Positions 1-64,000 of a stretch of DNA of 64,000 nt are shown piece by piece; positions within the stretch are counted from its first letter, which is position 1; each line of letters begins with the position of its first letter. The stretch is from an uncultured Spirochaetia bacterium (GTDB taxonomy: Bacteria > Desulfobacterota_D > UBA1144 > Nemesobacterales > UBA2774). The translations under genes and the position numbers were made by a program. The notes below the pieces were generated by a model that saw nothing but the letters and a program-made list of their open reading frames with translations, searched no databases and was not told the DNA's origin. Location: positions 2,673-66,672 of the forward strand of contig CAZUDM010000003.1 of NCBI GenBank assembly GCA_964618635.1, read 5' to 3'.

Positions 1-197
1 TAACCCGTTACCTCTATACCGTTGGTAAGCCTTATACGAGCGACTTTCCTGAGCGCGGAATTGGGCTTTTTCGGAGTGGTCGTGTAGACCCTTACGCAGA
101 CCCCTCTTCTCTGCGGACAGTTCTGCAGTGCGGGGGCCTTGCTCTTCTTCTTGGCCTTTTTTCTCCCTTCTTTCACAAGCTGACTAATCGTAGGCAC
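1..197 (-). CDS. rpsL: 30S ribosomal protein S12, N-terminal part; the CDS continues beyond the window start
   Basis: The reverse-complement translation from GTG at 197 reads [65 protein letters not shown]. This is the highly conserved S12 signature. There is no stop before position 1. A GGAG lies about 10 nt upstream of the GTG. Confidence 0.85.
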
Positions 198-275
198 GAA
201 TACTTATCTCCATAAAAAAGGTAATCCAATTAATATATCCAGACTTAGGCTCCGGTGTCAAGACGAAATGACCCG

Positions 276-590
276 TTATTTCGGTTTTTTTCTAACATTT
301 TTTTCGAACCCGACTATCGTAAGCGCCGACCTGTACCACCCCGGCTTCCACCCCTTGTCCTCGTACCCGGAAACGTCGTCTTCGCCCGCCCTGAGCATGA
401 CGTATATGTAGCCGCTTTCGTCTACGAGCGGGTTCCCGGTTTTAAGGCTGGGCACTTCGTCCGGCGCGGATTCCCACTTCTCCGGCGTTACAGCAAGAAG
501 CTCTACACATTCGGCAAAAGAGGCGGTATGTCTGGGCTCGAGTCCTTCCAGCGTTTCAGTCCCGATGCCAAGGTACCATATTTCAGCCAT
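276..590 (-). CDS. hypothetical protein, 104 aa, acidic, no recognisable family
   Basis: An ORF in the track. The sequence AAGGGGGTG sits 6 to 7 nt upstream of the ATG at 590. The composition is protein-like. It lies on the same strand as rpsL and just upstream of it. Confidence 0.5.
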   Translation of the reverse strand: MAEIWYLGIGTETLEGLEPRHTASFAECVELLAVTPEKWESAPDEVPSLKTGNPLVDESGYIYVMLRAGEDDVSGYEDKGWKPGWYRSALTIVGFEKNVRKKPK

Positions 591-645
591 GTTAGCACCC
601 CCTTATTCGAGTATCGCGAAAATTATAGATAAATATAAACAATAT

Positions 646-1920
646 CTATATGTATTGAAGCGCTTTCCGCCCTATGTCGGTCCTGTAGTAAAGCTGCTCG
701 CAGTCCACTTTCCCGACAGCCCTGTACGCATGCCTTATGGCGTCCTGAATGTTGTCCCCGAGGGCGGTAACCCCCAGCACCCTCCCGCCGTCAGTCACCA
801 CCTCCCCCCCGTCGAGTGCAGTGCCCGAATGGAAGGCGACGACGCCGTCCATATCTTCTATTTCATCGAGGCCGCCTATGGGGGCCCCTTTCTTGTAATC
901 CCCCGGATAGCCTTTCGATGCCATGACAACACACACCGCGGCCTCGTCCTTCCATTCGACCGTCTCGCGCGATATGCCCCTTCCCGCGACAGCGCGGAGA
1001 ACCGGAACGATATCCGACTTGAGCCTCATCATCAGGGGCTGCGTCTCAGGGTCCCCGAACCTGCAGTTAAATTCGAGCACTTTAGGATTCCCGTCCTCTA
1101 TCATAAGCCCGGCGTAGAGAACGCCCTTATATTCCCTGCCCTCTTCCCTCATAGCCTTAACCGTCGGCAGCATTATTTTGGACATCACCAGCTCCGCCAT
1201 GCGCGGGGTTACTACCGGTGCGGGGGAATAAGCCCCCATACCGCCGGTATTGGGCCCCTGGTCGCCGTCGAGAAGCGCCTTATGGTCCTGACAGGCTTCT
1301 AACTGTATGACGTTCGTCCCGTCCGTCAGCGCGAAGAACGACGCCTCCTCGCCGTGTAAAAACTCTTCTACAACGACAGTATCGCCCGAGTCGCCGAATA
1401 TCTTCTTCCTCATAACGTCGTCGAGGGCCTGTATCGCCTCCTCTTCGGTCTGGCAGACGAAAACCCCTTTTCCTGCCGCGAGCCCGTCGGCCTTTATGAC
1501 GAGCGGGGGTTTCACTTCCCTCACCCACGCGACCGCCTCTTCGTAATCGCTGAACACAGAGAAAAATGCGGTCGGAATATCGTATTTTTTCATGAGGTAT
1601 TTCGAGAAGGCTTTGCTAGTCTCTATTTCCGCGGCGGCCTTCGTGGGCCCGAAAATATGAAGCCCCTCTTCGTTAAACCTGTCGACGATACCGAGAGACA
1701 GCGGAAACTCGGGGCCGACGACGGTGAGGTCTATTTCGTTAGACCTCGCGAACCGGAGATACCCGTCGATGTCGTGCGTCTTTATATCGACGCACTTCGC
1801 ATTCTTCGCTATACCCGGGTTCCCTGGCGCGCAGTAGAGCGTGCTTACGAGCGGGCTTTGAGCGATTTTCCAGCACAATGCGTGTTCCCTGCCGCCGCTC
1901 CCGACGACGAGTACTTTCAT
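646..1920 (-). CDS. purD: phosphoribosylamine--glycine ligase
   Basis: 424 aa starting MKVLVVGSGGREHAL, with the ATP-grasp motifs of PurD (GPEFPL, KADGLAAGKGV, EFNCRFGDPETQ). Confidence 0.9.
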   Translation of the reverse strand: MKVLVVGSGGREHALCWKIAQSPLVSTLYCAPGNPGIAKNAKCVDIKTHDIDGYLRFARSNEIDLTVVGPEFPLSLGIVDRFNEEGLHIFGPTKAAAEIETSKAFSKYLMKKYDIPTAFFSVFSDYEEAVAWVREVKPPLVIKADGLAAGKGVFVCQTEEEAIQALDDVMRKKIFGDSGDTVVVEEFLHGEEASFFALTDGTNVIQLEACQDHKALLDGDQGPNTGGMGAYSPAPVVTPRMAELVMSKIMLPTVKAMREEGREYKGVLYAGLMIEDGNPKVLEFNCRFGDPETQPLMMRLKSDIVPVLRAVAGRGISRETVEWKDEAAVCVVMASKGYPGDYKKGAPIGGLDEIEDMDGVVAFHSGTALDGGEVVTDGGRVLGVTALGDNIQDAIRHAYRAVGKVDCEQLYYRTDIGRKALQYI

Positions 1921-2071
1921 CGTAATAGGTCCTCTTGGGCTTTGGGTAGTTACTGCAAGAAGCCCAATAATTTACCAGATTATTTTCGGTTTGAAAATGA
2001 TGGACGGAAATATGAAATTCTCACAGAATTTCAGCGGAGAAAACCGGCTTCTCGTAGAGGTCTCCGGAGGG

Positions 2072-3904
2072 TTATTCGACCGTGACGACCTTGGCCAGGT
2101 TCCTCGGCTGGTCGACGTCAGTGCCCTTGAAGTTCGCGATGTGATACGCCAGGAGCTGAAGCGGAATGACGGATATTATAGGGCTCAGAAGATTGCTGCT
2201 CTCGGGGATTACTACCACCCTATCGGCCGCGTCCCCCAGCTCCTCGGCCGCGCTGCTGGAAGTAATGAATATAACCTTCCCGCGGCGCGCCCTTATCTCC
2301 TGGAGGTTCCCGAGTATCTTCTTGAACGTTATACCGTCGTTAGGCGCGATGAGAACTACGGGCATCTCCTCGTCTATGAGCGCTATCGGGCCGTGCTTCA
2401 TCTCGCCCGCGGCGTATCCCTCGGCGTGGATGTAAGACACTTCCTTCAGCTTGAGCGCCCCTTCATATGCGACTGGGTGGCTTATGCCCCTGCCTAAATA
2501 AAGGAAGTTCCTGTAATGGAAAAAGTCCTGCGCAAGCTCTTTTACTGCATCGTCGAGCCCGAGCGTAATCTGTATGAGCTGGGGAATCCTTATCGCGTCC
2601 TTAAGGAGCGCGCGCGACTCCTCTTTCCCTATCGTCTTCTTTATCCGCCCGAGGTAGAGCGCGAGGAAATAGAACACTATGAGCTGCGTCGTAAAGGCCT
2701 TCGTCGAGGCGACCCCTATTTCCGGCCCAGCGTGCGTGTATATCACGCCGTCAGCGTCCCTCGCGATCTTGCTCATGAGAACGTTCGTTATCGCCAGCGT
2801 CTCCGCCCCTTTGGATTTCGCCTCGGTGAGAGCTTCGGACGTATCCGCCGTCTCCCCCGACTGCGACACCGCGATGGCCAGCGTGTCGTTGTCGATTATG
2901 GGATTCCTGTACCTGAATTCCGAAGCTATCTCCACCTGTACCGGAATATGCGCCAGGGTCTCTATCATGTACTTGCCGATGAGCGACGCGTGGAACGACG
3001 TCCCGCAGGCGAGTATGACTATCCTCTCTATGTTCTTGTAATTCGAGCTGTCGAGCCCGTCGAAAAATATCTCGCCGGTCTCCTCCGAAAACCTTCCCCG
3101 CATCGTGTCGAGGACAGCCTGGGGCTGCTCGTGTATCTCTTTCAGCATGTAATGGCGGTAGCCGCATTTCTCGACGGAAACCGGGTCCCAGTTGATCCTG
3201 TCGATCTTCCTGTCGACGGGGCCGCCCTGAAGGTCCGTAACGGCTATCGAATCCTTCCCGAGAATGACAACGTCCCCGTCTTCGAGGAATATCACGTCCT
3301 TACAGAACGGCAGGACAGCAGGGACGTCGGACGCGAGAAAATTCTCGTGCTCCCCGCACGCAACTATGAGCGGGGAAAATTTTCTCGTCGCTATAACCTT
3401 GTCCGGCTCCCTCTCGGAAATGGCGGCGACGGCGTAAGAGCCCTCTATCCTCAAAAACGCCGCCCTGAACGCCTCCTCGAAGGTAAGTCCCTGGTTTGAA
3501 AAATCCTCTATGAGGTGAGCTATGATTTCTGTATCCGTATCGGAAGAGAATTTGTAACCCTTGGCTGAAAGCTCTTCCTTGAGCTCGGAGTAGTTTTCTA
3601 TTATTCCATTGTGAACGACCGACGTGCCGCCGGAGGTGTGGGGGTGTGCGTTATTTTCCGTGGCGCCGCCGTGCGTGGCCCACCTCGTGTGCCCTATGCC
3701 CAGCGTGCCGCAAAGCGCATGGTCCCCGAGCTTCTTTCTCAGGTTCTCGAGTTTCCCCGTGCTCCTGAAAACCCTCGGGTGCCCGTTCTCCATGAGGGCT
3801 ATTCCTGCGGAATCGTAGCCTCTATACTCGAGCCGCGAGAGCCCTTCCATGAGCACGTTGACCGTTTTACTTTCGTCCCCTACGTATCCGACTATTCCGC
3901 ACAT
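2072..3904 (-). CDS. glmS: glutamine--fructose-6-phosphate aminotransferase (isomerising)
   Basis: 610 aa starting MCGIVGY, the class-II amidotransferase N-terminal Cys2. It has two SIS domains and the GlmS C-terminal ending VTVE. Confidence 0.93.
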   Translation of the reverse strand: MCGIVGYVGDESKTVNVLMEGLSRLEYRGYDSAGIALMENGHPRVFRSTGKLENLRKKLGDHALCGTLGIGHTRWATHGGATENNAHPHTSGGTSVVHNGIIENYSELKEELSAKGYKFSSDTDTEIIAHLIEDFSNQGLTFEEAFRAAFLRIEGSYAVAAISEREPDKVIATRKFSPLIVACGEHENFLASDVPAVLPFCKDVIFLEDGDVVILGKDSIAVTDLQGGPVDRKIDRINWDPVSVEKCGYRHYMLKEIHEQPQAVLDTMRGRFSEETGEIFFDGLDSSNYKNIERIVILACGTSFHASLIGKYMIETLAHIPVQVEIASEFRYRNPIIDNDTLAIAVSQSGETADTSEALTEAKSKGAETLAITNVLMSKIARDADGVIYTHAGPEIGVASTKAFTTQLIVFYFLALYLGRIKKTIGKEESRALLKDAIRIPQLIQITLGLDDAVKELAQDFFHYRNFLYLGRGISHPVAYEGALKLKEVSYIHAEGYAAGEMKHGPIALIDEEMPVVLIAPNDGITFKKILGNLQEIRARRGKVIFITSSSAAEELGDAADRVVVIPESSNLLSPIISVIPLQLLAYHIANFKGTDVDQPRNLAKVVTVE

Positions 3905-3905
3905 A

Positions 3906-5291
3906 TTATTTACTCTTCTTTTCCCTGGGCTTTCTGGCCCAGTCGTCTATGTTCGTCTGCCTGGCCCGCCCTATGGCGAGCGCCCCTTCCGGGACGTCCT
4001 TCGTAATCGTCGAGCCCGCGCCTGTCGTCGCCCCCTTCCCTACCCTGACGGGCGCCACCAGCATCGTATCGCTCCCTATGAATACATTATCCCCTATAAT
4101 CGTCTCGTATTTATTAAATCCGTCATAATTGCACGTAATCGTGCCCGCGCCTATATTGACGCCGGTTCCGAGAACGGCGTCGCCGACGTACGAGAGATGC
4201 GGCACTTTCGACCCGCGCCCGACAGTGGATTTCTTTATCTCGACGAAGTTCCCTATCTTCGCCCCGTCCATTATCTTCGCCCCCGGCCGGAGGTGCGCGA
4301 ACGGGCCGACCGATACACCGCTGCCTATATCCGCCCCGGTAATGTAGGACGACATTTTGACCGTGACCCCGTCGCCGATACGCGAGTCTTCTATCCAGAC
4401 GCCCGGCCCCACGAAAGAACCCTCGCCGATCACGGTATCGCCGTAGATATACGTCCCCGGATAAATGATGGTGTCGGGACCTATTTTCACCCCGGGGGAG
4501 ATGTATGTATTCGCCGGGTCGACGAGCGTAACGCCGCCCGCCATGAGCGCCCCGTTTATCCTGTCCCTGAGAAGCCCTTCGGCGTCGGCGAGCTGCGCCC
4601 TATCGTTGACACCGATGACTTCGTTCGGGTCTTTTACAGGCACGCCGGACACTTTAAGCGATTTATCCCTCGCGATGCCGACGATGTCGGTGAGATAGTA
4701 TTCCTTCTGGCTGTTCCCGGGGGTGAGTGCGGAAAGGGCTTTCCATAAGAAAGTCGATCTTACGCAGTAAGTCCCCGAATTTATTTCATTTATCTTTCTT
4801 TCATCGGGAGACGCGTCTTTTTCCTCGACAATCCGGTCCACATTCCCGCGCCCGTCGCGGGCCACCCTTCCGTAGCCGTGCGGGTCGCCTAGGAACGCAG
4901 TCAGGAACGAGACGTCTGCCTCGTCCTTCCGACGTTTTTTTATGAACGATTTCAGCGTCTTGGCTGTAACGAGCGGAAAATCGCCGTTGAGTATGAGCAC
5001 GTCGCCCCTAAAATTCTTGAGGGCATTACGGGCGCAGTTCGCGGCATGCCCGGTGCCGAGCTGCTCTTCCTGCCTCGCGTACGATAACCCGGTCCCCTCG
5101 CCAATCGCTTTCACGACCTCTTCCCCGCCCTTTCCGATAACGACCACCGTCCTCTCCGGCGAAAGCCCGGCGACGGCGTCCAGAACATATGCCAGCATGG
5201 GGCGTCCGAGGACCGGATGAAGCACCTTCGGCAATTTGGACTTCATCCTCTTACCCATACCGGCGGCAAGAACGACAACCGCTAAAGCCAT
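3906..5291 (-). CDS. glmU: bifunctional UDP-N-acetylglucosamine pyrophosphorylase / glucosamine-1-phosphate N-acetyltransferase
   Basis: 461 aa. The N-terminus has LAAGMGKRMKS, the nucleotidyltransferase motif. The C-terminal half is left-handed beta-helix hexapeptide repeats. It is immediately upstream of glmS on the same strand. Confidence 0.9.
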   Translation of the reverse strand: MALAVVVLAAGMGKRMKSKLPKVLHPVLGRPMLAYVLDAVAGLSPERTVVVIGKGGEEVVKAIGEGTGLSYARQEEQLGTGHAANCARNALKNFRGDVLILNGDFPLVTAKTLKSFIKKRRKDEADVSFLTAFLGDPHGYGRVARDGRGNVDRIVEEKDASPDERKINEINSGTYCVRSTFLWKALSALTPGNSQKEYYLTDIVGIARDKSLKVSGVPVKDPNEVIGVNDRAQLADAEGLLRDRINGALMAGGVTLVDPANTYISPGVKIGPDTIIYPGTYIYGDTVIGEGSFVGPGVWIEDSRIGDGVTVKMSSYITGADIGSGVSVGPFAHLRPGAKIMDGAKIGNFVEIKKSTVGRGSKVPHLSYVGDAVLGTGVNIGAGTITCNYDGFNKYETIIGDNVFIGSDTMLVAPVRVGKGATTGAGSTITKDVPEGALAIGRARQTNIDDWARKPREKKSK

Positions 5292-5300
5292 TTCGTTTCC

Positions 5301-5663
5301 TTAAACCCTTCCGTATTTGTCTTCAAGCCTTATAACGTCCTCGACCTCCGGTGTCGAAACCTCTATAACCTCGCATTCCTCTATCGCCGTCATCCTGTGC
5401 TTGGTATAAGGCGTAATCCGGAGCGACTCCCCCGGCGTCAGCGTCAATACTTCCTTCTTCCCGCCGGGCTCCTCTATTTCGAGGGCCATCTTGCCGCTGT
5501 AAAGAAGAAGCGATTCGTCCTTTACCTCGTGGTATTGATAGCTCAGGCTCTGGCCCTTGTTGATATGAAGGATCTTGCCGACGTATCTGTCCGTCCGGGC
5601 CCACCAGAGCTCGTATCCCCACGGTTTTTCAACCCTTTTTATCTCGGTCAGCTTCATGTTCAA
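5301..5663 (-). CDS. cupin-domain protein (small mannose-6-phosphate-isomerase-like cupin, COG0662-type)
   Basis: 120 aa with KPWGYELWW...PGESLRITPYTKHRM, the cupin_2 pattern. It ends 10 nt before the glmU start, so it is probably co-transcribed. Confidence 0.7.
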   Translation of the reverse strand: MNMKLTEIKRVEKPWGYELWWARTDRYVGKILHINKGQSLSYQYHEVKDESLLLYSGKMALEIEEPGGKKEVLTLTPGESLRITPYTKHRMTAIEECEVIEVSTPEVEDVIRLEDKYGRV

Positions 5664-5726
5664 GTAGATGCAGACGCCGTTATTTTAAGGCCCGCAGAAG
5701 CCTGCTTGTTCAGTGTATAACCCGGT

Positions 5727-6158
5727 TCAGAACGGTATGTCGTCGTCGGAGCCGAAGGAGTCTTCGTCGATGTCGAAATCGTCGGACGCGCGGTCGTCTC
5801 GTCCGCCCTCACGCTCCTGCCTTCCGCCGGCGGGGCTCAGCATCTGCATACCCCTCGCTATGATCTCGGTCGTATACCTCGTCTTTCCTTCCTTGTCTTC
5901 CCACGAGCGGGTCCTGATCGACCCCTCTATGTAGACCATCTTCCCCTTCGACAGGTACTCGCCGCATATCTCCGCGAGCCGTCCCCACGCCACCACCCTG
6001 TGCCACTCGGTAACTTCCTGCTTTTCACCGCTCTTGGTCGTATAATTTTCCGTAGTAGCCACCGTAAAATTCGCAACCGCCTGCCCGCCCGTCGTGTATC
6101 TCATCTCCGGGTCGCGGCCGAGATTTCCTATCAAAATTACCTTGTTTACACCCCTCAT
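5727..6158 (-). CDS. ssb: single-stranded DNA-binding protein
   Basis: The OB-fold core reads [23 protein letters not shown] Gly/Asp-rich tail ends DDDIPF. I moved the start to the internal ATG at 6158, which is preceded by GGGAG and fits the family N-terminus. Confidence 0.88.
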
Positions 6159-6226
6159 TTCAGCTCCCTTTAAGTATAATCCTTTTCCCTCAATTCTATC
6201 ACCCGGGGTAGTGAAAATCCAGAAAT

Positions 6227-6832
6227 TTAACAAATCTGGGCAGTTATGGAGAGGAAACTGTGGACTATTCTGCCCGTCATGCCCCATATCAGGTAAGGCC
6301 CGTAATTATAGGTGTAATCCTCGACAAGCCTGCCGTCCCTCTCCCTCATTCTCACTTTAAAATTCCTCACGTCCCGGAGATGCTCCATCGGCACCCAGAC
6401 CGCCTCTTCCACCTCTCGCCTGTCGAGCTCGAGCGGCACTTCCACTGTGAGAAAGGAGAGGTAAGGGGTTACGATATACCCCCTCGCGCGCGGGTTATTG
6501 GGATTAACATCATCGAGCTCGCCGAGGATCCTCCCGTGGGCGCTTAGGTTCACCCCTATTTCCTCCTGCGTCTCCCTGATGGCGGTTTCGAGCTTGCTCG
6601 CGTCCCCCTCCCTCATCCTCCCGCCCGGAAACGCCATGTGGCCTGAAAACGGGTCCCATTCGGCTTCGGGCCGTTTGATGAAGAGCATCGAGAACTCTTC
6701 CTCGGTTTCTTTTAGTATCATCATCACGGCGGCGTGCACGAGGTCCGGCTCGCCCCCGATCTTACTCGGGTTTCTCTCCTTCAAAAGCCGCTCAAGCGCG
6801 GCGATCTTCTCACTCTCGCTCAATATTGCCAT
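6227..6832 (-). CDS. NUDIX hydrolase, CoA-pyrophosphatase (NudL)-like
   Basis: Nudix box [25 protein letters not shown]. The upstream sequence HMAFPGG is typical of CoA-pyrophosphatase-type Nudix enzymes. I set the start at the internal ATG (MAILSESEK), which lies 4 nt after the macro gene stop. Confidence 0.75.
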
Positions 6833-6836
6833 CGAA

Positions 6837-7376
6837 TCAATCTTCTCTTTTCTCTTCACGCACGAGACGTTCTTCGAGGGCCGCCCGAAAAATCCTTTCG
6901 CTTTCCTCGTCGAAGAGAACGAAATAAACCTTTTCGAGGCCGGGAGCGAACTCGGCCGCATGATCGATCACTGCGTCCAGCATGATCTCCGCGCATTCCT
7001 TCACGGGGAATCCTCCCACACCTGTGCCTATCGCGGGGAAGGCCATCGTCGCGACGCCGGCCTCGCCGGCCCTTTTGAGGCTGTTCAAAGTGGCGCTGAG
7101 GAGGGATTCCGCGCTCACGCCGCCGCCGAGATGCATCGCCGCAGCGTGTATCACGTACCGCGCCTTCAGATCACCTCCGCTGGTTATCGCAGCTTCGCCT
7201 AGCGGCACCGGCGACTTTCCGTCGCACTCGGCCTGTATCCCGGGGCCGCCCTTTCTCCTTATCGCCCCCGCGACGCCCGAGCCGAGGATCAGATCCGTGT
7301 TCGCGGCGTTGACTATAGCGTCCGCATCGACGTCAGTTATGTCGCCTCTAAGTATCGCTATTTCCGGGATGCTCAC
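6837..7376 (-). CDS. macro-domain protein (ADP-ribose / O-acetyl-ADP-ribose processing, YmdB-like)
   Basis: 179 aa with the macro-domain motifs DITDVDADAIVNAANTDL...GSGVAGAI and GGVS. Confidence 0.75.
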   Translation of the reverse strand: MSIPEIAILRGDITDVDADAIVNAANTDLILGSGVAGAIRRKGGPGIQAECDGKSPVPLGEAAITSGGDLKARYVIHAAAMHLGGGVSAESLLSATLNSLKRAGEAGVATMAFPAIGTGVGGFPVKECAEIMLDAVIDHAAEFAPGLEKVYFVLFDEESERIFRAALEERLVREEKRED

Positions 7377-7451
7377 AATAAAGCCCTTCCGCTTGACTTT
7401 TCGGGCGCAAAATTACTAATGTAATCTATATCGCCCGAAGTAACAACGCAG

Positions 7452-8357
7452 ATGGACATACGAACCCCGGTACTCAAAGCCGCATACAGCCTCTTCCCTT
7501 TTTCGCTTAAAGGCGACGCCGATGTCGGCGATGCGCGGCCCGGATGCGAAGTCTCCTGCGTCATAAACTTCTACAAGAGAACGGACCTCCTCCGCGTCAT
7601 ACTCGCCTGCCTCTCCGAGCAGGACATGGGCCGCGAGAGATTCGAGGTGGTGCTCGTCGAGGACAGGGGCGGTACGCCGGAAGGAAAAGCGGCTGCGGAC
7701 GAATTCTCCAGCGCTCTCGATATAAAGTACCACACGCTCGAAGAGAACTTCGGCGTGATGGGTTATTCCCGGAACTACGGGCTTTCCAAAACGGGCGGCA
7801 GGTACGTGCTCTTTTTAGACGACGATACCGTCATACTCGACCGCGGGTTTTTATCGGCGCTCGTCCGCGAATTCGAAGAGGCGAAGGCCGACGCCATAAT
7901 GCCGCGCGGAAGCGCCAGCTATTCGATCATAGAAGGAAGGTACAGCTTCCACGACCCCTACTTCCCGACGAACCGCTGCATGGCGTACAGGAGAGAAACC
8001 CTCCGAGACCTCGGAGGCTTCGTCTCCGAGATCGTAGGCCAGGAAGACGTCGAGTTTGCCGTAAGGCTCGCAGCCTCGGGAAAGAACGCCCTAAGGTCGG
8101 AGAGGCTTTCGTACATGCACCCGCCCCTCGTTACGACGGGCACGGGAAAGGCGGCGGCGGTCGGCCTCTCGTTCGCGAAGCTGAGAGGGAGGTACCCCCT
8201 TCCCGTCTGGCTGATGCTCCTCGCGAACGGCTCCCGTTACCTTCCCCTTCTTGCCGTGCCCTTCAACACCAGGTGCAGAATGCAGGGGATGTTCAGCCTC
8301 GGATTTCTGAAAGGCGTCTGGTACTCGTTTACCGGAAGGAAAATAGACTATAATTAG
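7452..8357 (+). CDS. glycosyltransferase family 2
   Basis: 301 aa with the GT-A N-terminal pattern (VSCVINFYKRTDLL ... EVVLVEDRGG ... DDD). Confidence 0.7.
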   Translation: MDIRTPVLKAAYSLFPFSLKGDADVGDARPGCEVSCVINFYKRTDLLRVILACLSEQDMGRERFEVVLVEDRGGTPEGKAAADEFSSALDIKYHTLEENFGVMGYSRNYGLSKTGGRYVLFLDDDTVILDRGFLSALVREFEEAKADAIMPRGSASYSIIEGRYSFHDPYFPTNRCMAYRRETLRDLGGFVSEIVGQEDVEFAVRLAASGKNALRSERLSYMHPPLVTTGTGKAAAVGLSFAKLRGRYPLPVWLMLLANGSRYLPLLAVPFNTRCRMQGMFSLGFLKGVWYSFTGRKIDYN

Positions 8358-8371
8358 TATTCGCCCGGCCA

Positions 8372-9163
8372 GTGAAGGGCACTAATCACATGCTCAAGCG
8401 CATTCTACCCTATAAAGACCTCTTCCTCGTCTACGTCTGGCGCGAATTCAGCATCCGCTACCGCCAGTCGATCATAGGTGTCCTCTGGGCCATTATCCAG
8501 CCCCTCAGCATGATGCTCCTCTTCACCTTCGTTTTTACTTATATAATCAAAGTACAGGTATCGGACTCCCCGAGGGCGGTGTTCTTTTACGCGGGGCTCC
8601 TCCCGTGGACGTTCTTCGCGTCCTCGGCCAACTACTCCCTGACGAGCCTAACAGGGAACTACACGCTCATAACCAAGATATATTTCCCGCGCGAGATTCT
8701 GCCCCTCGCGGGCGTCGTGCTCGCCTTCGCGGACTATCTCATCGCGTCGGTCATATTCTTCATAATGCTCGCGGCCTACGGCATAGGGCTTACCGTTAAC
8801 GCACTCTGGATATTTCCGCTCCTTCTGCTTTTATTCGTTTTCACGGTCTCCGTCTGCCTTATCCTTTCGAGCCTTAACGTCTACTACCGCGACGTAAAGC
8901 TCGCGACGGGATTTTTTATACAGCTCCTCTTCTTCGCTTCACCTGTCATATACTCCATCGACAACCTCTCCCTCAAGCTGAAGCTGATACTGTTCCTCAA
9001 CCCCCTCACCTTCATAATCGAGAATATGAGAAGGTGCCTCGTAGAAGGCCGCGGCGTAGTGCTCTGGCAGTTCGTTCTCGTCGCCGCGATCGTGGCCGCG
9101 TTTTATTATCTTTCCTGCAGATTCTTTGTTAAGACCGAGAGGGATTTTGCCGATGTCATCTGA
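8372..9163 (+). CDS. wzm: ABC-2 type polysaccharide exporter permease (Wzm/KpsM/TagG family)
   Basis: 263 aa with six predicted TM segments. The N-terminal FSIRYRQSIIGVLWAIIQPL motif is characteristic of ABC-2 polysaccharide permeases. The start could be the GTG at 8372 or the ATG at 8390. Confidence 0.8.
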   Translation: MKGTNHMLKRILPYKDLFLVYVWREFSIRYRQSIIGVLWAIIQPLSMMLLFTFVFTYIIKVQVSDSPRAVFFYAGLLPWTFFASSANYSLTSLTGNYTLITKIYFPREILPLAGVVLAFADYLIASVIFFIMLAAYGIGLTVNALWIFPLLLLLFVFTVSVCLILSSLNVYYRDVKLATGFFIQLLFFASPVIYSIDNLSLKLKLILFLNPLTFIIENMRRCLVEGRGVVLWQFVLVAAIVAAFYYLSCRFFVKTERDFADVI

Positions 9164-9872
9164 CGCCATGATAAGGCTTTCAGACGTGTGGAAAAAATAC
9201 TCGACGAAGGACATCTTCCACAAATCGCTCCGCGAAGAGCTCTCCCAGACCTTCAGGAAAAAAGACGCCGGAGGGCTCGGCGAGAGCGAGTTCTGGGCGC
9301 TTAAGGGTATTGACATCGAGATCGCAAAGGGGGAATGCGTCGGGCTTTTCGGGCACAACGGAGCGGGGAAAACGACAATACTCAAGCTCATCGCGTCCGT
9401 GACGTACCCCAACCTCGGCACAGTGGAAGTGAACGGAAGGGTCGCACCTCTCATCTCCGTCGGGGCCGGATTTCATCCCGACCTCACTGGCAGGGAGAAC
9501 ATATACACGAACGGCACGATAATCGGCATGACTATAAAAGAGGTGAGGGAGAATATAGAAAAAATAATCGAGTTCTCCGACATCGAGAGAAAATTCCTCG
9601 ATATGCCGGTCAAGAAATATTCCGACGGTATGAGCGCCCGGCTCGGATTCTCGATCGCGGTTCACAGCAGCGCCGACATCATACTCATAGACGAAATACT
9701 GGCGGTCGGCGACGAGGCCTTTCAGGAAAAGTGCCTCTCGAAAATAAAGGAGCTCTCCTCCCACGGCAAGACCGTGCTCATAGTCTCCCACAACCGCACC
9801 CGAATGGAGGAGCTTACGGACAGGATAATATTCATAAGAAGCGGGGAGGTACTCGAATCTGACACTCCCTAA
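9153..9872 (+). CDS. wzt: polysaccharide ABC transporter ATP-binding protein (Wzt/KpsT/TagH family), short form without a C-terminal carbohydrate-binding domain
   Basis: Walker A GHNGAGKTT, signature YSDGMSARL, Walker B ILIDEILAVGDE. It overlaps the wzm stop. I chose the ATG at 9153, which is preceded by GAGAGGGA. Confidence 0.85.
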   Translation: MSSDAMIRLSDVWKKYSTKDIFHKSLREELSQTFRKKDAGGLGESEFWALKGIDIEIAKGECVGLFGHNGAGKTTILKLIASVTYPNLGTVEVNGRVAPLISVGAGFHPDLTGRENIYTNGTIIGMTIKEVRENIEKIIEFSDIERKFLDMPVKKYSDGMSARLGFSIAVHSSADIILIDEILAVGDEAFQEKCLSKIKELSSHGKTVLIVSHNRTRMEELTDRIIFIRSGEVLESDTP

Positions 9873-10767
9873 CTTTTTCATAGTAGGTGCGGCAAAGGCC
9901 GGCACGACGTCCCTTCACGACTACCTGAGCCGGCACCCGGATATATACCTGTCGAATCCAAAGGAACCCAAGTACCTGTCACTTACCGCCAACAAATTCC
10001 CTCACACCGGCCCGCGCGACAACGAAGTTGACGATGCAGTCATCAAAACATGGGAAGACTACACAGCCCTCTTTCGGGACGCGAAGAATGAAAAAATCGT
10101 AGGCGAGGCCTCGGCGGACTATCTTTATTTCCACGAGACGGTGATTCCGCTGATAAAGGAGATAAGCCCCGAGGCGAAAATATTAATCCTCCTCAGAAAC
10201 CCCGTGTACAGGGCCTTCTCGGCATACAGGCACATGCTGAGGGACGGGCGTGAAACCCTCTCTTTCGAAGAGGCCCTCAAAAGAGAACCCGAGAGAATGA
10301 ATGCGAACTATGAATTCATCTGGTACTACAAAGACGTCGGGTTTTACGAGCGCCAGGTTAGGGCTTACCTCTCCGCATTCGGAGAGGCTGGCGTTAAAGT
10401 GTGCCTTCAGGACGACCTCGACGAGAACCCCGCAGAAGTCGTGCGCGACGTCTTCGGATTCCTCGGCGTAGACGAGAACTTCACCCCCGATTTCAGCCGC
10501 AGGCTCAACCTCTCGTCCATACCCAAAAGCGAATCCCTCGAGTCCTTCCTGACGGATTACGAGCACCCGGTCAAAAGAATTCTCCGGCCGGTGCTCCTAT
10601 CCACAATAGGCAAAGAGAACACAGAGAGACTCGTAAATTATTTCAAGAAGAGAAACCGGCTCCGGATGAAATCTAAAACTCGAAAGTACCTCACCGAAAC
10701 CTACAGGGAAGACATCCTAAAGCTTGAGAAACTCATAAAACGCGACCTCTCGACGTGGCTGAAATAA
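9859..10767 (+). CDS. PAPS-dependent sulfotransferase. The start codon is uncertain because there is no in-frame ATG, GTG or TTG upstream of the conserved N-terminal motif
   Basis: The 5'-PSB motif FFIVGAAKAGTTSL, the KEPKYL motif and the 3'-PB motif LLRNPVYRAFSAYRH are all in one frame from 9874 onward. The frame is open from 9838 and the first canonical start is the GTG at 10141. A CTG at 9859 lies 9 nt after GGGGAGGT. See the finding on this junction. Confidence 0.7.
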   Translation: MTLPNFFIVGAAKAGTTSLHDYLSRHPDIYLSNPKEPKYLSLTANKFPHTGPRDNEVDDAVIKTWEDYTALFRDAKNEKIVGEASADYLYFHETVIPLIKEISPEAKILILLRNPVYRAFSAYRHMLRDGRETLSFEEALKREPERMNANYEFIWYYKDVGFYERQVRAYLSAFGEAGVKVCLQDDLDENPAEVVRDVFGFLGVDENFTPDFSRRLNLSSIPKSESLESFLTDYEHPVKRILRPVLLSTIGKENTERLVNYFKKRNRLRMKSKTRKYLTETYREDILKLEKLIKRDLSTWLK

Positions 10768-10783
10768 ATCGCGGCCCGTGAGT

Positions 10784-12211
10784 TTAGTCTTTAGCCCTGT
10801 ACCTGAAGGAAGCGATATAAAGAAAAGGACACGCCGCAAGCGCAAGAACCTCCCCGACAATCACCGAGACCGGTATCTTCCAGATCGAATACAGATTCTC
10901 CCGGCTTTCGTAGAGCGATTCCCTGCCGCGGTCCCAGTCCAGCACCCTTCGGCCCGCGTACGTAAACGGTGACCCCCGCTCGGGATCGGTGTTTATCACG
11001 ACGTCCGGTTGCTTCGCCATCAGGTTCAGGAAGACACGCGCGTGCTCGATCAAGATGCCCTTCCCCTTGTCGTCGTATCCGAGGACTTCGTCGGCGTCCA
11101 TCCACTCGAATAAATGCCGCCTGTAGTCCTGCATGATGAGGACGATCTTCGCCCCGGGCGCAGCGGCTCTCACGATCTTCAGAACATTCACGACGTCTTT
11201 ATCCGTTCCTGACGGCAGTATGGCGACAGTCTGCGCGGAAAGGCTCGTGACCGGCTTTCCCGTCGGTCTGTACGCAGTATCGCTCGCCGCCTCCCTGACC
11301 TCCCTCCTCTCTCCCCACCTCCCGGTCGCGAAGTCCCAAAGCGCCTGCATGCTCAGCTTTGCGAGCTTCCCGTACCCACTCAGGAACCTGTAGAGAGCAC
11401 CCTTCAACACCATGCGCAGCGTTCCGTATATGCACCTGAGTCTCGACAAAGGATCCCCGTATTTGCTCGCGGTGAGGAGCGGCCCCTTTATACCGTAATA
11501 CGCGTTTATCGCGGCGCTTCTCTTCTCCGTAAAGGCCGGATGACAGACGACAGCCCTCGGCACGGCGACGACCCTGTATCCCTTCCTTTTTATCAGAAGC
11601 CCATAGTCCATATCGTCCCAGAGGAAATAATATCTCTCGTCCATTCCGCCCGTCTTCCTGAACGCCTCAGCCCTCACGAGCGAAACTCCGGAGCCGTGAT
11701 AATCGACATCGATCACGTCGTCCCTTTCGAAATCGGGCTCGTTGCAGAAGAGCGGGAAGACCTTTCCCGCCGCGAGGTCTATCCGGGCTCCGGCCTCGAC
11801 TATGAGGCCCCTGTCAGCGCTGTTTAAAATCTTGGGGCCGGCTAGCCCTATCTTTTTGTCCAACTCCATAACGTCTACGAGACGAGACAAACTTTTGCTG
11901 TCCACTGTCAAATCGGAATCCAGCATCCAGACGTAATCGTATTCCCCCGAGGAGCCCGCGTATTCGAGCCCTGTGTTGAACCCGACAGTCGCCCCATAAT
12001 TTTTATCCTTTTTCAGAACCCGAACCTCGGGATACATTTCCGGAAGCCATCCGAGCCCGTCCGTCGAGCCGTTATCGACAACTATTACGTCGAAGCTCTT
12101 ATAGTCGAGCGCGTAGACTGAGCCGAGTAGCACCTTCAGATCGGCGCTCCGGTTATAGACCGGTATCACTATCGCCACCCTTGGCATGCTAACGTGGGAT
12201 TCTTTGCTCAT
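10784..12211 (-). CDS. glycosyltransferase family 2 with a long C-terminal extension and a terminal TM anchor (paralog B)
   Basis: 475 aa. The N-terminal GT-A domain has VAIVIPVYNR ... VIVVDNGSTD ... MLDSD. It is a paralog of the adjacent gene and has the same architecture. Confidence 0.75.
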   Translation of the reverse strand: MSKESHVSMPRVAIVIPVYNRSADLKVLLGSVYALDYKSFDVIVVDNGSTDGLGWLPEMYPEVRVLKKDKNYGATVGFNTGLEYAGSSGEYDYVWMLDSDLTVDSKSLSRLVDVMELDKKIGLAGPKILNSADRGLIVEAGARIDLAAGKVFPLFCNEPDFERDDVIDVDYHGSGVSLVRAEAFRKTGGMDERYYFLWDDMDYGLLIKRKGYRVVAVPRAVVCHPAFTEKRSAAINAYYGIKGPLLTASKYGDPLSRLRCIYGTLRMVLKGALYRFLSGYGKLAKLSMQALWDFATGRWGERREVREAASDTAYRPTGKPVTSLSAQTVAILPSGTDKDVVNVLKIVRAAAPGAKIVLIMQDYRRHLFEWMDADEVLGYDDKGKGILIEHARVFLNLMAKQPDVVINTDPERGSPFTYAGRRVLDWDRGRESLYESRENLYSIWKIPVSVIVGEVLALAACPFLYIASFRYRAKD

Positions 12212-13604
12212 CGCGATATCCGCGGGATTTCAGGAGAAGTAAAAGGGTCAGCGGAATTGCGGCCAGCTCCCCGGCGAAGGAGGCGAAAAAGACCTTCCAC
12301 AAATCGCGCCGCTTCCCCTTAAAGCGTATGGCTCCCCTTTCCTCGTCGTAGACGTAGTATTTTTTCGCGGCATAGCCGAAGGGCGAGTCCGCGTTCTTGC
12401 TGGGCATCACTGCCGCATCGAAATTCCCCGACAATATTCTGACGAAAGTTCCCGCATGCTCCAGCAGTATGTTCCTCTTCTTGTCATCATATATAATGAA
12501 ATCGTCTATCGGAAGGGCCTCGAAGAGGTTCTTCCTGTATTCCTGAATCAGAAGCGTCACAGAGCAGTCTCCAATTGTACGTCTCACCCCATCTACGCAG
12601 TCCTTTATCGCGGTCAGATTCCCGGTCGGGAGTATGACAACCCGTGCTTTCTCATCCAGCGGCGCGTCTTCACCGCCTCCGGCCGTGTTCTCCGCGGGGG
12701 GAGAATCAGCGTGCGCGTACTTCTTCCACCTGCTCCGAAAAAAATCCTCGAGCGAGCGATAAAGAAGACCGCCGAGATACTTATTCCCGGTGAGGTTGTG
12801 AAACAGTATCCCCTTGCACGAATAAGAGGCTATCCTGTGGAATATTTTTATCCTCTGCTTCAGGTCGGCGAATTTAGAGAAAGCCAGAAGCGCGTTCCGG
12901 TTGTTGTAATAATTGACTAGTATCCAATCCTTCTCGGTCGGGTGATACACGAGAGACCTCGTCACGCCGACAACCCTATATCCAGCCCTGTTAACACTCA
13001 GACTCAGATCAGTGTCGTCCCACCAGATGAAATACCTCTCGTCCATGAGACGGGTTTTCCGGAGGGCGTCCGTCCTCACCATCGCGGAGCACGCGGGGAC
13101 GCAGTCGACCTCGTACACCCCCTCTTTCACGTCCGCAAGCTCGTAATTCTCCATGAACGGCTTCACAATCCCCGTATTCCAGTCGATGTTGAGCCCGACC
13201 TCGACTATATGATCCCTGTCGTCGGGGTTGGCTATCATCGACCCCGCTATGCCGACGCCTGCATCCTTCTCCATCACGTTCACGAGCTCGATGAGCGTCG
13301 TGCCCGTAACCTCTGCGTCATTGTCGAGGAGCCAGATGTATTTGTAGATACCCTTCCCAAGTGCGCACCTCATTCCGGTATTGAATCCACCGGCGCCGCC
13401 AATATTGGCTTCATTGGCTATGAGATGGACGTCAGGGAACGAGCTCTTCAAAAGCTCGCGCGAGCCGTCCGTCGATGCGTTGTCCACCACTATGATATCG
13501 TGATTTTTGTACTCAATATCGCTTAAAGACCGGAGCAGCCTGGACAGGTATTCCTTCTTGTTCCAGTTGACTATGACGATTGCTACAAGCGGGAGGTCTT
13601 CCAT
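12189..13604 (-). CDS. glycosyltransferase family 2 with a long C-terminal extension and a terminal TM anchor (paralog A)
   Basis: 471 aa with VAIVIVNWN ... IIVVDNASTDGS ... LLDNDA. It is colinear with the downstream paralog. Confidence 0.75.
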   Translation of the reverse strand: MEDLPLVAIVIVNWNKKEYLSRLLRSLSDIEYKNHDIIVVDNASTDGSRELLKSSFPDVHLIANEANIGGAGGFNTGMRCALGKGIYKYIWLLDNDAEVTGTTLIELVNVMEKDAGVGIAGSMIANPDDRDHIVEVGLNIDWNTGIVKPFMENYELADVKEGVYEVDCVPACSAMVRTDALRKTRLMDERYFIWWDDTDLSLSVNRAGYRVVGVTRSLVYHPTEKDWILVNYYNNRNALLAFSKFADLKQRIKIFHRIASYSCKGILFHNLTGNKYLGGLLYRSLEDFFRSRWKKYAHADSPPAENTAGGGEDAPLDEKARVVILPTGNLTAIKDCVDGVRRTIGDCSVTLLIQEYRKNLFEALPIDDFIIYDDKKRNILLEHAGTFVRILSGNFDAAVMPSKNADSPFGYAAKKYYVYDEERGAIRFKGKRRDLWKVFFASFAGELAAIPLTLLLLLKSRGYRDEQRIPR

Positions 13605-13671
13605 GTTTATATTAAGAAACTGCCTGACAAGAGAATAAAGGAAAATTCCTTGGGCACGAAATACCGCCGGC

Positions 13672-14979
13672 TCACTTAAACGCCCCGCCGGCGAAGAAGC
13701 CGTCTTTTATGGACTCCGCTATCCCCTGGAACGTCCACCTGCCGTAGCGGCCGATCTGGTAGATGCCCCGCTTTTCGAGCTCCTTCATCGCCGTCTCCTT
13801 CCACCCGGACCCCGGCGCCGACCACGTATACGCGACGTCTATCCACGTCGGGTCCACCGTTTCGGCCCTGCCTATGAACCCCCACGACCTAAGCTCCTTC
13901 ACGACTGAATCGGCATACGCTGCTATCTCCTTGTCTCCCGGCTTTTTGCCGTTGGCGTACGCCTTCTCGACGTATATGCTGACGCGCTCCCTTTCTTTCC
14001 GGGATGATTTCGGCATGAACGAGGCGTCGACGTTGCTGTAAAACCCGACCCTGTGAAAACGCGACTCGCTGTCGGGAATATAGAGCCAGTGGTCGTCCGG
14101 GCACTTTTTCCCGCGCGTTGCCCCTATATTGAGAACGAGGACGGACGTATAGTCCGCCGGCTTCTCATCGAGGCGTACGCCCGCTATCTCTGTGGCCTTG
14201 TTTAACGGTAGCGTGGAGACCAGGTTCTCGTATTTAGCCCCGGAGCCGTCGGAGAACAGGACCTCTTTTTTGTCGGCCTTTATCCTCGCGACGCGCTTCC
14301 CGTAATTCACGTCGCACCTTTCGGCCATCTTCCGCGAAAGCGAGTTGAGCCCGTTCTTTGGGTAGATATATGTCACGTTGTATCCGACGGCGGGCGGCGA
14401 CTTGTCTATCGCACCCTTTACTGCGATAGAGAGATTCACGGGCGATTTATAGGAATCCTGGGGCGCTATCTTCGTCCAGAGCCCTGCCGTGTAAAGGTCG
14501 TGGAAAGGTGCGAAGAACATCTCCGTCAAAGTCCTTCCGAAGCTCGTTTCGAGCCAGTCGGCCATCGTCCGCGGCGTGCCCGAAGGGGCGTTTATTATCT
14601 CGCTTATCGCCTTCGCGGCTATGTCCTTCCCGAGATAGCCGAGGTTATTCTGAATTGGATACGGGACGTATAGCCCAATCTTGCTGAAAAATACCGAGGA
14701 TTTTCTCTTGTAGGATTTCACGGGGCCGAGGGATTCGATAAACCTCAGCACGACTGAATCGCCGCCGAATATCCAGTGCCCGCCGCCTATCTCGAACCTG
14801 TACGCCTCGCCATCCTCCGGCGCTTCGAATAGACGCCTGCCGCTCCCCGGCGCGAGGTAATACGACGAGCATATGCCCCCCGGCACGCTCTCGGCCTCGT
14901 ACACCGGAAGGCCCGAAGCGATCCCCGCGGCAAGCCCGGTAACGCCCCCACCTATGATGAGATTTCCTGACTTTCCCAT
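13672..14979 (-). CDS. FAD-dependent oxidoreductase, UDP-galactopyranose-mutase-like (long eukaryotic-type GLF family)
   Basis: N-terminal GGGVTGLAAG, a Rossmann FAD motif. Blocks resemble long-form UGMs: YPIQNNLGYL, RFHRVGFYSNVD, GRYGRWTFQGIAESI. Confidence 0.6.
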   Translation of the reverse strand: MGKSGNLIIGGGVTGLAAGIASGLPVYEAESVPGGICSSYYLAPGSGRRLFEAPEDGEAYRFEIGGGHWIFGGDSVVLRFIESLGPVKSYKRKSSVFFSKIGLYVPYPIQNNLGYLGKDIAAKAISEIINAPSGTPRTMADWLETSFGRTLTEMFFAPFHDLYTAGLWTKIAPQDSYKSPVNLSIAVKGAIDKSPPAVGYNVTYIYPKNGLNSLSRKMAERCDVNYGKRVARIKADKKEVLFSDGSGAKYENLVSTLPLNKATEIAGVRLDEKPADYTSVLVLNIGATRGKKCPDDHWLYIPDSESRFHRVGFYSNVDASFMPKSSRKERERVSIYVEKAYANGKKPGDKEIAAYADSVVKELRSWGFIGRAETVDPTWIDVAYTWSAPGSGWKETAMKELEKRGIYQIGRYGRWTFQGIAESIKDGFFAGGAFK

Positions 14980-15056
14980 TTCAGCACCGCTCCAACGACA
15001 TGATGCAACTATGTTTACTTCCTTTAGAGCGCCGCGTCAACAAACACTCCGTGCCG

Positions 15057-17027
15057 TCAAATTGTCGCAAGTATGTTTCCCCACTTATCGACTTCGCACC
15101 TGAATCCCGGCGCGACATACAGCGTGGACGTATCCTCGAAGACTATCGCCGGGCCCCGGAACCTGAACCCGGGATAAAAATCCTCCCTCACGTAAGCCAT
15201 TGCCTTCGTCTCCCGTCCGTCGATTATCACGCTTTCTCTCGAAGCCCGGACGGTCTTTTTACCGGCATCGAGCAGAGGGAGCGCAAGCTTTTTCTTCCTC
15301 CGTATCGCTCTTAATCTGAGCGTTACGACCTCCACCTCGTCCCCCGGCATCGAGTATCCGTAGAGCTGCTTATGGGTCTCGTTGAAGCGCCTTACGAAAT
15401 TCTTTCCGTAAGGAATCGTGATTTCGTGGGCCTGCCTCTTGTAGCGCGCATCCACGTATCTTTCGTATCTCACACCGTCTTTCCCGAAATCGGCGCTCGA
15501 TTTTTTTACGAGCGCTTCGAATCCACGCTCTATCTCGCCTGCTGCCGTCTTGCCAGCCGACGCGAACACTGTAGCGCTATAGTCCTTGAACGTATCCGCC
15601 ATCAGCATCCCGAGTGCCGACAGCACGCCCGGCTCCCTCGGGAATATGACTGTCTTTATCTCCATCCCCCGCGCGAGCTCGCAGGCGTGAAGGCCGCCTG
15701 CCCCGCCGAAAGAGAGGAGAGCGAATTCGCGAGGATCGTATCCCTTGCCTATGGATATCACCCTGAGAGCCCTCTCCATGTTCGAATTGGCGACCCTGAT
15801 TATTCCCTCGGCGAGCTCCTCGACGGTGACGCCGAGCTTTCGGGAGAGCTTCCCGAGAGCCGAGACCGACTTCTCCGGGTATATCTTCATCCGTCCCCCG
15901 AGGAACCTTTCCGGGTCGATTCTCCTGAGGGTGACGTTCGCGTCCGTAACCGTCGGCACGGTTCCCCTTCCGTAACACGCAGGCCCCGGATCGGCCCCTG
16001 CGCTCTCGGGGCCGACTTTGAGCGCTCCGCCCGTGTCTATATATGCTATGGAACCGCCGCCCGCTCCTATGGTCGTCACGTCTATCATCGGCACCTTGAG
16101 CGGTATGCCGTCTATATTCGTCTCCGTCGTGAATTTCGGCCCGCCGTCGCAGAGGGCGACGTCCGTCGACGTGCCGCCCATGTCGTATGTGAGCACCTTC
16201 TCGTAACCGGCCGCGCTCGCTACGGCGTACGCACCGACGACACCGCCGGCAGGCCCCGAGAGGACTATGCGCACAGGTTCGCTCCCTGCTTCATCAGGAG
16301 ATATGACGCCCCCGCTCGACTGCATTATCGCTATCCGGTCGCCTCCTCCGTTCCGGGACGAAATATTCTCCGAAAGCGATCTCATGTACGAGCATACCTT
16401 CGGGACGAGATAGGAATTCGCTACGACGGTGGAAGTCCTCTCGTACTCCCTGAACTCGGGAAGAATTCTGGATGAGACCGATACGGGCACGCCGAGCGGT
16501 TCGAGAAAAGCAGCGACCTTCTCTTCGTTTACAGGATTTTTGTAGGAATGTAAAAAGGAAATCGCGACGCCCTCGGGCTTCAGTTTTTTGAGCCGCCCGA
16601 GGACTCTTTTCAAATCGGCGGCGGCTACCTTCCTGAGCACATTCCCTTCGAACGACACCCTCTCCGGGACCCCGAGCCGCATGTCCCTTGCGACCAGAGG
16701 ACGCGGTGCCTCCCAGAAGATATCGTAGAGGCTCCCCCTGTTCTGTCTCCCTATTTCTATCACATCCTCGAAGCCCTCGGTCGTAACGAGCGCGACCCTG
16801 GCCCCTTTCCTTTCGAGAAGGGCGTTCGTGGCGACTGTCGTGCCGTGGACGATTTCGACGTCACGGAATTTGTCCCCGAGAACGTGCGCCAGTCCCGATA
16901 TTATCGATCTCGAAGGGTCGTTCGGGGTCGAGGGGATTTTATAGGAGTAAAGCCTCTTGCCGTCGTAGAAAACGAAGTCGGTGAACGTGCCCCCGGTGTC
17001 TATACCGGCCCGAATCATTCTCCGCAC
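15057..17027 (-). CDS. hydantoinase/oxoprolinase A-family ATPase (HyuA-like, ASKHA fold), orphan with no B subunit in the window
   Basis: 656 aa starting GIDTGGTFTDFV. The domain order is Hydant_A_N followed by Hydantoinase_A. Confidence 0.8.
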   Translation of the reverse strand: MRRMIRAGIDTGGTFTDFVFYDGKRLYSYKIPSTPNDPSRSIISGLAHVLGDKFRDVEIVHGTTVATNALLERKGARVALVTTEGFEDVIEIGRQNRGSLYDIFWEAPRPLVARDMRLGVPERVSFEGNVLRKVAAADLKRVLGRLKKLKPEGVAISFLHSYKNPVNEEKVAAFLEPLGVPVSVSSRILPEFREYERTSTVVANSYLVPKVCSYMRSLSENISSRNGGGDRIAIMQSSGGVISPDEAGSEPVRIVLSGPAGGVVGAYAVASAAGYEKVLTYDMGGTSTDVALCDGGPKFTTETNIDGIPLKVPMIDVTTIGAGGGSIAYIDTGGALKVGPESAGADPGPACYGRGTVPTVTDANVTLRRIDPERFLGGRMKIYPEKSVSALGKLSRKLGVTVEELAEGIIRVANSNMERALRVISIGKGYDPREFALLSFGGAGGLHACELARGMEIKTVIFPREPGVLSALGMLMADTFKDYSATVFASAGKTAAGEIERGFEALVKKSSADFGKDGVRYERYVDARYKRQAHEITIPYGKNFVRRFNETHKQLYGYSMPGDEVEVVTLRLRAIRRKKKLALPLLDAGKKTVRASRESVIIDGRETKAMAYVREDFYPGFRFRGPAIVFEDTSTLYVAPGFRCEVDKWGNILATI

Positions 17028-17143
17028 ACCCTTTCCGAGAATATATCCGGCTGCATGGCACGTAAATCCGCTTTAAAGCCACCCGGAGCGCGCTACATAG
17101 CAGCCGCCCGGCGGCCCGGAATAAATAATGGATGGAATTAAGT

Positions 17144-17353
17144 CTAGTACTCGTCCTGACCTACGGGATAAACGACCTTGACCTTATCTTCGGCTATTTC
17201 CCTTAAAGCGGTCACGACGTCCTTGTTGTCGGTCTCTTCCGAAAGCGGGGCGGCTCCCTTGACGAGCAGCCTGGCCCTCTTCATCGCGGCGACCGAGAGC
17301 GCAAACCTGTTTACCACTTTTTCAAGGCAATCTTCTATAGTTACCCTTGCCAT
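17144..17353 (-). CDS. rpoZ: DNA-directed RNA polymerase subunit omega
   Basis: 69 aa starting [30 protein letters not shown], the conserved RpoZ N-terminus. Confidence 0.8.
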
Positions 17354-17490
17354 ATATTCGCCCCCTTGTTATAAAAACCGGTTCAGGCTTATAAATATAA
17401 GGGATGAAGACGCTTATGTAAAGCCGAGCGCCCCGGCACTCGGAAAGTGACTCCCGTTTGGTTAATATTATGGTTTCCGGAGGAAACGAC

Positions 17491-18165
17491 ATGGACCTGG
17501 ATCAGGTTAAGTACGACGAAAAGGGACTGGCTGCGGTTATAGTGCAGGACTTTCAGAACGGGCAGGTGCTGATGTTCGCATACGCCAACAGGGAGGCTCT
17601 CGAAAAGACGATCGAAACCGGGAAAGCGCATTTCTGGAGCAGGTCCCGGGGGCGGCTCTGGATGAAGGGTGAGGAATCCGGGAACGTTCAGGATGTTAAG
17701 GAAATCTATTTCGACTGCGACAGGGACGCCGTGCTCTTGCTCGTGGACCAGAAAGGAGTCGCCTGCCACACAGGGCAGAGGACATGCTTTTTCACGCCTT
17801 ATGGCGGCGCCGAGCGCACGTCCCCGGCCTTCGGCTCAGGCACAGGCGCGGAAGGTAAAACCCTCCGCGACGTATGGAACGTCGTCGACGACAGGAGGCG
17901 AAACCCGCGCGAGGGTTCTTACGTGAGCGGGCTCTTCGAAAAGGGACTCGACAAAATACTGAAGAAGATCACCGAGGAGGCCGGCGAAGTAGTAATAGCA
18001 GCCAAGAACGAAAGCCGGAAAGAGGTCGTATACGAAACGGCAGACCTCTGGTTCCATTCCCTCATCGCGCTTTCATATTTCGGCATAACGCCGGAGGATA
18101 TATTCGAGGAGCTCGGGAGGCGGTTCGGCAAGCCGAGCGAGGCGTACAGGAACCAGGGCGGGTGA
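17491..18165 (+). CDS. hisI: bifunctional phosphoribosyl-AMP cyclohydrolase / phosphoribosyl-ATP pyrophosphatase
   Basis: The HisI part has GLAAVIVQD ... [19 protein letters not shown] ... DCDRD. The HisE part has [13 protein letters not shown] ... ETADLWFH. I chose the ATG at 17491 because of the GGAGG 8 nt upstream. The track ORF starts at 17458. Confidence 0.85.
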
Positions 18166-18243
18166 TCGCGCTGCTTTAACGAGCAGTGCTGAATCGGCGG
18201 ACTCCCGCTCAGGTGCGGGAGCCCCCGAGGATTTGCAGTTTAA

Positions 18244-18729
18244 TCAGCGGTTCTTCTTCGGCCTGTCCTTCTCTTCTATATACTCGCCGAGAAAAGTCCT
18301 GTTCCTGACAGACGGCGGCAGGTTCCCGAGGTCGGGCTTCGGCATGTCCGTCGAGAGATCGCTCGTAAAAGCGAAGCTCGAAACCACCTTTTCCACCTTC
18401 TTTGTCTTGCAGAACGGGCAGGTGACCTTCTTCTCGTCTTCCTCGACGTATATAAGCTCCGAGAAGCGGTAGTTTTTCGGCAGGTTCACGAAAACGAGTA
18501 TCGACCCGTCGTTAAGGTAAAAGTTCAGATCGACGGCGTTCTTGTCCCTCTTTCCGGCCTCGCCCAGCACCTTTTCGTTATCGAGATCGAGCACGCCGAT
18601 GTGGTTTATGTTGTCGTATTTTTTAACGAGGTCGGACACCAGCTTCTTCGTAGCCTTCTTCTGGATTTCCTTCAAGGAATCCTCGACGTTCTTCCTGCAC
18701 GGTATGCATTCGTATTCAAAAAGCGGCAT
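18244..18729 (-). CDS. FmdB-family-like zinc-ribbon protein with a roughly 100-aa insertion between the two CxxC knuckles (paralog 1)
   Basis: The N-terminus MPLFEYECIPC and the C-terminal block CPFCKTKKVEKVVSSFAF match the two halves of the FmdB/CxxC_CxxC_SSSS zinc ribbon. GGGGGT lies 5 nt upstream of the ATG. Confidence 0.6.
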   Translation of the reverse strand: MPLFEYECIPCRKNVEDSLKEIQKKATKKLVSDLVKKYDNINHIGVLDLDNEKVLGEAGKRDKNAVDLNFYLNDGSILVFVNLPKNYRFSELIYVEEDEKKVTCPFCKTKKVEKVVSSFAFTSDLSTDMPKPDLGNLPPSVRNRTFLGEYIEEKDRPKKNR

Positions 18730-18753
18730 TTCTACCCCCTGTCTATAATGGTA

Positions 18754-19257
18754 TTACCTGTTGAAATACTGGTTTAGGTGCTCCTGACCGACCCAGTCGT
18801 TCTTCATTTCCTCGTCCTTCTGCTGCTTATACTCGAGGTGCCACCTTAGCTCGTCCTTCGGCCCGGGAGCCCTCTTGCTCTTATCGTCGAATATGGCCTT
18901 GAACGTCGAGAAAACCCGCGTCACGTCCTTGTCTCCGCAGAGCGGGCACTTGAGGTCCTTCTCGTCGCCCGGGTCGTATATAAGGTGGCTGAACCTGAAG
19001 TTCTTGAGCTCGAGAAAGAGCACCTTGTTCTTTTCGAGCTTGAAGCGAAAACGCCTCGGCCCCCTCGAGTTCGACTTCTCGCCGAGCGCAAAAATCTCCT
19101 TCCCCGTCTCGGCGTCCGTGACCTCTATATAAAGAAATCCCGGATTTTCCTTCATTATCCTGGCCGCGTTGGTCTTATTCAGCTTCGGCACAAGGGCGTC
19201 TATGTCGCTGTTATACTTGTTGTAGCACTTATCGCACTCGTATTCGAAAAGAGGCAT
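18754..19257 (-). CDS. FmdB-family-like zinc-ribbon protein with a roughly 100-aa insertion (paralog 2)
   Basis: MPLFEYECDKC ... CPLCGDKDVTRVFSTF. It is colinear with paralog 1, including the shared motif NxRFSxLIY. I set the start at the internal ATG at 19257, which is preceded by AGGAGAG. It sits 24 nt upstream of paralog 1. Confidence 0.6.
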   Translation of the reverse strand: MPLFEYECDKCYNKYNSDIDALVPKLNKTNAARIMKENPGFLYIEVTDAETGKEIFALGEKSNSRGPRRFRFKLEKNKVLFLELKNFRFSHLIYDPGDEKDLKCPLCGDKDVTRVFSTFKAIFDDKSKRAPGPKDELRWHLEYKQQKDEEMKNDWVGQEHLNQYFNR

Positions 19258-19409
19258 GGCGTCACTCTCCTGGCTTAATAAACTACTAAAGATAACCAAT
19301 ATTTCCGGAATGCTCCAGTTAAGGAACCGGTCCGGGAGCCTTATTTGACAAAGCCTTCGCTCCAGACGATTATTTTTCCGACCTTATTTATTATAATACG
19401 GGAATCCAT

Positions 19410-20201
19410 ATGACCGAAACCCGGGAGCTCCTCGTAAACGAAAGCGGGGCCGTCTGCACGCTCACCATCAACACTCCGGAAAAGAGAAACGTCGTCACGC
19501 CGTCCATGCTGCTCCGGCTGGAAGAAACTTTCGGAAGGCTTACAGAAGAGGACAGGATAAGATGCGTCGTCATGCGCGGCGCGGGGGGAAGCGCCTTTTC
19601 CTCGGGCTACGACATAACAGCCATCCGCGAAGACGACATGATACGGAACTTCGAGGGCGACAGCCCCCTCCCGAGGGCCATTCACGCTATCGAGTCCTTC
19701 CCCTACCCTGTCATAGCGATGATAAACGGGCACGCCTTCGGCGCGGGGCTCGAAATCGCCGCCACCTGCGATATAAGAATATCCGTCGACAGCTGCCTTT
19801 TCGGAATGCCCCCCGCAAAGCTAGGCGTCGTCTATTCCTACAGGGGCGTCAGGAGATTCCTGAATCTCATAGGCCCCGGGTTCACAAAAGAACTGTTTCT
19901 CACTGGAAGGCCGGTAAAGCCGGAAAGGGCGGCTGCGATGGGCCTCGTCAATTTCGTAGTCAAGCCTGAGGAGCTCGAAGAATTCACCTACGGCCTCGCC
20001 GAGGAGATAGCCGCCAACGCCCCCCTTTCCATGAAGGCGATGAAGGAGATGACGAACGTCTGGCAGAGGAGCCTCGTCATGAGCCCCGAAGACGAGGCCC
20101 TTCTTAAGGAGCTGACTCTCGGCGTGCAGCAGAGCGCCGACTACAAGGAAGGCCAGAAGGCTTTCGCCGAGAAGAGAAAGCCCGTTTTCAAAGGCAAATA
20201 A
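19410..20201 (+). CDS. enoyl-CoA hydratase/isomerase family protein (crotonase fold)
   Basis: 263 aa with the crotonase oxyanion and active-site blocks (VVMRGAGGSAFSSGYDI, AMINGHAFGAGLEIAATCDIR). Confidence 0.85.
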   Translation: MTETRELLVNESGAVCTLTINTPEKRNVVTPSMLLRLEETFGRLTEEDRIRCVVMRGAGGSAFSSGYDITAIREDDMIRNFEGDSPLPRAIHAIESFPYPVIAMINGHAFGAGLEIAATCDIRISVDSCLFGMPPAKLGVVYSYRGVRRFLNLIGPGFTKELFLTGRPVKPERAAAMGLVNFVVKPEELEEFTYGLAEEIAANAPLSMKAMKEMTNVWQRSLVMSPEDEALLKELTLGVQQSADYKEGQKAFAEKRKPVFKGK

Positions 20202-20211
20202 AGTCTTTTTT

Positions 20212-21681
20212 TCACTTTCGCTTTTTTCTCAGCCTGAATAAATCCAGCCTGTGATAGCGGCTCTCGGATATGAAATCGTATTCCGGTGTAAGACCGGCTT
20301 TCGTATTCAGCCTGCTCGCGGGATGGGCCTGCATGACGAGCCATACGTCGTGCGTCAGCATGCCCGGATAAGACGGGAACCTGTCCTTTACCGGGACGAG
20401 CTCGAGGTCGCCCCTTTCGAGATAATATCCCGCCGTGACGGCCTCGAAGTGCGGAAAAACGAGGACGTAATCTCCGCTTCCGGCATTCGACTCTATCTCC
20501 CTTATGGCTTCCCGCCACTGGTTTTTCTCGACTCCGCCATAATACGAATAAAGAGGCGGCGCGGAGAGAATCACGACGGCGGCCATCACGGCGCAGGCTG
20601 CAAACCTGTTATTGACGGCGCTCATTCCTGCGGCGGCCAGGAGATATAGCCCGAGGGAAGCGATTATCGTATACCGGAACACAATAACCGGGGCGAGAAT
20701 AAGGGAAATTAAAAACGGCGCCAGGAGCGGAACCAGAAGCCAGAGGAGAAGAAAATAAATCTTCTCCCCGTAAGTGATCTTAACCCCCGCGGATTCGTCC
20801 GCCGCGGTGAGGAGCCCCTTAAAGCCCTTCACGCCTCGGAGCCTTTCCGAATTCGCGACTGCAAGCATGGCGAATGCCGCGAGCAGCGCGAGCACGTAAA
20901 CAGAGCCTGCATATATGACGAGATAGAGGAGCAAATCCCCCGATCCCGGCTCGGGTATCCAGAACGACTCCCTTACAGACGTGAACCTTCCCGCGAGGAG
21001 AATAAACCCGGGGACGTAAAGAGCTCCCAATACAACCTGAACGAGTATCCAGCGCGTAAGCTCGGGCGCGCCGGCGCGGCCCCGCCTGAAGAATATTGTG
21101 AAGCAAAATATATTCTGTGCCAGAACAGTGAACAGGCCGAAATAATGCGTATAACAGAGAAGGGCGCTCGACAGGACGTAAACAGCCGCCCAGCGCCTGC
21201 TCCACACCGAAATCATCCGAAGGAGCGCATAACCCGAGACGAGCGCCAGGAAAACCATCAGGGTGTATCCCCTCGCTTCCTGTGAGTACCTCACGTGAAA
21301 GAAAGAGACGGCGATTACAAGCGCCGCGAAGAGACCGGCTCTTTTACCGAAAAGAATCCTGCCGACGGAATACGTGAGAATAATCGAAAGGACGCCAAAT
21401 ATCGCCGAGGGCAGCCTCGATACAAATTCCGAATCCCCGAAGACGGGTATCCACAGATGGAGCAGCATGTAATAAAACGGGGGATTCCCTTCCTTACTCT
21501 GATTGGCTACCCATTTTATCTGCTCTATAAACCCGAGCCTGGATACGTCGATAGATACCGCTTCGTCGAACCAGACGCTCTCGCCGCCGAGGTCGTATAT
21601 CCTGAGCGCGAGCCCGGCAAGCACGATGAGAAGAAGGAGATAATTCTCTTTCAGAGTGTCGAGGAGCCTTCCTTCGGTCAT
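20212..21681 (-). CDS. GT-C glycosyltransferase, PMT_2 / ArnT-like (GT39/GT83), paralog 1
   Basis: A polytopic membrane protein. The first loop has LRIYDL...SVWFDEA with the catalytic DE, typical of PMT_2. A soluble periplasmic domain of about 130 aa is at the C-terminus. Confidence 0.8.
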   Translation of the reverse strand: MTEGRLLDTLKENYLLLLIVLAGLALRIYDLGGESVWFDEAVSIDVSRLGFIEQIKWVANQSKEGNPPFYYMLLHLWIPVFGDSEFVSRLPSAIFGVLSIILTYSVGRILFGKRAGLFAALVIAVSFFHVRYSQEARGYTLMVFLALVSGYALLRMISVWSRRWAAVYVLSSALLCYTHYFGLFTVLAQNIFCFTIFFRRGRAGAPELTRWILVQVVLGALYVPGFILLAGRFTSVRESFWIPEPGSGDLLLYLVIYAGSVYVLALLAAFAMLAVANSERLRGVKGFKGLLTAADESAGVKITYGEKIYFLLLWLLVPLLAPFLISLILAPVIVFRYTIIASLGLYLLAAAGMSAVNNRFAACAVMAAVVILSAPPLYSYYGGVEKNQWREAIREIESNAGSGDYVLVFPHFEAVTAGYYLERGDLELVPVKDRFPSYPGMLTHDVWLVMQAHPASRLNTKAGLTPEYDFISESRYHRLDLFRLRKKRK

Positions 21682-21706
21682 CTTACGCTTGCGCCGCGGA
21701 GTATGT

Positions 21707-22603
21707 TCAGCTGCCGTAGCCGAAATCCCTTATGAGGTTTTCCCTGTCGGTCCAGTTCTCGCTCACCTTCACCCATAGCTCTAAAAAGACCTTCGAGCCG
21801 AGGACCCTCTCTATATCCGCCCTCGCCTGGCTCCCTATCTCCTTCAGCATTTCACCGCCCTTCCCGATGATAATCCCCTTGTGGTTACTCCTCTCGACGT
21901 ATATCACGGCGGAAATGCGTATAAGCTGTTTTTCGGGAACCTCTTCGAACTCCTCTATCGAAACCGCGATTTTATAGGGTATCTCCTGGTGCGTGAGGTT
22001 GAATATCTTCTCCCTTATGAACTCCGCCGCGAGGAACCTCTCCGGCTGGTCCGTAATCATGTCGTCGGGGAAATACTTCGGCCCCGGCGGCAGGTGGTTT
22101 CTTATGGCCGCCAGGAGCTCCGGAATCCCGTCGGCCATGGCGGCGGAAATGGGGATGATTTCGAGAAATTTGTCCTGGTACTTCCGCGACTGGTCTATTA
22201 TTTTCAGAATTTCGCCCTTTTTTATCTTGTCGATTTTATTTATGAGAAGTATCGCCGGTTTCGGCAGGCTCTCGATTATGAAGGTGTCTCCCTTCCCGAA
22301 GGGCTCGTTCACCTCGACCACCATCAGTATCACGTCGGCTTCCCTGACGGCGGACATAGCCGCCTGGACCATCACCTTTCCGAGCTTCCCCCTCGCCTTG
22401 TGTATGCCGGGCGTATCGAGGAATATGAGCTGGGCGTCGGGCAGGTTTCTTATGCCCAGAATCCTGTTCCGCGTGGTGTTCGGCTTGTCGGAGACGGCGG
22501 CGATCTTCTCGCCGACGACGGCGTTCACGAGCGTCGACTTCCCGACGTTCGGCCTTCCGACAACCGATATGAATCCCGAGCGGAAATCCTTTTCCTCATT
22601 CAT
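21707..22603 (-). CDS. era: GTPase Era
   Basis: G1 GRPNVGKST, G3 DTPG, G4 NKID. A C-terminal KH domain follows (IIGKGGEMLKEIG). Confidence 0.9.
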   Translation of the reverse strand: MNEEKDFRSGFISVVGRPNVGKSTLVNAVVGEKIAAVSDKPNTTRNRILGIRNLPDAQLIFLDTPGIHKARGKLGKVMVQAAMSAVREADVILMVVEVNEPFGKGDTFIIESLPKPAILLINKIDKIKKGEILKIIDQSRKYQDKFLEIIPISAAMADGIPELLAAIRNHLPPGPKYFPDDMITDQPERFLAAEFIREKIFNLTHQEIPYKIAVSIEEFEEVPEKQLIRISAVIYVERSNHKGIIIGKGGEMLKEIGSQARADIERVLGSKVFLELWVKVSENWTDRENLIRDFGYGS

Positions 22604-22657
22604 GACAATGCTTCCTTTTTGTTATTAAATGCTGTCGTTAACTATCCGGCGCTCCGG

Positions 22658-24151
22658 CTACTCCGCTTTCGCCCTGAATTTATAGACGTGGAGCCCCTTG
22701 TATTCCGTTTCCGATACGTAATCGAACCGGGACGCCATCTTGAGCTTCATTATATTCTTCTCGAGTCCCCTGTGTTCCGATACGACGAGCCAGACGTTAT
22801 TGTCGCCGATGCCGGTATAGGTGAAGAGATCCTCCGAGAACTGCCCTAGCCTGAGGTCGTCCCTCTTTAAATAATAGGCCGCCGGCTCCACTTCGAATTT
22901 AGGATAGGTCACCACGAAATCTCCCTGCCCTGCCTCTTCCTGTATGTACCTCGCGGCCTCGCGCCAATCGTACTTTTCCGTCTCAACATAGTATCTCTTA
23001 AGGCCGGGAAAGGAAAGTCCCGCAATGAGAGCGACCACGAGCACTATGGCGATATTCATCCTGAGGCCGCTGATTCCGCGCGCCGTCAGGATGTAAAACG
23101 CCGGGGCCGCCGCTATCGTGTACCTGTAGATGAGCACCGGCGACGATACGTTGGAGACTATAAAAGGTATGAACACGACGGCGAAAATCCATGCCAGGAG
23201 AAGATATATCCTGCTCCCGTATGAAATCCCGGGTCCTTCCGGATTATAATCCTCCCGGCCGTAAAACCGCTCCGGTATCTTCATGCGTTTTATAAAATCC
23301 GGGCCGGCAACGGCTAGGAGTGTAAAAAATAAGAAGACGCACAGGAGAAAGGCCGTGCCCGCATAGAGCGTAAAGTAGCCGAGTATGTCCCGAAACCCCG
23401 GCTCCGTTATCCAGAACCCCTTCTGTATGGCGGCCGTGTTTCTGGCCAGTAGAAAAGAGCACGGCAGGAAGAGAACGACTATCGACACCTGAAGAAGAAG
23501 CCACTTTAAAAGCCCGAGTGCCCCCACCCTCCTCTTCCATGCGAGCTCCGTGAAAAACCATATATTCTGCGCAAGCACCACGAGTATGCCGTAGTAGTGT
23601 GAATACACGAGGCATACGCTCGAAATAACGTAGGCGGGCGCGTATATCCGGTTCCTCGACATGGTCAGCCGCAGGAGAAAGTAAAAGGACAGGAGCGCCG
23701 TGAAGGCCATAAGGCTGTAAGCCCTCGCTTCCTGTGAGAACATGATATTGAAAATGGAAACGGCCAGAATAGATGCCGCGACGAGGCCCGTTTTTTTATC
23801 GAAGAGGAGCTTCCCGAGGGCGTATATTACGATTATGGAAAGCGCGCCGAATATGGCGGACAGCATCCTCACGGAGGCCTCGGAGTCGCCGAAAACGGGA
23901 ATCCACAAATGGAGGAGCGTGTAATAAAGCGGCGGGTTGTTGTCGTCTACTTCGGCGATCCAGCGGAGGTGCTCCACGAATCCGAGCTTCGCCACGGCGA
24001 CTGATATGGCCTCGTCGTACCATATGCTCTCGGCGCCTATATTATAGATCCGGAGCGCAAACCCTGCGATGAAAATCAGGAAGATTAGATAGTTATCCCG
24101 GATGAAAGCCGATGCAGGCGAATTTCTTACAGCCGTCTCTATTTTCGTCAT
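22658..24151 (-). CDS. GT-C glycosyltransferase, PMT_2 / ArnT-like, paralog 2
   Basis: LRIYNIGAESIWYDEA. The layout is the same as paralogs 1 and 3. I chose the start MTKIETAV at 24151 by alignment with paralog 1. The track ORF extends to 24232. Confidence 0.8.
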   Translation of the reverse strand: MTKIETAVRNSPASAFIRDNYLIFLIFIAGFALRIYNIGAESIWYDEAISVAVAKLGFVEHLRWIAEVDDNNPPLYYTLLHLWIPVFGDSEASVRMLSAIFGALSIIVIYALGKLLFDKKTGLVAASILAVSIFNIMFSQEARAYSLMAFTALLSFYFLLRLTMSRNRIYAPAYVISSVCLVYSHYYGILVVLAQNIWFFTELAWKRRVGALGLLKWLLLQVSIVVLFLPCSFLLARNTAAIQKGFWITEPGFRDILGYFTLYAGTAFLLCVFLFFTLLAVAGPDFIKRMKIPERFYGREDYNPEGPGISYGSRIYLLLAWIFAVVFIPFIVSNVSSPVLIYRYTIAAAPAFYILTARGISGLRMNIAIVLVVALIAGLSFPGLKRYYVETEKYDWREAARYIQEEAGQGDFVVTYPKFEVEPAAYYLKRDDLRLGQFSEDLFTYTGIGDNNVWLVVSEHRGLEKNIMKLKMASRFDYVSETEYKGLHVYKFRAKAE

Positions 24152-24268
24152 GGGTCCGAATCGGGCCTGTTTGCCCGGAATCTTTACCATGATACTTACC
24201 GGCACCGGCAATTTCCATCGCTGGATCGGCACGGCGATAAAACAGGAGCGTAAATATGGGACTTAGCT

Positions 24269-25783
24269 CTATTCCGGCAAGCCTTCCAGCCGGTAGATTT
24301 TAATCTTTCTGAACTCCTTTTCCTGGAGGAGACGGTTTTCCGGAGGAAGGTGCTCCCTTTCGATCATGTCTCCGTGATAGGATGATATTATCCATATATC
24401 CCCCGGGCCGTGTAACGGATTGAGCCCGGATCTGTTATTTAGGGTGGTCACTTTCAACTTCTCCTTTCCGAAGTAATAGTTTGCTGATTCTATTTCATGT
24501 TTCGGGTAAATAATGACCAGGTCTCCGTCACGGGCATTCGCCTCTACATACCGTGCCGCCCCCCGCCACTCGTGCTTTTCGGGATTCCCGTAATAATGAT
24601 GAACGCTCACGACCGAAAGAGCTAGAACGAGCGCGGCCACGAATAACTTCGCTTCTCTTCGGCGAATGTTGTCAATTCCTTTGGCTGCGAGCAGATAAAG
24701 AGCGATAGAAGCCGGAATGGCGTACTTCGTCTGGTAGAGCGGTTTATAAAAAATCGATAAAACGACAGGCAAGACAATAGGAACGAGTATCAGGAGGGAC
24801 AACAAATAGACCCTTTCTATATTCGACATGCTAAGTCCCGTCGAATACCCCCTCACAGAGGTGAGCAATTCTCGGAAACCAGCGCCACGTTTCAGCTCAC
24901 GTGCATTGATTATCGACCAGAGGCACAAAAGAAAAAAGAGAATGAATAGCGGCCATGAACCCGAGAACTCGAGCAGAGAACCCGCAATCATGTTCAGGTT
25001 CGGCTTCGGTATCCAGAAATCTCCCGTCAATGCGCTCGATCCCATAAGTAAATAGATCTGCGGTAGAACGGAGCCGACGAGTATCAATTGCATCACGATC
25101 CACTTTCGCAGCGGGGGAACCGAAGGCCGCGGACCTATAACGAGCCTGGTCAGATAGTAGGCGTTCTGAGCTACGATTATCAGCACGCCGTAAAAGTGCG
25201 TATAAAGCAGGATAATGCCCGACAATAGATACCCGAGGGAGCCCCGAAAGCTGCACCTCTCCATCAGCCTGATAAAAAAGTAATAGGACAGGAGCGCCAG
25301 AAAAACCATCGGTATATACGACCTCGCCTCCTGCGAATAATAGATTTGATAGGATGACGTGGCCAGTATGAGTGCAGCGAGAAGTCCCACTGTCCTGTTG
25401 AACATCGTTTTACCGATGAGATATATGAGAGGTATGCACAGGGAGCCGGTAAGAGCCGAAAGGAGCCTCAGCGAAAATTCGGAATATCCCAGGATGGACG
25501 TCCACAGGTGAAGAATCCAGTAATATACCGGCGGGTGATTTTCGGACTCTGCAACAATGGCCTTCACTATTCCGATGAGTCCCAGACGGGACATCTTGTA
25601 AGAATAGGCTTCGTCGAACCACAGGCTTTGTGAATCGAGATTATATATACGGAGCGTCACTCCCAGGAGAAGTATGAGCAGAATGAAAACGTTTTCTTTC
25701 AGAAACCTGAGCAATGTCGGCAGTCCAATCCAGAAAAAACATTTAATATATCTAGCAATATAATTATATATGCCATTCAACAC
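24269..25783 (-). CDS. GT-C glycosyltransferase, PMT_2 / ArnT-like, paralog 3
   Basis: LRIYNLDSQSLWFDEA. The TM layout and C-terminal domain are the same as the other two. Confidence 0.8.
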   Translation of the reverse strand: MLNGIYNYIARYIKCFFWIGLPTLLRFLKENVFILLILLLGVTLRIYNLDSQSLWFDEAYSYKMSRLGLIGIVKAIVAESENHPPVYYWILHLWTSILGYSEFSLRLLSALTGSLCIPLIYLIGKTMFNRTVGLLAALILATSSYQIYYSQEARSYIPMVFLALLSYYFFIRLMERCSFRGSLGYLLSGIILLYTHFYGVLIIVAQNAYYLTRLVIGPRPSVPPLRKWIVMQLILVGSVLPQIYLLMGSSALTGDFWIPKPNLNMIAGSLLEFSGSWPLFILFFLLCLWSIINARELKRGAGFRELLTSVRGYSTGLSMSNIERVYLLSLLILVPIVLPVVLSIFYKPLYQTKYAIPASIALYLLAAKGIDNIRRREAKLFVAALVLALSVVSVHHYYGNPEKHEWRGAARYVEANARDGDLVIIYPKHEIESANYYFGKEKLKVTTLNNRSGLNPLHGPGDIWIISSYHGDMIEREHLPPENRLLQEKEFRKIKIYRLEGLPE

Positions 25784-25923
25784 AAGTTCGTGTTATTTAA
25801 TTCGACATAAACGAACACGGCCTCTACTTGCATGATCACGTCCCGGCCCGTATTGCCAAATCGAAAACAAAGGTTAAGATTTTCGCTTCTGAGGAACATC
25901 TAGCACAAAGGAGCAGGACAAAA

Positions 25924-27723
25924 ATGCTTGAACATCTGGGAGACTGGACCAGGACCGATTACTGCGGGAAACTGCGCGCGGACGACATCGGCCGCGACGT
26001 CGTGCTGATGGGATGGGTGCAGTCTAACAGGGACCACGGAGGCGTCATATTCGTCGACCTCCGCGACAGGGAAGGGCTCGTCCAGGTCGTCTTCAGCCCG
26101 CAGGTAAGCGGAGAAGTCCACGACAAGGCCGGAGCGCTCAGGGACGAATGGGTACTGGCCGTCAGGGGCAAGGTTACGAGCCGCTCACCCGAAACCGTGA
26201 ACAAGAACCTCGCAAGCGGCGAGATCGAAGTCGTCGCGGAGGAAGTCCGGATACTCAACACCTCCAAAGTCCTCCCCTTTCTCATCGAGGACGACATCAA
26301 CGTCGACGAGCTTTTAAGGCTCAAGCACAGGTATCTCGACCTCAGGCGCCCTTTCATGAGAGACAACATCATAACGCGCCATAAAGCTGTCTCCGCGACC
26401 AGGAGTTTTCTCAACGGGGCGGGATTTATTGAGGTGGAGACTCCTTACCTCACACGCTCGACGCCCGAAGGAGCGAGGGACTTTCTCGTTCCGAGCAGGC
26501 TCAACCCGGGGCAGTTCTACGCCCTTCCGCAGTCGCCCCAGCTCTTAAAGCAGACACTCATGGTCTCTGGTTTCGACCGCTACTACCAGATAGTGCGCTG
26601 CTTCCGCGACGAAGACCTCCGGGCCGACCGCCAGCCCGAGTTCACACAGATAGACCTTGAAATGTCCTTCGTAAGGGAAGACGACATAATGAACGTCGTC
26701 GAGGGAATACTCAAGTCCATATTCTCCGAGGCAGCCGGTATCGATATTCAGGTCCCGTTCCCCAGAATGAAATACGACGAGGCCATGCTGAGGTACGGCT
26801 CCGACAAGCCCGATACGAGGTTCGGGCTCGAGCTCGAAGACATATCCGAGATATTCAGGGACTCCGAATTCCAGGTATTCAGCGGCGCTCTAAAGAAGGG
26901 CGGAATCATAAAGGCGCTCAACCTCAAGGGCCGCGCGGGAGACCTCTCGCGAAAGGAAATCGACGACCTCGGCGAGGCGGCCAAGTCCCTCGGGGCCAAG
27001 GGCCTCGCGTGGATACGCGTCTCCGAGGGTGAGTGGCAGTCCCCGATAATTAAATTCTTCAGCGACAAGGAAAGGGAAGACCTTAAAAACGCGCTCCGGC
27101 TCGAAAACGGCGACATCGTATTCTTCGCCGCCGACACACCGCACATAGTCAATATGGTGCTCTCTCACATAAGACTTCACCTCGGTGAAAAGCTCGGACT
27201 CATAGACCACGGCAAGTTCAATTTCCTCTGGGTCGAGGAGTTTCCGCTGCTCGATTACGACCCGGCCGAAAAGCGCTACGTCGCAATGCACCATCCGTTC
27301 ACGTCGCCGAAGGAAGAGGACATTCACCTACTCGACGAGGCCGACAAGTTGTCCATACGTTCGAGGGCGTACGACGTCGTCCTGAACGGAGTCGAGATAG
27401 GCGGGGGAAGCATAAGGATCTACCGTAAGGACGTGCAGGAGAAGCTCTTCAAGGCCATCGGCCTCACGGACGAAGAGGCCCGCGGGAAGTTCGGCTTTCT
27501 TCTCGAAGCGCTCGAATTCGGCGCACCGCCCCACGGCGGCATAGCGCTCGGGCTCGACAGGATAACGATGCTCATTTCCGGCGCGGATTCCATAAGGGAC
27601 GTAATCGCATTCCCAAAAACCCAGAAAGGCGCGTGCCCGCTGACGGAAGCCCCTTCCCCGGTAGAAACGGCGCAGCTTTTAGAGCTCGGAATAAAGCTCG
27701 ACTTAAAGGAAAAGAAAAAGTAG
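25924..27723 (+). CDS. aspS: aspartate--tRNA ligase
   Basis: Anticodon-binding OB (LMGWVQSNRDHGGVIFVDLRD), class-II motifs (FRDEDLRADRQPEFTQID, GGGSIRI) and a GAD insertion. I chose the ATG at 25924, which is preceded by AGGAG. Confidence 0.92.
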   Translation: MLEHLGDWTRTDYCGKLRADDIGRDVVLMGWVQSNRDHGGVIFVDLRDREGLVQVVFSPQVSGEVHDKAGALRDEWVLAVRGKVTSRSPETVNKNLASGEIEVVAEEVRILNTSKVLPFLIEDDINVDELLRLKHRYLDLRRPFMRDNIITRHKAVSATRSFLNGAGFIEVETPYLTRSTPEGARDFLVPSRLNPGQFYALPQSPQLLKQTLMVSGFDRYYQIVRCFRDEDLRADRQPEFTQIDLEMSFVREDDIMNVVEGILKSIFSEAAGIDIQVPFPRMKYDEAMLRYGSDKPDTRFGLELEDISEIFRDSEFQVFSGALKKGGIIKALNLKGRAGDLSRKEIDDLGEAAKSLGAKGLAWIRVSEGEWQSPIIKFFSDKEREDLKNALRLENGDIVFFAADTPHIVNMVLSHIRLHLGEKLGLIDHGKFNFLWVEEFPLLDYDPAEKRYVAMHHPFTSPKEEDIHLLDEADKLSIRSRAYDVVLNGVEIGGGSIRIYRKDVQEKLFKAIGLTDEEARGKFGFLLEALEFGAPPHGGIALGLDRITMLISGADSIRDVIAFPKTQKGACPLTEAPSPVETAQLLELGIKLDLKEKKK

Positions 27724-27753
27724 GAAACCGCCGCGCTGCTCCGGAAAAGAAGC

Positions 27754-28704
27754 TCACTTCGGCGCAGCTATCTGGTCGAGATTCTTCGGCAGAATCCCGA
27801 AATGCTCTTTTGGAACGGCGTAGACCTCTCCGCCCGAGGACGTCTTGACGTAAAAGTTATCCTCGTCCTTCCTCTTTCCGAAAAAGATCGTCTCGGATAT
27901 CCCCTCTCCGAAAAACCCCGCCTCCACAGAAGGCTGGTCGAGGCCGTACGCCGCAAGACCCTCCGGCTCGTCGTCGACGAAATCCGAGACTTTCAGGCCT
28001 GCGAACGAGCTCAGGAGCTCGTCCACCTTTTTCTGGTCGATGGGACGCGGCGACTCCGCCCCCGACTGCACCCACGTGCCGTTTTCCTTTCTGAGCTCGA
28101 TGCTGAACATCCCGGCCCTGACGACTATCCTGTCCACGGCGCCCTTGTCGAATGCGGCGAGCTTTCTGTCCCTGAATCCCTCCGGGACCCCGTTCAGAAT
28201 CCCCCATAGATAGTGGTCCTTGACGAGAATCACCCTTCCCTCCCCGAGGTCGTATATGTAAATACCCGAGCCCACGGGGCTCTTGTCGCCTATGATGACG
28301 GGGTAATCCAGATCCCCCGTGGCCATGGAGAACTCCCTTTTGGATTCGACGAATCCGAATTCGTCGAGCCCCGTCTCGTCCGTCGATACGATCCTGTCCG
28401 CCTCCATCTCGGTGAGGTCCTTTACGATGTCTTCAACGGCTTCTGAGTCGGCCTTGTATTTCTTCCCGTCCCCGGCGACGTACCACTTCCCGTCCGTCTT
28501 TTCGAGTGAGACGGTGTCCTCGGGGTAGGTTATCTTGATGGATAGAATGTCGTCGGGTTTTACTCCGGGGAAAACCTTTTCCGAAGCCGTGGACGACTCT
28601 CCGTCCTTTTTCTGAGAATCGTAGTAGAGGACGCCCCCGAGCAGGATTGCGAATATCGCGAGGGCGACGAGCGTGCCGGAAAATTTTCTTAAATACTTTC
28701 CCAA
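27754..28704 (-). CDS. DUF4340-domain protein (accessory component of GldG-type ABC systems)
   Basis: 316 aa with an N-terminal TM anchor followed by repeated beta-rich modules. It lies immediately downstream of the GldG-like gene. Confidence 0.6.
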   Translation of the reverse strand: MGKYLRKFSGTLVALAIFAILLGGVLYYDSQKKDGESSTASEKVFPGVKPDDILSIKITYPEDTVSLEKTDGKWYVAGDGKKYKADSEAVEDIVKDLTEMEADRIVSTDETGLDEFGFVESKREFSMATGDLDYPVIIGDKSPVGSGIYIYDLGEGRVILVKDHYLWGILNGVPEGFRDRKLAAFDKGAVDRIVVRAGMFSIELRKENGTWVQSGAESPRPIDQKKVDELLSSFAGLKVSDFVDDEPEGLAAYGLDQPSVEAGFFGEGISETIFFGKRKDEDNFYVKTSSGGEVYAVPKEHFGILPKNLDQIAAPK

Positions 28705-28756
28705 TTTGACCCTTTCGTTTTCGTTCTCGTTCCGGGCCGAAGAGACCTCCCCTCCG

Positions 28757-30127
28757 CTACAGCCTCTTTCTCTTCCACCATATAGCTATACCGGAAAAGA
28801 ATATAACAGCCGGAATCATAATTACAGTGAAAAAGAATATTACGTTCGTCTGCTTGTTCGTGATTGCGAGTTTCCCCACCTTTCCGGCCTTCGGCCTTAT
28901 GGAGATGAGGTTCTCGTCCCCCGAAACCCAGTTCACGGTATTCAGGAAGAGGTCCCTGTTGCCGGAAAAGTCTATGAAGATATTTGATACGAAGTCGACG
29001 CTCCCGAAGACCGCGACCCTGGATTGGTTGTTGCCGTTCTCGACTACCGCCGCAACTCCGAGCGGCCCCGCCGCGTCCCCCTCTTCCTGCTGGGCGACGC
29101 CCTGGTCGAAGAGCTCGAAATTCGTCTCAGACCAGCTGTACTGCCCCGTATGCGCGAGGATGTCCGTGCCGAGCCCGTCGGCCTCGGCGGCCGCTATGCT
29201 CCGGGAATAAGGGAATATGGTCGCGAACCTGAATCCCTCTGTTATGTCGTGGTGGGCGTACTGCGCGACTATCGGCGCTATGTCGCCCCCGCCTTCGAGC
29301 TTCGAGCTCGGATCGACGATAATGTCGTCCCTGATATCGAACCCGTATCCTTTAAGGAGCGAGGCTATCTCCGAGCCCGACCTCGGCTCTATAAGGAATA
29401 TGGCCTTCCCGCCGCCGTCGAGATAGCTTTTCAGCATGCTTATCTCCTTTAAGGAAAAGGACTGCTTGGGCGCCGCCACGAGAAGAACGGAATTGTCCCC
29501 GGGGATGCCGTCCCCGCGGAGGAGCATGAACTCGTTCACCTTATAGCCTTCGTCTTCGAGGGCCTTCCTCAATACCCCTAGTCCTTCCGGCTCTATGTCG
29601 TCGTTGACGTCGCGCTCGCCGTGGCCCGTCATGAAATAGACTGTCTTGTTGACCTTCCTGTTGAGCTTGAATATGGCGTTCGTTATGTCTTCCTCCGAGC
29701 TTTTCAGTATGCCGCCCGAGAGGTGGTCCGTGAGCCTCAGCTTAATGGTCTGCTCGCCGTCGGCCAGGACTACGGTGCCGTATTCTTTTATGTCGTACTT
29801 CTTGGCTACGCCGGGCTCCTTGTCGGGATTCACGTACCTCACCTTTATCTTTCCCGACCGCCTCGTGTATTCCTTTATGAGGTCCTGGAACTCTCCCTTG
29901 TCGAGCCCGACATCCTTGAAAAACGCTATTATCTCTATATCTCCGTCAATATTGTCTATGACGGCGGTCGTATGCTCGGAAACCGTATAGAGCTTCGAAT
30001 CCGTCATGTCGATCCTGATGTCGGTTTTGAAGAAGATGTAATTCACGAGCACGAGTATTCCGCAGACGCTCAATATAGAGACGAGCGCGTTCGTTCCGTA
30101 GATGAGCCGCCTTCTCTTCATCTCCAC
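28757..30127 (-). CDS. GldG-family ABC transporter auxiliary protein
   Basis: 456 aa with an N-terminal TM, a large periplasmic domain and a C-terminal TM (IFFFTVIMIPAVIFF). This is GldG-like and overlaps the upstream permease gene. Confidence 0.7.
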   Translation of the reverse strand: MEMKRRRLIYGTNALVSILSVCGILVLVNYIFFKTDIRIDMTDSKLYTVSEHTTAVIDNIDGDIEIIAFFKDVGLDKGEFQDLIKEYTRRSGKIKVRYVNPDKEPGVAKKYDIKEYGTVVLADGEQTIKLRLTDHLSGGILKSSEEDITNAIFKLNRKVNKTVYFMTGHGERDVNDDIEPEGLGVLRKALEDEGYKVNEFMLLRGDGIPGDNSVLLVAAPKQSFSLKEISMLKSYLDGGGKAIFLIEPRSGSEIASLLKGYGFDIRDDIIVDPSSKLEGGGDIAPIVAQYAHHDITEGFRFATIFPYSRSIAAAEADGLGTDILAHTGQYSWSETNFELFDQGVAQQEEGDAAGPLGVAAVVENGNNQSRVAVFGSVDFVSNIFIDFSGNRDLFLNTVNWVSGDENLISIRPKAGKVGKLAITNKQTNVIFFFTVIMIPAVIFFSGIAIWWKRKRL

Positions 30128-30870
30128 CTCTCCGATTCGAGAGCCGAGTAGGTAAGGAAAAGGCCGAGGAATATGAGCGAGATGTAATAAACGACGTCCT
30201 TGAGGTCGATTATCCCCTTTCCGAAATCCTCGTAGTGGTTGATTACCGAAAGATATCCGAGAACGGTGCTTTCCGCATCGGACAGTGCACCGACGAGCCA
30301 GAGGAGAAGAAGTATGCCGAAGCTTACGACGGCCGCGATAAGCTGATTGTCCGTAAGGGACGACGCGAATATGCCGATCGAAAGGAAAGAGGCTCCCAAG
30401 AGAAAGAGCCCGACGTAGCCCGCGAAAACGGCCCCGAAATCGGGGTTCCCGTGCACCATGAGCACGAACACGTTTATCGAAGAGAGAAGGAGCATGATTA
30501 TAAGAAGTATCAGCGCGGCGGTGAATTTCCCGAATACTATGGTTCTTATGCGTATCGGCGAGGTGAAAAGAAGCTCCGCCGTGTAGTTTTTCTTTTCGTC
30601 GGCCACGAGGCGCATCGTAATCAGCGGCACTATGAGCAGAAGAACGATGCTTATCGTCCCGAAGTAGGGGAGTATCACCAGGTTATTGAGGTTAAGGTCC
30701 CCCGTCTGGAGCTGGTAGCCCGGGTCGAGCTGGAACTGGAGAAATCCCTGGAGGTACAGGAAGAAGAATCTTGCCGAAATGATCTGAAAGACAACGAGTA
30801 TGATATAAGCCAGCGGGGAGGCGAAATACGACCTCAGCTCACGCTTCAGTACAGGATAAAATGCGCTCAT
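30118..30870 (-). CDS. ABC-2 family transporter permease (GldF-like)
   Basis: 250 aa with six TM segments. It sits between the ATPase and GldG genes. Confidence 0.7.
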   Translation of the reverse strand: MSAFYPVLKRELRSYFASPLAYIILVVFQIISARFFFLYLQGFLQFQLDPGYQLQTGDLNLNNLVILPYFGTISIVLLLIVPLITMRLVADEKKNYTAELLFTSPIRIRTIVFGKFTAALILLIIMLLLSSINVFVLMVHGNPDFGAVFAGYVGLFLLGASFLSIGIFASSLTDNQLIAAVVSFGILLLLWLVGALSDAESTVLGYLSVINHYEDFGKGIIDLKDVVYYISLIFLGLFLTYSALESERWR

Positions 30871-31797
30871 TTAATTCTCTTCTGACGATATGACTTTTAG
30901 AAATACCTCTTCCAGCGTGTTGGTCACCGGCCTCAGCTCGAGAAGCCCCCAGTCGTTCTCGACGGCGATCCTCGCTATATCTTCCCTGACCTCGGCCCCT
31001 TTCTTGGGGACGATTATATACTCGCCGGCCACGCCCGGCTTCACGTTCGATATGCCCCCGAGTGCGAGGACCTTTTCAATAACGCCTTCCCCGTTCTGCC
31101 TCGTCCGCATGATTATGCTCTCGGCGTTACTCATATCCTCGGAGAGCTTCTGAAGAGACTCTTCGAGCACGATCTTCCCATGATTGATGATTATAACCTT
31201 GCTGCATATCATCGTAACCTCGGGCAGTATGTGAGTGCTCAATATAACAGTTCTTTCGCCCGAGAGGCTCTTTATCAGCTCCCTTATCTCTATTATCTGC
31301 CTCGGATCGAGCCCTATCGTAGGCTCGTCCAGTATCAGCACCGAGGGATTGTTCACGAGGGCCTGCGCTATGCCGACGCGCTGCCTGTAGCCCTTGGAGA
31401 GGTGGCCGATTATGCGCCGCCTCACCTCCGATATCCCGCACTTCTCCATGACGTAAATAATCCTGCTCTTCCTCTCCTTCCGGCGGACCTGCTTTATGTC
31501 GGCGACGAAGGCAAGATATTCCATGACCGTCATGTCGTTATAGAGCGGGGGATTCTCCGGCAGATACCCTATCACGCGCTTTGCCTGGAGCGGCTCGTCG
31601 AAGATGTCGACGCCCTCTATGTGGACGGTCCCCTTCGTCGGCGGCATGTAGCCGGTGATGATGCGCATAGTGGTGGTCTTGCCCGCGCCGTTCGGGCCGA
31701 GAAAACCCAGCACGTCCCCCCTTTCCAGCTGAAAGGAGAGATTCTCTACAGCGGTCAGGTTGCCGTACCTCTTGGTCAGATTGTGAACGTACACCAT
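30871..31797 (-). CDS. ABC transporter ATP-binding protein (GldA-like)
   Basis: Walker A GPNGAGKTTT, signature LSKGYRQRV, Walker B LILDEPTIGLD. I chose the start MVYVHNLTKRYG at 31797. The track ORF extends to 31839. Confidence 0.85.
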   Translation of the reverse strand: MVYVHNLTKRYGNLTAVENLSFQLERGDVLGFLGPNGAGKTTTMRIITGYMPPTKGTVHIEGVDIFDEPLQAKRVIGYLPENPPLYNDMTVMEYLAFVADIKQVRRKERKSRIIYVMEKCGISEVRRRIIGHLSKGYRQRVGIAQALVNNPSVLILDEPTIGLDPRQIIEIRELIKSLSGERTVILSTHILPEVTMICSKVIIINHGKIVLEESLQKLSEDMSNAESIIMRTRQNGEGVIEKVLALGGISNVKPGVAGEYIIVPKKGAEVREDIARIAVENDWGLLELRPVTNTLEEVFLKVISSEEN

Positions 31798-32286
31798 ACA
31801 GGTCAAAATCCCGGGCCCCGAGCCAGCCTCGAAGGGCACACGCTTCTTGGAGACTATAGAATAACCGCCGCCGAAACCTATTCCAAACGCAAATTCCGCC
31901 CGCCGTCGCCGCCCCCGGGAAGCAATCGCGCCGCCGGACGAAGGAGATTTTTAAAAACCGGCATTCCCGGGCTTCTACTTCCGAAAGACCAGTATATACT
32001 TTAGATAACGGCGGAGATGGCTACGCCTCGGGCTTTTCAAAGGGCGTTGGAACAAGAGGCAAAAGGGCACGATATTCCGGTTTCCCTATCCTTAGCGGCG
32101 GGGGATAGCCAAGTGTTCTGCGCTCGGGCGTCCAAAGTCAACACAAAAGCTTAAAATCGCTGTAAATTCAGGCGCGGCTAGATTGCGGCATTTATATTAA
32201 TATGCTAATATACTATCCGAAATTTCATGTTATAAAGCCAATCCCCGTTTAGAAACAAAACACTATTTGATTGAGTAGGGAAATAT

Positions 32287-35100
32287 ATGGATATTTCGCA
32301 CATTTTTCACGGACCCAACTCGGGTTACGTCCTTGACCTCTACGAGCGTTATCTGAGGGATCCGGATTCCGTCGATTCGACGACAAGAAACATTTTCGAC
32401 AAGCTGCGCCCCGAGATAGGCGACGGCCGTCAGGCCGCAGCCCCCGGCTTCGACGTCCAGAAGGTCGTTGGAGCCGTCAACCTCGCACAGGCTATCCGGG
32501 CATTCGGCCATCTGGCCGCGGGTATCGACCCGCTCGGAAGCACGCCAACCGGCGACCCGGCTCTCGATCCTGCGACCCACGGGATCACGGAAGACGAGCT
32601 GAGAAGCCTTCCCGCAAGCATCATCGGCGGTCCTATCGCCGACAGGGCAGCCAACGCGCTCGATGCCATACAGGAGCTGCGCTCGGTATACTCCTCGGCC
32701 ATAGGATTCGACTACTACCACATAAACTCGCTCGAAGAGAGAAAGTGGCTGAGAGAAGCGGCCGAAACCGGCTCGTTCAGGCCGCCTAAAGACCCGATAA
32801 ACGAAAAACGGCTCCTCGAAAGCCTGACTCAGGTAGAGGTTCTCGAGCGCTTCCTCCACCGCATATTCCCCGGCAAGTTCCGCTTTTCGATAGAGGGCGT
32901 CGACATGCTGGTGCCCATGCTCAACGAAATAGTAGGCCTTTCGGCCGAATCCGGCATACATAACATCCTTCTCGGCATGGCGCACAGGGGCAGGCTCAAC
33001 GTGATGCACCATGTGCTCAACAAGGGCTATAAGGGCACGCTCATAAAGTTCAAGGACCCGGTACTCCAGAGGGACTTCCGCGACTTCATGGGATGGACGG
33101 GAGACGTAAAATACCACGAAGGCGCCCGCCACGCCGTCAGGAACGGGAGGGCCATAGACATGCAGATCATACTGTCGCCTAACCCGAGCCACCTCGAATC
33201 CGTAAATCCCGTGGTCGAGGGGATGGCGAGAGCCGCCGGAACGTCCGTCGACAAGCCGGGGAATCCGGTATTCGATCCGAACACGTCCCTGCCCGTTCTC
33301 GTTCACGGCGACGCGGCGTTTCCAGGGCAGGGCATCGTGGCCGAAACGCTCAACCTCTGCGGCCTTCAGGGATACCACACGGGCGGAACCATACACGTAA
33401 TAACGAACAACCAGCTCGGATATACGGCCCTTCCCGAAAACAGCAGGAGCACGATATATTCGAGCGACCTTGCGAAGGGCTTCGACATTCCGGTGGTTCA
33501 CGTAAACGCGGACGACCCCGAGGCATGCATCGAATGCGCACGGCTCGCGTTCGCCTACAAGACCCGCTTCCACAAGGACTTCGTCATAGACCTCGTGGGC
33601 TACAGGCGCCACGGACACAACGAGGCCGACGAGCCCGCGTTCACGCAGCCCCAGATGTACAAGATAATCGACAACCACCCGACGGTCAGGGAGGTCTGGG
33701 CGTCCAGGCTGGCCGAAAGAAAGACTCTGACAGCTGACGAAGCCGAAGAGCTCGTTAACAAATACAACGAAGCGCTTCACAGCGATTTCGAGTCCCTCAC
33801 TCCGGACGACATACCGGAAGAGGCGCTCGCGGTGAAGCCTCCGGCAGGTGCGGCGCAGAAAATAAAAACGGCCGTCCCGATTGAAGAGCTCCGGGGCATA
33901 AACTCGGCGCTTCTCAAGCTCCCCGAGGATTTTACGATCAACTCGAAGCTCAGGCGCGGGAGAGAAAGAAGAGAAACCGCGTTCGACAACATCGACGAAA
34001 AGACTATAGACTGGTCGGCGGCCGAGGATCTGGCTCTCGCGACGATCCTTGCCGACGGCACGGCCATACGTTTTACCGGACAGGACAGCGAGCGCGGAAC
34101 CTTCAGCCACAGGCACGCCGTGCTTTACGACTTCGAAAAGGGCACCTCCTACACGCCGCTTCAGAGTTTCCCGCAGTCCCGGGCGGCATTCGAAATATAT
34201 AACAGCCCTCTTACCGAAAACGCCTGCATAGGCTTCGAATACGGCTACAACATACAGGAGCCGGCAAGGCTCGTCATATGGGAAGCCCAGTACGGCGACT
34301 TCATCAACGGCGCGCAGACGATAATAGACGAATACTTCGTCTCCGCACGAGCGAAATGGGGCCAGACTCCCTCGCTCGTCCTTCTTCTGCCGCACGCCTA
34401 TGAAGGCCAGGGGCCGGACCATTCCTCCGGGCGGCTCGAAAGGTTCCTGAACTCCGCGGCCGAGAGCAACATGCGCGTAGCGAACTGCACCACGGCGGCG
34501 CAGTACTTCCATCTCCTGAGAAGGCAGGCAGGGGTGCTCACCGTAGACCCCCTCCCGCTCATCGTGCTCACGCCGAAGAGCCTGCTCAGGAACCAGATGA
34601 TATTCTCCACACCGAGGGACCTCGCCGAAGGCTCGTGGCAGCCCGTGATCGACGACGAGATGGACGATAAGCAGGCCAGGTCCGTAAAAAGACTCATACT
34701 CTGCAGCGGCAAGGTTTATATAGACCTCATATCCAGCGAAGAGAGAAAGCAGAACTCGAAAGACATAGCTATAGCGAGGGTGGAGCAGCTGTATCCGATT
34801 CCAACGAAAAAGCTCACCCAGGTGCTCGAAAGGTATCCGAAGCTGAAGGAAGTAGTATGGCTTCAGGAAGAACCCGAAAACATGGGCGCCTGGATGTTCA
34901 TATATCCCTTCCTGAGGATGTTCATCAATGGCCGTATTCCGCTCCACTATATCGGCAGGAGACGGAACTCGAGCCCGTCCGAAGGGCTGGCTTCCATGCA
35001 CAAGATCAATCAGGAAGCCCTGATAAAACAGGCTTTTATGATTGGAAAACCTCTGCCCAATATCGACGAGCTTGGCATCACCTGGGTAAGAAACGTATAA
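32287..35100 (+). CDS. sucA: 2-oxoglutarate dehydrogenase E1 component
   Basis: 937 aa starting MDISHIFHGPNSGYVLDLYERYL, the SucA N-terminus. It has the ThDP-binding and transketolase-like domains (GHNEADEP, GQGPDHSS). Confidence 0.92.
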   Translation: MDISHIFHGPNSGYVLDLYERYLRDPDSVDSTTRNIFDKLRPEIGDGRQAAAPGFDVQKVVGAVNLAQAIRAFGHLAAGIDPLGSTPTGDPALDPATHGITEDELRSLPASIIGGPIADRAANALDAIQELRSVYSSAIGFDYYHINSLEERKWLREAAETGSFRPPKDPINEKRLLESLTQVEVLERFLHRIFPGKFRFSIEGVDMLVPMLNEIVGLSAESGIHNILLGMAHRGRLNVMHHVLNKGYKGTLIKFKDPVLQRDFRDFMGWTGDVKYHEGARHAVRNGRAIDMQIILSPNPSHLESVNPVVEGMARAAGTSVDKPGNPVFDPNTSLPVLVHGDAAFPGQGIVAETLNLCGLQGYHTGGTIHVITNNQLGYTALPENSRSTIYSSDLAKGFDIPVVHVNADDPEACIECARLAFAYKTRFHKDFVIDLVGYRRHGHNEADEPAFTQPQMYKIIDNHPTVREVWASRLAERKTLTADEAEELVNKYNEALHSDFESLTPDDIPEEALAVKPPAGAAQKIKTAVPIEELRGINSALLKLPEDFTINSKLRRGRERRETAFDNIDEKTIDWSAAEDLALATILADGTAIRFTGQDSERGTFSHRHAVLYDFEKGTSYTPLQSFPQSRAAFEIYNSPLTENACIGFEYGYNIQEPARLVIWEAQYGDFINGAQTIIDEYFVSARAKWGQTPSLVLLLPHAYEGQGPDHSSGRLERFLNSAAESNMRVANCTTAAQYFHLLRRQAGVLTVDPLPLIVLTPKSLLRNQMIFSTPRDLAEGSWQPVIDDEMDDKQARSVKRLILCSGKVYIDLISSEERKQNSKDIAIARVEQLYPIPTKKLTQVLERYPKLKEVVWLQEEPENMGAWMFIYPFLRMFINGRIPLHYIGRRRNSSPSEGLASMHKINQEALIKQAFMIGKPLPNIDELGITWVRNV

Positions 35101-35118
35101 AAAACTGGAGAAAAAGAC

Positions 35119-36381
35119 ATGGCTATAGACGTTAAAGTTCCGGAGCTGGGAGAATCGGTGGTCGAAGCCACCATAGTCAGGTGGTTCAAGGCCGAGGGAG
35201 ACGCCGTGAAGATAGGCGAAGCCCTCGTCGAGCTCGAAACCGAGAAGGCCAACTTCGAGGTAGCAGCAGAGAAGCAGGGCATCCTTTCCAAAATCCTGAA
35301 AGGGGATGGTGAAGACGTCGAAGTAGGAGAAGTTCTCGCAGTCATAGAAGAAGGCAAGGCCGGAGCGGAAGCCCCGGCTAAAGAAACGACCAAGGCGCCG
35401 GAGCCCGCACCGTCTCCCGTGAAGGAAGCCCCGAAGGAAGAGCCGCAGGAAAAGGTTACACCGGTAGCGAGGCGAGTCGCCGAAGAGAATAACGTAGACC
35501 TTTCCAGGGTCGAGGGCACGGGGCCCGGCGGCCGTGTCACGAAAGAAGACGTCGAGGTCCACATACAGAAGGAAGCGGCAAGGCCCGCGAAGGAAGCGCC
35601 CGCGGAGCCCGCGAGGAGCGCCTCCACTGCTGTGATACAGGCCCCTAAGGAAGCGCCCGCCATCCTTCACATCTCCCGCGACGCCCGCGAAGAGCGCGTG
35701 AAGATGTCGCGCAGAAGAAGGACTATAGCACGCCGCATGCTCGAGGCCACTCAGACCACGGCCATGCTTACCACGTTCAACGAGATAGACATGGGCGCGG
35801 TGATGGACCTCCGGAAGAGGAGAAAAGACACATTCAAGGAAAAGTACGGGGTCAACCTCGGCCTCAACTCCTTCTTCGTAAAGGCGTCCATAGGTGCGCT
35901 CAAAGCGTTCCCGCAGGTAAACGCCGAGATCGAAGGCGACGACATGGTTATAAAGCACTACTACGATATAGGCGTCGCCATCGGGGCGACGGAAGGCCTC
36001 GTCGTGCCTGTCCTCAGGAACGCCGACAGCATGTCCTTCGCCGACATCGAGAAAAAGATAAAAGACTACGCCGTGAGGGCCGAAGAGAACGCCCTCACAC
36101 TCGACGAAATCATGGGCGGCACGTTCACAATCACGAACGGCGGCGTATTCGGCTCCCTCATGAGCACGCCGATATTGAACCCTCCGCAGGTCGGTATCCT
36201 CGGGCTTCATAAAATAGAAGAGCGCCCCATGGCTATCGGCGGCGAAGTTAAAATAAGGCCGATGATGTACGTCGCCCTCAGCTACGACCACCGCATCGTC
36301 GACGGACGCGAAGCGGTACAGTTCCTCGTCAAGATCAAGGAGCTCATCGAAGACCCGGAATCTCTCCTCCTCGAAGGATAA
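35119..36381 (+). CDS. sucB: dihydrolipoyllysine-residue succinyltransferase (E2 of 2-oxoglutarate dehydrogenase)
   Basis: An N-terminal lipoyl domain (ETEKANFEV), an Ala/Pro linker, an E3-binding domain and a catalytic domain with [11 protein letters not shown]. Confidence 0.9.
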
Positions 36382-36410
36382 TCAGGATTTTTAAAGGTCG
36401 ACAGGAAATC

Positions 36411-36450
36411 GACGCCCGGCCTGTGTCATGCAGCGCCGGGCGTTTTTTTT
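36411..36450 (+). terminator. rho-independent terminator of sucAB
   Basis: The stem is CGCCCGGC ... GCCGGGCG with a 12-nt loop. It is followed by T8 and starts 30 nt after the sucB stop. Confidence 0.6.
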
Positions 36451-36490
36451 GATATGATTGAAGACGGTGCCCTACGCGGGAAGCCGGGCT

Positions 36491-39007
36491 TCATGAAATT
36501 CCCGGCAGCTCGAATACGCTCCCGTACCTTCTCGTGACCTCTTCCAGGAGCCCCGGATATTTCGAGAGCCCGGGGTCTTCAGACACGAGCTGAAACGCAT
36601 CCTCCCTCGCCTCTTCGAGTATCCGCCAGTCCCGGAGTATATCGGCGAACCTGAACTGCGGGAGGCCCGACTGCTTCGTCCCGAGAAAATCCCCCGGTCC
36701 CCTTATCGTAAGGTCGGCCTCCGCGATCCTGAACCCGTCGCTCGTCTCCTCCATTATGGAGAGCCTCTTGTCGGCGTCCTGAGAGCGCTTGAAGCCCGAG
36801 ATCAGTATACAGAAGGAATCGTGCCCTCCCCTTCCTATCCTCCCTCTCAGCTGGTGAAGCTGCGTGAGCCCGAACCTCTCGGCGTTCTCGATGACCATGA
36901 CGGTCGCGTTGGGAACGTCCACGCCGACCTCTATAACGGTAGTCGAGACGAGTATGTCCACCTGCCGGGCGATGAACCGCCTCATGACGGCGTCCTTCTC
37001 TTCGGGCTTCATCCTCCCGTGAAGGAGCCCCACCTTAAACTCGGGGAAGATTTCGTTTCCGAGCTCCTCGGCCATTCTGGTCGCATATTTAATGTCTTTG
37101 AAATCGGGATTTTCCGACTCCTCTATCATCGGATAGACGACGTAGGCCTGCCTCCCCTTCCCCACCTCTTTCCGCACTATCTCGTACGCCTTCTCGCGGG
37201 AGCCCTTCTGGTCGTAGAATACGTGCGTCTTGACAGCCTTCCTCCCGGGCGGCATCTCGTCGAGAACCGATACGTCGAGGTCCCCGTAGACGGTGAGCGC
37301 GAGGGTCCTCGGTATGGGAGTTGCGGTCATTACGAGGACGTCCGGATTCACTCCCTTTCCCATGAGGCTCGCCCTCTGGAGCACTCCGAACCTGTGCTGC
37401 TCGTCTATCACGACGAGGCCGAGGTTTTTGAAATCCACCTTCTCCTGGAGAAGGGCGTGCGTCCCGACGGCGATCTCTGCTTCTCCCGACGCGAGCGCCT
37501 TGTAATACGTGTTTTTTTCACGCTTCCCCATCCCGCTCTTGAGGAATACGACCCTGACGCCCATGCCCCTCATGTAATTAATCACGGATGACAGGTGCTG
37601 CTCGGCTAGTATCTCCGTCGGGGCCATTAAAACGGCCTGGTATCCGCTCTCGACGGCGCTTAACATGGACATTATCGCGACTATCGTTTTCCCGCTCCCG
37701 ACATCTCCCTGAAGGAGCCTGTTCATCGGGCGGGGAGACCTCATATCCTCCTCTATCTCGGAGAGGACTCGCTTCTGCGCCGAAGTGAGCTCGAACTTAA
37801 GGCTCGACAGCAGTCTCCCGGTAAATCCGCCCGTCGGATGAAAGGCGATCCCGTCCGACAGCGCAATGTCCCTCTTTTTTAACGCAAGCCCGATCTCCAT
37901 CAAAAAGAATTCCGAATAAGCGATCGTCCTGTGGGGCGGAGAGCCGTATATCTCCTCGCTCTTCGAGAAGTCGATAACCCTGTCCCCGCTTTCCGGGAAG
38001 TGGACCCTGGAGAGAGCGTCGCCGAAGTTCTCGATCCCGCGCGCGGCGGCTATTTCCGCCGGCAGTGAGAACGAAACGCCGCGCGCATACCTGTCCACGA
38101 TCGACTTCATGACACCCCTCATCCGCCGCTGCCTTATCCCTTCCGTCAGCGGATACACGGGGACTATGCGTCCGAAGTGAATGTTGTCGCCGCCTATCTC
38201 CTCGCCTTCTTCCACGACCTCTATATCCTCGGGCCGGGGATGGATAATCTGCAGCTCGCCCCTGTAGCCGACGGAAACATCCCCCGTCAGTATGACGTGC
38301 GCACCTTTTTTGTAGGCATTCCTCAAGTACTTCTCATTGAACTGAAACCACACCAGCGTGAGCGTCCCGCTTCCGTCGGAAATCACGGCCTGATAGATGG
38401 CGCGGCTGCGGGTTCTCACTTTTCCTGCCGCCAGTATCTCTCCCATCACGGTTTCGCGCTTTCCGGGCTCCGCCTGTGATATTTTTTTTACGACCCTCCT
38501 GTCCTCGTATCTCCTCGGGAAGTAATAGAGCGCATCGCCTACAGTTTTGACGCCCCGCTTTTCCAGGAGCGCGGCCACTCTCGGACCGACTCCCTTTACG
38601 TACTGGACGGGTATCGTGAACGGATCGCCGCCTTCCGCCGCGGGTACGCCGCCGGAATCGTCCGGAGACGCCGCCGGGGTTTCAGGCTTATGCGGCTTAT
38701 GACCTCCCGCCGACGCCTGACCTGACCTCTTTAACTCGCTCAGTCTCTCTAGATCGCTGAGCGCACTTGCAACCGCCTTCTTTTTTCCTTCGGTCCCGAG
38801 GCCCTCGTACCCTATAAAATTGTTCTTGATAGAGCTTATTATTCCGGCCTCGGCATCCGTCAGATCGAGCGAAAGCGCCTTCAGGGTGAGATCCCCGACC
38901 AGGACATCGAGCTCCTTTATCGTATTGAGCTTCGAGAAGCCGTTCCTGGCCGCGAATTTGAGCGGTTTTTCCAGGGCCTTCAGTATATCGGAGAGGTTAT
39001 GAGACAT
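36491..39007 (-). CDS. recG: ATP-dependent DNA helicase RecG, with an N-terminal extension
   Basis: 838 aa with a wedge domain and the helicase motifs DVGSGKT, DEQHRFG, TATPIPRT and QLHQLRGRIGRG. The roughly 150-aa N-terminal region is low-complexity. Confidence 0.88.
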   Translation of the reverse strand: MSHNLSDILKALEKPLKFAARNGFSKLNTIKELDVLVGDLTLKALSLDLTDAEAGIISSIKNNFIGYEGLGTEGKKKAVASALSDLERLSELKRSGQASAGGHKPHKPETPAASPDDSGGVPAAEGGDPFTIPVQYVKGVGPRVAALLEKRGVKTVGDALYYFPRRYEDRRVVKKISQAEPGKRETVMGEILAAGKVRTRSRAIYQAVISDGSGTLTLVWFQFNEKYLRNAYKKGAHVILTGDVSVGYRGELQIIHPRPEDIEVVEEGEEIGGDNIHFGRIVPVYPLTEGIRQRRMRGVMKSIVDRYARGVSFSLPAEIAAARGIENFGDALSRVHFPESGDRVIDFSKSEEIYGSPPHRTIAYSEFFLMEIGLALKKRDIALSDGIAFHPTGGFTGRLLSSLKFELTSAQKRVLSEIEEDMRSPRPMNRLLQGDVGSGKTIVAIMSMLSAVESGYQAVLMAPTEILAEQHLSSVINYMRGMGVRVVFLKSGMGKREKNTYYKALASGEAEIAVGTHALLQEKVDFKNLGLVVIDEQHRFGVLQRASLMGKGVNPDVLVMTATPIPRTLALTVYGDLDVSVLDEMPPGRKAVKTHVFYDQKGSREKAYEIVRKEVGKGRQAYVVYPMIEESENPDFKDIKYATRMAEELGNEIFPEFKVGLLHGRMKPEEKDAVMRRFIARQVDILVSTTVIEVGVDVPNATVMVIENAERFGLTQLHQLRGRIGRGGHDSFCILISGFKRSQDADKRLSIMEETSDGFRIAEADLTIRGPGDFLGTKQSGLPQFRFADILRDWRILEEAREDAFQLVSEDPGLSKYPGLLEEVTRRYGSVFELPGIS

Positions 39008-39123
39008 TAATAAGATTTTACAGGGGCTTATGCGCTGAATGCAAGCCGGGGCCTTAGGTTAACATTCTTTTTCCGGCAAATTGTTAAACCAATTATAAAT
39101 CCCTATTGTTATTAATCATTACT

Positions 39124-39155
39124 TGCTTTCAGCCAGCGTTAATATCTGCTACAAT
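39124..39155 (+). promoter_or_regulatory. putative sigma-70-type promoter upstream of the sigma factor gene, with an extended -10
   Basis: TTGCTT is followed by TGCTACAAT, a TGnTACAAT extended -10. This lies in a 350-bp AT-rich leader. The spacer is long at 20 nt, so this is weak. Confidence 0.25.
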
Positions 39156-39412
39156 GTATTAAATTTGTACACCTTGTACAGTGCGATTTTGCACAAATTC
39201 AGCTCGCGCTCCAGGGTCTTTGACAACCGCTCTTTTGTAACCCCCAGTCATTATGAGCAATTGCTAGACTGAACTATATGGCACACATATTGCCCATATA
39301 GAAACCCATCAGAGAACAAAGGCAAGAATCTCGGGCCTGCTACCGACAGCAAAGGCTCATGCTTCCGCCGACCTGCATCCAGTACAAAAAAATACAGAGA
39401 GGACCGGGACAC

Positions 39413-40519
39413 ATGAAATACAGCGAGATCGAAGCAACGGGAGTCGAGACAGAGAACTTCAGCGACACATACGAAGAGGCCCCCGAAACGGGAGACCTTC
39501 AGGCAGAGCTTATGTTCGAGGACGAAAATCCTATCGAGGATTTTGCATCCGAAGAACGGATCAACAGAGAAGACAGGGCAGGCTTGCCCGATGAACAGTT
39601 CAGAATTCTGAACGATTATTTCAGCGACATAGCCAAGGAGCCGCTGCTCACACTCAGGCAGGAAATAGAAATACCGGCCAAGATGAAAAAATGTGAGCTC
39701 AGGGCAGAACAAATACGAAACTATCTCGACAGCTCACCGTCGAGCCCTCATAAGGAAAGGCTGAACGCCTCTTTAAGAGCATATTCCTTAAAAGCCGGCG
39801 ATCTTAAAAAGAGATTCGCCAGCGCTAACCTCAGGCTCGTAATAAGCATAGCGAAGCGCTATGTTAACCACGGGCTTCCCTTTCTCGACCTCATACAGGA
39901 AGGGAACATCGGCCTCATGAAAGCAATCGAGAGATACGACCACACGAAGGGCTACAGGTTTTCGACGTACGCATCGTGGTGGATTTACCAGTCGATAACG
40001 AGAGCGATACTTGTGCACCGCGGAGCCGTACGGGTGCCTGTCTACCTCCTCGAAGTCACGAGCAGGGTGTACAGAACGAAGTCACTCCTCCTCAAAGAAT
40101 CCGGCCGCATGCCGTCGGCGGAGGATATCGCCGAGCGCTCGGGCGTTCAGCTCAAGTATGTAAAGAGGATACTAAAGATAACGAACGAGTCGGTCAGCAT
40201 GGATTCCCCCATCGACGGCGAAAAGAGAACCCTCTACGATTTCCTCGTGGACGAGGATTCCATTTCGCCGGATTACACGGTTATCGACTACGAGCTCAAG
40301 AACTGCGTCAGGAGCTCACTCTCGCTCCTTTCGGCGAAGGAAGAGGAGGTCCTCAGGATGCGCTTCGGTATAGACAGGAGCGAGACCGTCACCCTCGACG
40401 ACATCGGACGCAAGTTCAAGCTTACGAGAGAGCGTATCAGGCAGATAGAAAAAAAGGCTCTCAGGAAACTGGCCGTATCCAGGATGAGGGATGCCCTCAA
40501 AAATTTCAGAACTTCCTGA
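39413..40519 (+). CDS. RNA polymerase sigma factor, sigma-70 family (group 2/3-like, not the primary RpoD)
   Basis: Region 2 ([41 protein letters not shown]), region 3, and region 4 ([27 protein letters not shown]). It has no region 1.1 or long spacer. I chose the ATG at 39413. The track ORF starts at 39359. Confidence 0.85.
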
Positions 40520-40533
40520 GCACGGAACTATAT

Positions 40534-40579
40534 GTGTGAATACACACTTAAGTCATGTGCCAACTGTGCGAATACGCAC
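40534..40579. promoter_or_regulatory. two copies of the palindromic motif GTGyGAATAcrCAC, 32 bp centre to centre; candidate binding sites for a dimeric regulator
   Basis: GTGTGAATACACAC at 40534-40547 and GTGCGAATACGCAC at 40566-40579. Each has 5-bp inverted arms around AATA. They lie 15 nt after the sigma factor stop and upstream of the promoter of the acidic-protein gene. Confidence 0.35.
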
Positions 40580-40587
40580 AATAAAAT

Positions 40588-40625
40588 CGATTGAGAATCG
40601 GGTATGTATATCCGATTCTCAATCG
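40588..40625. promoter_or_regulatory. perfect 14-bp inverted repeat with a 10-nt loop (CGATTGAGAATCGG ... CCGATTCTCAATCG)
   Basis: Read directly from the sequence. No T-tract follows, so it is not a canonical intrinsic terminator. It could be an RNA stem-loop or processing site, or an operator. Confidence 0.4.
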
Positions 40626-40648
40626 CAATGCGCTGAAAACATTAGACA

Positions 40649-40677
40649 TTGCAAAAAAATTAACAACATGGTATAGA
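40649..40677 (+). promoter_or_regulatory. putative promoter of the acidic repeat protein gene
   Basis: TTGCAA, a 17-nt spacer, then TATAGA. AGGAGGG lies 10 nt upstream of the ATG at 40751. Confidence 0.3.
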
Positions 40678-40750
40678 TATTGCAGTATAGTTACCACAAG
40701 CCTGTCGGCATCGCCGAAGGCTAAACAACACTCAGGAGGGCTTGAAGACA

Positions 40751-41070
40751 TGAGAGTATTTTCTCTTTTATTTGCGCTTTTATTGGTTATGGGCATTTCC
40801 TTCGGCGGAAGCGCCCTTGTAGGCAGCATCCCGGCTACGGCACAGGACGATCCGCAGGGTGAGGCCCCGGGCGGCGAGATTCCGGACGAGGCGACCGACG
40901 GTTCCGGCGCTGACACCGGCGCTGCCGACGAAGCAACCCCGGGCGAAATGCCTGGCGGAGAGATGACTGACGAAGCTACAGACGGTTCCGGCGCTGCTAC
41001 CGACGCTGCCGACGAAGCAACCGAGGGTCAGTTACCCGGCGACGAAAAGACGGATGAAGCCGCTCAGTAA
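40751..41070 (+). CDS. small secreted, highly acidic tandem-repeat protein (signal peptide plus two 28-aa D/E/T/G/A-rich repeats)
   Basis: MRVFSLLFALLLVMGISFGGSALVGSIPATA is a signal peptide. It is followed by two copies of GGE(I/M)xDEATDGSGAxTxAADEATxGxxP. The gene has its own SD, promoter and terminator. I chose the ATG at 40751 inside the longer track ORF that starts at 40591. Confidence 0.6.
40871..41038 (+). repeat. 2 x 84-nt imperfect tandem repeat inside the acidic protein CDS
   Basis: GGCGGCGAGATTCCGGACGAGGCGACCGACGGTTCCGGCGCTG versus GGCGGAGAGATGACTGACGAAGCTACAGACGGTTCCGGCGCTG. The repeat is in frame and encodes the 28-aa repeats. Confidence 0.6.
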
Positions 41071-41090
41071 GGCATAAACCGCACTAAAAT

Positions 41091-41121
41091 AAAAAAGGGA
41101 GCTTGCGCTCCCTTTTTTTTT
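41091..41121. terminator. bidirectional rho-independent terminator
   Basis: An A6 run, the stem GGGAGC-TTGC-GCTCCC, then T9. The stem is perfect, with an A-run on one side and a T-run on the other, so it terminates both the acidic-protein transcript on the plus strand and read-through from tRNA-Pro on the minus strand. Confidence 0.65.
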
Positions 41122-41362
41122 GCCCTTTTCATTCCTGATATTAGTGCTGGTTTTATCTGCATTAAGAATCCCCCCATTCAATCCTCGACATTAATTCAGA
41201 TACGTAAAGAATCTCCAATTACGTTTGGGATTCAGAAGAGACGATTTAGAAACAGGAAGGGAAAACAGACAACAGGAAGCGAGTCACAACACTATAACTG
41301 CACCAGAAACTGCACCAATTACCAAATTCCCCAAAGTCGGAAACAAAAAAATGTAATGATTA

Positions 41363-41440
41363 CTGGTCGGGGTGGCCGGACTTGAACCGGCGGCCTCTGC
41401 GTCCCGAACGCAACGCTCTAGCCAATCTGAGCTACACCCC
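41363..41440 (-). tRNA. tRNA-Pro (anticodon CGG)
   Basis: I folded the 78-nt minus-strand sequence CGGGGUGUAGCUCAGAUUGGCUAGAGCGUUGCGUUCGGGACGCAGAGGCCGCCGGUUCAAGUCCGGCCACCCCGACCA into a cloverleaf by hand. It has a 7-bp acceptor stem with C1:G72, U8, the D arm GCUC/GAGC with G18 G19, an anticodon loop UUCGGGA (U33, CGG, G37), a 5-nt variable loop, the T loop UUCAAGU, discriminator A73 and an encoded CCA. Confidence 0.85.
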
Positions 41441-41603
41441 GACGAGGCTAATAAATTTACAATATTCCGTCTGGTATTCAAGTAATCGAACGCAAAAAAT
41501 GAACGCCGGGTTAATATTCGCCAGGAGAGCCGCCTTATCGGCCGTCCCCACTGAATAACGATGCTTTTTTCGAATATAATTCTCGGAGGGAGTATCAAAT
41601 CCA

Positions 41604-42400
41604 TGGAGCTCAAGGAGCTTGGCGCGACAGGAGTTATGATCCCCGAGATCGGCCTCGGAACATGGAGGTATAGAGGCGGCACGGAGCCGCTCCGCGCGGG
41701 TATCGACCACGGCGCGTATCTCATCGACACGGCCGAAGGCTACGGCACAGAGGAGATCGTAGGCGAGGCGGTAAGCGGCATAAGGGACCGCGTATTCATA
41801 GCCACGAAGGTTTCCGGGAGGGACCTCGGTCACGACCGCGTCCTCCGCGCAGCAGAGGGAAGCCTGAAGCGGCTCGGCACGGACTTCATAGACCTTTATC
41901 AGATACACTGGCCGAACAGCCGGTACCCGATGAAGGAAACCATGCGCGCGATGGAGACCCTCGTCGACAGGGGAATTATAAGGTACATAGGCGTGAGCAA
42001 CTTCGACGTCGAAGAGATGGAGGAAGCCGTTTCGGCGCTCAGAAACAACCCGCTCGTATCGAACCAGGTCATTTACAATCTGAACTCGAGATACATTGAA
42101 GAAGACATTATCCCCTACTGCCTCGGGCACGATATCACCGTCATGGCCTACACACCGCTCGACGAGGGGAGCCTTGCCCGAAACTCCAGGAACCGTACGG
42201 GGAAAATGGCGGTGCTCGAAGAAATAGCCGGGGAGACAGGCAAGACCATGGCGCAGGTGGCCCTCAACTGGTGCACGTCCCGGAAGAACGTAATAGCGAT
42301 TCCAAAATCAGATACGGTCACGAGAACAATCGAAAACTGTGGAGCCTCCGGCTGGCGGCTCACGCCCGGGCAGAAGCAGCGTCTCGACTCCGCTTTCTAA
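41604..42400 (+). CDS. aldo/keto reductase family oxidoreductase
   Basis: MELKELGATGVMIPEIGLGTWRYRG ... IDTAEGYG ... IDLYQIHWP ... IGVSNF, the AKR signature blocks. I chose the ATG at 41604. The track ORF starts at 41561. Confidence 0.85.
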
Positions 42401-42496
42401 GACAAACCGGAGGCGCCGGAGTATACAGCACCCGGACGCTTTCTTCGTATGTTATATTTCACATCCTATAACCCGAACGACAAAACCGGAGGCGAA

Positions 42497-44323
42497 ATGT
42501 CCGCGAATCAATCGACTGCAAAAATGAACTGGGACCTCGGAAGCTATTTCCCCGAATACGGCGGCCCGGAGATGAAGGAGTTCAAGAAAAAGCTCACGGC
42601 CGACATAACCGCCGCACAGAAAAAGGCCGCGGCGCTTCCCGCTCTCGACGAAAGCAACATGGCCGAGTGGGAAGAGATTTTCCTCGAAACGGAAGACATT
42701 ACCAGCCGCTACAGCCACATCGATTCCTATATCGGATGCCTCGCATCGGCGGACGGGCTGAACGAGGACTTCGTCCGCGAGGAGGGGGAGATGTCCGCCG
42801 TGTACGCCGAGCTCTCGAAGCTCAAGGTCGAGCTCATAAGGGCGCTCAAGAACGTCCCGGAAGGGCTCTTCAGCCGCTTCACCGAGCGCGAAAGACTTTC
42901 TGACGCCGCCTATTACATCGGAAGGCTGAAGATACTCTCCGAAAGGAGCATGAGCCCCGATAAGGAAATGCTCGCTTCTGACCTCGGGGTCGACGGTATA
43001 AGCGCATGGGGGCGGCTCTACGACACGGTTTCGAGCAGGCTCGAATTCGAGATGAAGTATCCGGACGGCACCGTGAAGACGCTCCCCATATCCCAGAGAA
43101 GATCTCTCATGGAAAAGCCCGACAGGGCTGTCCGCAAGGCCGCCTTCGAGGGCGGTAACAGGGCGTGGAAGACGATCGAGGACGCGGCGGCCGCCGCCCT
43201 GAACGCTATCTCCGGTACGAGGCTCACGCTCAACAGGTACCGCGGCATCGATCATTTCCTCGACGTAGCGCTCTATCAGTCCGGCATAAGCAGAAAGACT
43301 CTCGACGCCATGTTCGAGGCTATTTACGACCAGATTGAGCTTCCGAGGGAGATACTCCGCTTCAAGGCCCACACAATGGGGAGGAAAGGAATCGCGTGGT
43401 ACGATCTCGGCGCCCCGCTCGACATCGACTCCGGGCAGAAGCTCAGCTGGACCGACGCGAAAACACTCGTCGAGAGCTCTTTCTCTGCGTCCTATCCGGG
43501 GCTCGGGAAGTATGTCCGCTCGGCTTTCGACAAGAGCTGGATCGACTGGGAGCCGAGAGAGGGCAAGAGGCCCGGCGGGTTCTGCACAGGCTCCCTCCTG
43601 ACTAAAGAGTCCCGCATCTTCATGACGTACAACGAAACTCTCGGCGACGTTCTCACGCTCGCGCACGAGGCGGGGCACGCGTTTCACAGTCATGTGATGA
43701 GCGATATAAGGCCCTATTCGCATTTTTACCCGATGACGCTCGCGGAATCCGCCTCGACGTTCGGCGAGATGATACTGACCGAGGGCATACTCAGAGAGCC
43801 GACGATAGGAGACGCCGAGAAGGCGCTCATGCTCGACACAGAAATCAACCACGGGGCCATATATCTCATGGACATTCCGGTGCGCTACGAATTCGAAAAG
43901 GCATTTTACGAAGAGAGAAAGAACGGCGAGGTGAGCGTCAGCCGTCTCAAAGAGCTCATGGCCGAGACACAGCGCCGCGTCTTCGGCGAGGTGCTCGAAG
44001 AAGGCGGCGAAGACCCTTACTTCTGGGCGTCGAAGCTCCATTTCTACATCACAGGGGTGACCTTCTACAACTTCCCCTACACGTTCGGCTATCTCCTGAG
44101 CCGGGGACTGTTTTCACTCTTCAAGAAGGAAGGGGCCGACTTTCTCCCGAAGTATGAGACGTTCCTTCGTCTCTCGGGCTCGGATACGGCGGAGAACGTC
44201 GCCAGGAGAAGCATCGGCATGGAGCTAGAAACCCCCGAATTCTGGAAGGAGTCCATACGGTCCCTCGGTGAACCCTTCGAGAAAATGAAGGAGCTCGCCA
44301 GGGGCCTCGGTTACGTATCCTGA
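42497..44323 (+). CDS. M3B family oligoendopeptidase (PepF-like)
   Basis: HEAGHAFHS is the HExxH zinc motif. The downstream EAS and the overall size of about 600 aa fit the family. I chose the start MSANQS at 42497, which is preceded by GGAGG 7 nt upstream. Confidence 0.85.
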   Translation: MSANQSTAKMNWDLGSYFPEYGGPEMKEFKKKLTADITAAQKKAAALPALDESNMAEWEEIFLETEDITSRYSHIDSYIGCLASADGLNEDFVREEGEMSAVYAELSKLKVELIRALKNVPEGLFSRFTERERLSDAAYYIGRLKILSERSMSPDKEMLASDLGVDGISAWGRLYDTVSSRLEFEMKYPDGTVKTLPISQRRSLMEKPDRAVRKAAFEGGNRAWKTIEDAAAAALNAISGTRLTLNRYRGIDHFLDVALYQSGISRKTLDAMFEAIYDQIELPREILRFKAHTMGRKGIAWYDLGAPLDIDSGQKLSWTDAKTLVESSFSASYPGLGKYVRSAFDKSWIDWEPREGKRPGGFCTGSLLTKESRIFMTYNETLGDVLTLAHEAGHAFHSHVMSDIRPYSHFYPMTLAESASTFGEMILTEGILREPTIGDAEKALMLDTEINHGAIYLMDIPVRYEFEKAFYEERKNGEVSVSRLKELMAETQRRVFGEVLEEGGEDPYFWASKLHFYITGVTFYNFPYTFGYLLSRGLFSLFKKEGADFLPKYETFLRLSGSDTAENVARRSIGMELETPEFWKESIRSLGEPFEKMKELARGLGYVS

Positions 44324-44444
44324 GATTTGCCGGCAACAGCTTGAGCCCCGGACAAAGCGACGCGCCGAAACTATCGCGTTAGAGTGGTGACTATAGAGAG
44401 TTGTCCGGGAGAGTATGTATCCACAAGTCTCCGCACTTCGCAGG

Positions 44445-45356
44445 TCAGCCGAGGACGATCGCGTTCGGCGAATTGAATCCCACGTCGAGGATGAGGGACG
44501 CCATTATGACGAGCATGTAAAGGATGGAAGCCCCGAAGGCCTTCCCGTAGCCTGTATTGTTAAGCGCGCTTTTGATTATCACGTATTCGAAATAGAGCCC
44601 CGATACGACGGCGAGTATAGCGTAATAAATGGAGCAGTATCCGAGGAACCAGAGCGAAAGGGTTAAAGGGAAAAGGGAGACGGAATAGAGGAGGATCATG
44701 ACGTTCGTATATTTCGTCCCCAGTGCGACAGGCATCACAGGGATACCCGCCTTTTTATAGTCGATCTTGTATTTCTGGGCGAGCGCCCAGAAATGCGGCG
44801 GCTGCCACAGCATCATAAACATGAACAGTATGATGGCGTCGGCCCCGAGCGCGGGATTTACGGCGGCGTATCCGATGAGCACGGGCAGCGCACCCGGAAG
44901 CCCTCCGAGTATAGTGCCGTATGGGGAGCTCCGCTTCAGATAAAGCGTGTACAGGAGCGCATAGCTGAGTATAGCGGCTATCGTGAGGGCCGCGTTTACG
45001 ACGTTAAGGTAGTAAAATGAAATGAAGAGTGAAATGGCAATGAAGACGAAGGCAATCCCTACTGCCGTCTTTTCGCCTATGACGGCGAGCGCGTCGACGC
45101 GTTTATTGAGCCTGCTCATGAGAACGTCTATGCGCCTGTCGAGAACGTTGTTGAGTATCGCCGCACCGGCCGCGCTCAGGAGGAGCGACAAGAGCGCCTC
45201 GGCCGTGAGAGAAAGAGAGGGAAAGCCCCTCGACGCCAGCACCATGCCGGCAAACCCCGTAAACGCCACGCTCAGGATTATGCCGGGCTTGGTAAGGAGA
45301 ACCGTCGATACCACTATATTCGAAGGCCCCCTGTCTATGTGCTCTATGGTGTTCAT
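44445..45356 (-). CDS. ctaB: protoheme IX farnesyltransferase (heme O synthase)
   Basis: A UbiA-family polyprenyltransferase, about 300 aa with multiple TM segments. The conserved NNVLDRRID block is present. It is the last gene of the oxidase operon. Confidence 0.85.
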   Translation of the reverse strand: MNTIEHIDRGPSNIVVSTVLLTKPGIILSVAFTGFAGMVLASRGFPSLSLTAEALLSLLLSAAGAAILNNVLDRRIDVLMSRLNKRVDALAVIGEKTAVGIAFVFIAISLFISFYYLNVVNAALTIAAILSYALLYTLYLKRSSPYGTILGGLPGALPVLIGYAAVNPALGADAIILFMFMMLWQPPHFWALAQKYKIDYKKAGIPVMPVALGTKYTNVMILLYSVSLFPLTLSLWFLGYCSIYYAILAVVSGLYFEYVIIKSALNNTGYGKAFGASILYMLVIMASLILDVGFNSPNAIVLG

Positions 45357-45366
45357 GTCTCCCCTT

Positions 45367-46239
45367 TTATGCCCCGCCCGAACCGGCATAAATCCTTCTC
45401 ATCCCCAGAAACCAGGTATAAAGCAATAACGATAGTATAAGCAGTGCGACAGACAAATGAAGGGCGGCGGCTGAGAAATGAAGCTTCGTGTGCACGATTC
45501 CGACGCCGAGTATTATCTGGATTATTATAAGTCCGAGCGTGATGCCTAGAGCTGCACGGTAGCGCCTGAAGCCCTCGACGAGCCAGCTCGATACGAAAAA
45601 GCCGAGCACAATGAGCGTTATGGCATATGCTGCCACCCTGTGTGCGAAGTGATTAAGAATCATCCCGGAGAGCTGGGGAGGTATCCAGTACCCGAGGCAC
45701 TTTGGAAAGTCCGGGCAGGCAAGGCCCGAATCCGAATGCCTCACGTAGGCTCCAAGCACCGCCTGGAAAAATATCAGTATGGCGAGGAAGAAGAATACGC
45801 CGTTATATCCGCCGATGTCGAATACGGGCTTCACTGTTACGCCGTCGAAGAATACTATGTATAGAGTCAGCGAGAAGATTATGATCGCGTTCGCGAAGTG
45901 AAACGTCGTGATGTCGACCGGTATCTCCAGAAGGACTACTATGCCGCCAAGGACTATCTGGAAGGCCAGCAGGAACACTATCAGGATCGGAATCAGCTTC
46001 GTCCAGCCCTTGTAGCTCCTGAATCTCTTGTATGAGAGGTACACCAGGAAGATGGATGCCACGCCTCCTATGACCCTGTGCGTGAACTCCATGTATATAT
46101 CCCACCTGTACGGGGGTACTACGCTCCCGTGGCAGAGGGGCCAGTCCGGACATCCAAGCCCCGCCCCGACGCCGGACACCAGATTGCCCCATATTAAAAG
46201 CAGGAAAAGGAGGAAAAGGGTAATTTTACCAATCATCAA
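45367..46239 (-). CDS. ctaA: heme A synthase
   Basis: 290 aa with eight TM segments. The conserved Cys pairs are in loops (GCPDWPLCHG, ACPDFPKC), and the His ligands (HR motifs) are present. Confidence 0.8.
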   Translation of the reverse strand: MMIGKITLFLLFLLLIWGNLVSGVGAGLGCPDWPLCHGSVVPPYRWDIYMEFTHRVIGGVASIFLVYLSYKRFRSYKGWTKLIPILIVFLLAFQIVLGGIVVLLEIPVDITTFHFANAIIIFSLTLYIVFFDGVTVKPVFDIGGYNGVFFFLAILIFFQAVLGAYVRHSDSGLACPDFPKCLGYWIPPQLSGMILNHFAHRVAAYAITLIVLGFFVSSWLVEGFRRYRAALGITLGLIIIQIILGVGIVHTKLHFSAAALHLSVALLILSLLLYTWFLGMRRIYAGSGGA

Positions 46240-46248
46240 TCTATTTCG

Positions 46249-46560
46249 TCAGGGCACCACAACCCTTGTAAACGTATCGACGAACGTCATCGTGATAAGC
46301 AGAAAAAGAAGACCGAGAGGAAAGAGGGCGAATACCCAGGTTATCGAATCCTCGAACTTGAGGTGCATGAAGAAAAGCGCCACGGCCGCCGCCTTGATGG
46401 AAGCGACCACCATCGCTATCACGACGTTGAGGGATCCGAAATCGACGTACGACACGTAAACCGTGATGACCGTCAGCACCATAAGGACCGCCCAGACGAT
46501 GAAGTATGTCTTGTAGCTCGTTATATGCTCGTGTTTGTCGGAATGCGAATGCGATGCCAT
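46249..46560 (-). CDS. ctaF: cytochrome c oxidase subunit IV (prokaryotic CoxD/CtaF type)
   Basis: 103 aa with three TM helices. It sits between subunit III and ctaA. A His-rich N-terminus and a pattern like HLKFED are typical of caa3 subunit IV. Confidence 0.6.
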   Translation of the reverse strand: MASHSHSDKHEHITSYKTYFIVWAVLMVLTVITVYVSYVDFGSLNVVIAMVVASIKAAAVALFFMHLKFEDSITWVFALFPLGLLFLLITMTFVDTFTRVVVP

Positions 46561-46577
46561 GTCTTATTATCCTCCGA

Positions 46578-47183
46578 TTATCCTATCAGATAAAGTAACG
46601 GGAACAGATAAATCCATATAAGGTCGACGAGGTGCCAGTAAAGGCCGCCGAGCTCGATGGGGGTGTTGTACTTCGCGTTGAACTTGCCCTTGAGAGTGAG
46701 CACGAAAATGACGGCCAGTATCCCGAGCCCTATGAACACGTGAATCATGTGAAGCCCTGTCATGAGGAAGTAAAGCGAGAAGAAGATGCTCGTGTCCGGG
46801 TAGATATGATGCTCGAACTTCGCGGTATACTCGAAGTATTTCACGACGCCGAAGGCTATGCCGCATACGATCGTTATCAATATGAGTATGGCCGCGGTTT
46901 TCTGCCTTCCCCACTTTATAGCGGAAACGCCCATAGCCATCGTCAAGCTGCTGAAGATAAGGACGCAGGTATTGATCGCGCCCATGGTTCTGTTCAGCTC
47001 CAGATGCTGCTCGAAGAACATTTCGGGGTATCTCGCGTGGAATATCGCGTAGGCGGCGAAAAGCCCTCCGAAGAGCAGTATTTCAGTTCCGAGGAAGAGC
47101 CACATGCCCAGCTTCGAGGAGCTGTACTCCGTCGCCGGATCCATGTGGTGACCGTGTGATTGATCTACGCCAGCTTCTGCCAT
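46578..47183 (-). CDS. ctaE: cytochrome c oxidase subunit III
   Basis: 201 aa. GMWLFLGTEILLFGGLFAAY and the C-terminal LYWHLVDLIWIYLFPLLYL are hallmark blocks of CoxC. Confidence 0.85.
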   Translation of the reverse strand: MAEAGVDQSHGHHMDPATEYSSSKLGMWLFLGTEILLFGGLFAAYAIFHARYPEMFFEQHLELNRTMGAINTCVLIFSSLTMAMGVSAIKWGRQKTAAILILITIVCGIAFGVVKYFEYTAKFEHHIYPDTSIFFSLYFLMTGLHMIHVFIGLGILAVIFVLTLKGKFNAKYNTPIELGGLYWHLVDLIWIYLFPLLYLIG

Positions 47184-47190
47184 TTCTCAG

Positions 47191-48804
47191 TTAAACCTCC
47201 AGCTCCTTCTTTTTTCCGTAACCGTAAGTCCAGTCGGTCACATGCGGTATCTCTTCGAAATTCTCGTGCGGAGGCGGTGACGGCACCTGCCATTCGAGAG
47301 AAAGCGAGTTGTACGGATTCTCGGGCGCCTTCTCGCCGCTTATCAGCCCGGATATGAGATTGATGCCCATTATGAGTATTCCGAACGCCAGTATCCACGA
47401 GCCGTACGTCGAGAGAGCCATGAGCGATTCGAATTCGGCGGGGTAGGAAGCGTAGCGTCTCGGCATGCCCTGAATCCCGAGGAAGAACTGCGGGAAGAAC
47501 GTTACGTTAAAGCCGACGAAGATGAAGAACCATGCTATCTTCGCAACGGTTTCGTTGAACATCTTTCCGAACCACTTCGGGTACCAGAAGTGAAGCGCCC
47601 CGAAGAAGCCCATGACCGTGCCGCCTATCATGACGTAGTGCATGTGCGCTACGACGAAGTATGTATCGTGAAGGTGAATGTCGGCCGCGAGCGCTCCGAG
47701 GAATACGCCGGTGAGGCCGCCTATGGTGAAGAGGAATATGAAGCCGAGCGCGTAGAGCATGGCGGAGTGAAGCTGAATAGAGCCCTTGTAGAGGGTCGCA
47801 GTCCAGTTGAACACTTTAATAGCGGTCGGTATGGCGACGAGGAACGTCAGGAACGAGAAGATCATTGCCGCCGTTTCCGAAATGCCGCTCGTAAACATGT
47901 GGTGGGCCCAGACGAGGAAGCTTATGAACGCGATGCCGAGGCTCGAATAGGCTATGGCCTTGTAGCCGAATATCGGCTTTCTGGAGAAGACAGGGATTAT
48001 TTCCGAAATGACGCCCATCGCCGGGATGATCATGATGTAAACCGCGGGATGGGAATAGAACCAGAAGAAGTTCTGAAAGAGTATCGGGTCGCCGCCCTTG
48101 GCCGGGTCGAAGAATCCGACGCCGAGCGTCCTCTCGGTGATGAGAAGGAGAAGGGTTATACCGACGACCGGGGTTGCGAGGAGCTGCAGTATGGACGTTG
48201 CGTAGGACGCCCAGATGAAAAGGGGAAGCCTGTGCCACGTCATTCCCGGGGCCCTCATCTTGTGAGTCGTAACGATGAAGTTAAGACCGGTGAGAATCGA
48301 GGAGAATCCGAGAACGAAAACCCCGAAAGTCATGAGAACGACGTCGGTGTTGGTGGTTGCGCTGTAAGGGGTGTAGAAAGTCCATCCCGTATCGGCCGGC
48401 TTTAAGAGCGCTGTAAGGAGAATGGCCGTGCCGAGAAGGTAAATCCAGTAGCTCGCGATGTTGAGCTTCGGGAATGCGACGTCCCTCGCGCCTATCATTA
48501 AAGGAATGAGAAAATTACCGAAGCTCGCCGCAAGGCCGGGAACGATGAAGAAGAAAACCATTATCGAGCCGTGGAGCGTGAAGAGGACGTTATATGTATG
48601 AGGCTCGACGAAGTCGGACGCGGGGGTAAGCAGCTCGAACCTCATTAGAAGAGCGATGATCCCGGCTACCAGGAAAAACAGGGAAATCGACACAAGATAC
48701 AATATCCCTATCCGTTTATGGTCCGTGGTTAGAATCCAGGAGAGAAACCCCTTTTTCTCCAGGAACGGGACATATACATCGTGGGCAATCGTATGATTTG
48801 CCAT
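47191..48804 (-). CDS. ctaD: cytochrome c oxidase subunit I
   Basis: 537 aa with heme-copper oxidase motifs ([28 protein letters not shown]). Confidence 0.92.
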
Positions 48805-48834
48805 TTTAAATCGCCTCCTTGAACTGAAACCCTT

Positions 48835-49773
48835 TTATTCTAGTGTTTTGATATAGGCAATCACGGCCGTCACTTCTTCATCACTTAGTATACCTTTAAA
48901 CGACGGCATCACAGGCTGAAAACCCTTGACGATCTGGGCCTGCGGCTCTAGTATGGATTCCCTTATATAATTCTCGTCAGCCTCGACCGTGGAGCCGTCT
49001 GCAAGCTCCACCTTGTGTCCGAAAACGCCTTTAAACGACGGCCCGACGAGCGTCGCACCGTCGACGCTGTGACATGCGTTGCAGCCTTTTTCCTTATATA
49101 TCTTTTCACCGAGCTCGGCCGGCGGAAGTGAAGCCACCGCCTGACCCTGCTCACCCGGAAGACCGTGCTCCCAGATGTCGTAGGCCTCGGGGCTGAGCAC
49201 GTTAACCTTGCCCAGCATGACCGAATGGCCCGTGCCGCAGTACTCCGCGCAGAATATGTCGAAGGTTCCTATCTTCGTAGGCGTGAACCAGAGCTGAACG
49301 TATCTGCCCGGGAGCACGTCCTGCTTTACACGGAACCCGGGAATAAAAAAGCTGTGGAGAACGTCGTCCGACATCATGACCATCCTGACAGGTATATTCT
49401 GCTCGACGTAGAGCTCGTTAAGGGTCTTTTTGCCGTTGTAATAGTCGAAGGTCCAGAGCCACTGCTTGCCGGTGACCGTTATGTCCACGGCATCCGCCGG
49501 TGGATTTCTCATCTCTTTGTACACGACGAAGCCGTAAACGAAAAGAGCTATGAGGAGTATGGATGGAATGACGGTCCAGATAATTTCAAGCGGCTCGCTG
49601 CCGGTTATGTAAGGCGTTTCTTCGTTATCTCTCTTTCTCCTGTACTTGACCGCGAAGATTATGAGAATCGCGGTTATGAGCAGGAAGAAGATGAGGGATA
49701 ACAAGGTTATTACGAAAAGCACCCCGTCTACCTTGCCCGCAAGATTAGATGCTACCTCTGGAATCCAAGTCAT
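48835..49773 (-). CDS. ctaC: cytochrome c oxidase subunit II with a fused C-terminal cytochrome c domain (caa3-type)
   Basis: Two N-terminal TM helices, the CuA site (FCAEYCGTGHSVM), and a C-terminal CNACHSVDG haem c motif. Confidence 0.88.
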   Translation of the reverse strand: MTWIPEVASNLAGKVDGVLFVITLLSLIFFLLITAILIIFAVKYRRKRDNEETPYITGSEPLEIIWTVIPSILLIALFVYGFVVYKEMRNPPADAVDITVTGKQWLWTFDYYNGKKTLNELYVEQNIPVRMVMMSDDVLHSFFIPGFRVKQDVLPGRYVQLWFTPTKIGTFDIFCAEYCGTGHSVMLGKVNVLSPEAYDIWEHGLPGEQGQAVASLPPAELGEKIYKEKGCNACHSVDGATLVGPSFKGVFGHKVELADGSTVEADENYIRESILEPQAQIVKGFQPVMPSFKGILSDEEVTAVIAYIKTLE

Positions 49774-49799
49774 GTGTCTATTTTAAACCTCCCATTCTC

Positions 49800-50615
49800 C
49801 TATTCGGGTCCTTTTTTCTCTCGCCTCCAGAAATACGTAAGCACACAGCAAAGCGTCAGCAGCGTGACCACCCCTCCCGCCTTCATGACGTTCAGGGCCT
49901 TGAGCGCATACCTTTTCCCGATCGGGTCGAACTCATAACAGAAAAGCATTACCTTGTTGAGTATCCCTGAGGTCCCGATCTCCCCCTTTGCCGCTTCCAT
50001 GAGAGAGAGCCTGAAATCAAGAGGCTCGTACTGAATGCCTTCCAGATAACGGGAAATCCTCCCGTCCGGCGTTAAGACGATAATGGCCGACGGATGCGCG
50101 AATTCTTCGCCGTCCTCTAAAAATTTAAATCCGACGGCGCCTGTCAATTTCGCTATATTGTCCGGATCGCCCGTGAGGAACATCCATTCCCCGGAAGAAG
50201 GCTCGCCCCGGAGGACGCTCTTTCTGTATCTTTCGCCCTTTTCCGCCGCCTTCTCCGGCGTGTCGTCCGGATCGAAGCTGACTGTAAGAATCCTGAAATC
50301 CTTCCCGACATTGAAGGCCTGCTGCTCGTTTACGACCTGAAGGAGACCGTCGGAAGCGAAGTTGCAGATGCGCGGGCAATCGAAGTAAACCAGGCTCAGC
50401 ACGGTGGGGCCGTCCTTATAGAGAGCGTCCCTGAAATCTATCTCCTTCCCGCTCTCGTCCTTAAGCGTTATGCCTTCCGGAACGGCGTCGCCCAGCTTAT
50501 CGTCCAATCCTACGTTTTTAATGTCTCTCGAATCCGTAATAGCAGCCGCTAAATCGGTGCACAGCAGAACAGCAAGGAGCGCCAGTACGTATATTTTCAA
50601 TTGCTTTTTATTCAT
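49800..50615 (-). CDS. SCO1/SenC family copper chaperone
   Basis: A thioredoxin fold with the CxxxC copper motif (YFDCPRICNF) and an N-terminal TM. It is the first gene of the oxidase operon. I chose the ATG at 50615 (MNKKQLKIY). Confidence 0.8.
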   Translation of the reverse strand: MNKKQLKIYVLALLAVLLCTDLAAAITDSRDIKNVGLDDKLGDAVPEGITLKDESGKEIDFRDALYKDGPTVLSLVYFDCPRICNFASDGLLQVVNEQQAFNVGKDFRILTVSFDPDDTPEKAAEKGERYRKSVLRGEPSSGEWMFLTGDPDNIAKLTGAVGFKFLEDGEEFAHPSAIIVLTPDGRISRYLEGIQYEPLDFRLSLMEAAKGEIGTSGILNKVMLFCYEFDPIGKRYALKALNVMKAGGVVTLLTLCCVLTYFWRREKKGPE

Positions 50616-50884
50616 TATCGACGACCGTCTCACCCTGCCTCCACATAACCGCGGAAACCGTTGACTAAAATCCGGAATCACGCTGCAATATTAAACCATA
50701 TTGTGGGTGGGTGAGGACATTATAATACAACCGCGGCGATAAAATAACCGCAAGAAAATACTCCCCGGACAACCTGAAAACGTGGAAGATTCTATCCTAT
50801 TATCCCCTCATGTCAAGTTAACTCCGCACCCCCTGCAGCCGGGGCGGCGTTGAATTATCCTGTTTAGATTTTAGAATAATTACG

Positions 50885-51859
50885 ATGATATCTATTACTC
50901 AGGCAGGCCTTAAGGTAGGGCACGCATCCGACCCCGACGCCATAACGGGATGCACGGTGCTTCTCTTCGACAAACCGGCCGCAGGGGCTATCGACCTCCG
51001 GGGCGGCGGCACGAGCACGAGGCAGATAGATTCGCTCCTATCGCACAACACCTTCGGCAGTATACACGGCCTCCTCCTGACGGGCGGAAGCGCGTTCGGT
51101 CTGGACGCCGCCGGCGGGGTCATGAGGTACCTCGAAGAGAGGCGCATAGGGCTCGACGTCGGGTACGGCCTGGTCGTGCCGTCGGTGCCGACTGCCGTCA
51201 TATTCGACATCGGCATAGGAAAAAATATAAGGCCCGACGCGGCCATGGGGTACAAAGCGTGCCTTAACGCCTCCTACGACGGGGTAGAGGAGGGAAGCGT
51301 CGGGGCGGGAACCGGGGCGACGATCGGGAAGCTCCTCGGCCTAGACCACGCGACAAAGGGCGGGCTCGGGACTGCCGCCTACAGGTTCGATAACGGGGTC
51401 GTAATAGGAGTTATAGCCGTAGTGAACGCGTTCGGCGACGTCGTATCCCGGGAGGACGGCAGGGTCGTCGCCGGGGCGAGGAAGGCGCCGACCAGTCCGG
51501 AATTCGCCGGCACAGTGAACCTCTTCAAGGAAGGCGTCAGGTTCCGGCCCGGCGAGGGAGGGAGAAACACCACGCTCGCCGTCGTCGCCGTAAACGCCCG
51601 GTTCTCGAAGCCCGAGCTCGGGAGAATAGCCAGCATAGCCCAGACGGGGCTCTCGCGCGTGATATCGCCGGCGCATACAGTCGCCGACGGCGACGTCGTT
51701 ATGGCCGTCTCCTGCGGAGACATGGAAGGCGATGCGAACGTCTCGGGAATAGTCGCGGCCGAGCTTGTCGAAGCGGCGATAATGAGGGCCGTGCATTTAT
51801 CCAGGGGTATGGGCGGAGTGCCAAGCGTGAGCGACCTTAAGGGAGACGGCTTTACCTGA
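50885..51859 (+). CDS. DmpA / L-aminopeptidase family (peptidase S58) protein
   Basis: 324 aa with GxTVLLFDKPA ... LLTGGSAFGLDAAGG, the DmpA/ArgJ-like fold with its autoprocessing Gly-Ser/Thr site. Confidence 0.8.
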   Translation: MISITQAGLKVGHASDPDAITGCTVLLFDKPAAGAIDLRGGGTSTRQIDSLLSHNTFGSIHGLLLTGGSAFGLDAAGGVMRYLEERRIGLDVGYGLVVPSVPTAVIFDIGIGKNIRPDAAMGYKACLNASYDGVEEGSVGAGTGATIGKLLGLDHATKGGLGTAAYRFDNGVVIGVIAVVNAFGDVVSREDGRVVAGARKAPTSPEFAGTVNLFKEGVRFRPGEGGRNTTLAVVAVNARFSKPELGRIASIAQTGLSRVISPAHTVADGDVVMAVSCGDMEGDANVSGIVAAELVEAAIMRAVHLSRGMGGVPSVSDLKGDGFT

Positions 51860-52976
51860 GCTCGACCGCCGCTTCGGGTATCGGAAATTTCCTCATCCTT
51901 ATACCGAGCACTATTCCTATCCCTATCATGGCGGTCAGCGTCGACGAGCCGCCGTAGCTCATTATGAGAAGCGGCACGCCTGTAATCGGCAGAAGGCCTA
52001 TAACCATCCCGACGTTCACCACGGCGTGCCAGAAGAACATCGCGGCTATGCCGTAGCAGACAAGGATCGAGTATTTGTCTTTAGATCGGCTGGCGGTATC
52101 GAGAATCCAGAGAATTATCATGAAATAGAGGAGAAGCGCGAACGTGCCGCCGAGAAAGCCCCACTCCTCAGCGAGGACGGAAAAGGCGAAGTCCGTCTGC
52201 TGCGCCGGGATGAATCTCAGCTGCGACTGTGAGCCGGCCATGAACCCTTTCCCCGCGAGCTTGCCCGAGCCGACGGCTATCTGCGACTGTATGGCGTTGT
52301 ATCCGGAATTCAGCGGGTCGCGCGCCGGGTCGAGGAAGGTCATGATTCGGCTCTTCTGATAAGGCTTCATGAAGTAGTGCCACGCGGGATAAGAGAACCC
52401 GACGACCACCGCGAGTATGATCATGAGGGATATCTTCTTTACGCCCATGAAGAGGATCATGCTGCCCGATATGAGTATTATCAGGAGCCCCGTGCCGAGG
52501 TCGGGCTGCATCATGACAAGCACGAGCGGGAGCGCGACGAGAAGCGCGGGCTTAACGAGGTCCAGCAGGCCGTAGGGGAACCCTTCGTAGTCGCTGTCGT
52601 AAAATCTGGCTAGCGCGAGCACGACAGGTATCTTCGCGAGCTCCGAGGGCTGTATGCTCGCGAAAGAGCCCAGCATTATCCAGCTCTTGGAGCCCGACAC
52701 CTCCTTTCCGAAGATGAGCACGATCAATAAGAGGAGCATCGATACGCAGTAAATGTGAAGGGAATATCTCTTTATGATCTTGTTGTTTATGAAGGACACG
52801 AGGACCATGACCACTATGCCTATGGAAAGCCAGATCGCCTGCTTCTTGAAATATACGAGACCTGTCTGATACGAGGCGCTGTAAAGATTAAGGAGAGAAA
52901 GGATTGAGAACGCGAGCGCCATGAAGAAGAGCGACCATCCGAAGCTGTAAAGAAGCCGCCGGTCAAACATTATCAT
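51852..52976 (-). CDS. mrdB: rod-shape-determining protein RodA (SEDS family)
   Basis: 374 aa in the FtsW/RodA/SpoVE family, immediately downstream of the PBP2 gene. Confidence 0.88.
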   Translation of the reverse strand: MIMFDRRLLYSFGWSLFFMALAFSILSLLNLYSASYQTGLVYFKKQAIWLSIGIVVMVLVSFINNKIIKRYSLHIYCVSMLLLLIVLIFGKEVSGSKSWIMLGSFASIQPSELAKIPVVLALARFYDSDYEGFPYGLLDLVKPALLVALPLVLVMMQPDLGTGLLIILISGSMILFMGVKKISLMIILAVVVGFSYPAWHYFMKPYQKSRIMTFLDPARDPLNSGYNAIQSQIAVGSGKLAGKGFMAGSQSQLRFIPAQQTDFAFSVLAEEWGFLGGTFALLLYFMIILWILDTASRSKDKYSILVCYGIAAMFFWHAVVNVGMVIGLLPITGVPLLIMSYGGSSTLTAMIGIGIVLGIRMRKFPIPEAAVELR

Positions 52977-54771
52977 CGGCGTCTCTCTCCTTCTTCAGGT
53001 TGAAATAATATTCGATTATTTTCTTGGCCAGCGGGGCCGCTACGGCTCCCCCCTTGCCCCCGTGCTCGACGACTACCGTAACGGCTATCTCCGGATTGTC
53101 CGCCGGGGCGTAGGACGTAAACCAGGCGTGATCCATGTGCTTTTTCGCGTCCGTCTGCGAGTCGAGCGATATCACCTGTGCAGTACCGGTCTTGCCCGCG
53201 ACCTTTATATCCTTGAGCCGCGAGCCCCTTCCCGTTCCGCCCGGATCGTTCACGACCCCGGTCATGGCTTCTCTTATGAGAGCGAGCGTGCCGCCGTCCA
53301 CGGGCAGATGCCCTCTGGGCGGGATGTTGTTCACTGTCGCCTCTCCGCTGAAGGTGACCTCTTTTACCACGAGCCTCGGGGTAAGGAGCGTCCCTCCGTT
53401 AGCTATGGAAGCCGTCATCATCGCGACCTGGAGAGGTGTCGTGCTCACATAACCCTGGCCTATAGCAGAGACTATCGTCTCGCCCTTGTACCAGGGCTTC
53501 TTGAATCTCTCCTGCTTCCACTGCCTGCTTGGCGCGACCCCGATCCTCTCCTCGATGCCGATGCCAGTCGGCTGGCCGAATCCGAATGCAGTCATATATT
53601 TTGCGAAGGTGTCGATGCCGAGCTTCTCGGCGAGCCTGTAAAAATAGACGTCGCAGGAATGAACCAGGGCCGACCGCATATTCACCGACCCGTGCCCTCC
53701 CCTCTTCCAGCACCTGTACGTATGCGTGCCGAGCCTGTAGGAGCCGGGGCAGTGGACCGTGGTATCGGGATCGAAGACACCTTCCTTCATCGCCGCAGCC
53801 AGCGGGACCATTTTGAATACGGAGCCCGGCGCATAGAGACCCTGAGTCGCCCTGTTTATGAGCGGATAATTTTTATCGTTGAGTAGCTCGGACCATCTCT
53901 TCGCGTCGATTCCCTTGACGAAGTCAGCCGGGTCGAACGTCGGCCTGCTGGCCATCGCGAGCACGTCTCCGTTCCTTACGTCGACGACTACTATCGCACC
54001 GAACTCTTCCCCGAGAGCCTCTTCCGCCGCGGTCTGAAGGTCCATGTCTATCGACAGCACAACGTCATTACCCGGGATGCTGTTCTTGCTGACGAGGTCC
54101 TTCCTGAAGAGATCCGAGTTTACTTCCCTTCCGAGGGCGTCCGTCACCTTCTGAACGTATCCGTCTTCGCCCCTTAAGGAATTCTCCCAGGTTTTTTCGA
54201 CGCCGCTCTTGCCGACGAGGCCGTTCCAGTTGAGCTCGGGGTTGGCGCTGAGCTCCTCCTCGCTCACCTTGCCGATGTATCCGAGGAAAGACGCTCCGAG
54301 GACGCCGTGCGGGTACTGCCGCAAATTGTTGACTTCGATTATGAGCCCGGGGAGCGAGCTTCTCCGCGCTTCTATGACTGCGAGCTGGTCGCGGTTGATG
54401 TCCTGCGCGACGAGGACGGCCTTGAACCGGTTTCTCCTCGTGGCCTGAAGGATCTTGTCCCTGACTTTAGTGCCGTCGACGTCGAGTATGAGGGAGAGAT
54501 TGTCGCTCAGGGACTGGATGTTTTCGACGTCCTTCGGAAGGACGTATATGTCGAACGACGGACGGTTCACGACGAGCTCGCGGCCGTGGCGGTCGAGCAC
54601 CCTTCCGCGCGGGGCGGGGACCCTCTCGATCCTGACCCTGTTGCCGATCGAAAAGCTCTCGTACTCATCGCCCTTTATGACCTGGAGAAACCAGAGCCTC
54701 GACACCAGCGCGACGAAAGCGACGGCCAGTATGATCGTCGATATGACGAGCTTACCTCTGAAGTCTTGCAT
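52963..54771 (-). CDS. mrdA: penicillin-binding protein 2 (peptidoglycan D,D-transpeptidase)
   Basis: A PBP dimerisation domain followed by a transpeptidase domain with SVFK (SxxK), SCD (SxN-like) and KTGTA. Confidence 0.9.
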   Translation of the reverse strand: MQDFRGKLVISTIILAVAFVALVSRLWFLQVIKGDEYESFSIGNRVRIERVPAPRGRVLDRHGRELVVNRPSFDIYVLPKDVENIQSLSDNLSLILDVDGTKVRDKILQATRRNRFKAVLVAQDINRDQLAVIEARRSSLPGLIIEVNNLRQYPHGVLGASFLGYIGKVSEEELSANPELNWNGLVGKSGVEKTWENSLRGEDGYVQKVTDALGREVNSDLFRKDLVSKNSIPGNDVVLSIDMDLQTAAEEALGEEFGAIVVVDVRNGDVLAMASRPTFDPADFVKGIDAKRWSELLNDKNYPLINRATQGLYAPGSVFKMVPLAAAMKEGVFDPDTTVHCPGSYRLGTHTYRCWKRGGHGSVNMRSALVHSCDVYFYRLAEKLGIDTFAKYMTAFGFGQPTGIGIEERIGVAPSRQWKQERFKKPWYKGETIVSAIGQGYVSTTPLQVAMMTASIANGGTLLTPRLVVKEVTFSGEATVNNIPPRGHLPVDGGTLALIREAMTGVVNDPGGTGRGSRLKDIKVAGKTGTAQVISLDSQTDAKKHMDHAWFTSYAPADNPEIAVTVVVEHGGKGGAVAAPLAKKIIEYYFNLKKERDADDNV

Positions 54772-55240
54772 AGGCCTTTCCAGCCGCCCAGAATAAAGGC
54801 AGCCCGACGGCGGTATTGACTACGCCCTGGAGCATTATCTCTCCGAGCGGCAGCCTGAAGCCGGACTCTCCCCTTACACTTATTATAGTCATTATGAACA
54901 GCCAGGTAAAAATAGTGCTTGCGAATATGACGAGCCCCTGAACGAAATACTTTTTGAGATACACGTGGCTCGAGCTCGTCTTTACGAGAATGTATGCGCT
55001 CAGGCGGGAGAGCGTGAACGTCCCGGGCAGATTCCCCGAGAGAACGTCCATAAGGTAGCCGTTCCCCGCGGCTATCAGGAAGCCGCCCCTGGCTTCGGAA
55101 TATATCGCCAGGAAAACTATGAATATCAGGTTGAGATCTGGGTAAAAATATCCTTCGCGCGGAGACAGCACCGTCGACTGAATCGTTATCAGCACGAGCG
55201 ACAACACGGCAAGGAGCGGAATCGTAAGGGCCCTATTCAT
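54752..55240 (-). CDS. mreD: rod-shape-determining protein MreD
   Basis: 162 aa with multiple TM segments. Its position between mreC and mrdA supports the call. Confidence 0.75.
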   Translation of the reverse strand: MNRALTIPLLAVLSLVLITIQSTVLSPREGYFYPDLNLIFIVFLAIYSEARGGFLIAAGNGYLMDVLSGNLPGTFTLSRLSAYILVKTSSSHVYLKKYFVQGLVIFASTIFTWLFIMTIISVRGESGFRLPLGEIMLQGVVNTAVGLPLFWAAGKAYARLQR

Positions 55241-56060
55241 TCAGCACCAGGCTGTTCACGGGTTTTTGTATAATCAGCACTTCCTCGAGGGAATTCAGGT
55301 GTACGTGCGGGGAGACTTCGGCGTTGATGAAGCTTCCCTTGGAGCTTATGCCGGTGACTGTCCCTATGACGACGCCCTTCGGGAAAAATCCATCCTTCCC
55401 CGAGGAGATAACCTTGTCGCCTTCGCTCACGTCGGACTTCTTTTCTATGTAGTCCATCTCGCAGCCAGCGCCTGTCCCCTTGACTATCCCCCTGGCGCGC
55501 GTCCTGTGAATGTAGGCATCTACGGCGCTCACCGGGTCAGTAATCAGGAGCACCTCGGAGCTTTTGTCACCGGCGAGCATTATCCTGCCGACAATGCCGT
55601 CGAAGGAGGCGACGGGCATGCCTTCGGTAATGCCGTCCCTCGTGCCCTTGTCGACTATTATCACCTGCGAGCGGAGTATCGAAGGGCTCGCGCCGATTAC
55701 GTTGGCCGACACTGCAGGATACGAGCTCTCGTCCCTGAATTCGAGGAGTTTTCTAAGCCTCGTATTCTGTATGCCCGCCTCGGAGAGCTCGAATTTCTCG
55801 CGGCGGAGACGGCTGATCTCTTCCTTGAGCCGTGCGTTTTCTTCTCTTAAATTCACGAGGTGAATGTAATCGTTCCAGACGCCGGACATAACACCCGCTA
55901 CGGAGGATACAAGCTTCTGCGGGTAGTAGGCAAGAGTGAGGACAAACCTCGCGGCGGGCGTCTGCGTGTCCCTTTCGTCGAGGTCAAGAGAGAACAGCTG
56001 TATCGCTATGAATAGAAGAACGAGAACTATGAATATTGTACGGCGTTTCAGAAAGCCCAT
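55233..56060 (-). CDS. mreC: rod-shape-determining protein MreC
   Basis: An N-terminal TM, a coiled coil (LREENARLKEEISRLRREK) and two beta domains. Confidence 0.85.
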   Translation of the reverse strand: MGFLKRRTIFIVLVLLFIAIQLFSLDLDERDTQTPAARFVLTLAYYPQKLVSSVAGVMSGVWNDYIHLVNLREENARLKEEISRLRREKFELSEAGIQNTRLRKLLEFRDESSYPAVSANVIGASPSILRSQVIIVDKGTRDGITEGMPVASFDGIVGRIMLAGDKSSEVLLITDPVSAVDAYIHRTRARGIVKGTGAGCEMDYIEKKSDVSEGDKVISSGKDGFFPKGVVIGTVTGISSKGSFINAEVSPHVHLNSLEEVLIIQKPVNSLVLNE

Positions 56061-56110
56061 AGGTATACGTTAACAACTGAAGTCCCTTGACCTTGCGGCG
56101 GAGTTTCGTC

Positions 56111-57190
<1,080 letters not shown>

Positions 57191-57343
57191 TTAGCAAATT
57201 GTTACTAGAGATTTAGAATGGATACTCAATGCTGCGCATTAACTATCCGAAAACACAAGAATAACCTAAACTGATACTATAATAGAGGGGGAGATAAAAT
57301 CAAGGATTATAGGGGGTTAATTTGGATAAAATTATCATTTAGC

Positions 57344-58438
57344 TTAACCTGCCGCACCGGGTTTAAAAAGCGGAAGCGGTCTTACCGCGCCCTTCCCCCG
57401 GGAACCGTCCGCGGAGGCTACGAAAACTTCAGTTCCGGGCTCGACGAACTCCCTTCTCACGTATCCGAGCGCCACATTACGCCCGAGAGCGGGCGAGAAG
57501 GCCTGGCTCGTAATCCTGCCGATTTTTTTCTCTCCGGCGAAGATTTCGTCGCCTGCCGAGGGTGTATATCCCTCTTCGAGAACTATACCCATGAGGTGCC
57601 TGTTCACGTGTCCCCGCCACTTGATACGGGCTACAACTTCCTGCCCGACGTAGCATCCCTTCTCGAAGCTGAGCGCGTTCCATATGCCGGCCTCGATCGG
57701 TATCGTTTCTTCGTCCATGTCTTTTCCGTATATTGGAATACCGGCTTCTATGCGGAGGACTTCGAGCGCCTTGTAACCGACAGGCTCGAGGCCGAAAGGG
57801 CTTCCCTTTTCCATGAGATAACCGCGGGCTTCTTCCGAGCGGTCGGCGGGAAAGTAGAGATCGTAGCCTTCCTCACCCGTCCTGCATGCCGCGGCGCAGA
57901 TTACTTCCATGCCGTTTAGAGCCGCTTTAAAATGTCCGTGCTCTTTTAAATCCGGAACGGTTATGCCTGCTGCTTCGAGAATGTTCTTCGATTCGGGTCC
58001 CTGTATGGAAAATAGCGAGAGCTCTTCCGTAACGTCGTCGACTGCAGCCTTGTACGAAAGTCTGTATTTAAGAAGAAGGTCCTTCACCTTCACATTTATG
58101 CCGGGCTCGAGATCGAGCAGCACCGATTCGGCGGCCTTGTAAACGCGCATGTCGGAGAGCATTCTTCCTTTCACAGTAAGAATAGCGGCGTAAGTCCCCT
58201 CGCCCTCCGCGAGCTTCATGACGTCGTTCGTCAGCATGCCCTGGAGAAACTTCAAATGCTCCTTTCCGCTAAGGCGAATCTTCCCTCTCGCTGAGAGGTC
58301 GAGGAGGCCAGCCCCTTTTTTGACAGCCTCGTATTCACGAAGCCATCCGCCGTACTCTTTCTGCATCGAGCCAGATGCACTGCCGCCCGCGTCGACTGGA
58401 GATTCCCTTTCTTCGCCTGTAGTCTCTCTGATTTCCAT
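57344..58438 (-). CDS. YgfZ-family folate-binding protein (GcvT-like fold)
   Basis: The KGCYVGQE signature of YgfZ/CAF17 family proteins, plus GcvT-like domains. Confidence 0.75.
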   Translation of the reverse strand: MEIRETTGEERESPVDAGGSASGSMQKEYGGWLREYEAVKKGAGLLDLSARGKIRLSGKEHLKFLQGMLTNDVMKLAEGEGTYAAILTVKGRMLSDMRVYKAAESVLLDLEPGINVKVKDLLLKYRLSYKAAVDDVTEELSLFSIQGPESKNILEAAGITVPDLKEHGHFKAALNGMEVICAAACRTGEEGYDLYFPADRSEEARGYLMEKGSPFGLEPVGYKALEVLRIEAGIPIYGKDMDEETIPIEAGIWNALSFEKGCYVGQEVVARIKWRGHVNRHLMGIVLEEGYTPSAGDEIFAGEKKIGRITSQAFSPALGRNVALGYVRREFVEPGTEVFVASADGSRGKGAVRPLPLFKPGAAG

Positions 58439-58648
58439 CGCTATCTCTCCGTAAGGTTAAGTATAACAAGCCGGCGCGGGTTTGCCGAAACGCGTCTCAC
58501 AGCCTGCGGGCACGTTGAATCCATTCCACTGCTATATATATCTAATCCGTGAGCGCGGGTATGCGGAGGATGGATTCGTACTTGAAAAACCGCCTTCCAA
58601 ATGTAGTATAAAGCTGAGTTCGGTCAGGACAAAAACACGAGGTAACAG

Positions 58649-59602
58649 ATGAAAGACAAGAGCGCTCTTACGAAGAAGCAGAAGGTAATAATCATGGGCT
58701 CGGGACCGGCCGGGCTTACGGCAGCTATATACACGGCGAGGGCCAACCTGGAGCCGCTGGTTTTCGAAGGTCTCGAAGCCGGGGGCCAATTGACGCTTAC
58801 TACCGACGTCGAGAACTTCCCTGGATTCCCCGAGGGAATTCAGGGGCCGGCCCTCATGAACGCCATGAGAAAGCAGGCCGAGAGGTTCGGCGCGACGTGT
58901 CTTCGCGAGAGGATAGATTCCGTCGACTTCAGCGAGAGGCCGTTCAAGGTCGTATCGGGAGACATGACGTTCGAGGCGGAGACGTTTATCGTGGCCTCGG
59001 GGGCCTCGGCCAAGATGCTCGGCATCGCGTCCGAGAAGCTCCTCCTGGGGAGGGGTGTATCGACGTGCGCCACATGCGACGGCTTTTTCTACAGGGACAA
59101 GGAAATCATAGTGGTGGGCGGCGGCGACAGCGCAGTCGAGGAAGGGACTTTCCTCACGAAGTTCGCCTCGAAAGTTAACATAGTGCACAGAAGGGACCAG
59201 CTCAGGGCTTCCAAGATTATGCAGGACAGGGCTTTTAAAAACCCGAAGGTGGAATTCATCTGGAACTCGGAGATCGCCGAGATACTCGGAGACGTGGAGA
59301 GCGGCGTGAACGGAGTCGTCCTCAGAAACACCGTAACCGGAGAGACCACACGGAAGGATATTGACGGCATATTCGTCGCGATAGGACACACGCCCAACAC
59401 GTCCATCTTCAAGGGAAAGCTCAACATGGACGAGCTCGGCTATCTCATCACGAAGGAAGGCTCTACCGAAACGAACGTCCCGGGCGTCTTCGCCGCGGGC
59501 GACGTCAAGGACAACAAGTACCGCCAGGCCATAACCGCGGCAGGCTCGGGCTGTATGGCCGCGATCGACGCCGAAAGGTTCCTCGAAAGCCACGCGGAAT
59601 AA
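58649..59602 (+). CDS. trxB: thioredoxin-disulfide reductase
   Basis: GSGPAGLTAAIY is the FAD motif, CATCDG is the redox-active CxxC, and VVGGGDSAVEE is the NADPH motif. Confidence 0.92.
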   Translation: MKDKSALTKKQKVIIMGSGPAGLTAAIYTARANLEPLVFEGLEAGGQLTLTTDVENFPGFPEGIQGPALMNAMRKQAERFGATCLRERIDSVDFSERPFKVVSGDMTFEAETFIVASGASAKMLGIASEKLLLGRGVSTCATCDGFFYRDKEIIVVGGGDSAVEEGTFLTKFASKVNIVHRRDQLRASKIMQDRAFKNPKVEFIWNSEIAEILGDVESGVNGVVLRNTVTGETTRKDIDGIFVAIGHTPNTSIFKGKLNMDELGYLITKEGSTETNVPGVFAAGDVKDNKYRQAITAAGSGCMAAIDAERFLESHAE

Positions 59603-59613
59603 AATACTCTATT

Positions 59614-60423
59614 TCAGGCTGGACGTTCAGCGCCCCGCTCAGACTCCGCTAGAAGCCGCCTCAGCTCGGGGATGACGGTTTCGGCCGCTTCCCTGCCGAC
59701 TTCGATTATCGAACGTCCCCTGTGAAAATCGAGCACCTTCACGTGCAAGAGACACGGGGAGACGACTATATCCGGAGGGCAATCCCTGAAGCTGTACTCT
59801 GTAAGTTTCTTCTGGGCTATGATAGAGCTCCTCTGGACTATATCGACGATAGAGAAATCCGCCATCACACAGTCCTCCGAGAAATTGCTCAGGAGGTCGA
59901 CTGCTACGACGATGTCCGCGCCCATATCCCTCAGCACCTTCACCGGAACCGGCTCGAGAACGCCGCCATCGACGAGAAGCTTATCGCTGTGAAGGACGGG
60001 CGTAAAGAGACCGGGAATCGCCATGCTGGCGTGAACGGCGGTGCAGAGGCTCCCGCTCGTGAATGTCACCGTCTCCGCCCTGTTGACGTCCACCGCAATT
60101 GCCGCGAAGGGCTTCCCGAGGTCTTCTATCTTCTCGATATTCACGATCTTGTTTAAAAGCCTCTCGACGTAGTTACCCGAGAAGAGTCCCCTTGCCGGCC
60201 ACGTCGGGCCCAGGAGGAAGGGAATGTCCTTGAAGCGGTACCTCAGCGATATGTCCTCCAAATGCGGCAGCTTTCCCGCGGCGTAGACCGCGCCGACGAG
60301 GGCGCCTATGCTCGTCCCCGATACCATGTCGAACTCTATCCCCGCCGCGGAGAAGGCGCCGAGCACACCGATGTGAGCGTATCCCTTGGCCCCTCCCCCT
60401 CCAAGCGCTATTCCTGTTTTCAT
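59614..60423 (-). CDS. patatin-like phospholipase family protein (RssA-like)
   Basis: GGGAKG oxyanion motif, GTSIGA (GxSxG nucleophile) and a DGG catalytic Asp. Confidence 0.8.
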   Translation of the reverse strand: MKTGIALGGGGAKGYAHIGVLGAFSAAGIEFDMVSGTSIGALVGAVYAAGKLPHLEDISLRYRFKDIPFLLGPTWPARGLFSGNYVERLLNKIVNIEKIEDLGKPFAAIAVDVNRAETVTFTSGSLCTAVHASMAIPGLFTPVLHSDKLLVDGGVLEPVPVKVLRDMGADIVVAVDLLSNFSEDCVMADFSIVDIVQRSSIIAQKKLTEYSFRDCPPDIVVSPCLLHVKVLDFHRGRSIIEVGREAAETVIPELRRLLAESERGAERPA

Positions 60424-60451
60424 TTTTCCGTCCGCACCGGCATCTATTCCC

Positions 60452-62934
<2,483 letters not shown>

Positions 62935-62981
62935 TCAAGAGCCAAACCGTGTTTCGCGGGTTTCTACCTGAGCGTCGCCCG

Positions 62982-63452
62982 TCAGTACGGCAGCCACTTC
63001 GACCTTTTGGAAGAAAGAAATCCCCTGTTTACGCCTATGAAATTGATCCCGCCGAAGAGCCGCGCGTGCTCTATCTTCATGCACCGGTTCATGACGACTT
63101 CGAGGCCCGCGTCCCTCGCACGCTTCGCCGCTTCCTCGTTTATGACCCCGATCTGCATCCATATCACCTTCGCGCCAATCTTTATGGCGTCCTCGACTAT
63201 CGGCGGGACGTCCTCCGGTTTTCTGAATATGTCGACGACATCCACCTTCTCCGGTATGTCGAGTAGGCTCGGATAGCACTTCTCGCCGAGTATCTCCTTC
63301 TGCCCGGGGTTGACGGGGATGATTTTATAGCCGTGGTCCTTCAGATATTTTGCCGCGAAGTTGCTGGGCCGGTGCCACTTGTCCGAAAGCCCGACGACGG
63401 CGATAGTCCTGTATTCCGCCAGTATGCGGCGGAGGGTTTGTATATCTTCCAT
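62982..63452 (-). CDS. CoA-binding domain protein (YccU-like)
   Basis: 156 aa with the pattern IAVVGLSDKWHRPSNFAAKYL ... GYKIIPVNP. Confidence 0.75.
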   Translation of the reverse strand: MEDIQTLRRILAEYRTIAVVGLSDKWHRPSNFAAKYLKDHGYKIIPVNPGQKEILGEKCYPSLLDIPEKVDVVDIFRKPEDVPPIVEDAIKIGAKVIWMQIGVINEEAAKRARDAGLEVVMNRCMKIEHARLFGGINFIGVNRGFLSSKRSKWLPY

Positions 63453-63583
63453 TTATCTTCCTTTGCGGGGCTGCCCGGAATCCTTAAAAATCCCGGTGAA
63501 TTATTATACAATTTACCCTAGTTCGGCCGCCCCTAACAAATTCGGGCATGCATCGGGCGCGGCCTCGGGCAGGCGGGGATATT

Positions 63584-64000
63584 ATGAAACCCGGGTTTTT
63601 CGGGAAAATTTCGAAACGCGAGATTCTGGGCTACGTGGCGGACAGCATCGCCATAGGCGGCCTCCTGTACAGCGGTATCCGCATCATAAAGGGCGACCTC
63701 GGCCACATAACTATTATAGTCCTGATAGCGTGCATCGCCGCCATATGGCTGAGCTCCTTCTTCTTTTATGCGAAACGGGGAAGATACGGCAGGCGGGTCG
63801 GCAATGCTGCCCTCGCGCTGATGATTCTCATCCCGGCCCTCTCGGCTGCAGGTTATCTCGGCTGGCTGTACTATAAAAACCTCCCGCCGGACAAGGTCAT
63901 CATACTCCTCGCGGACTTCGACGGACCGGACAGGAAGAAATACCGGGTTACAGGCAATATCAAGGACCAGCTCGAAGAGGCCACGAAGAAGTATCCAGAC
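63584..64000 (+). CDS. membrane protein, N-terminal part (the CDS runs off the window end)
   Basis: An ATG at 63584 with GGCGGGGA upstream. It is open to the window end, with two or three predicted TM helices (GGLLYSGIRII, IIVLIACIAAIWL, ALALMILIPALSAAGYLGWLYY). Confidence 0.5.
   Translation, partial: MKPGFFGKISKREILGYVADSIAIGGLLYSGIRIIKGDLGHITIIVLIACIAAIWLSSFFFYAKRGRYGRRVGNAALALMILIPALSAAGYLGWLYYKNLPPDKVIILLADFDGPDRKKYRVTGNIKDQLEEATKKYPD

Follow-up and report, generated by a model that had tools for sequence, protein, structure and literature searches.

The locus examined here raises a simple question: how is translation started on a sulfotransferase (ST) gene whose reading frame opens inside the 3' end of the preceding gene and offers no canonical start codon for a long initial stretch? 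In the window, that is, the whole 64,000-nucleotide stretch of DNA analysed, the ST frame follows an in-frame stop at 9835-9837, is open from 9838 and reads EAGRYSNLTLPNFFIVGAAKAGTTSL. Its first in-frame ATG, GTG or TTG is GTG 10141, reached after 101 codons without any. A preliminary description of this DNA had reported the open frame and the missing start in these terms, and inspection of the sequence confirmed both. The relevant features are as follows.

8372 to 9163, forward strand: wzm, ABC-2 permease gene (Pfam ABC2_membrane, E = 2.5e-18; ORF list)
9153 to 9872, forward strand: wzt, ABC transporter ATPase gene (Pfam ABC_tran, E = 6e-18)
9843 to 9850, forward strand: Shine-Dalgarno (SD) sequence GGGGAGGT within the wzt coding sequence, invariant in 10/10 junction haplotypes
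9843 to 9870, forward strand: possible hairpin, with SD GGGGAGGU paired with ACnCUCCCU at the wzt stop and CUG in the loop
9859 to 9861, forward strand: proposed CTG (CUG) start of ST (conservation, start interval, alignment with outgroup starts)
9859 to 9872, forward strand: 14-nt overlap of the wzt 3' end and the ST 5' end, CTGACACTCCCTAA
9859 to 10767, forward strand: full ST ORF as proposed, 302 aa, TAA at 10765-10767 (Pfam, PDB 3RNL, 302-aa orthologs)
9886 to 9912, forward strand: 5'-PSB (PAPS 5'-phosphosulfate-binding) loop GAAKAGTTS, aligned to the PSB loop of 3RNL and 1NST
10141 to 10143, forward strand: first canonical in-frame start, GTG, used by public gene calls (208-aa product P0004)
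10195 to 10221, forward strand: 3'-phosphate-binding (3'-PB) motif RNPVYRAFS, aligned to RNPVDRAFS (3RNL) and NPADRAYS (1NST)

The wzt gene extends from ATG 9153 to TAA 9870-9872, encodes a 239-aa product and overlaps wzm by 11 nt at its start. The stop codon is overlapped by the ST-frame N codon at 9871-9873. An ABC_tran protein is here paired with an ABC2_membrane permease within a glycosyltransferase cluster, as in Wzm/Wzt ABC-2 glycan exporters, and Wzt homologues carry the JGI name 'homopolymeric O-antigen transport system ATP-binding protein'. According to Pfam, Wzt comprises the nucleotide-binding domain (ABC_tran) alone, and no C-terminal carbohydrate-binding module (CBM) was detected in the 239-aa protein, in agreement with the preliminary description. 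This module is confined to the Wzt subclass recognising capped chains; judged by its domain content, the Wzt encoded here belongs to the CBM-less subclass. The last three to four Wzt codons (S-D-T-P) form a tail seen only in the clade with the overlapping ST gene, and the other Dadabacteria Wzt proteins (236-237 aa) end in ..SGEIYTT or ..QGNLVSNE. The cluster of the ST gene includes GT2 glycosyltransferases, the Wzm/Wzt exporter, an amine-oxidase-like gene and a hydantoinase/oxoprolinase-like gene.

Judging from its motifs GxxKxGTT and RNPxxRxxS, the ST gene encodes a PAPS-dependent sulfotransferase. The product matches Pfam Sulfotransfer_3 (PF13469) over profile positions 1-213 of 216 (E = 3.6e-16, 60.5 bits, cut-off 27), Sulfotransfer_1 (PF00685; E = 6.5e-9, 36 bits, cut-off 22) and PDB 3RNL (E = 9e-73, alignment from residue 3), and many ST orthologs are 302 aa long with 100% coverage. 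As expected of the heparan-sulfate-sulfotransferase-like fold of 3RNL and 1NST (the latter a heparan sulfate N-sulfotransferase), the match is full-length and both the 5'-PSB loop and the 3'-PB motif are present. A further point of agreement is the position of the ST gene in a glycan-assembly cluster together with GT2s and a Wzm/Wzt exporter; the amine-oxidase-like and hydantoinase/oxoprolinase-like genes of that cluster are a point of difference. Position 1 of the Sulfotransfer_3 profile aligns at P 9868, indicating that the ST domain starts immediately past the CTG at 9859-9861. Since the Pfam profile and 3RNL align from P/L at 9865-9868, no N-terminal part is missing.

We found the same junction well beyond the window. 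Three separately assembled runs (L001-L003) are identical to it, and the architecture is unchanged in nine more haplotypes of the junction, which come from unrelated samples of Candidatus Dadabacteria and with the window make ten. This arrangement recurs in no fewer than 15 assemblies of unrelated samples and in a GTDB species-representative MAG, with the ST ORF intact throughout and ended by a single terminal stop. The series GGGGAGGT, 8 nt, CTG is kept in all ten haplotypes, none of which has a canonical in-frame start before the PSB loop. In relatives, the first canonical start occurs at codon 7, 22, 68, 80 or 94, a position that is not conserved, and the eight closest relatives listed (P0001-P0006, P0017 and P0034; 83-86% identity) are all N-terminally truncated in the protein collection. 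Because the CTG haplotypes all belong to one clade, their conservation represents a single origin; a metagenome contig scan added no further members of the clade.

Stop codons in the ST frame delimit the place where translation can begin. The frame reads TAG AAT CTG in L015/L016 and TGA GCG AAT CTG in L017/L018, which confines the start to AAT-CTG-ACN-CTS-CCT, and CTG is the sole conserved near-cognate codon between these stops and the domain start. Codons 2-7 (TLPNFF) are invariant as protein despite synonymous changes. The 90 'start-less' codons 5-94 show a dN/dS of 0.04-0.13 at a dS of 0.2-1.5, a constraint at least equal to that on the rest of the ST gene; the preliminary description had thought it unlikely that the first 90 residues are dispensable, and these values agree. 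The 14-nt overlap has two variable sites only, 9864 (A/G/T) and 9867 (C/G), where the substitutions leave the ST residues (Thr, Leu) as they are and alter those of Wzt (T/A/S, P/A).

The SD upstream of this interval is among the strongest of about 53 gene starts in the window. The preliminary description had correctly recognised a strong SD inside the end of wzt, and its coordinates have to be corrected from 9844-9851 to 9843-9850; the 9-nt spacer that it gave to the CTG holds when counted from GGAGG and becomes 8 nt from GGAGGT. In the window as a whole, GGAGG-N6-10-CTG is neither enriched nor rarer than chance (10 observed, 12 expected), and hence the evidence lies in the position and conservation of the motif, not in the motif itself. 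Two other signals were considered and set aside. Synonymous variation in the last 20 wzt codons is low (4/14 sites variable, against 49% overall), but other stretches of wzt are equally quiet, and a quiet 3' end is only suggestive of embedded initiation. Transcriptional slippage was discarded, as neither the A5 nor the T5 run close to the junction is conserved.

Outgroups provide an independent view of the same codon. The preliminary description had named orthologous loci as a place to look for an ATG start, and there ATG or TTG is indeed found at the CTG-aligned position. Opposite the CTG, with no gap in the alignment, stands TTG in eight outgroup loci, seven of them distinct (L020, L031/32, L034, L045, L046, L047 and L051); in P0008, P0010, P0023 and others, many of them 302-aa orthologs, the aligned codon is ATG. 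Moreover, the modal start of the family lies three codons ahead of the P of PNFF, a position used by 26 of the 94 listed matches that retain the motif. The CTG was probably derived from the TTG start of the nearest relatives by one T-to-C change, and it has been kept throughout this Candidatus Dadabacteria clade.

Altogether, we consider it likely that the locus encodes a functional 302-aa ST whose translation starts at CUG 9859-9861, driven by the SD and coupled to wzt through the 14-nt overlap. The SD GGGGAGGU (9843-9850), inside the wzt coding sequence, would position the ribosome with an 8-nt spacer, and the initiator tRNA would read CUG as a near-cognate codon to yield fMet-Thr-Leu-Pro-Asn-Phe-Phe. 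The expected N-terminal peptide is (f)MTLPNFFIVGAAK, and TLPNFFIVGAAK would be an example of a peptide falling within residues 2-90 of this product. With the start a short distance ahead of the wzt stop, and with an SD able to pair with the CUCCC at that stop, ST initiation and wzt translation are probably coupled. A terminating ribosome may either unfold the site or re-initiate on it, and the output of enzyme would be low and fixed relative to that of the transporter. The overlaps are short and co-directional, as in coupled pairs (14 nt for wzt/ST and 11 nt for wzm/wzt). There is precedent for CUG initiation, as this codon supports 1-2% of AUG initiation in E. coli (bioRxiv 10.1101/063800); weighing against it, bacterial initiation complexes discriminate against CUG (PMC11497404).

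A stricter form of coupling can also be envisaged, although we regard it as rather unlikely. Here practically all initiation at the CUG would be due to ribosomes fresh from termination at the wzt stop, 11 nt further downstream: an SD:CUCCC hairpin would shut the site in free mRNA, and after termination the ribosome would be caught by the strong SD and brought back to the CUG. If so, the junction would be a natural case of obligate termination-reinitiation sustaining a non-canonical start over long evolutionary time, and a low enzyme-to-transporter ratio would be hard-wired. Every haplotype is predicted to form the hairpin (-9.4 to -14.3 kcal/mol minimum free energy in five of them), but it is not significantly better than in shuffled sequences (z-scores only -0.8 to -2.7), it shows no covariation, and in several haplotypes A-C mismatches speak against the lower stem. 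As evidence it is weak.

The ST frame could also be entered from wzt by a programmed +1 ribosomal frameshift at CCC-UAA-C. In such an event, tRNA-Pro slips from CCC to CCU with the stop codon in the A site, producing a Wzt-ST fusion (..ESDTP-NFFIVG..) with SGEVLESDTPNFFIVGAAK as the expected junction peptide. CCC-TAA-C sits at 9867-9873, as the preliminary description had claimed, and is present in the window and in eight of the nine other haplotypes; a +1 shift there leads precisely into the ST frame. Slippage into the +1 frame is known to be favoured where a stop comes directly after CCC (prfB-type, tRNA-Pro slippage), and the locus resembles prfB in that a slip-prone codon precedes a stop and the +1 frame runs into a conserved ORF. 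However, unlike in prfB, the slippery codon is not conserved: GCC takes its place in L019 and also in P0123, a separate lineage whose Wzt ends in ..SDSA. The tRNA-Ala of these lineages would be unable to re-pair on CCU, yet the ST ORF of L019 is still intact, which argues against CCC-UAA as a slip site. The SD distance is also wrong: 16-17 nt separate the SD end (9850) from the CCC (9867), compared with about 3 nt in prfB, and the preliminary description had rightly judged this SD badly placed for prfB-like stimulation. In addition, selection on the ST frame extends upstream of the slip site, where the codons ACN and CTS have undergone synonymous changes only while the wzt-frame residues change, and orthologs start independently at the exact CTG-aligned codon. 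Fused homologues were found neither among the 120 best ST matches listed (no PF00005) nor among the 120 best Wzt matches listed, which are all of 269 aa or less and have no sulfotransferase domain. In other lineages the ST gene follows a GT2 or methyltransferase gene instead of wzt. These findings lend no support to the earlier proposal of a sulfotransferase physically coupled to the exporter ATPase, and we consider a frameshift very unlikely. The same description had preferred CTG initiation or tight coupling over a slip, and the invariance of CTG and SD (10/10), the alignment of the CTG with outgroup TTG or ATG and the ST-frame stops in L015-L018 bear out that preference.

Little probability likewise attaches to a start downstream of the CTG, either at a near-cognate AUA/AUC at 9880 or at the first canonical codon (GTG 10141), with a shortened N-terminus and an untranslated upstream frame. 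Public gene calls do use downstream starts (P0001-P0006, P0017, P0034), and L012 has an ATG at the codon equivalent to 9880. On the other hand, no such downstream start is conserved, codons 2-7 and the first 90 codons are constrained as described above, and the conserved SD lies at least 29 nt away from both candidates. A start at 10141 would delete the PSB loop, and one at 9880 the first beta strand aligned with 3RNL and 1NST. Finally, the lack of a start codon is often seen both with assembly errors, where a 1-nt mistake hides a normal start or a continuous ORF, and in pseudogenes that have lost theirs. An artefact is countered by a junction that is identical in the three separately assembled runs and recurs in at least 15 assemblies from unrelated samples, so the assembly error that the preliminary description had wished to exclude is not seen; a pseudogene, by an intact ORF under strong purifying selection at saturating synonymous divergence. 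We regard this last explanation, to which we give almost no weight, as effectively refuted.

Initiation at the CUG can be compared with known systems. Near-cognate, non-canonical starts are exemplified by infC and pcnB of E. coli (AUU), and rare CTG starts are allowed in NCBI translation table 11. As in these genes, the first canonical start comes only after an essential N-terminal domain, the putative start is a near-cognate codon that initiator tRNA would read, a good SD is present, and low expression would be expected. In contrast to infC and pcnB, the ST codon is CUG rather than AUU and lies inside the upstream gene, 11 nt before its stop; it is conserved across an uncultured clade whose relatives have TTG or ATG there, and no autoregulatory logic such as that of infC is evident. 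Translationally coupled overlapping pairs work by termination-reinitiation or RNA unfolding (PMC6728339, PMC12548453). The wzt/ST pair resembles them in its co-directional genes, short overlap, downstream SD within the upstream ORF and possible inhibitory structure over that SD. Typical coupled overlaps are of 4 nt (ATGA) or 1 nt with canonical starts, whereas wzt and ST overlap by 14 nt and the putative restart codon is CUG.

With the comparative data behind it, the ST gene adds a well-supported case to a known but rare phenomenon, with CUG as the probable start. To our knowledge, bacteria offer very few natural CUG start codons with good support, and the majority of the annotated ones are doubtful. 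The comparative case is unusually clean here, with ATG, TTG or CTG at one codon position in successive relatives, an interval bounded by stops and strong purifying selection. Gene callers that permit only ATG, GTG and TTG have truncated ST in every genome of the clade, as well as in many relatives with a TTG start. The shortened models lack the cofactor-binding loop, so that an automated pipeline would wrongly take the gene for a partial or inactive one. In the order SD, 8 nt, CUG, 11 nt, stop, the junction also forms a small natural construct for probing how a poor start codon is compensated by reinitiation and SD strength.

Among the 55 rough gene models of the window there is no sign of a generally relaxed choice of start codon, and the ST gene alone combines a long start-less lead with a 268-nt 'gap'. 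A second long start-less lead (28757-30682, minus strand) was rejected, as its Pfam domains appear only after its canonical GTG. An Rfam scan of the window returned nothing beyond tRNA-Pro(CGG), which is the only tRNA in this stretch.

On re-reading, the window sequence matches the layout of the wzt-sulfotransferase (ST) region given in the preliminary description. The genes leading up to the junction are as follows.

7452-8357, upstream of wzm: GT2 glycosyltransferase gene
8372-9163, + strand: wzm, ABC2_membrane, overlapping wzt by 11 nt
ATG at 9153 to TAA at 9870-9872, + strand: wzt, 239-aa ABC ATPase, Pfam ABC_tran only

The wzt product has no extra C-terminal domain in Pfam. With ABC_tran as the sole domain of a 239-aa protein, the exporter is a Wzm/Wzt pair of the type lacking the carbohydrate-binding module, as previously noted. 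The ST frame, +1 relative to wzt, has a stop at 9835-9837 and is then open through the TAA at 10765-10767; its translation is EAGRYSNLTLPNFFIVGAAKAGTTSL. Position 1 of the Pfam profile Sulfotransfer_3 falls on the proline at 9868, and the earliest in-frame ATG, GTG or TTG is the GTG at 10141, 101 codons in. Among 55 rough gene models of the window, ST alone shows a long start-less lead and a large apparent intergenic gap. By fold, ST is an ordinary PAPS-dependent sulfotransferase; it matches PDB 3RNL (E = 9e-73), and its 5'-PSB and 3'-PB motifs can be aligned with those of both 3RNL and heparan sulfate N-sulfotransferase 1NST.

The start-less ST is not an artefact. The 208-aa GTG-start call of this gene in the public protein collection (P0004) comes from three runs that were assembled separately (ERR2586215, ERR2586216, ERR2586217; loci L001-L003), whose junctions show no differences from that of the window, and this settles the earlier concern about an assembly error. 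The closest relatives among the matches listed (P0001-P0006, P0017 and P0034; 83-86% identity) are all N-terminally truncated calls, eight in number, of 208-295 aa. Their DNA loci (L004-L018) were compared together with L019, which belongs to a GTDB species representative under the name Candidatus Dadabacteria bacterium. Altogether, 10 distinct junction haplotypes, window included, were obtained from at least 15 assemblies; the NCBI names of the Wzt cluster members are Candidatus Dadabacteria or Thermodesulfobacteriota.

All 10 haplotypes carry AGCGGGGAGGT, five variable bases and then AATCTGAC-N-CT-S-CCTAAC, and all lack a canonical start ahead of the PAPS-binding loop. The earliest canonical in-frame start varies by lineage (codon 7, 22, 68, 80 or 94). 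In the ST frame, AAT-CTG is preceded directly by TAG in L015/L016 and by TGA-GCG in L017/L018; therefore, a start common to the clade is confined to AAT-CTG-ACN-CTS-CCT. The only conserved near-cognate codon in this interval is CTG, as ACG occurs in some haplotypes and is ACA or ACT elsewhere. The 14-nt overlap has just two variable sites, 9864 (A/G/T) and 9867 (C; G in L019). In the ST frame both fall on the third base of a codon and are synonymous (Thr, Leu); in wzt they fall on the first base and alter the residue (T/A/S, P/A). Moreover, pairwise dN/dS over ST codons 5-94, exactly the start-less part, is 0.04-0.13 at dS 0.2-1.5, if anything tighter than the 0.08-0.18 of codons 95-302. This low ratio and the shared architecture argue that the N-terminal third is translated in the ST frame in all lineages, over long divergence, and that the first ~90 residues are not dispensable, as had been anticipated.

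The next-closest orthologs (~59-64% identity) come from MAGs of Thermodesulfobacteriota or "delta proteobacterium" and from metagenomes; most have 302 aa, and they begin M-K-L-P-N-F-F. This aligns gap-free to L-T-L-P-N-F-F, so that their start codon corresponds to the CTG. A PNFF-type motif is kept in 94 of the 120 matches listed, and a start three codons before the proline is the commonest arrangement (26 of the 94). Where outgroup DNA was readable, the CTG-aligned codon is TTG in L020, L031/32, L034, L045, L046, L047 and L051, whereas in L048 the start is an ATG placed two codons earlier (MNTKLPNFF). Weak starts are therefore frequent at this position in the ST family, and a single transition separates the Dadabacteria CTG from TTG. 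The ST of L048 likewise begins within the end of the preceding gene, a GT2, overlapping its stop (ATGAACACTAA); thus overlap with an upstream gene is not peculiar to the CTG clade, whereas the adjacency of ST to wzt is.

The reading with the best support is that a Shine-Dalgarno sequence (SD) inside wzt would direct the ribosome to ST, with initiation at the CUG. The SD described earlier is present, although GGGGAGGT occupies 9843-9850, one base leftward; an 8-nt spacer separates it from the CTG at 9859-9861, which lies 11 nt ahead of the wzt stop. The SD offers six Watson-Crick pairs to the canonical 3' end of 16S rRNA, has a G-rich extension, and ranks among the strongest at ~53 window starts, most of which show little or no SD. 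CUG initiation reaches 1-2% of the AUG level in E. coli reporters (bioRxiv 10.1101/063800) and initiation complexes discriminate against CUG (PMC11497404); therefore, low ST output is expected. Although CCC-UAA-C would permit a +1 slip from wzt into the ST frame, this is very improbable. L019 has GCC-TAA-C with an intact ST ORF, and a second, different Wzt also ends in Ala (P0123, ..EVRQSDSA, versus L019/P0246, ..EVCQSDSA). In addition, the SD lies 16 nt from the CCC, constraint on the ST frame reaches upstream of the putative slip site, and no Wzt-ST fusion occurs among the best 120 matches listed for either protein. By the defining features tested, the junction does not qualify as a prfB-like frameshift site. 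The GCC codon and the lack of fusions among these matches agree with the original preference for CTG initiation or tight coupling over slippage.

The two current models of translational coupling invoke RNA unfolding or ribosome scanning/reinitiation (PMC12548453, review; PMC6728339), and the junction geometry, with its CUG 11 nt before the wzt stop, fits both. In a predicted local hairpin (-9 to -14 kcal/mol), the SD (GGGGAG) pairs with CUCCC at 9865-9869 and the CUG lies in the loop. The hairpin does not stand out statistically (z -0.8 to -2.7), and no covariation was seen in the SD:CUCCC pairing across the haplotypes folded; coupling thus stands as a prediction from geometry. Obligate termination-reinitiation on the CUG seems doubtful.

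SD-directed initiation at the CUG may also have shaped wzt. In other Dadabacteria, Wzt proteins with >90% identity over the nucleotide-binding domain have 236-237 aa and end in ..SGEIYTT, ..QGNLVSNE or ..EGNIISNQ. A Wzt of 239 aa with the ending V-x-[EQ]-S-D-[TAS]-[PA] is limited to ST-overlap lineages, so the last wzt codons are a clade-specific extension whose sequence seems to be set by the ST initiation region and the first ST codons.

The bacterial genes infC and pcnB have near-cognate AUU starts, and CTG is listed as a start in translation table 11. The proposed ST start belongs with this small set of non-canonical starts, as a further well-supported case of a rare known phenomenon whose mechanism is not new. 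Its value lies in unusually clear comparative evidence, a natural test of SD/coupling compensation for a poor start codon, and the systematic mis-annotation exposed. Many TTG-start outgroup genes (P0025, P0030, P0037, P0038, P0051-P0058) are also truncated by gene callers, their first residue lying inside or past the PSB loop; mis-annotation therefore reaches well beyond the CTG clade.

The ST cluster (window 7452-17027; L045-L051) is kept across phyla in rearranged order. It includes GT2s, Wzm/Wzt, ST, a second ST-like or methyltransferase gene, an amine-oxidase-family gene and a hydantoinase/oxoprolinase gene, and its product is possibly a sulfated glycoconjugate. Elsewhere in the window, a GldG-like gene (ABC_transp_aux; 28757-30682, - strand) has a frame open for 185 codons upstream of GTG 30127 with no canonical start. 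This lead overlaps an ABC-2 permease gene (30118-30870) in a different frame and is probably a chance opening, as the Pfam domains lie only after the GTG. A 1342-aa ORF (32263-36291, - strand) matches nothing in Pfam at E <= 1e-5. Among ~53 rough starts, crudely assigned, clear GGAGG-type SDs occur mainly in the cytochrome oxidase operon (46249-49773, - strand) and at the ST CTG site. Two further features were recorded.

20212-25783, - strand: three tandem PMT_2 membrane glycosyltransferase genes (ArnT/dolichyl-phosphate-mannose transferase-like)
41364-41441, - strand: tRNA-Pro(CGG), the sole RNA gene that ARAGORN and Rfam detect in the window

Follow-up and report, generated by a model that had tools for sequence, protein, structure and literature searches.

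A tandem pair of FmdB-type zinc ribbons interrupted by a folded domain in Candidatus Dadabacteria

Introduction

Zinc ribbons of the FmdB type (Zn_ribbon_8, PF09723; CxxC_CxxC_SSSS, TIGR02605) are widespread, yet we found no experimentally established function for the family in the literature. FmdB proteins start with MP(L/I)(Y/F)E(Y/F)xC..C, in which the first CxxC occupies residues 8–11, and continue with a second strand of the form (F/Y)xEL and the second Cys pair, after which comes VxRxxS(S/T)F. Within a window of 64,000 nucleotides, the whole stretch of DNA analysed here, two neighbouring genes designated A and B encode proteins sharing all of these features. The two proteins differ from the described FmdB proteins in carrying 74 extra residues after the first knuckle and before the second strand, with the Cys pairs 92 instead of 18 residues apart, and in always being encoded as a tandem pair. 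Their tails are highly conserved and paralog-specific, whereas FmdB tails are degenerate and rich in Ser, Gly, and Cys. Orthologs of 85–87 residues found in the A/B slot of related genomes are ordinary members of the family.

Domain insertions are reported for about 20% of multidomain proteins (PMC13114784). As in other domain-insertion architectures, the guest in A and B interrupts its host at a surface hairpin, and the two ends of the guest are therefore adjacent. Unlike in those architectures, the host comprises only about 40 residues, is among the smallest known folds, and is smaller than its guest; moreover, there are natural lineages of Dadabacteria from which the guest appears to have been removed.

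Results

Two ORFs lie in tandem on the minus strand, exactly at the coordinates given by a first-pass annotation of this DNA, which had described them as paralogs spaced by 24 nt, each preceded by a Shine-Dalgarno sequence and together convergent with hisIE. All of these features were recovered:

18754–19257, minus strand: gene A, the upstream paralog, an ORF of 167 residues encoding a split FmdB-type zinc ribbon with an A-type tail
18244–18729, minus strand: gene B, the downstream paralog, an ORF of 161 residues encoding a split FmdB-type zinc ribbon with a B-type tail
18730–18753, minus strand: spacer of 24 nt between A and B, containing the Shine-Dalgarno sequence of B (GGGGG, 18735–18739)
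19267–19271, minus strand: Shine-Dalgarno sequence of gene A (AGGAG), 9 nt before the ATG
18194–18228, no strand assigned: GC-rich hairpin of 14 bp, from RNA folding, within the 78 nt that separate B from the convergent hisIE

The proteins share 34% sequence identity (BLASTP E-value of 6e-18) and open, as annotated, with MPLFEYEC.xC, namely MPLFEYECDKC in A and MPLFEYECIPC in B. We assigned the start of A to the ATG at 19257 and not to the TTG at 19299 because all homologs begin with MP(L/V)(F/Y)EYEC. Homologs of A with 156 residues, which seem to lack the N-terminal knuckle, turned out to be miscalled starts, since their DNA encodes an intact PLYEYECDSC from a GTG that has a Shine-Dalgarno sequence. 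Each paralog is represented by approximately 170–200 protein clusters of 60–96% identity and constant length, and A and B are therefore genuine genes. They are probably co-transcribed. The hisIE gene (17458–18165) faces B, and the hairpin between them has a folding energy of −37.9 kcal/mol (z = −4.3; 0 of 200 shuffled sequences fold equally well); it is probably a bidirectional terminator without a U-tract. Scans for consensus signals reported no terminator 3′ of B, leaving this hairpin unflagged, and no promoter for A.

The first-pass annotation had also noted a lower GC content than in the neighbouring genes. Such a dip is present, but it is small and affects only codon positions 1 and 2; the GC3 values (0.79 for A and 0.77 for B) are not lowered compared with those of the neighbours (0.66–0.77). 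The dip is due to the amino-acid composition, rich in Lys, Glu, Asn, and Asp; Lys accounts for 13–14% of residues, with a net charge of only +2. A foreign origin, as hinted at by the low GC content, is refuted by GC3 matching the neighbours and by synteny fixed in 76 of 76 loci. Phage and defence origins were rejected because we found no relatives on viral contigs and nothing significant in PHROGs and PADLOC searches. It is extremely improbable that the tails are RiPP-like precursor peptides, that the locus is foreign or mobile DNA, or that the ORF pair is spurious. The slightly lower GC content speaks for this explanation, as does the family description of TIGR02605, which reportedly likens FmdB tails to the low-complexity tails of bacteriocin precursors. 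However, the tails of A and B are not of low complexity and are better conserved than the rest of each protein, modifying enzymes are absent nearby, GC3 is that of the host genome, and there are hundreds of conserved homologs. Together with the fixed genomic position and the empty viral-contig, PHROGs, and PADLOC searches, synteny and conservation effectively refute it.

The ribbon of each protein is divided into two halves, which enclose the inserted domain and are followed by the tail:

19219–19257, minus strand: N-terminal half of the A ribbon, residues 1–13, with strand 1 and the first knuckle (C8/C11), matching positions 1–14 of PF09723/TIGR02605
18997–19218, minus strand: inserted alpha/beta domain of A, residues 14–87
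18895–18996, minus strand: C-terminal half of the A ribbon, residues 88–121, with the RFSHLIY strand, DEK linker, CPLC knuckle, and VTRVFSTF, from model positions 14–41 and the unsplit orthologs
18757–18894, minus strand: A-type tail, residues 122–167, KRAPGPxDELRWHLEYKQQKDEE...WVGQEHLNQYFNR, the most conserved region of A
18691–18729, minus strand: N-terminal half of the B ribbon, residues 1–13, with C8/C11, from the model match and ortholog alignment
18469–18690, minus strand: inserted alpha/beta domain of B, residues 14–87
18367–18468, minus strand: C-terminal half of the B ribbon, residues 88–121, with RFSELIY, DEK, CPFC, and VEKVVSSFAF, from PF09723 positions 14–41 and the unsplit orthologs
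18247–18366, minus strand: B-type tail, residues 122–161, DLSTDMPKPDLxNLPP...YIEEKDRPKKNR, the most conserved region of B

PF09723 and TIGR02605 match both proteins in two stretches (model positions 1–14 and 14–41/49, E-values of 1e-7 to 1e-9), covering residues 1–13 and 88–116/122, which confirms that the two segments are the knuckles of an FmdB ribbon with the trailing S.FAF. With TIGR02605, B scores above (38.0 bits) and A below (30.2 bits) the cut-off of 31.3, and the PF09723 scores of 31.6 and 29.9 both stay below its cut-off of 34.4; precomputed PF09723.16 matches are listed for most homologs of A and B. The DUF1178 model (PF06676, 147 positions) reached at best 16.7 bits, below its gathering cut-off of 31.6, and only in the second-knuckle region (residues 98–125). 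The second Cys pair is found at residues 104–107 (CPLCGDKDVTRVFSTF in A and CPFCKTKKVEKVVSSF in B), 96 residues past the first CxxC and not about 110 residues on, as first proposed. Between C11 and C104 there are 92 residues, compared with 18 in the unsplit orthologs and approximately 17–18 in contiguous family members. C8 and C11 are kept in all correctly called homologs, and the four Cys positions are retained as a set throughout the clade, with the spacing of the second pair drifting (CxxC, CxC, CxCC, CPCxxxC) at a constant number of ligands. The ribbon halves have high pLDDT values in the predicted structure. We infer that the four cysteines would bind one structural zinc, thereby tying both ends of the insert together.

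A and B share descent with bona fide contiguous FmdB members, as their 85–87-residue orthologs occupy the identical slot and carry the same tails. The architecture is a ribbon of the FmdB type that a folded domain breaks in two, in both of the tandem paralogs. The suspicion that this split ribbon is an undescribed architecture held up; sequence searches of Pfam, NCBIfam, PHROGs, PADLOC, and the PDB returned no family covering the insert.

The borders of the insert could be set precisely because relatives carry contiguous ribbons of 85–87 residues in the same genomic slot. The alignment with these orthologs leaves a clean gap of 74 columns, corresponding to a net insertion of 74 residues (14–87) directly after the first Cys knuckle and before the second strand of the ribbon, shorter than the 95–100 residues estimated initially. 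The NxRFSxLIY..DEK segment, originally cited as conservation within the insert, belongs to the second strand and linker of the ribbon (model positions 14–29) and is also present in the unsplit orthologs. The insert is predicted to fold into two helices followed by a meander of four beta-strands, which continues into the second ribbon strand. With its helices it is predicted as an alpha/beta domain, not simply the beta-rich one described at first. The AF2 models have a mean pLDDT of 83 for B, with 93–97 in the core, and of 66 for A.

Even though the inserts of A and B are only 17% identical, their profiles align in register (hhalign E-value of 3.8e-6), and by this profile comparison they are distant homologs. 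Orthologous inserts are about 60% identical over the whole radiation. Conserved polar residues are sparse, K28 and G59 alone being common to A and B. An origin by internal duplication of a ribbon strand (RRFRFKL resembling NFRFSHL) was rejected with an hhalign probability of at most 1%.

Pfam and NCBIfam scans of both proteins and of 148 aligned members (76 + 72, E ≤ 1) detected zinc-ribbon families only, and no PAS or Cache profile matched any of the 76 + 72 members at E ≤ 1. The A+B profile had no match in the PDB at E ≤ 10, and a search with a contiguous-FmdB profile returned generic knuckles alone (Tim15, RpoP; E ≥ 1.6e-4), so that no solved FmdB-family structure was detectable by sequence in the PDB profile search. 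Nor did HMMER, run against 1.84 billion representative proteins, reveal a free-standing copy of the insert. Foldseek indicated a modest resemblance of the insert to PAS/Cache and Roadblock domains, with no match below an E-value of 1e-3. Compared with PAS/Cache (PDC-type) sensors such as CqsR (9nia), TlpC (5wbf), and KinD (4jgo), the insert has no sequence similarity, is smaller, lacks the helices lining the ligand pocket, and is cytoplasmic, residing inside a zinc ribbon without flanking transmembrane helices. Roadblock/LC7 proteins (MglB, LAMTOR) have the order alpha-beta-beta-alpha-beta-beta-beta, as opposed to alpha-alpha-beta5 in the insert; there was no Pfam signal of Robl_LC7, and the operon does not encode a partner GTPase.

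Conservation is lowest in the insert of both proteins, with mean pairwise identities of 0.56–0.60 compared with 0.82 for the B tail and 0.77 for the A tail. Residues H140, Y143, K144, W155, G157, L161, Q163, Y164, and F165 are invariant in the A tail, and the B tail is nearly unchanged in the unsplit 87-residue orthologs. The two tails show no detectable similarity to each other (hhalign) and no match outside the clade among the 1.84 billion representative proteins (HMMER); both have low pLDDT values with each protein modelled alone. The C-terminus of A resembles a PIP-box, or clamp-binding motif (QEHLNQYF, cf. Qxx(L)xx(Y)(F)), a candidate that we dropped because relatives have Y, A, P, or M in place of the leading Q. 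Every lineage has kept the ribbon and the tail, and one derived group lacks the insert, either in B alone or in both genes. We infer that the ribbon and the tail constitute the working core and that the insert is accessory.

The pair was found in Candidatus Dadabacteria only, always in the order A then B and convergent with hisIE (76 of 76 loci). Scanning metagenomes with a tail-only profile provided 80 classifiable loci, in which both genes are split (61 loci), only A is split (14), or neither is split (5), with no locus in which only B is split. An earlier scan of a genome collection had retrieved just 7 loci, swamped by the generic MPxYEYEC pattern. A is directly upstream of B in every locus, with a gap of 8–28 nt in split loci and 60–105 nt where neither gene is split. 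Split and contiguous forms share the same slot (Era, enoyl-CoA hydratase, A, B, convergent hisIE, rpoZ, hydantoinase), and are therefore orthologs; the contiguous forms are canonical ribbons of 85–87 residues at the orthologous position. Among the 1.84 billion representatives, ordinary FmdB proteins of 60–80 residues match positions 1–13 and 87–130 of the A+B profile with contiguous residues.

Discussion

In rooted trees the unsplit forms occupy a derived part, a placement in favour of the insert having been lost secondarily. The E. coli outgroup rooted the trees among both-split lineages in 296 of 300 bootstraps and on neither-split lineages in 0 of 300, although these were neighbour-joining trees of two to five proteins with a very distant outgroup, in which long-branch attraction may have drawn the L001/L002 or marine lineages to the root. 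In the HisIE tree, both genes are split on every deep branch, comprising at least four deep lineages including the marine one. In this scenario, both genes would have been split in the ancestor, and clean secondary deletion of the insert would have produced the contiguous forms. The polarity could also be reversed, with an ancestral contiguous pair in which A gained the insert first and B obtained it later, when non-allelic recombination across the conserved flanks coding for the ribbon transferred it from A. All FmdB proteins outside the clade are contiguous, the series from neither through only A to both, without an only-B case, fits stepwise gain as well as stepwise loss, and the unrooted topology permits a root on the branch to the neither-split lineages. 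We nevertheless consider the reversed order unlikely, given that no bootstrap placed the outgroup root there and that the deep lineages, the marine one included, have both genes split. A recent copying of the insert from A to B would also need an extreme burst of divergence, because the inserts of A and B are 17% identical compared with about 60% within each across the radiation.

A and B are small, soluble proteins, each consisting of a four-Cys FmdB-type ribbon, a 74-residue insert, and a paralog-specific tail. The ribbon could be a stable handle in which one structural zinc clamps both ends of the insert, the insert could serve as an accessory module for oligomerisation or modulation, and the tails, from their conservation and low pLDDT, may be docking peptides for a conserved cellular partner. 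Co-occurrence and tight spacing suggest that A and B act together, probably as a heteromer. Taken as a whole, a conserved Dadabacteria pair with a zinc-clamped insert later deleted in some lineages, heteromer formation, docking tails, and an accessory insert, this model appears to us evenly poised between right and wrong.

Other functions have to be weighed against it. A and B might have nucleic acid, the ribosome, or RNA polymerase as binding partners, as do many zinc ribbons. Such a role, in line with the first-pass suggestion of a nucleic-acid-binding, ribosome-binding, or regulatory module, could coexist with the accessory-insert model. The high Lys content, the weak profile similarity of the ribbon to the RpoP/Rpo12 and eL43 ribbons, the JGI names of homologs ("RPC12/RpoP" or "nucleic acid-binding Zn ribbon"), and the presence of rpoZ and era near the pair in every locus point in this direction. 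The net charge is just +2, however; the resemblance to RpoP is one that CxxC knuckles generally show (15.5 bits against a cut-off of 84), the JGI names are automatic labels, hisIE on the strand opposite to both separates rpoZ from the pair, and the entire neighbourhood is conserved regardless of gene function, leaving such binding with a rather small chance. The insert might instead be a small cytoplasmic PAS/Cache-like ligand sensor signalling via the zinc clamp to the tail, making A and B minimal one-component signalling proteins. We find this unlikely, since the 148 family members contain no PAS or Cache sequence signal, the two helices precede an uninterrupted meander without the pocket-lining helices of Cache domains, few polar residues are conserved, with K28 and G59 alone common to both paralogs, and the insert, the least conserved region, has been deleted in some lineages with the tails unchanged. 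More specifically, A and B might form a heterodimeric, zinc-clamped mini-sensor in which the PAS/Cache-like module couples ligand binding, or the zinc or redox state, to exposure of the two different docking tails. Although improbable, such a mini-sensor would belong to a class of minimal signalling or adaptor proteins that has so far gone unrecognised, and the insert-less lineages would be its natural constitutive versions. It is very improbable that the CxxC motifs are redox-active thiol-disulfide centres instead of zinc ligands. A table in PMC9312934 lists some FmdB-family members as selenoproteins with a U/CxxU motif, suggesting redox chemistry in part of the family, but the four Cys positions of A and B are retained together across the clade, spacing drift of the second pair at constant ligand number is what a structural metal site typically shows, in contrast to a catalytic CxxC, and no thioredoxin-like fold is predicted.

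The finding explains no biological process at present. It does provide a conserved marker gene pair for Dadabacteria and a clean natural case of a guest larger than its host of about 40 residues, in which the insertion seems to have been reversed precisely, of use for studies of domain insertion and for the engineering of zinc-ribbon scaffolds. Dadabacteria offer three natural versions of the orthologous pair, with both genes split, only A split, or neither split, which, together with the conserved tails, mark the ribbon and tail as the presumably essential parts and the insert as the accessory one.

A two-gene unit of FmdB-type zinc-ribbon proteins

The region contains two tandem paralogs, genes A and B, which encode FmdB-type zinc-ribbon proteins that are split by an inserted domain and end in paralog-specific C-termini (tails; A residues 122-167, B residues 122-161).

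18754-19257, minus strand: gene A, an ORF of 167 residues
18244-18729, minus strand: gene B, an ORF of 161 residues, head to tail with A
17458-18165, plus strand: hisIE, convergent with B; its orthologs carry PRA-CH and PRA-PH domains
18194-18228: 14-bp GC-rich hairpin within the 78 nt that separate B from hisIE (18166-18243); folding energy -37.9 kcal/mol, z = -4.3

The mechanical ORF of A extends upstream to a TTG at 19299; we placed the start at the ATG at 19257 because every homolog opens with MP(L/V)(F/Y)EYEC behind a Shine-Dalgarno sequence. The 24-nt spacing, the Shine-Dalgarno sequences and the hisIE convergence described in the first-pass annotation are all present in the window: AGGAG lies 9 nt upstream of A, and the spacer between the genes includes GGGGG. 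The two products share 34% identity across 135 residues (BLASTP E 6e-18). The hairpin at 18194-18228, which lacks a U-tract, was not flagged by a consensus terminator scan and is accompanied by a second, smaller stem at 18168-18189, may act as a bidirectional transcription terminator. Rfam and ARAGORN found a single RNA gene in the 64-kb window, a tRNA-Pro (CGG) at 41364-41441 on the minus strand.

The region had been noted as lower in GC than its surroundings, and foreign DNA was among the readings weighed. GC3 is 0.79 in A and 0.77 in B, no lower than in the neighbouring genes (0.66-0.77), and the AT shift is confined to codon positions 1 and 2, as expected where Lys, Glu, Asp and Asn are abundant in the product. 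A and B are native genes.

The ribbon is interrupted by 74 residues

The split architecture proposed by the first-pass annotation is borne out by both models of the family. Pfam Zn_ribbon_8 (PF09723) and TIGR02605 each match A and B in two stretches, with model positions 1-14 falling on residues 1-14 and positions 14-41/49 on residues 88-116/122. As whole proteins, only B exceeds a cut-off, that of TIGR02605 (38.0 bits against 31.3), with A just below it (30.2 bits) and both slightly under the Pfam gathering score. When an A+B profile was searched by HMMER against 1.84 billion representative proteins, ordinary FmdB proteins of 60-80 residues were recovered after the A/B family, their contiguous residues 1-13 and 14-58 aligning with profile positions 1-13 and approximately 87-130.

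Alignment of B with 87-residue relatives produces a single clean 74-column gap (B residues 14-87), beginning after the first knuckle (C8..C11 and two further residues) and ending before the (R/Q)(F/Y)SEL strand, and A compared with its 85-residue relatives gives the same boundaries. The split in A and B is real, and the gap against unsplit relatives sets the insert at 74 residues instead of the 95-100 originally estimated. The motif NxRFSxLIY..DEK, previously read as insert conservation, belongs to the ribbon's own second strand and the linker. We also considered a ribbon-strand duplication as the source of the insert, as RRFRFKL (A residues 68-74) resembles NFRFSHL (A residues 86-92), and rejected it at a profile-profile probability of at most 1%.

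Predicted structures

AlphaFold2 with family alignments modeled B with a mean pLDDT of 83 and blocks of 93-97 across residues 11-90; the model of A is weaker (mean pLDDT 66) with an identical order of elements. The B model opens with a strand (3-8) and two helices (9-24 and 28-37), continues through four strands (43-48, 53-59, 66-72 and 77-83) to the ribbon strand (88-92), and then has a short helix (96-101) and, past the second knuckle, a strand (112-115). The tails of both proteins, from residue 119 on, are modeled with low confidence. The insert, earlier described as beta-rich, is alpha/beta in the models. Foldseek agreed on KinD and CqsR, only at E about 1e-2, and none of the 148 members scanned gave a sequence signal for PAS, Cache or Roadblock. 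We describe the insert as a predicted small alpha/beta sandwich, distantly PAS/Cache-like in look and not a member of the PAS, Cache or Roadblock families. Convergence of the four cysteines is suggested by the canonical ribbon that the same residues form in unsplit orthologs and by the high confidence of the modeled ribbon halves; a single structural zinc per protein would then clamp the base of the insert.

Distribution and genomic context

A word-indexed search of 5.8 billion proteins gave 205 clusters for B and 172 for A, with identities of 60-96% and hardly any variation in length. All named clusters derive from Candidatus Dadabacteria or Thermodesulfobacteriota MAGs, Dadabacteria being a class within Thermodesulfobacteriota in the NCBI taxonomy. 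The HMMER scan of representatives returned only 8 relatives at E < 1e-30 and 26 at E < 1e-10, the majority fragments. No relatives were found on viral contigs, and neither PHROGs nor PADLOC gave a significant match. Many database entries for A have 156 residues and seemingly lack the first knuckle (P0149, P0157, P0203, P0214 and others). Natural truncation was rejected: the DNA of one such locus (L002, 7968-8471) has a GTG start after GGAGG with PLYEYECDSC intact, so that these entries are start-codon miscalls.

Every contig examined shows the order Era, enoyl-CoA hydratase (divergent), A, B, hisIE (convergent), rpoZ and hydantoinase, and hisIE is convergent downstream of B at all 76 loci extending that far. 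The block from Era to hydantoinase A (15057-22603) keeps its order and orientation at 55-70% protein identity in loci L001-L015; its genes have unrelated functions and differ in strand. Two entries labeled otherwise by NCBI, P0249 ('Candidatus Caldarchaeum sp.') and L015 ('Ignavibacteriales bacterium', a 3.2-kb contig), carry the Dadabacteria-type A-B-hisIE arrangement, and the flanking proteins of L015 are 89% identical to those of the Dadabacteria-like L005 (p-distance 0.11). Both short contigs have probably been mis-binned.

Loss of the insert is favoured over gain

Contiguous orthologs occupy the same slot. Proteins of 87 residues with a B-type tail (P0249, P0390-P0398) lie exactly in the place of B, preceded either by an 85-residue contiguous ribbon with an A-type C-terminus (L003, L004, L007, L008 and L085) or by a split A of 167-170 residues (L005, L006 and L014). 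Our census comprised 96 loci from the window, a genome scan and a metagenome scan seeded by a tail-only profile, of which 16 are cut by contig ends. Among the 80 classifiable loci, both genes are split in 61, only A in 14, neither in five and only B in none. A lies directly upstream of B in all cases; 8-28 nt separate the two wherever A is split, whether or not B is, as against 60-105 nt at the neither-split loci. A divergent marine lineage (L091-L097, from Tara and other marine metagenome contigs) has both genes split; its proteins, A of 180 and B of 179 residues, are longer and extend further at the C-terminus, A with ...GNSQHDGSYGSE and B with ...NIKADNRYKHQYQDKSRKKIL.

Neighbour-joining on five flanking proteins (up to 1521 sites) places the neither-split and only-A-split lineages in one clade adjoining the window's own group, with the both-split L001/L002 group and L009 outside it. 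Rooting with E. coli Era and HisIE (455 ungapped columns, 300 bootstraps) placed the root on L001/L002 in 224 replicates, on L009 in 67, on both together in five, on L005 (only A split) in four and on a neither-split lineage in none. In a tree of HisIE alone (38 dereplicated loci), all deep branches, marine included, have both genes split. The A and B inserts align in register at 17% identity (hhalign probability 87%, E 3.8e-6), and orthologous inserts retain 56-60% identity throughout the radiation; by these comparisons the A and B inserts are ancient homologs. Taken together, the trees, their rooting and the insert divergence favour an ancestor in which both genes were split; one derived group would then have lost the insert by precise deletion, first in B and afterwards in A. 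This polarity is read from neighbour-joining of few genes with a very distant outgroup. The reverse course, in which the insert was gained stepwise and copied from A into B, would account for the same architectures and seems improbable given this rooting.

Conserved tails and possible function

Conservation among orthologs is highest in the tails, with mean pairwise identities of 0.82 (B) and 0.77 (A), compared with 0.62-0.76 for the ribbon halves and 0.56-0.60 for the inserts, which are dispensable in some lineages. The first knuckle is CxxC in all relatives. In the window the second (Cys pair at 104-107) reads CPxC; many B orthologs (e.g., P0116, P0117 and P0120) have CxCG, and the marine L091 and L096 have CxCC in B and CPCxxxC in A. 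Across relatives it appears as CxxC, CxC, CxCC or CPCxxxC, always with at least two cysteines. Such variability is more in keeping with a structural metal site than with the catalytic CxxC of a redox protein. A ligand sensor and a RiPP precursor were also weighed, as was a nucleic-acid or ribosome binder; of the first-pass interpretation the architecture stands, and the functional guess, like the GC hint, is unsupported. We favour a reading in which A and B act together, as their constant co-occurrence, tight spacing and fixed order of insert loss suggest, with the tails as putative docking peptides for a conserved partner and the insert as a possible accessory module for oligomerisation or modulation.

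The searchable literature holds no experimentally defined FmdB-family function and nothing found linking Dadabacteria to zinc ribbons; some FmdB-family members are noted as selenoproteins in a published table (PMC9312934). The pair is a new form of a known family: its FmdB ribbon hosts a guest domain and bears conserved tails, and it is confined to a single class of uncultured bacteria. The pair explains no biological process at present; it is of moderate interest for protein evolution and offers a handle on this uncharacterised family.

Ordinary FmdB proteins have degenerate tails with a high content of Ser, Gly and Cys, whereas those of A and B are highly conserved, share no detectable similarity with each other and resemble nothing else among the 1.84 billion representatives. 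The B tail, DLST(D/N)MPKPDLxxLPP...YIEEKDRPKxNR, is essentially constant with or without either insert. The A terminus WVGxxxL(N/D)QYF is likewise retained everywhere, and the preceding segment RAPxPGDxxxWHxEYKxxKDEE is present only if A has its insert, which hints that this segment may pack on the insert.
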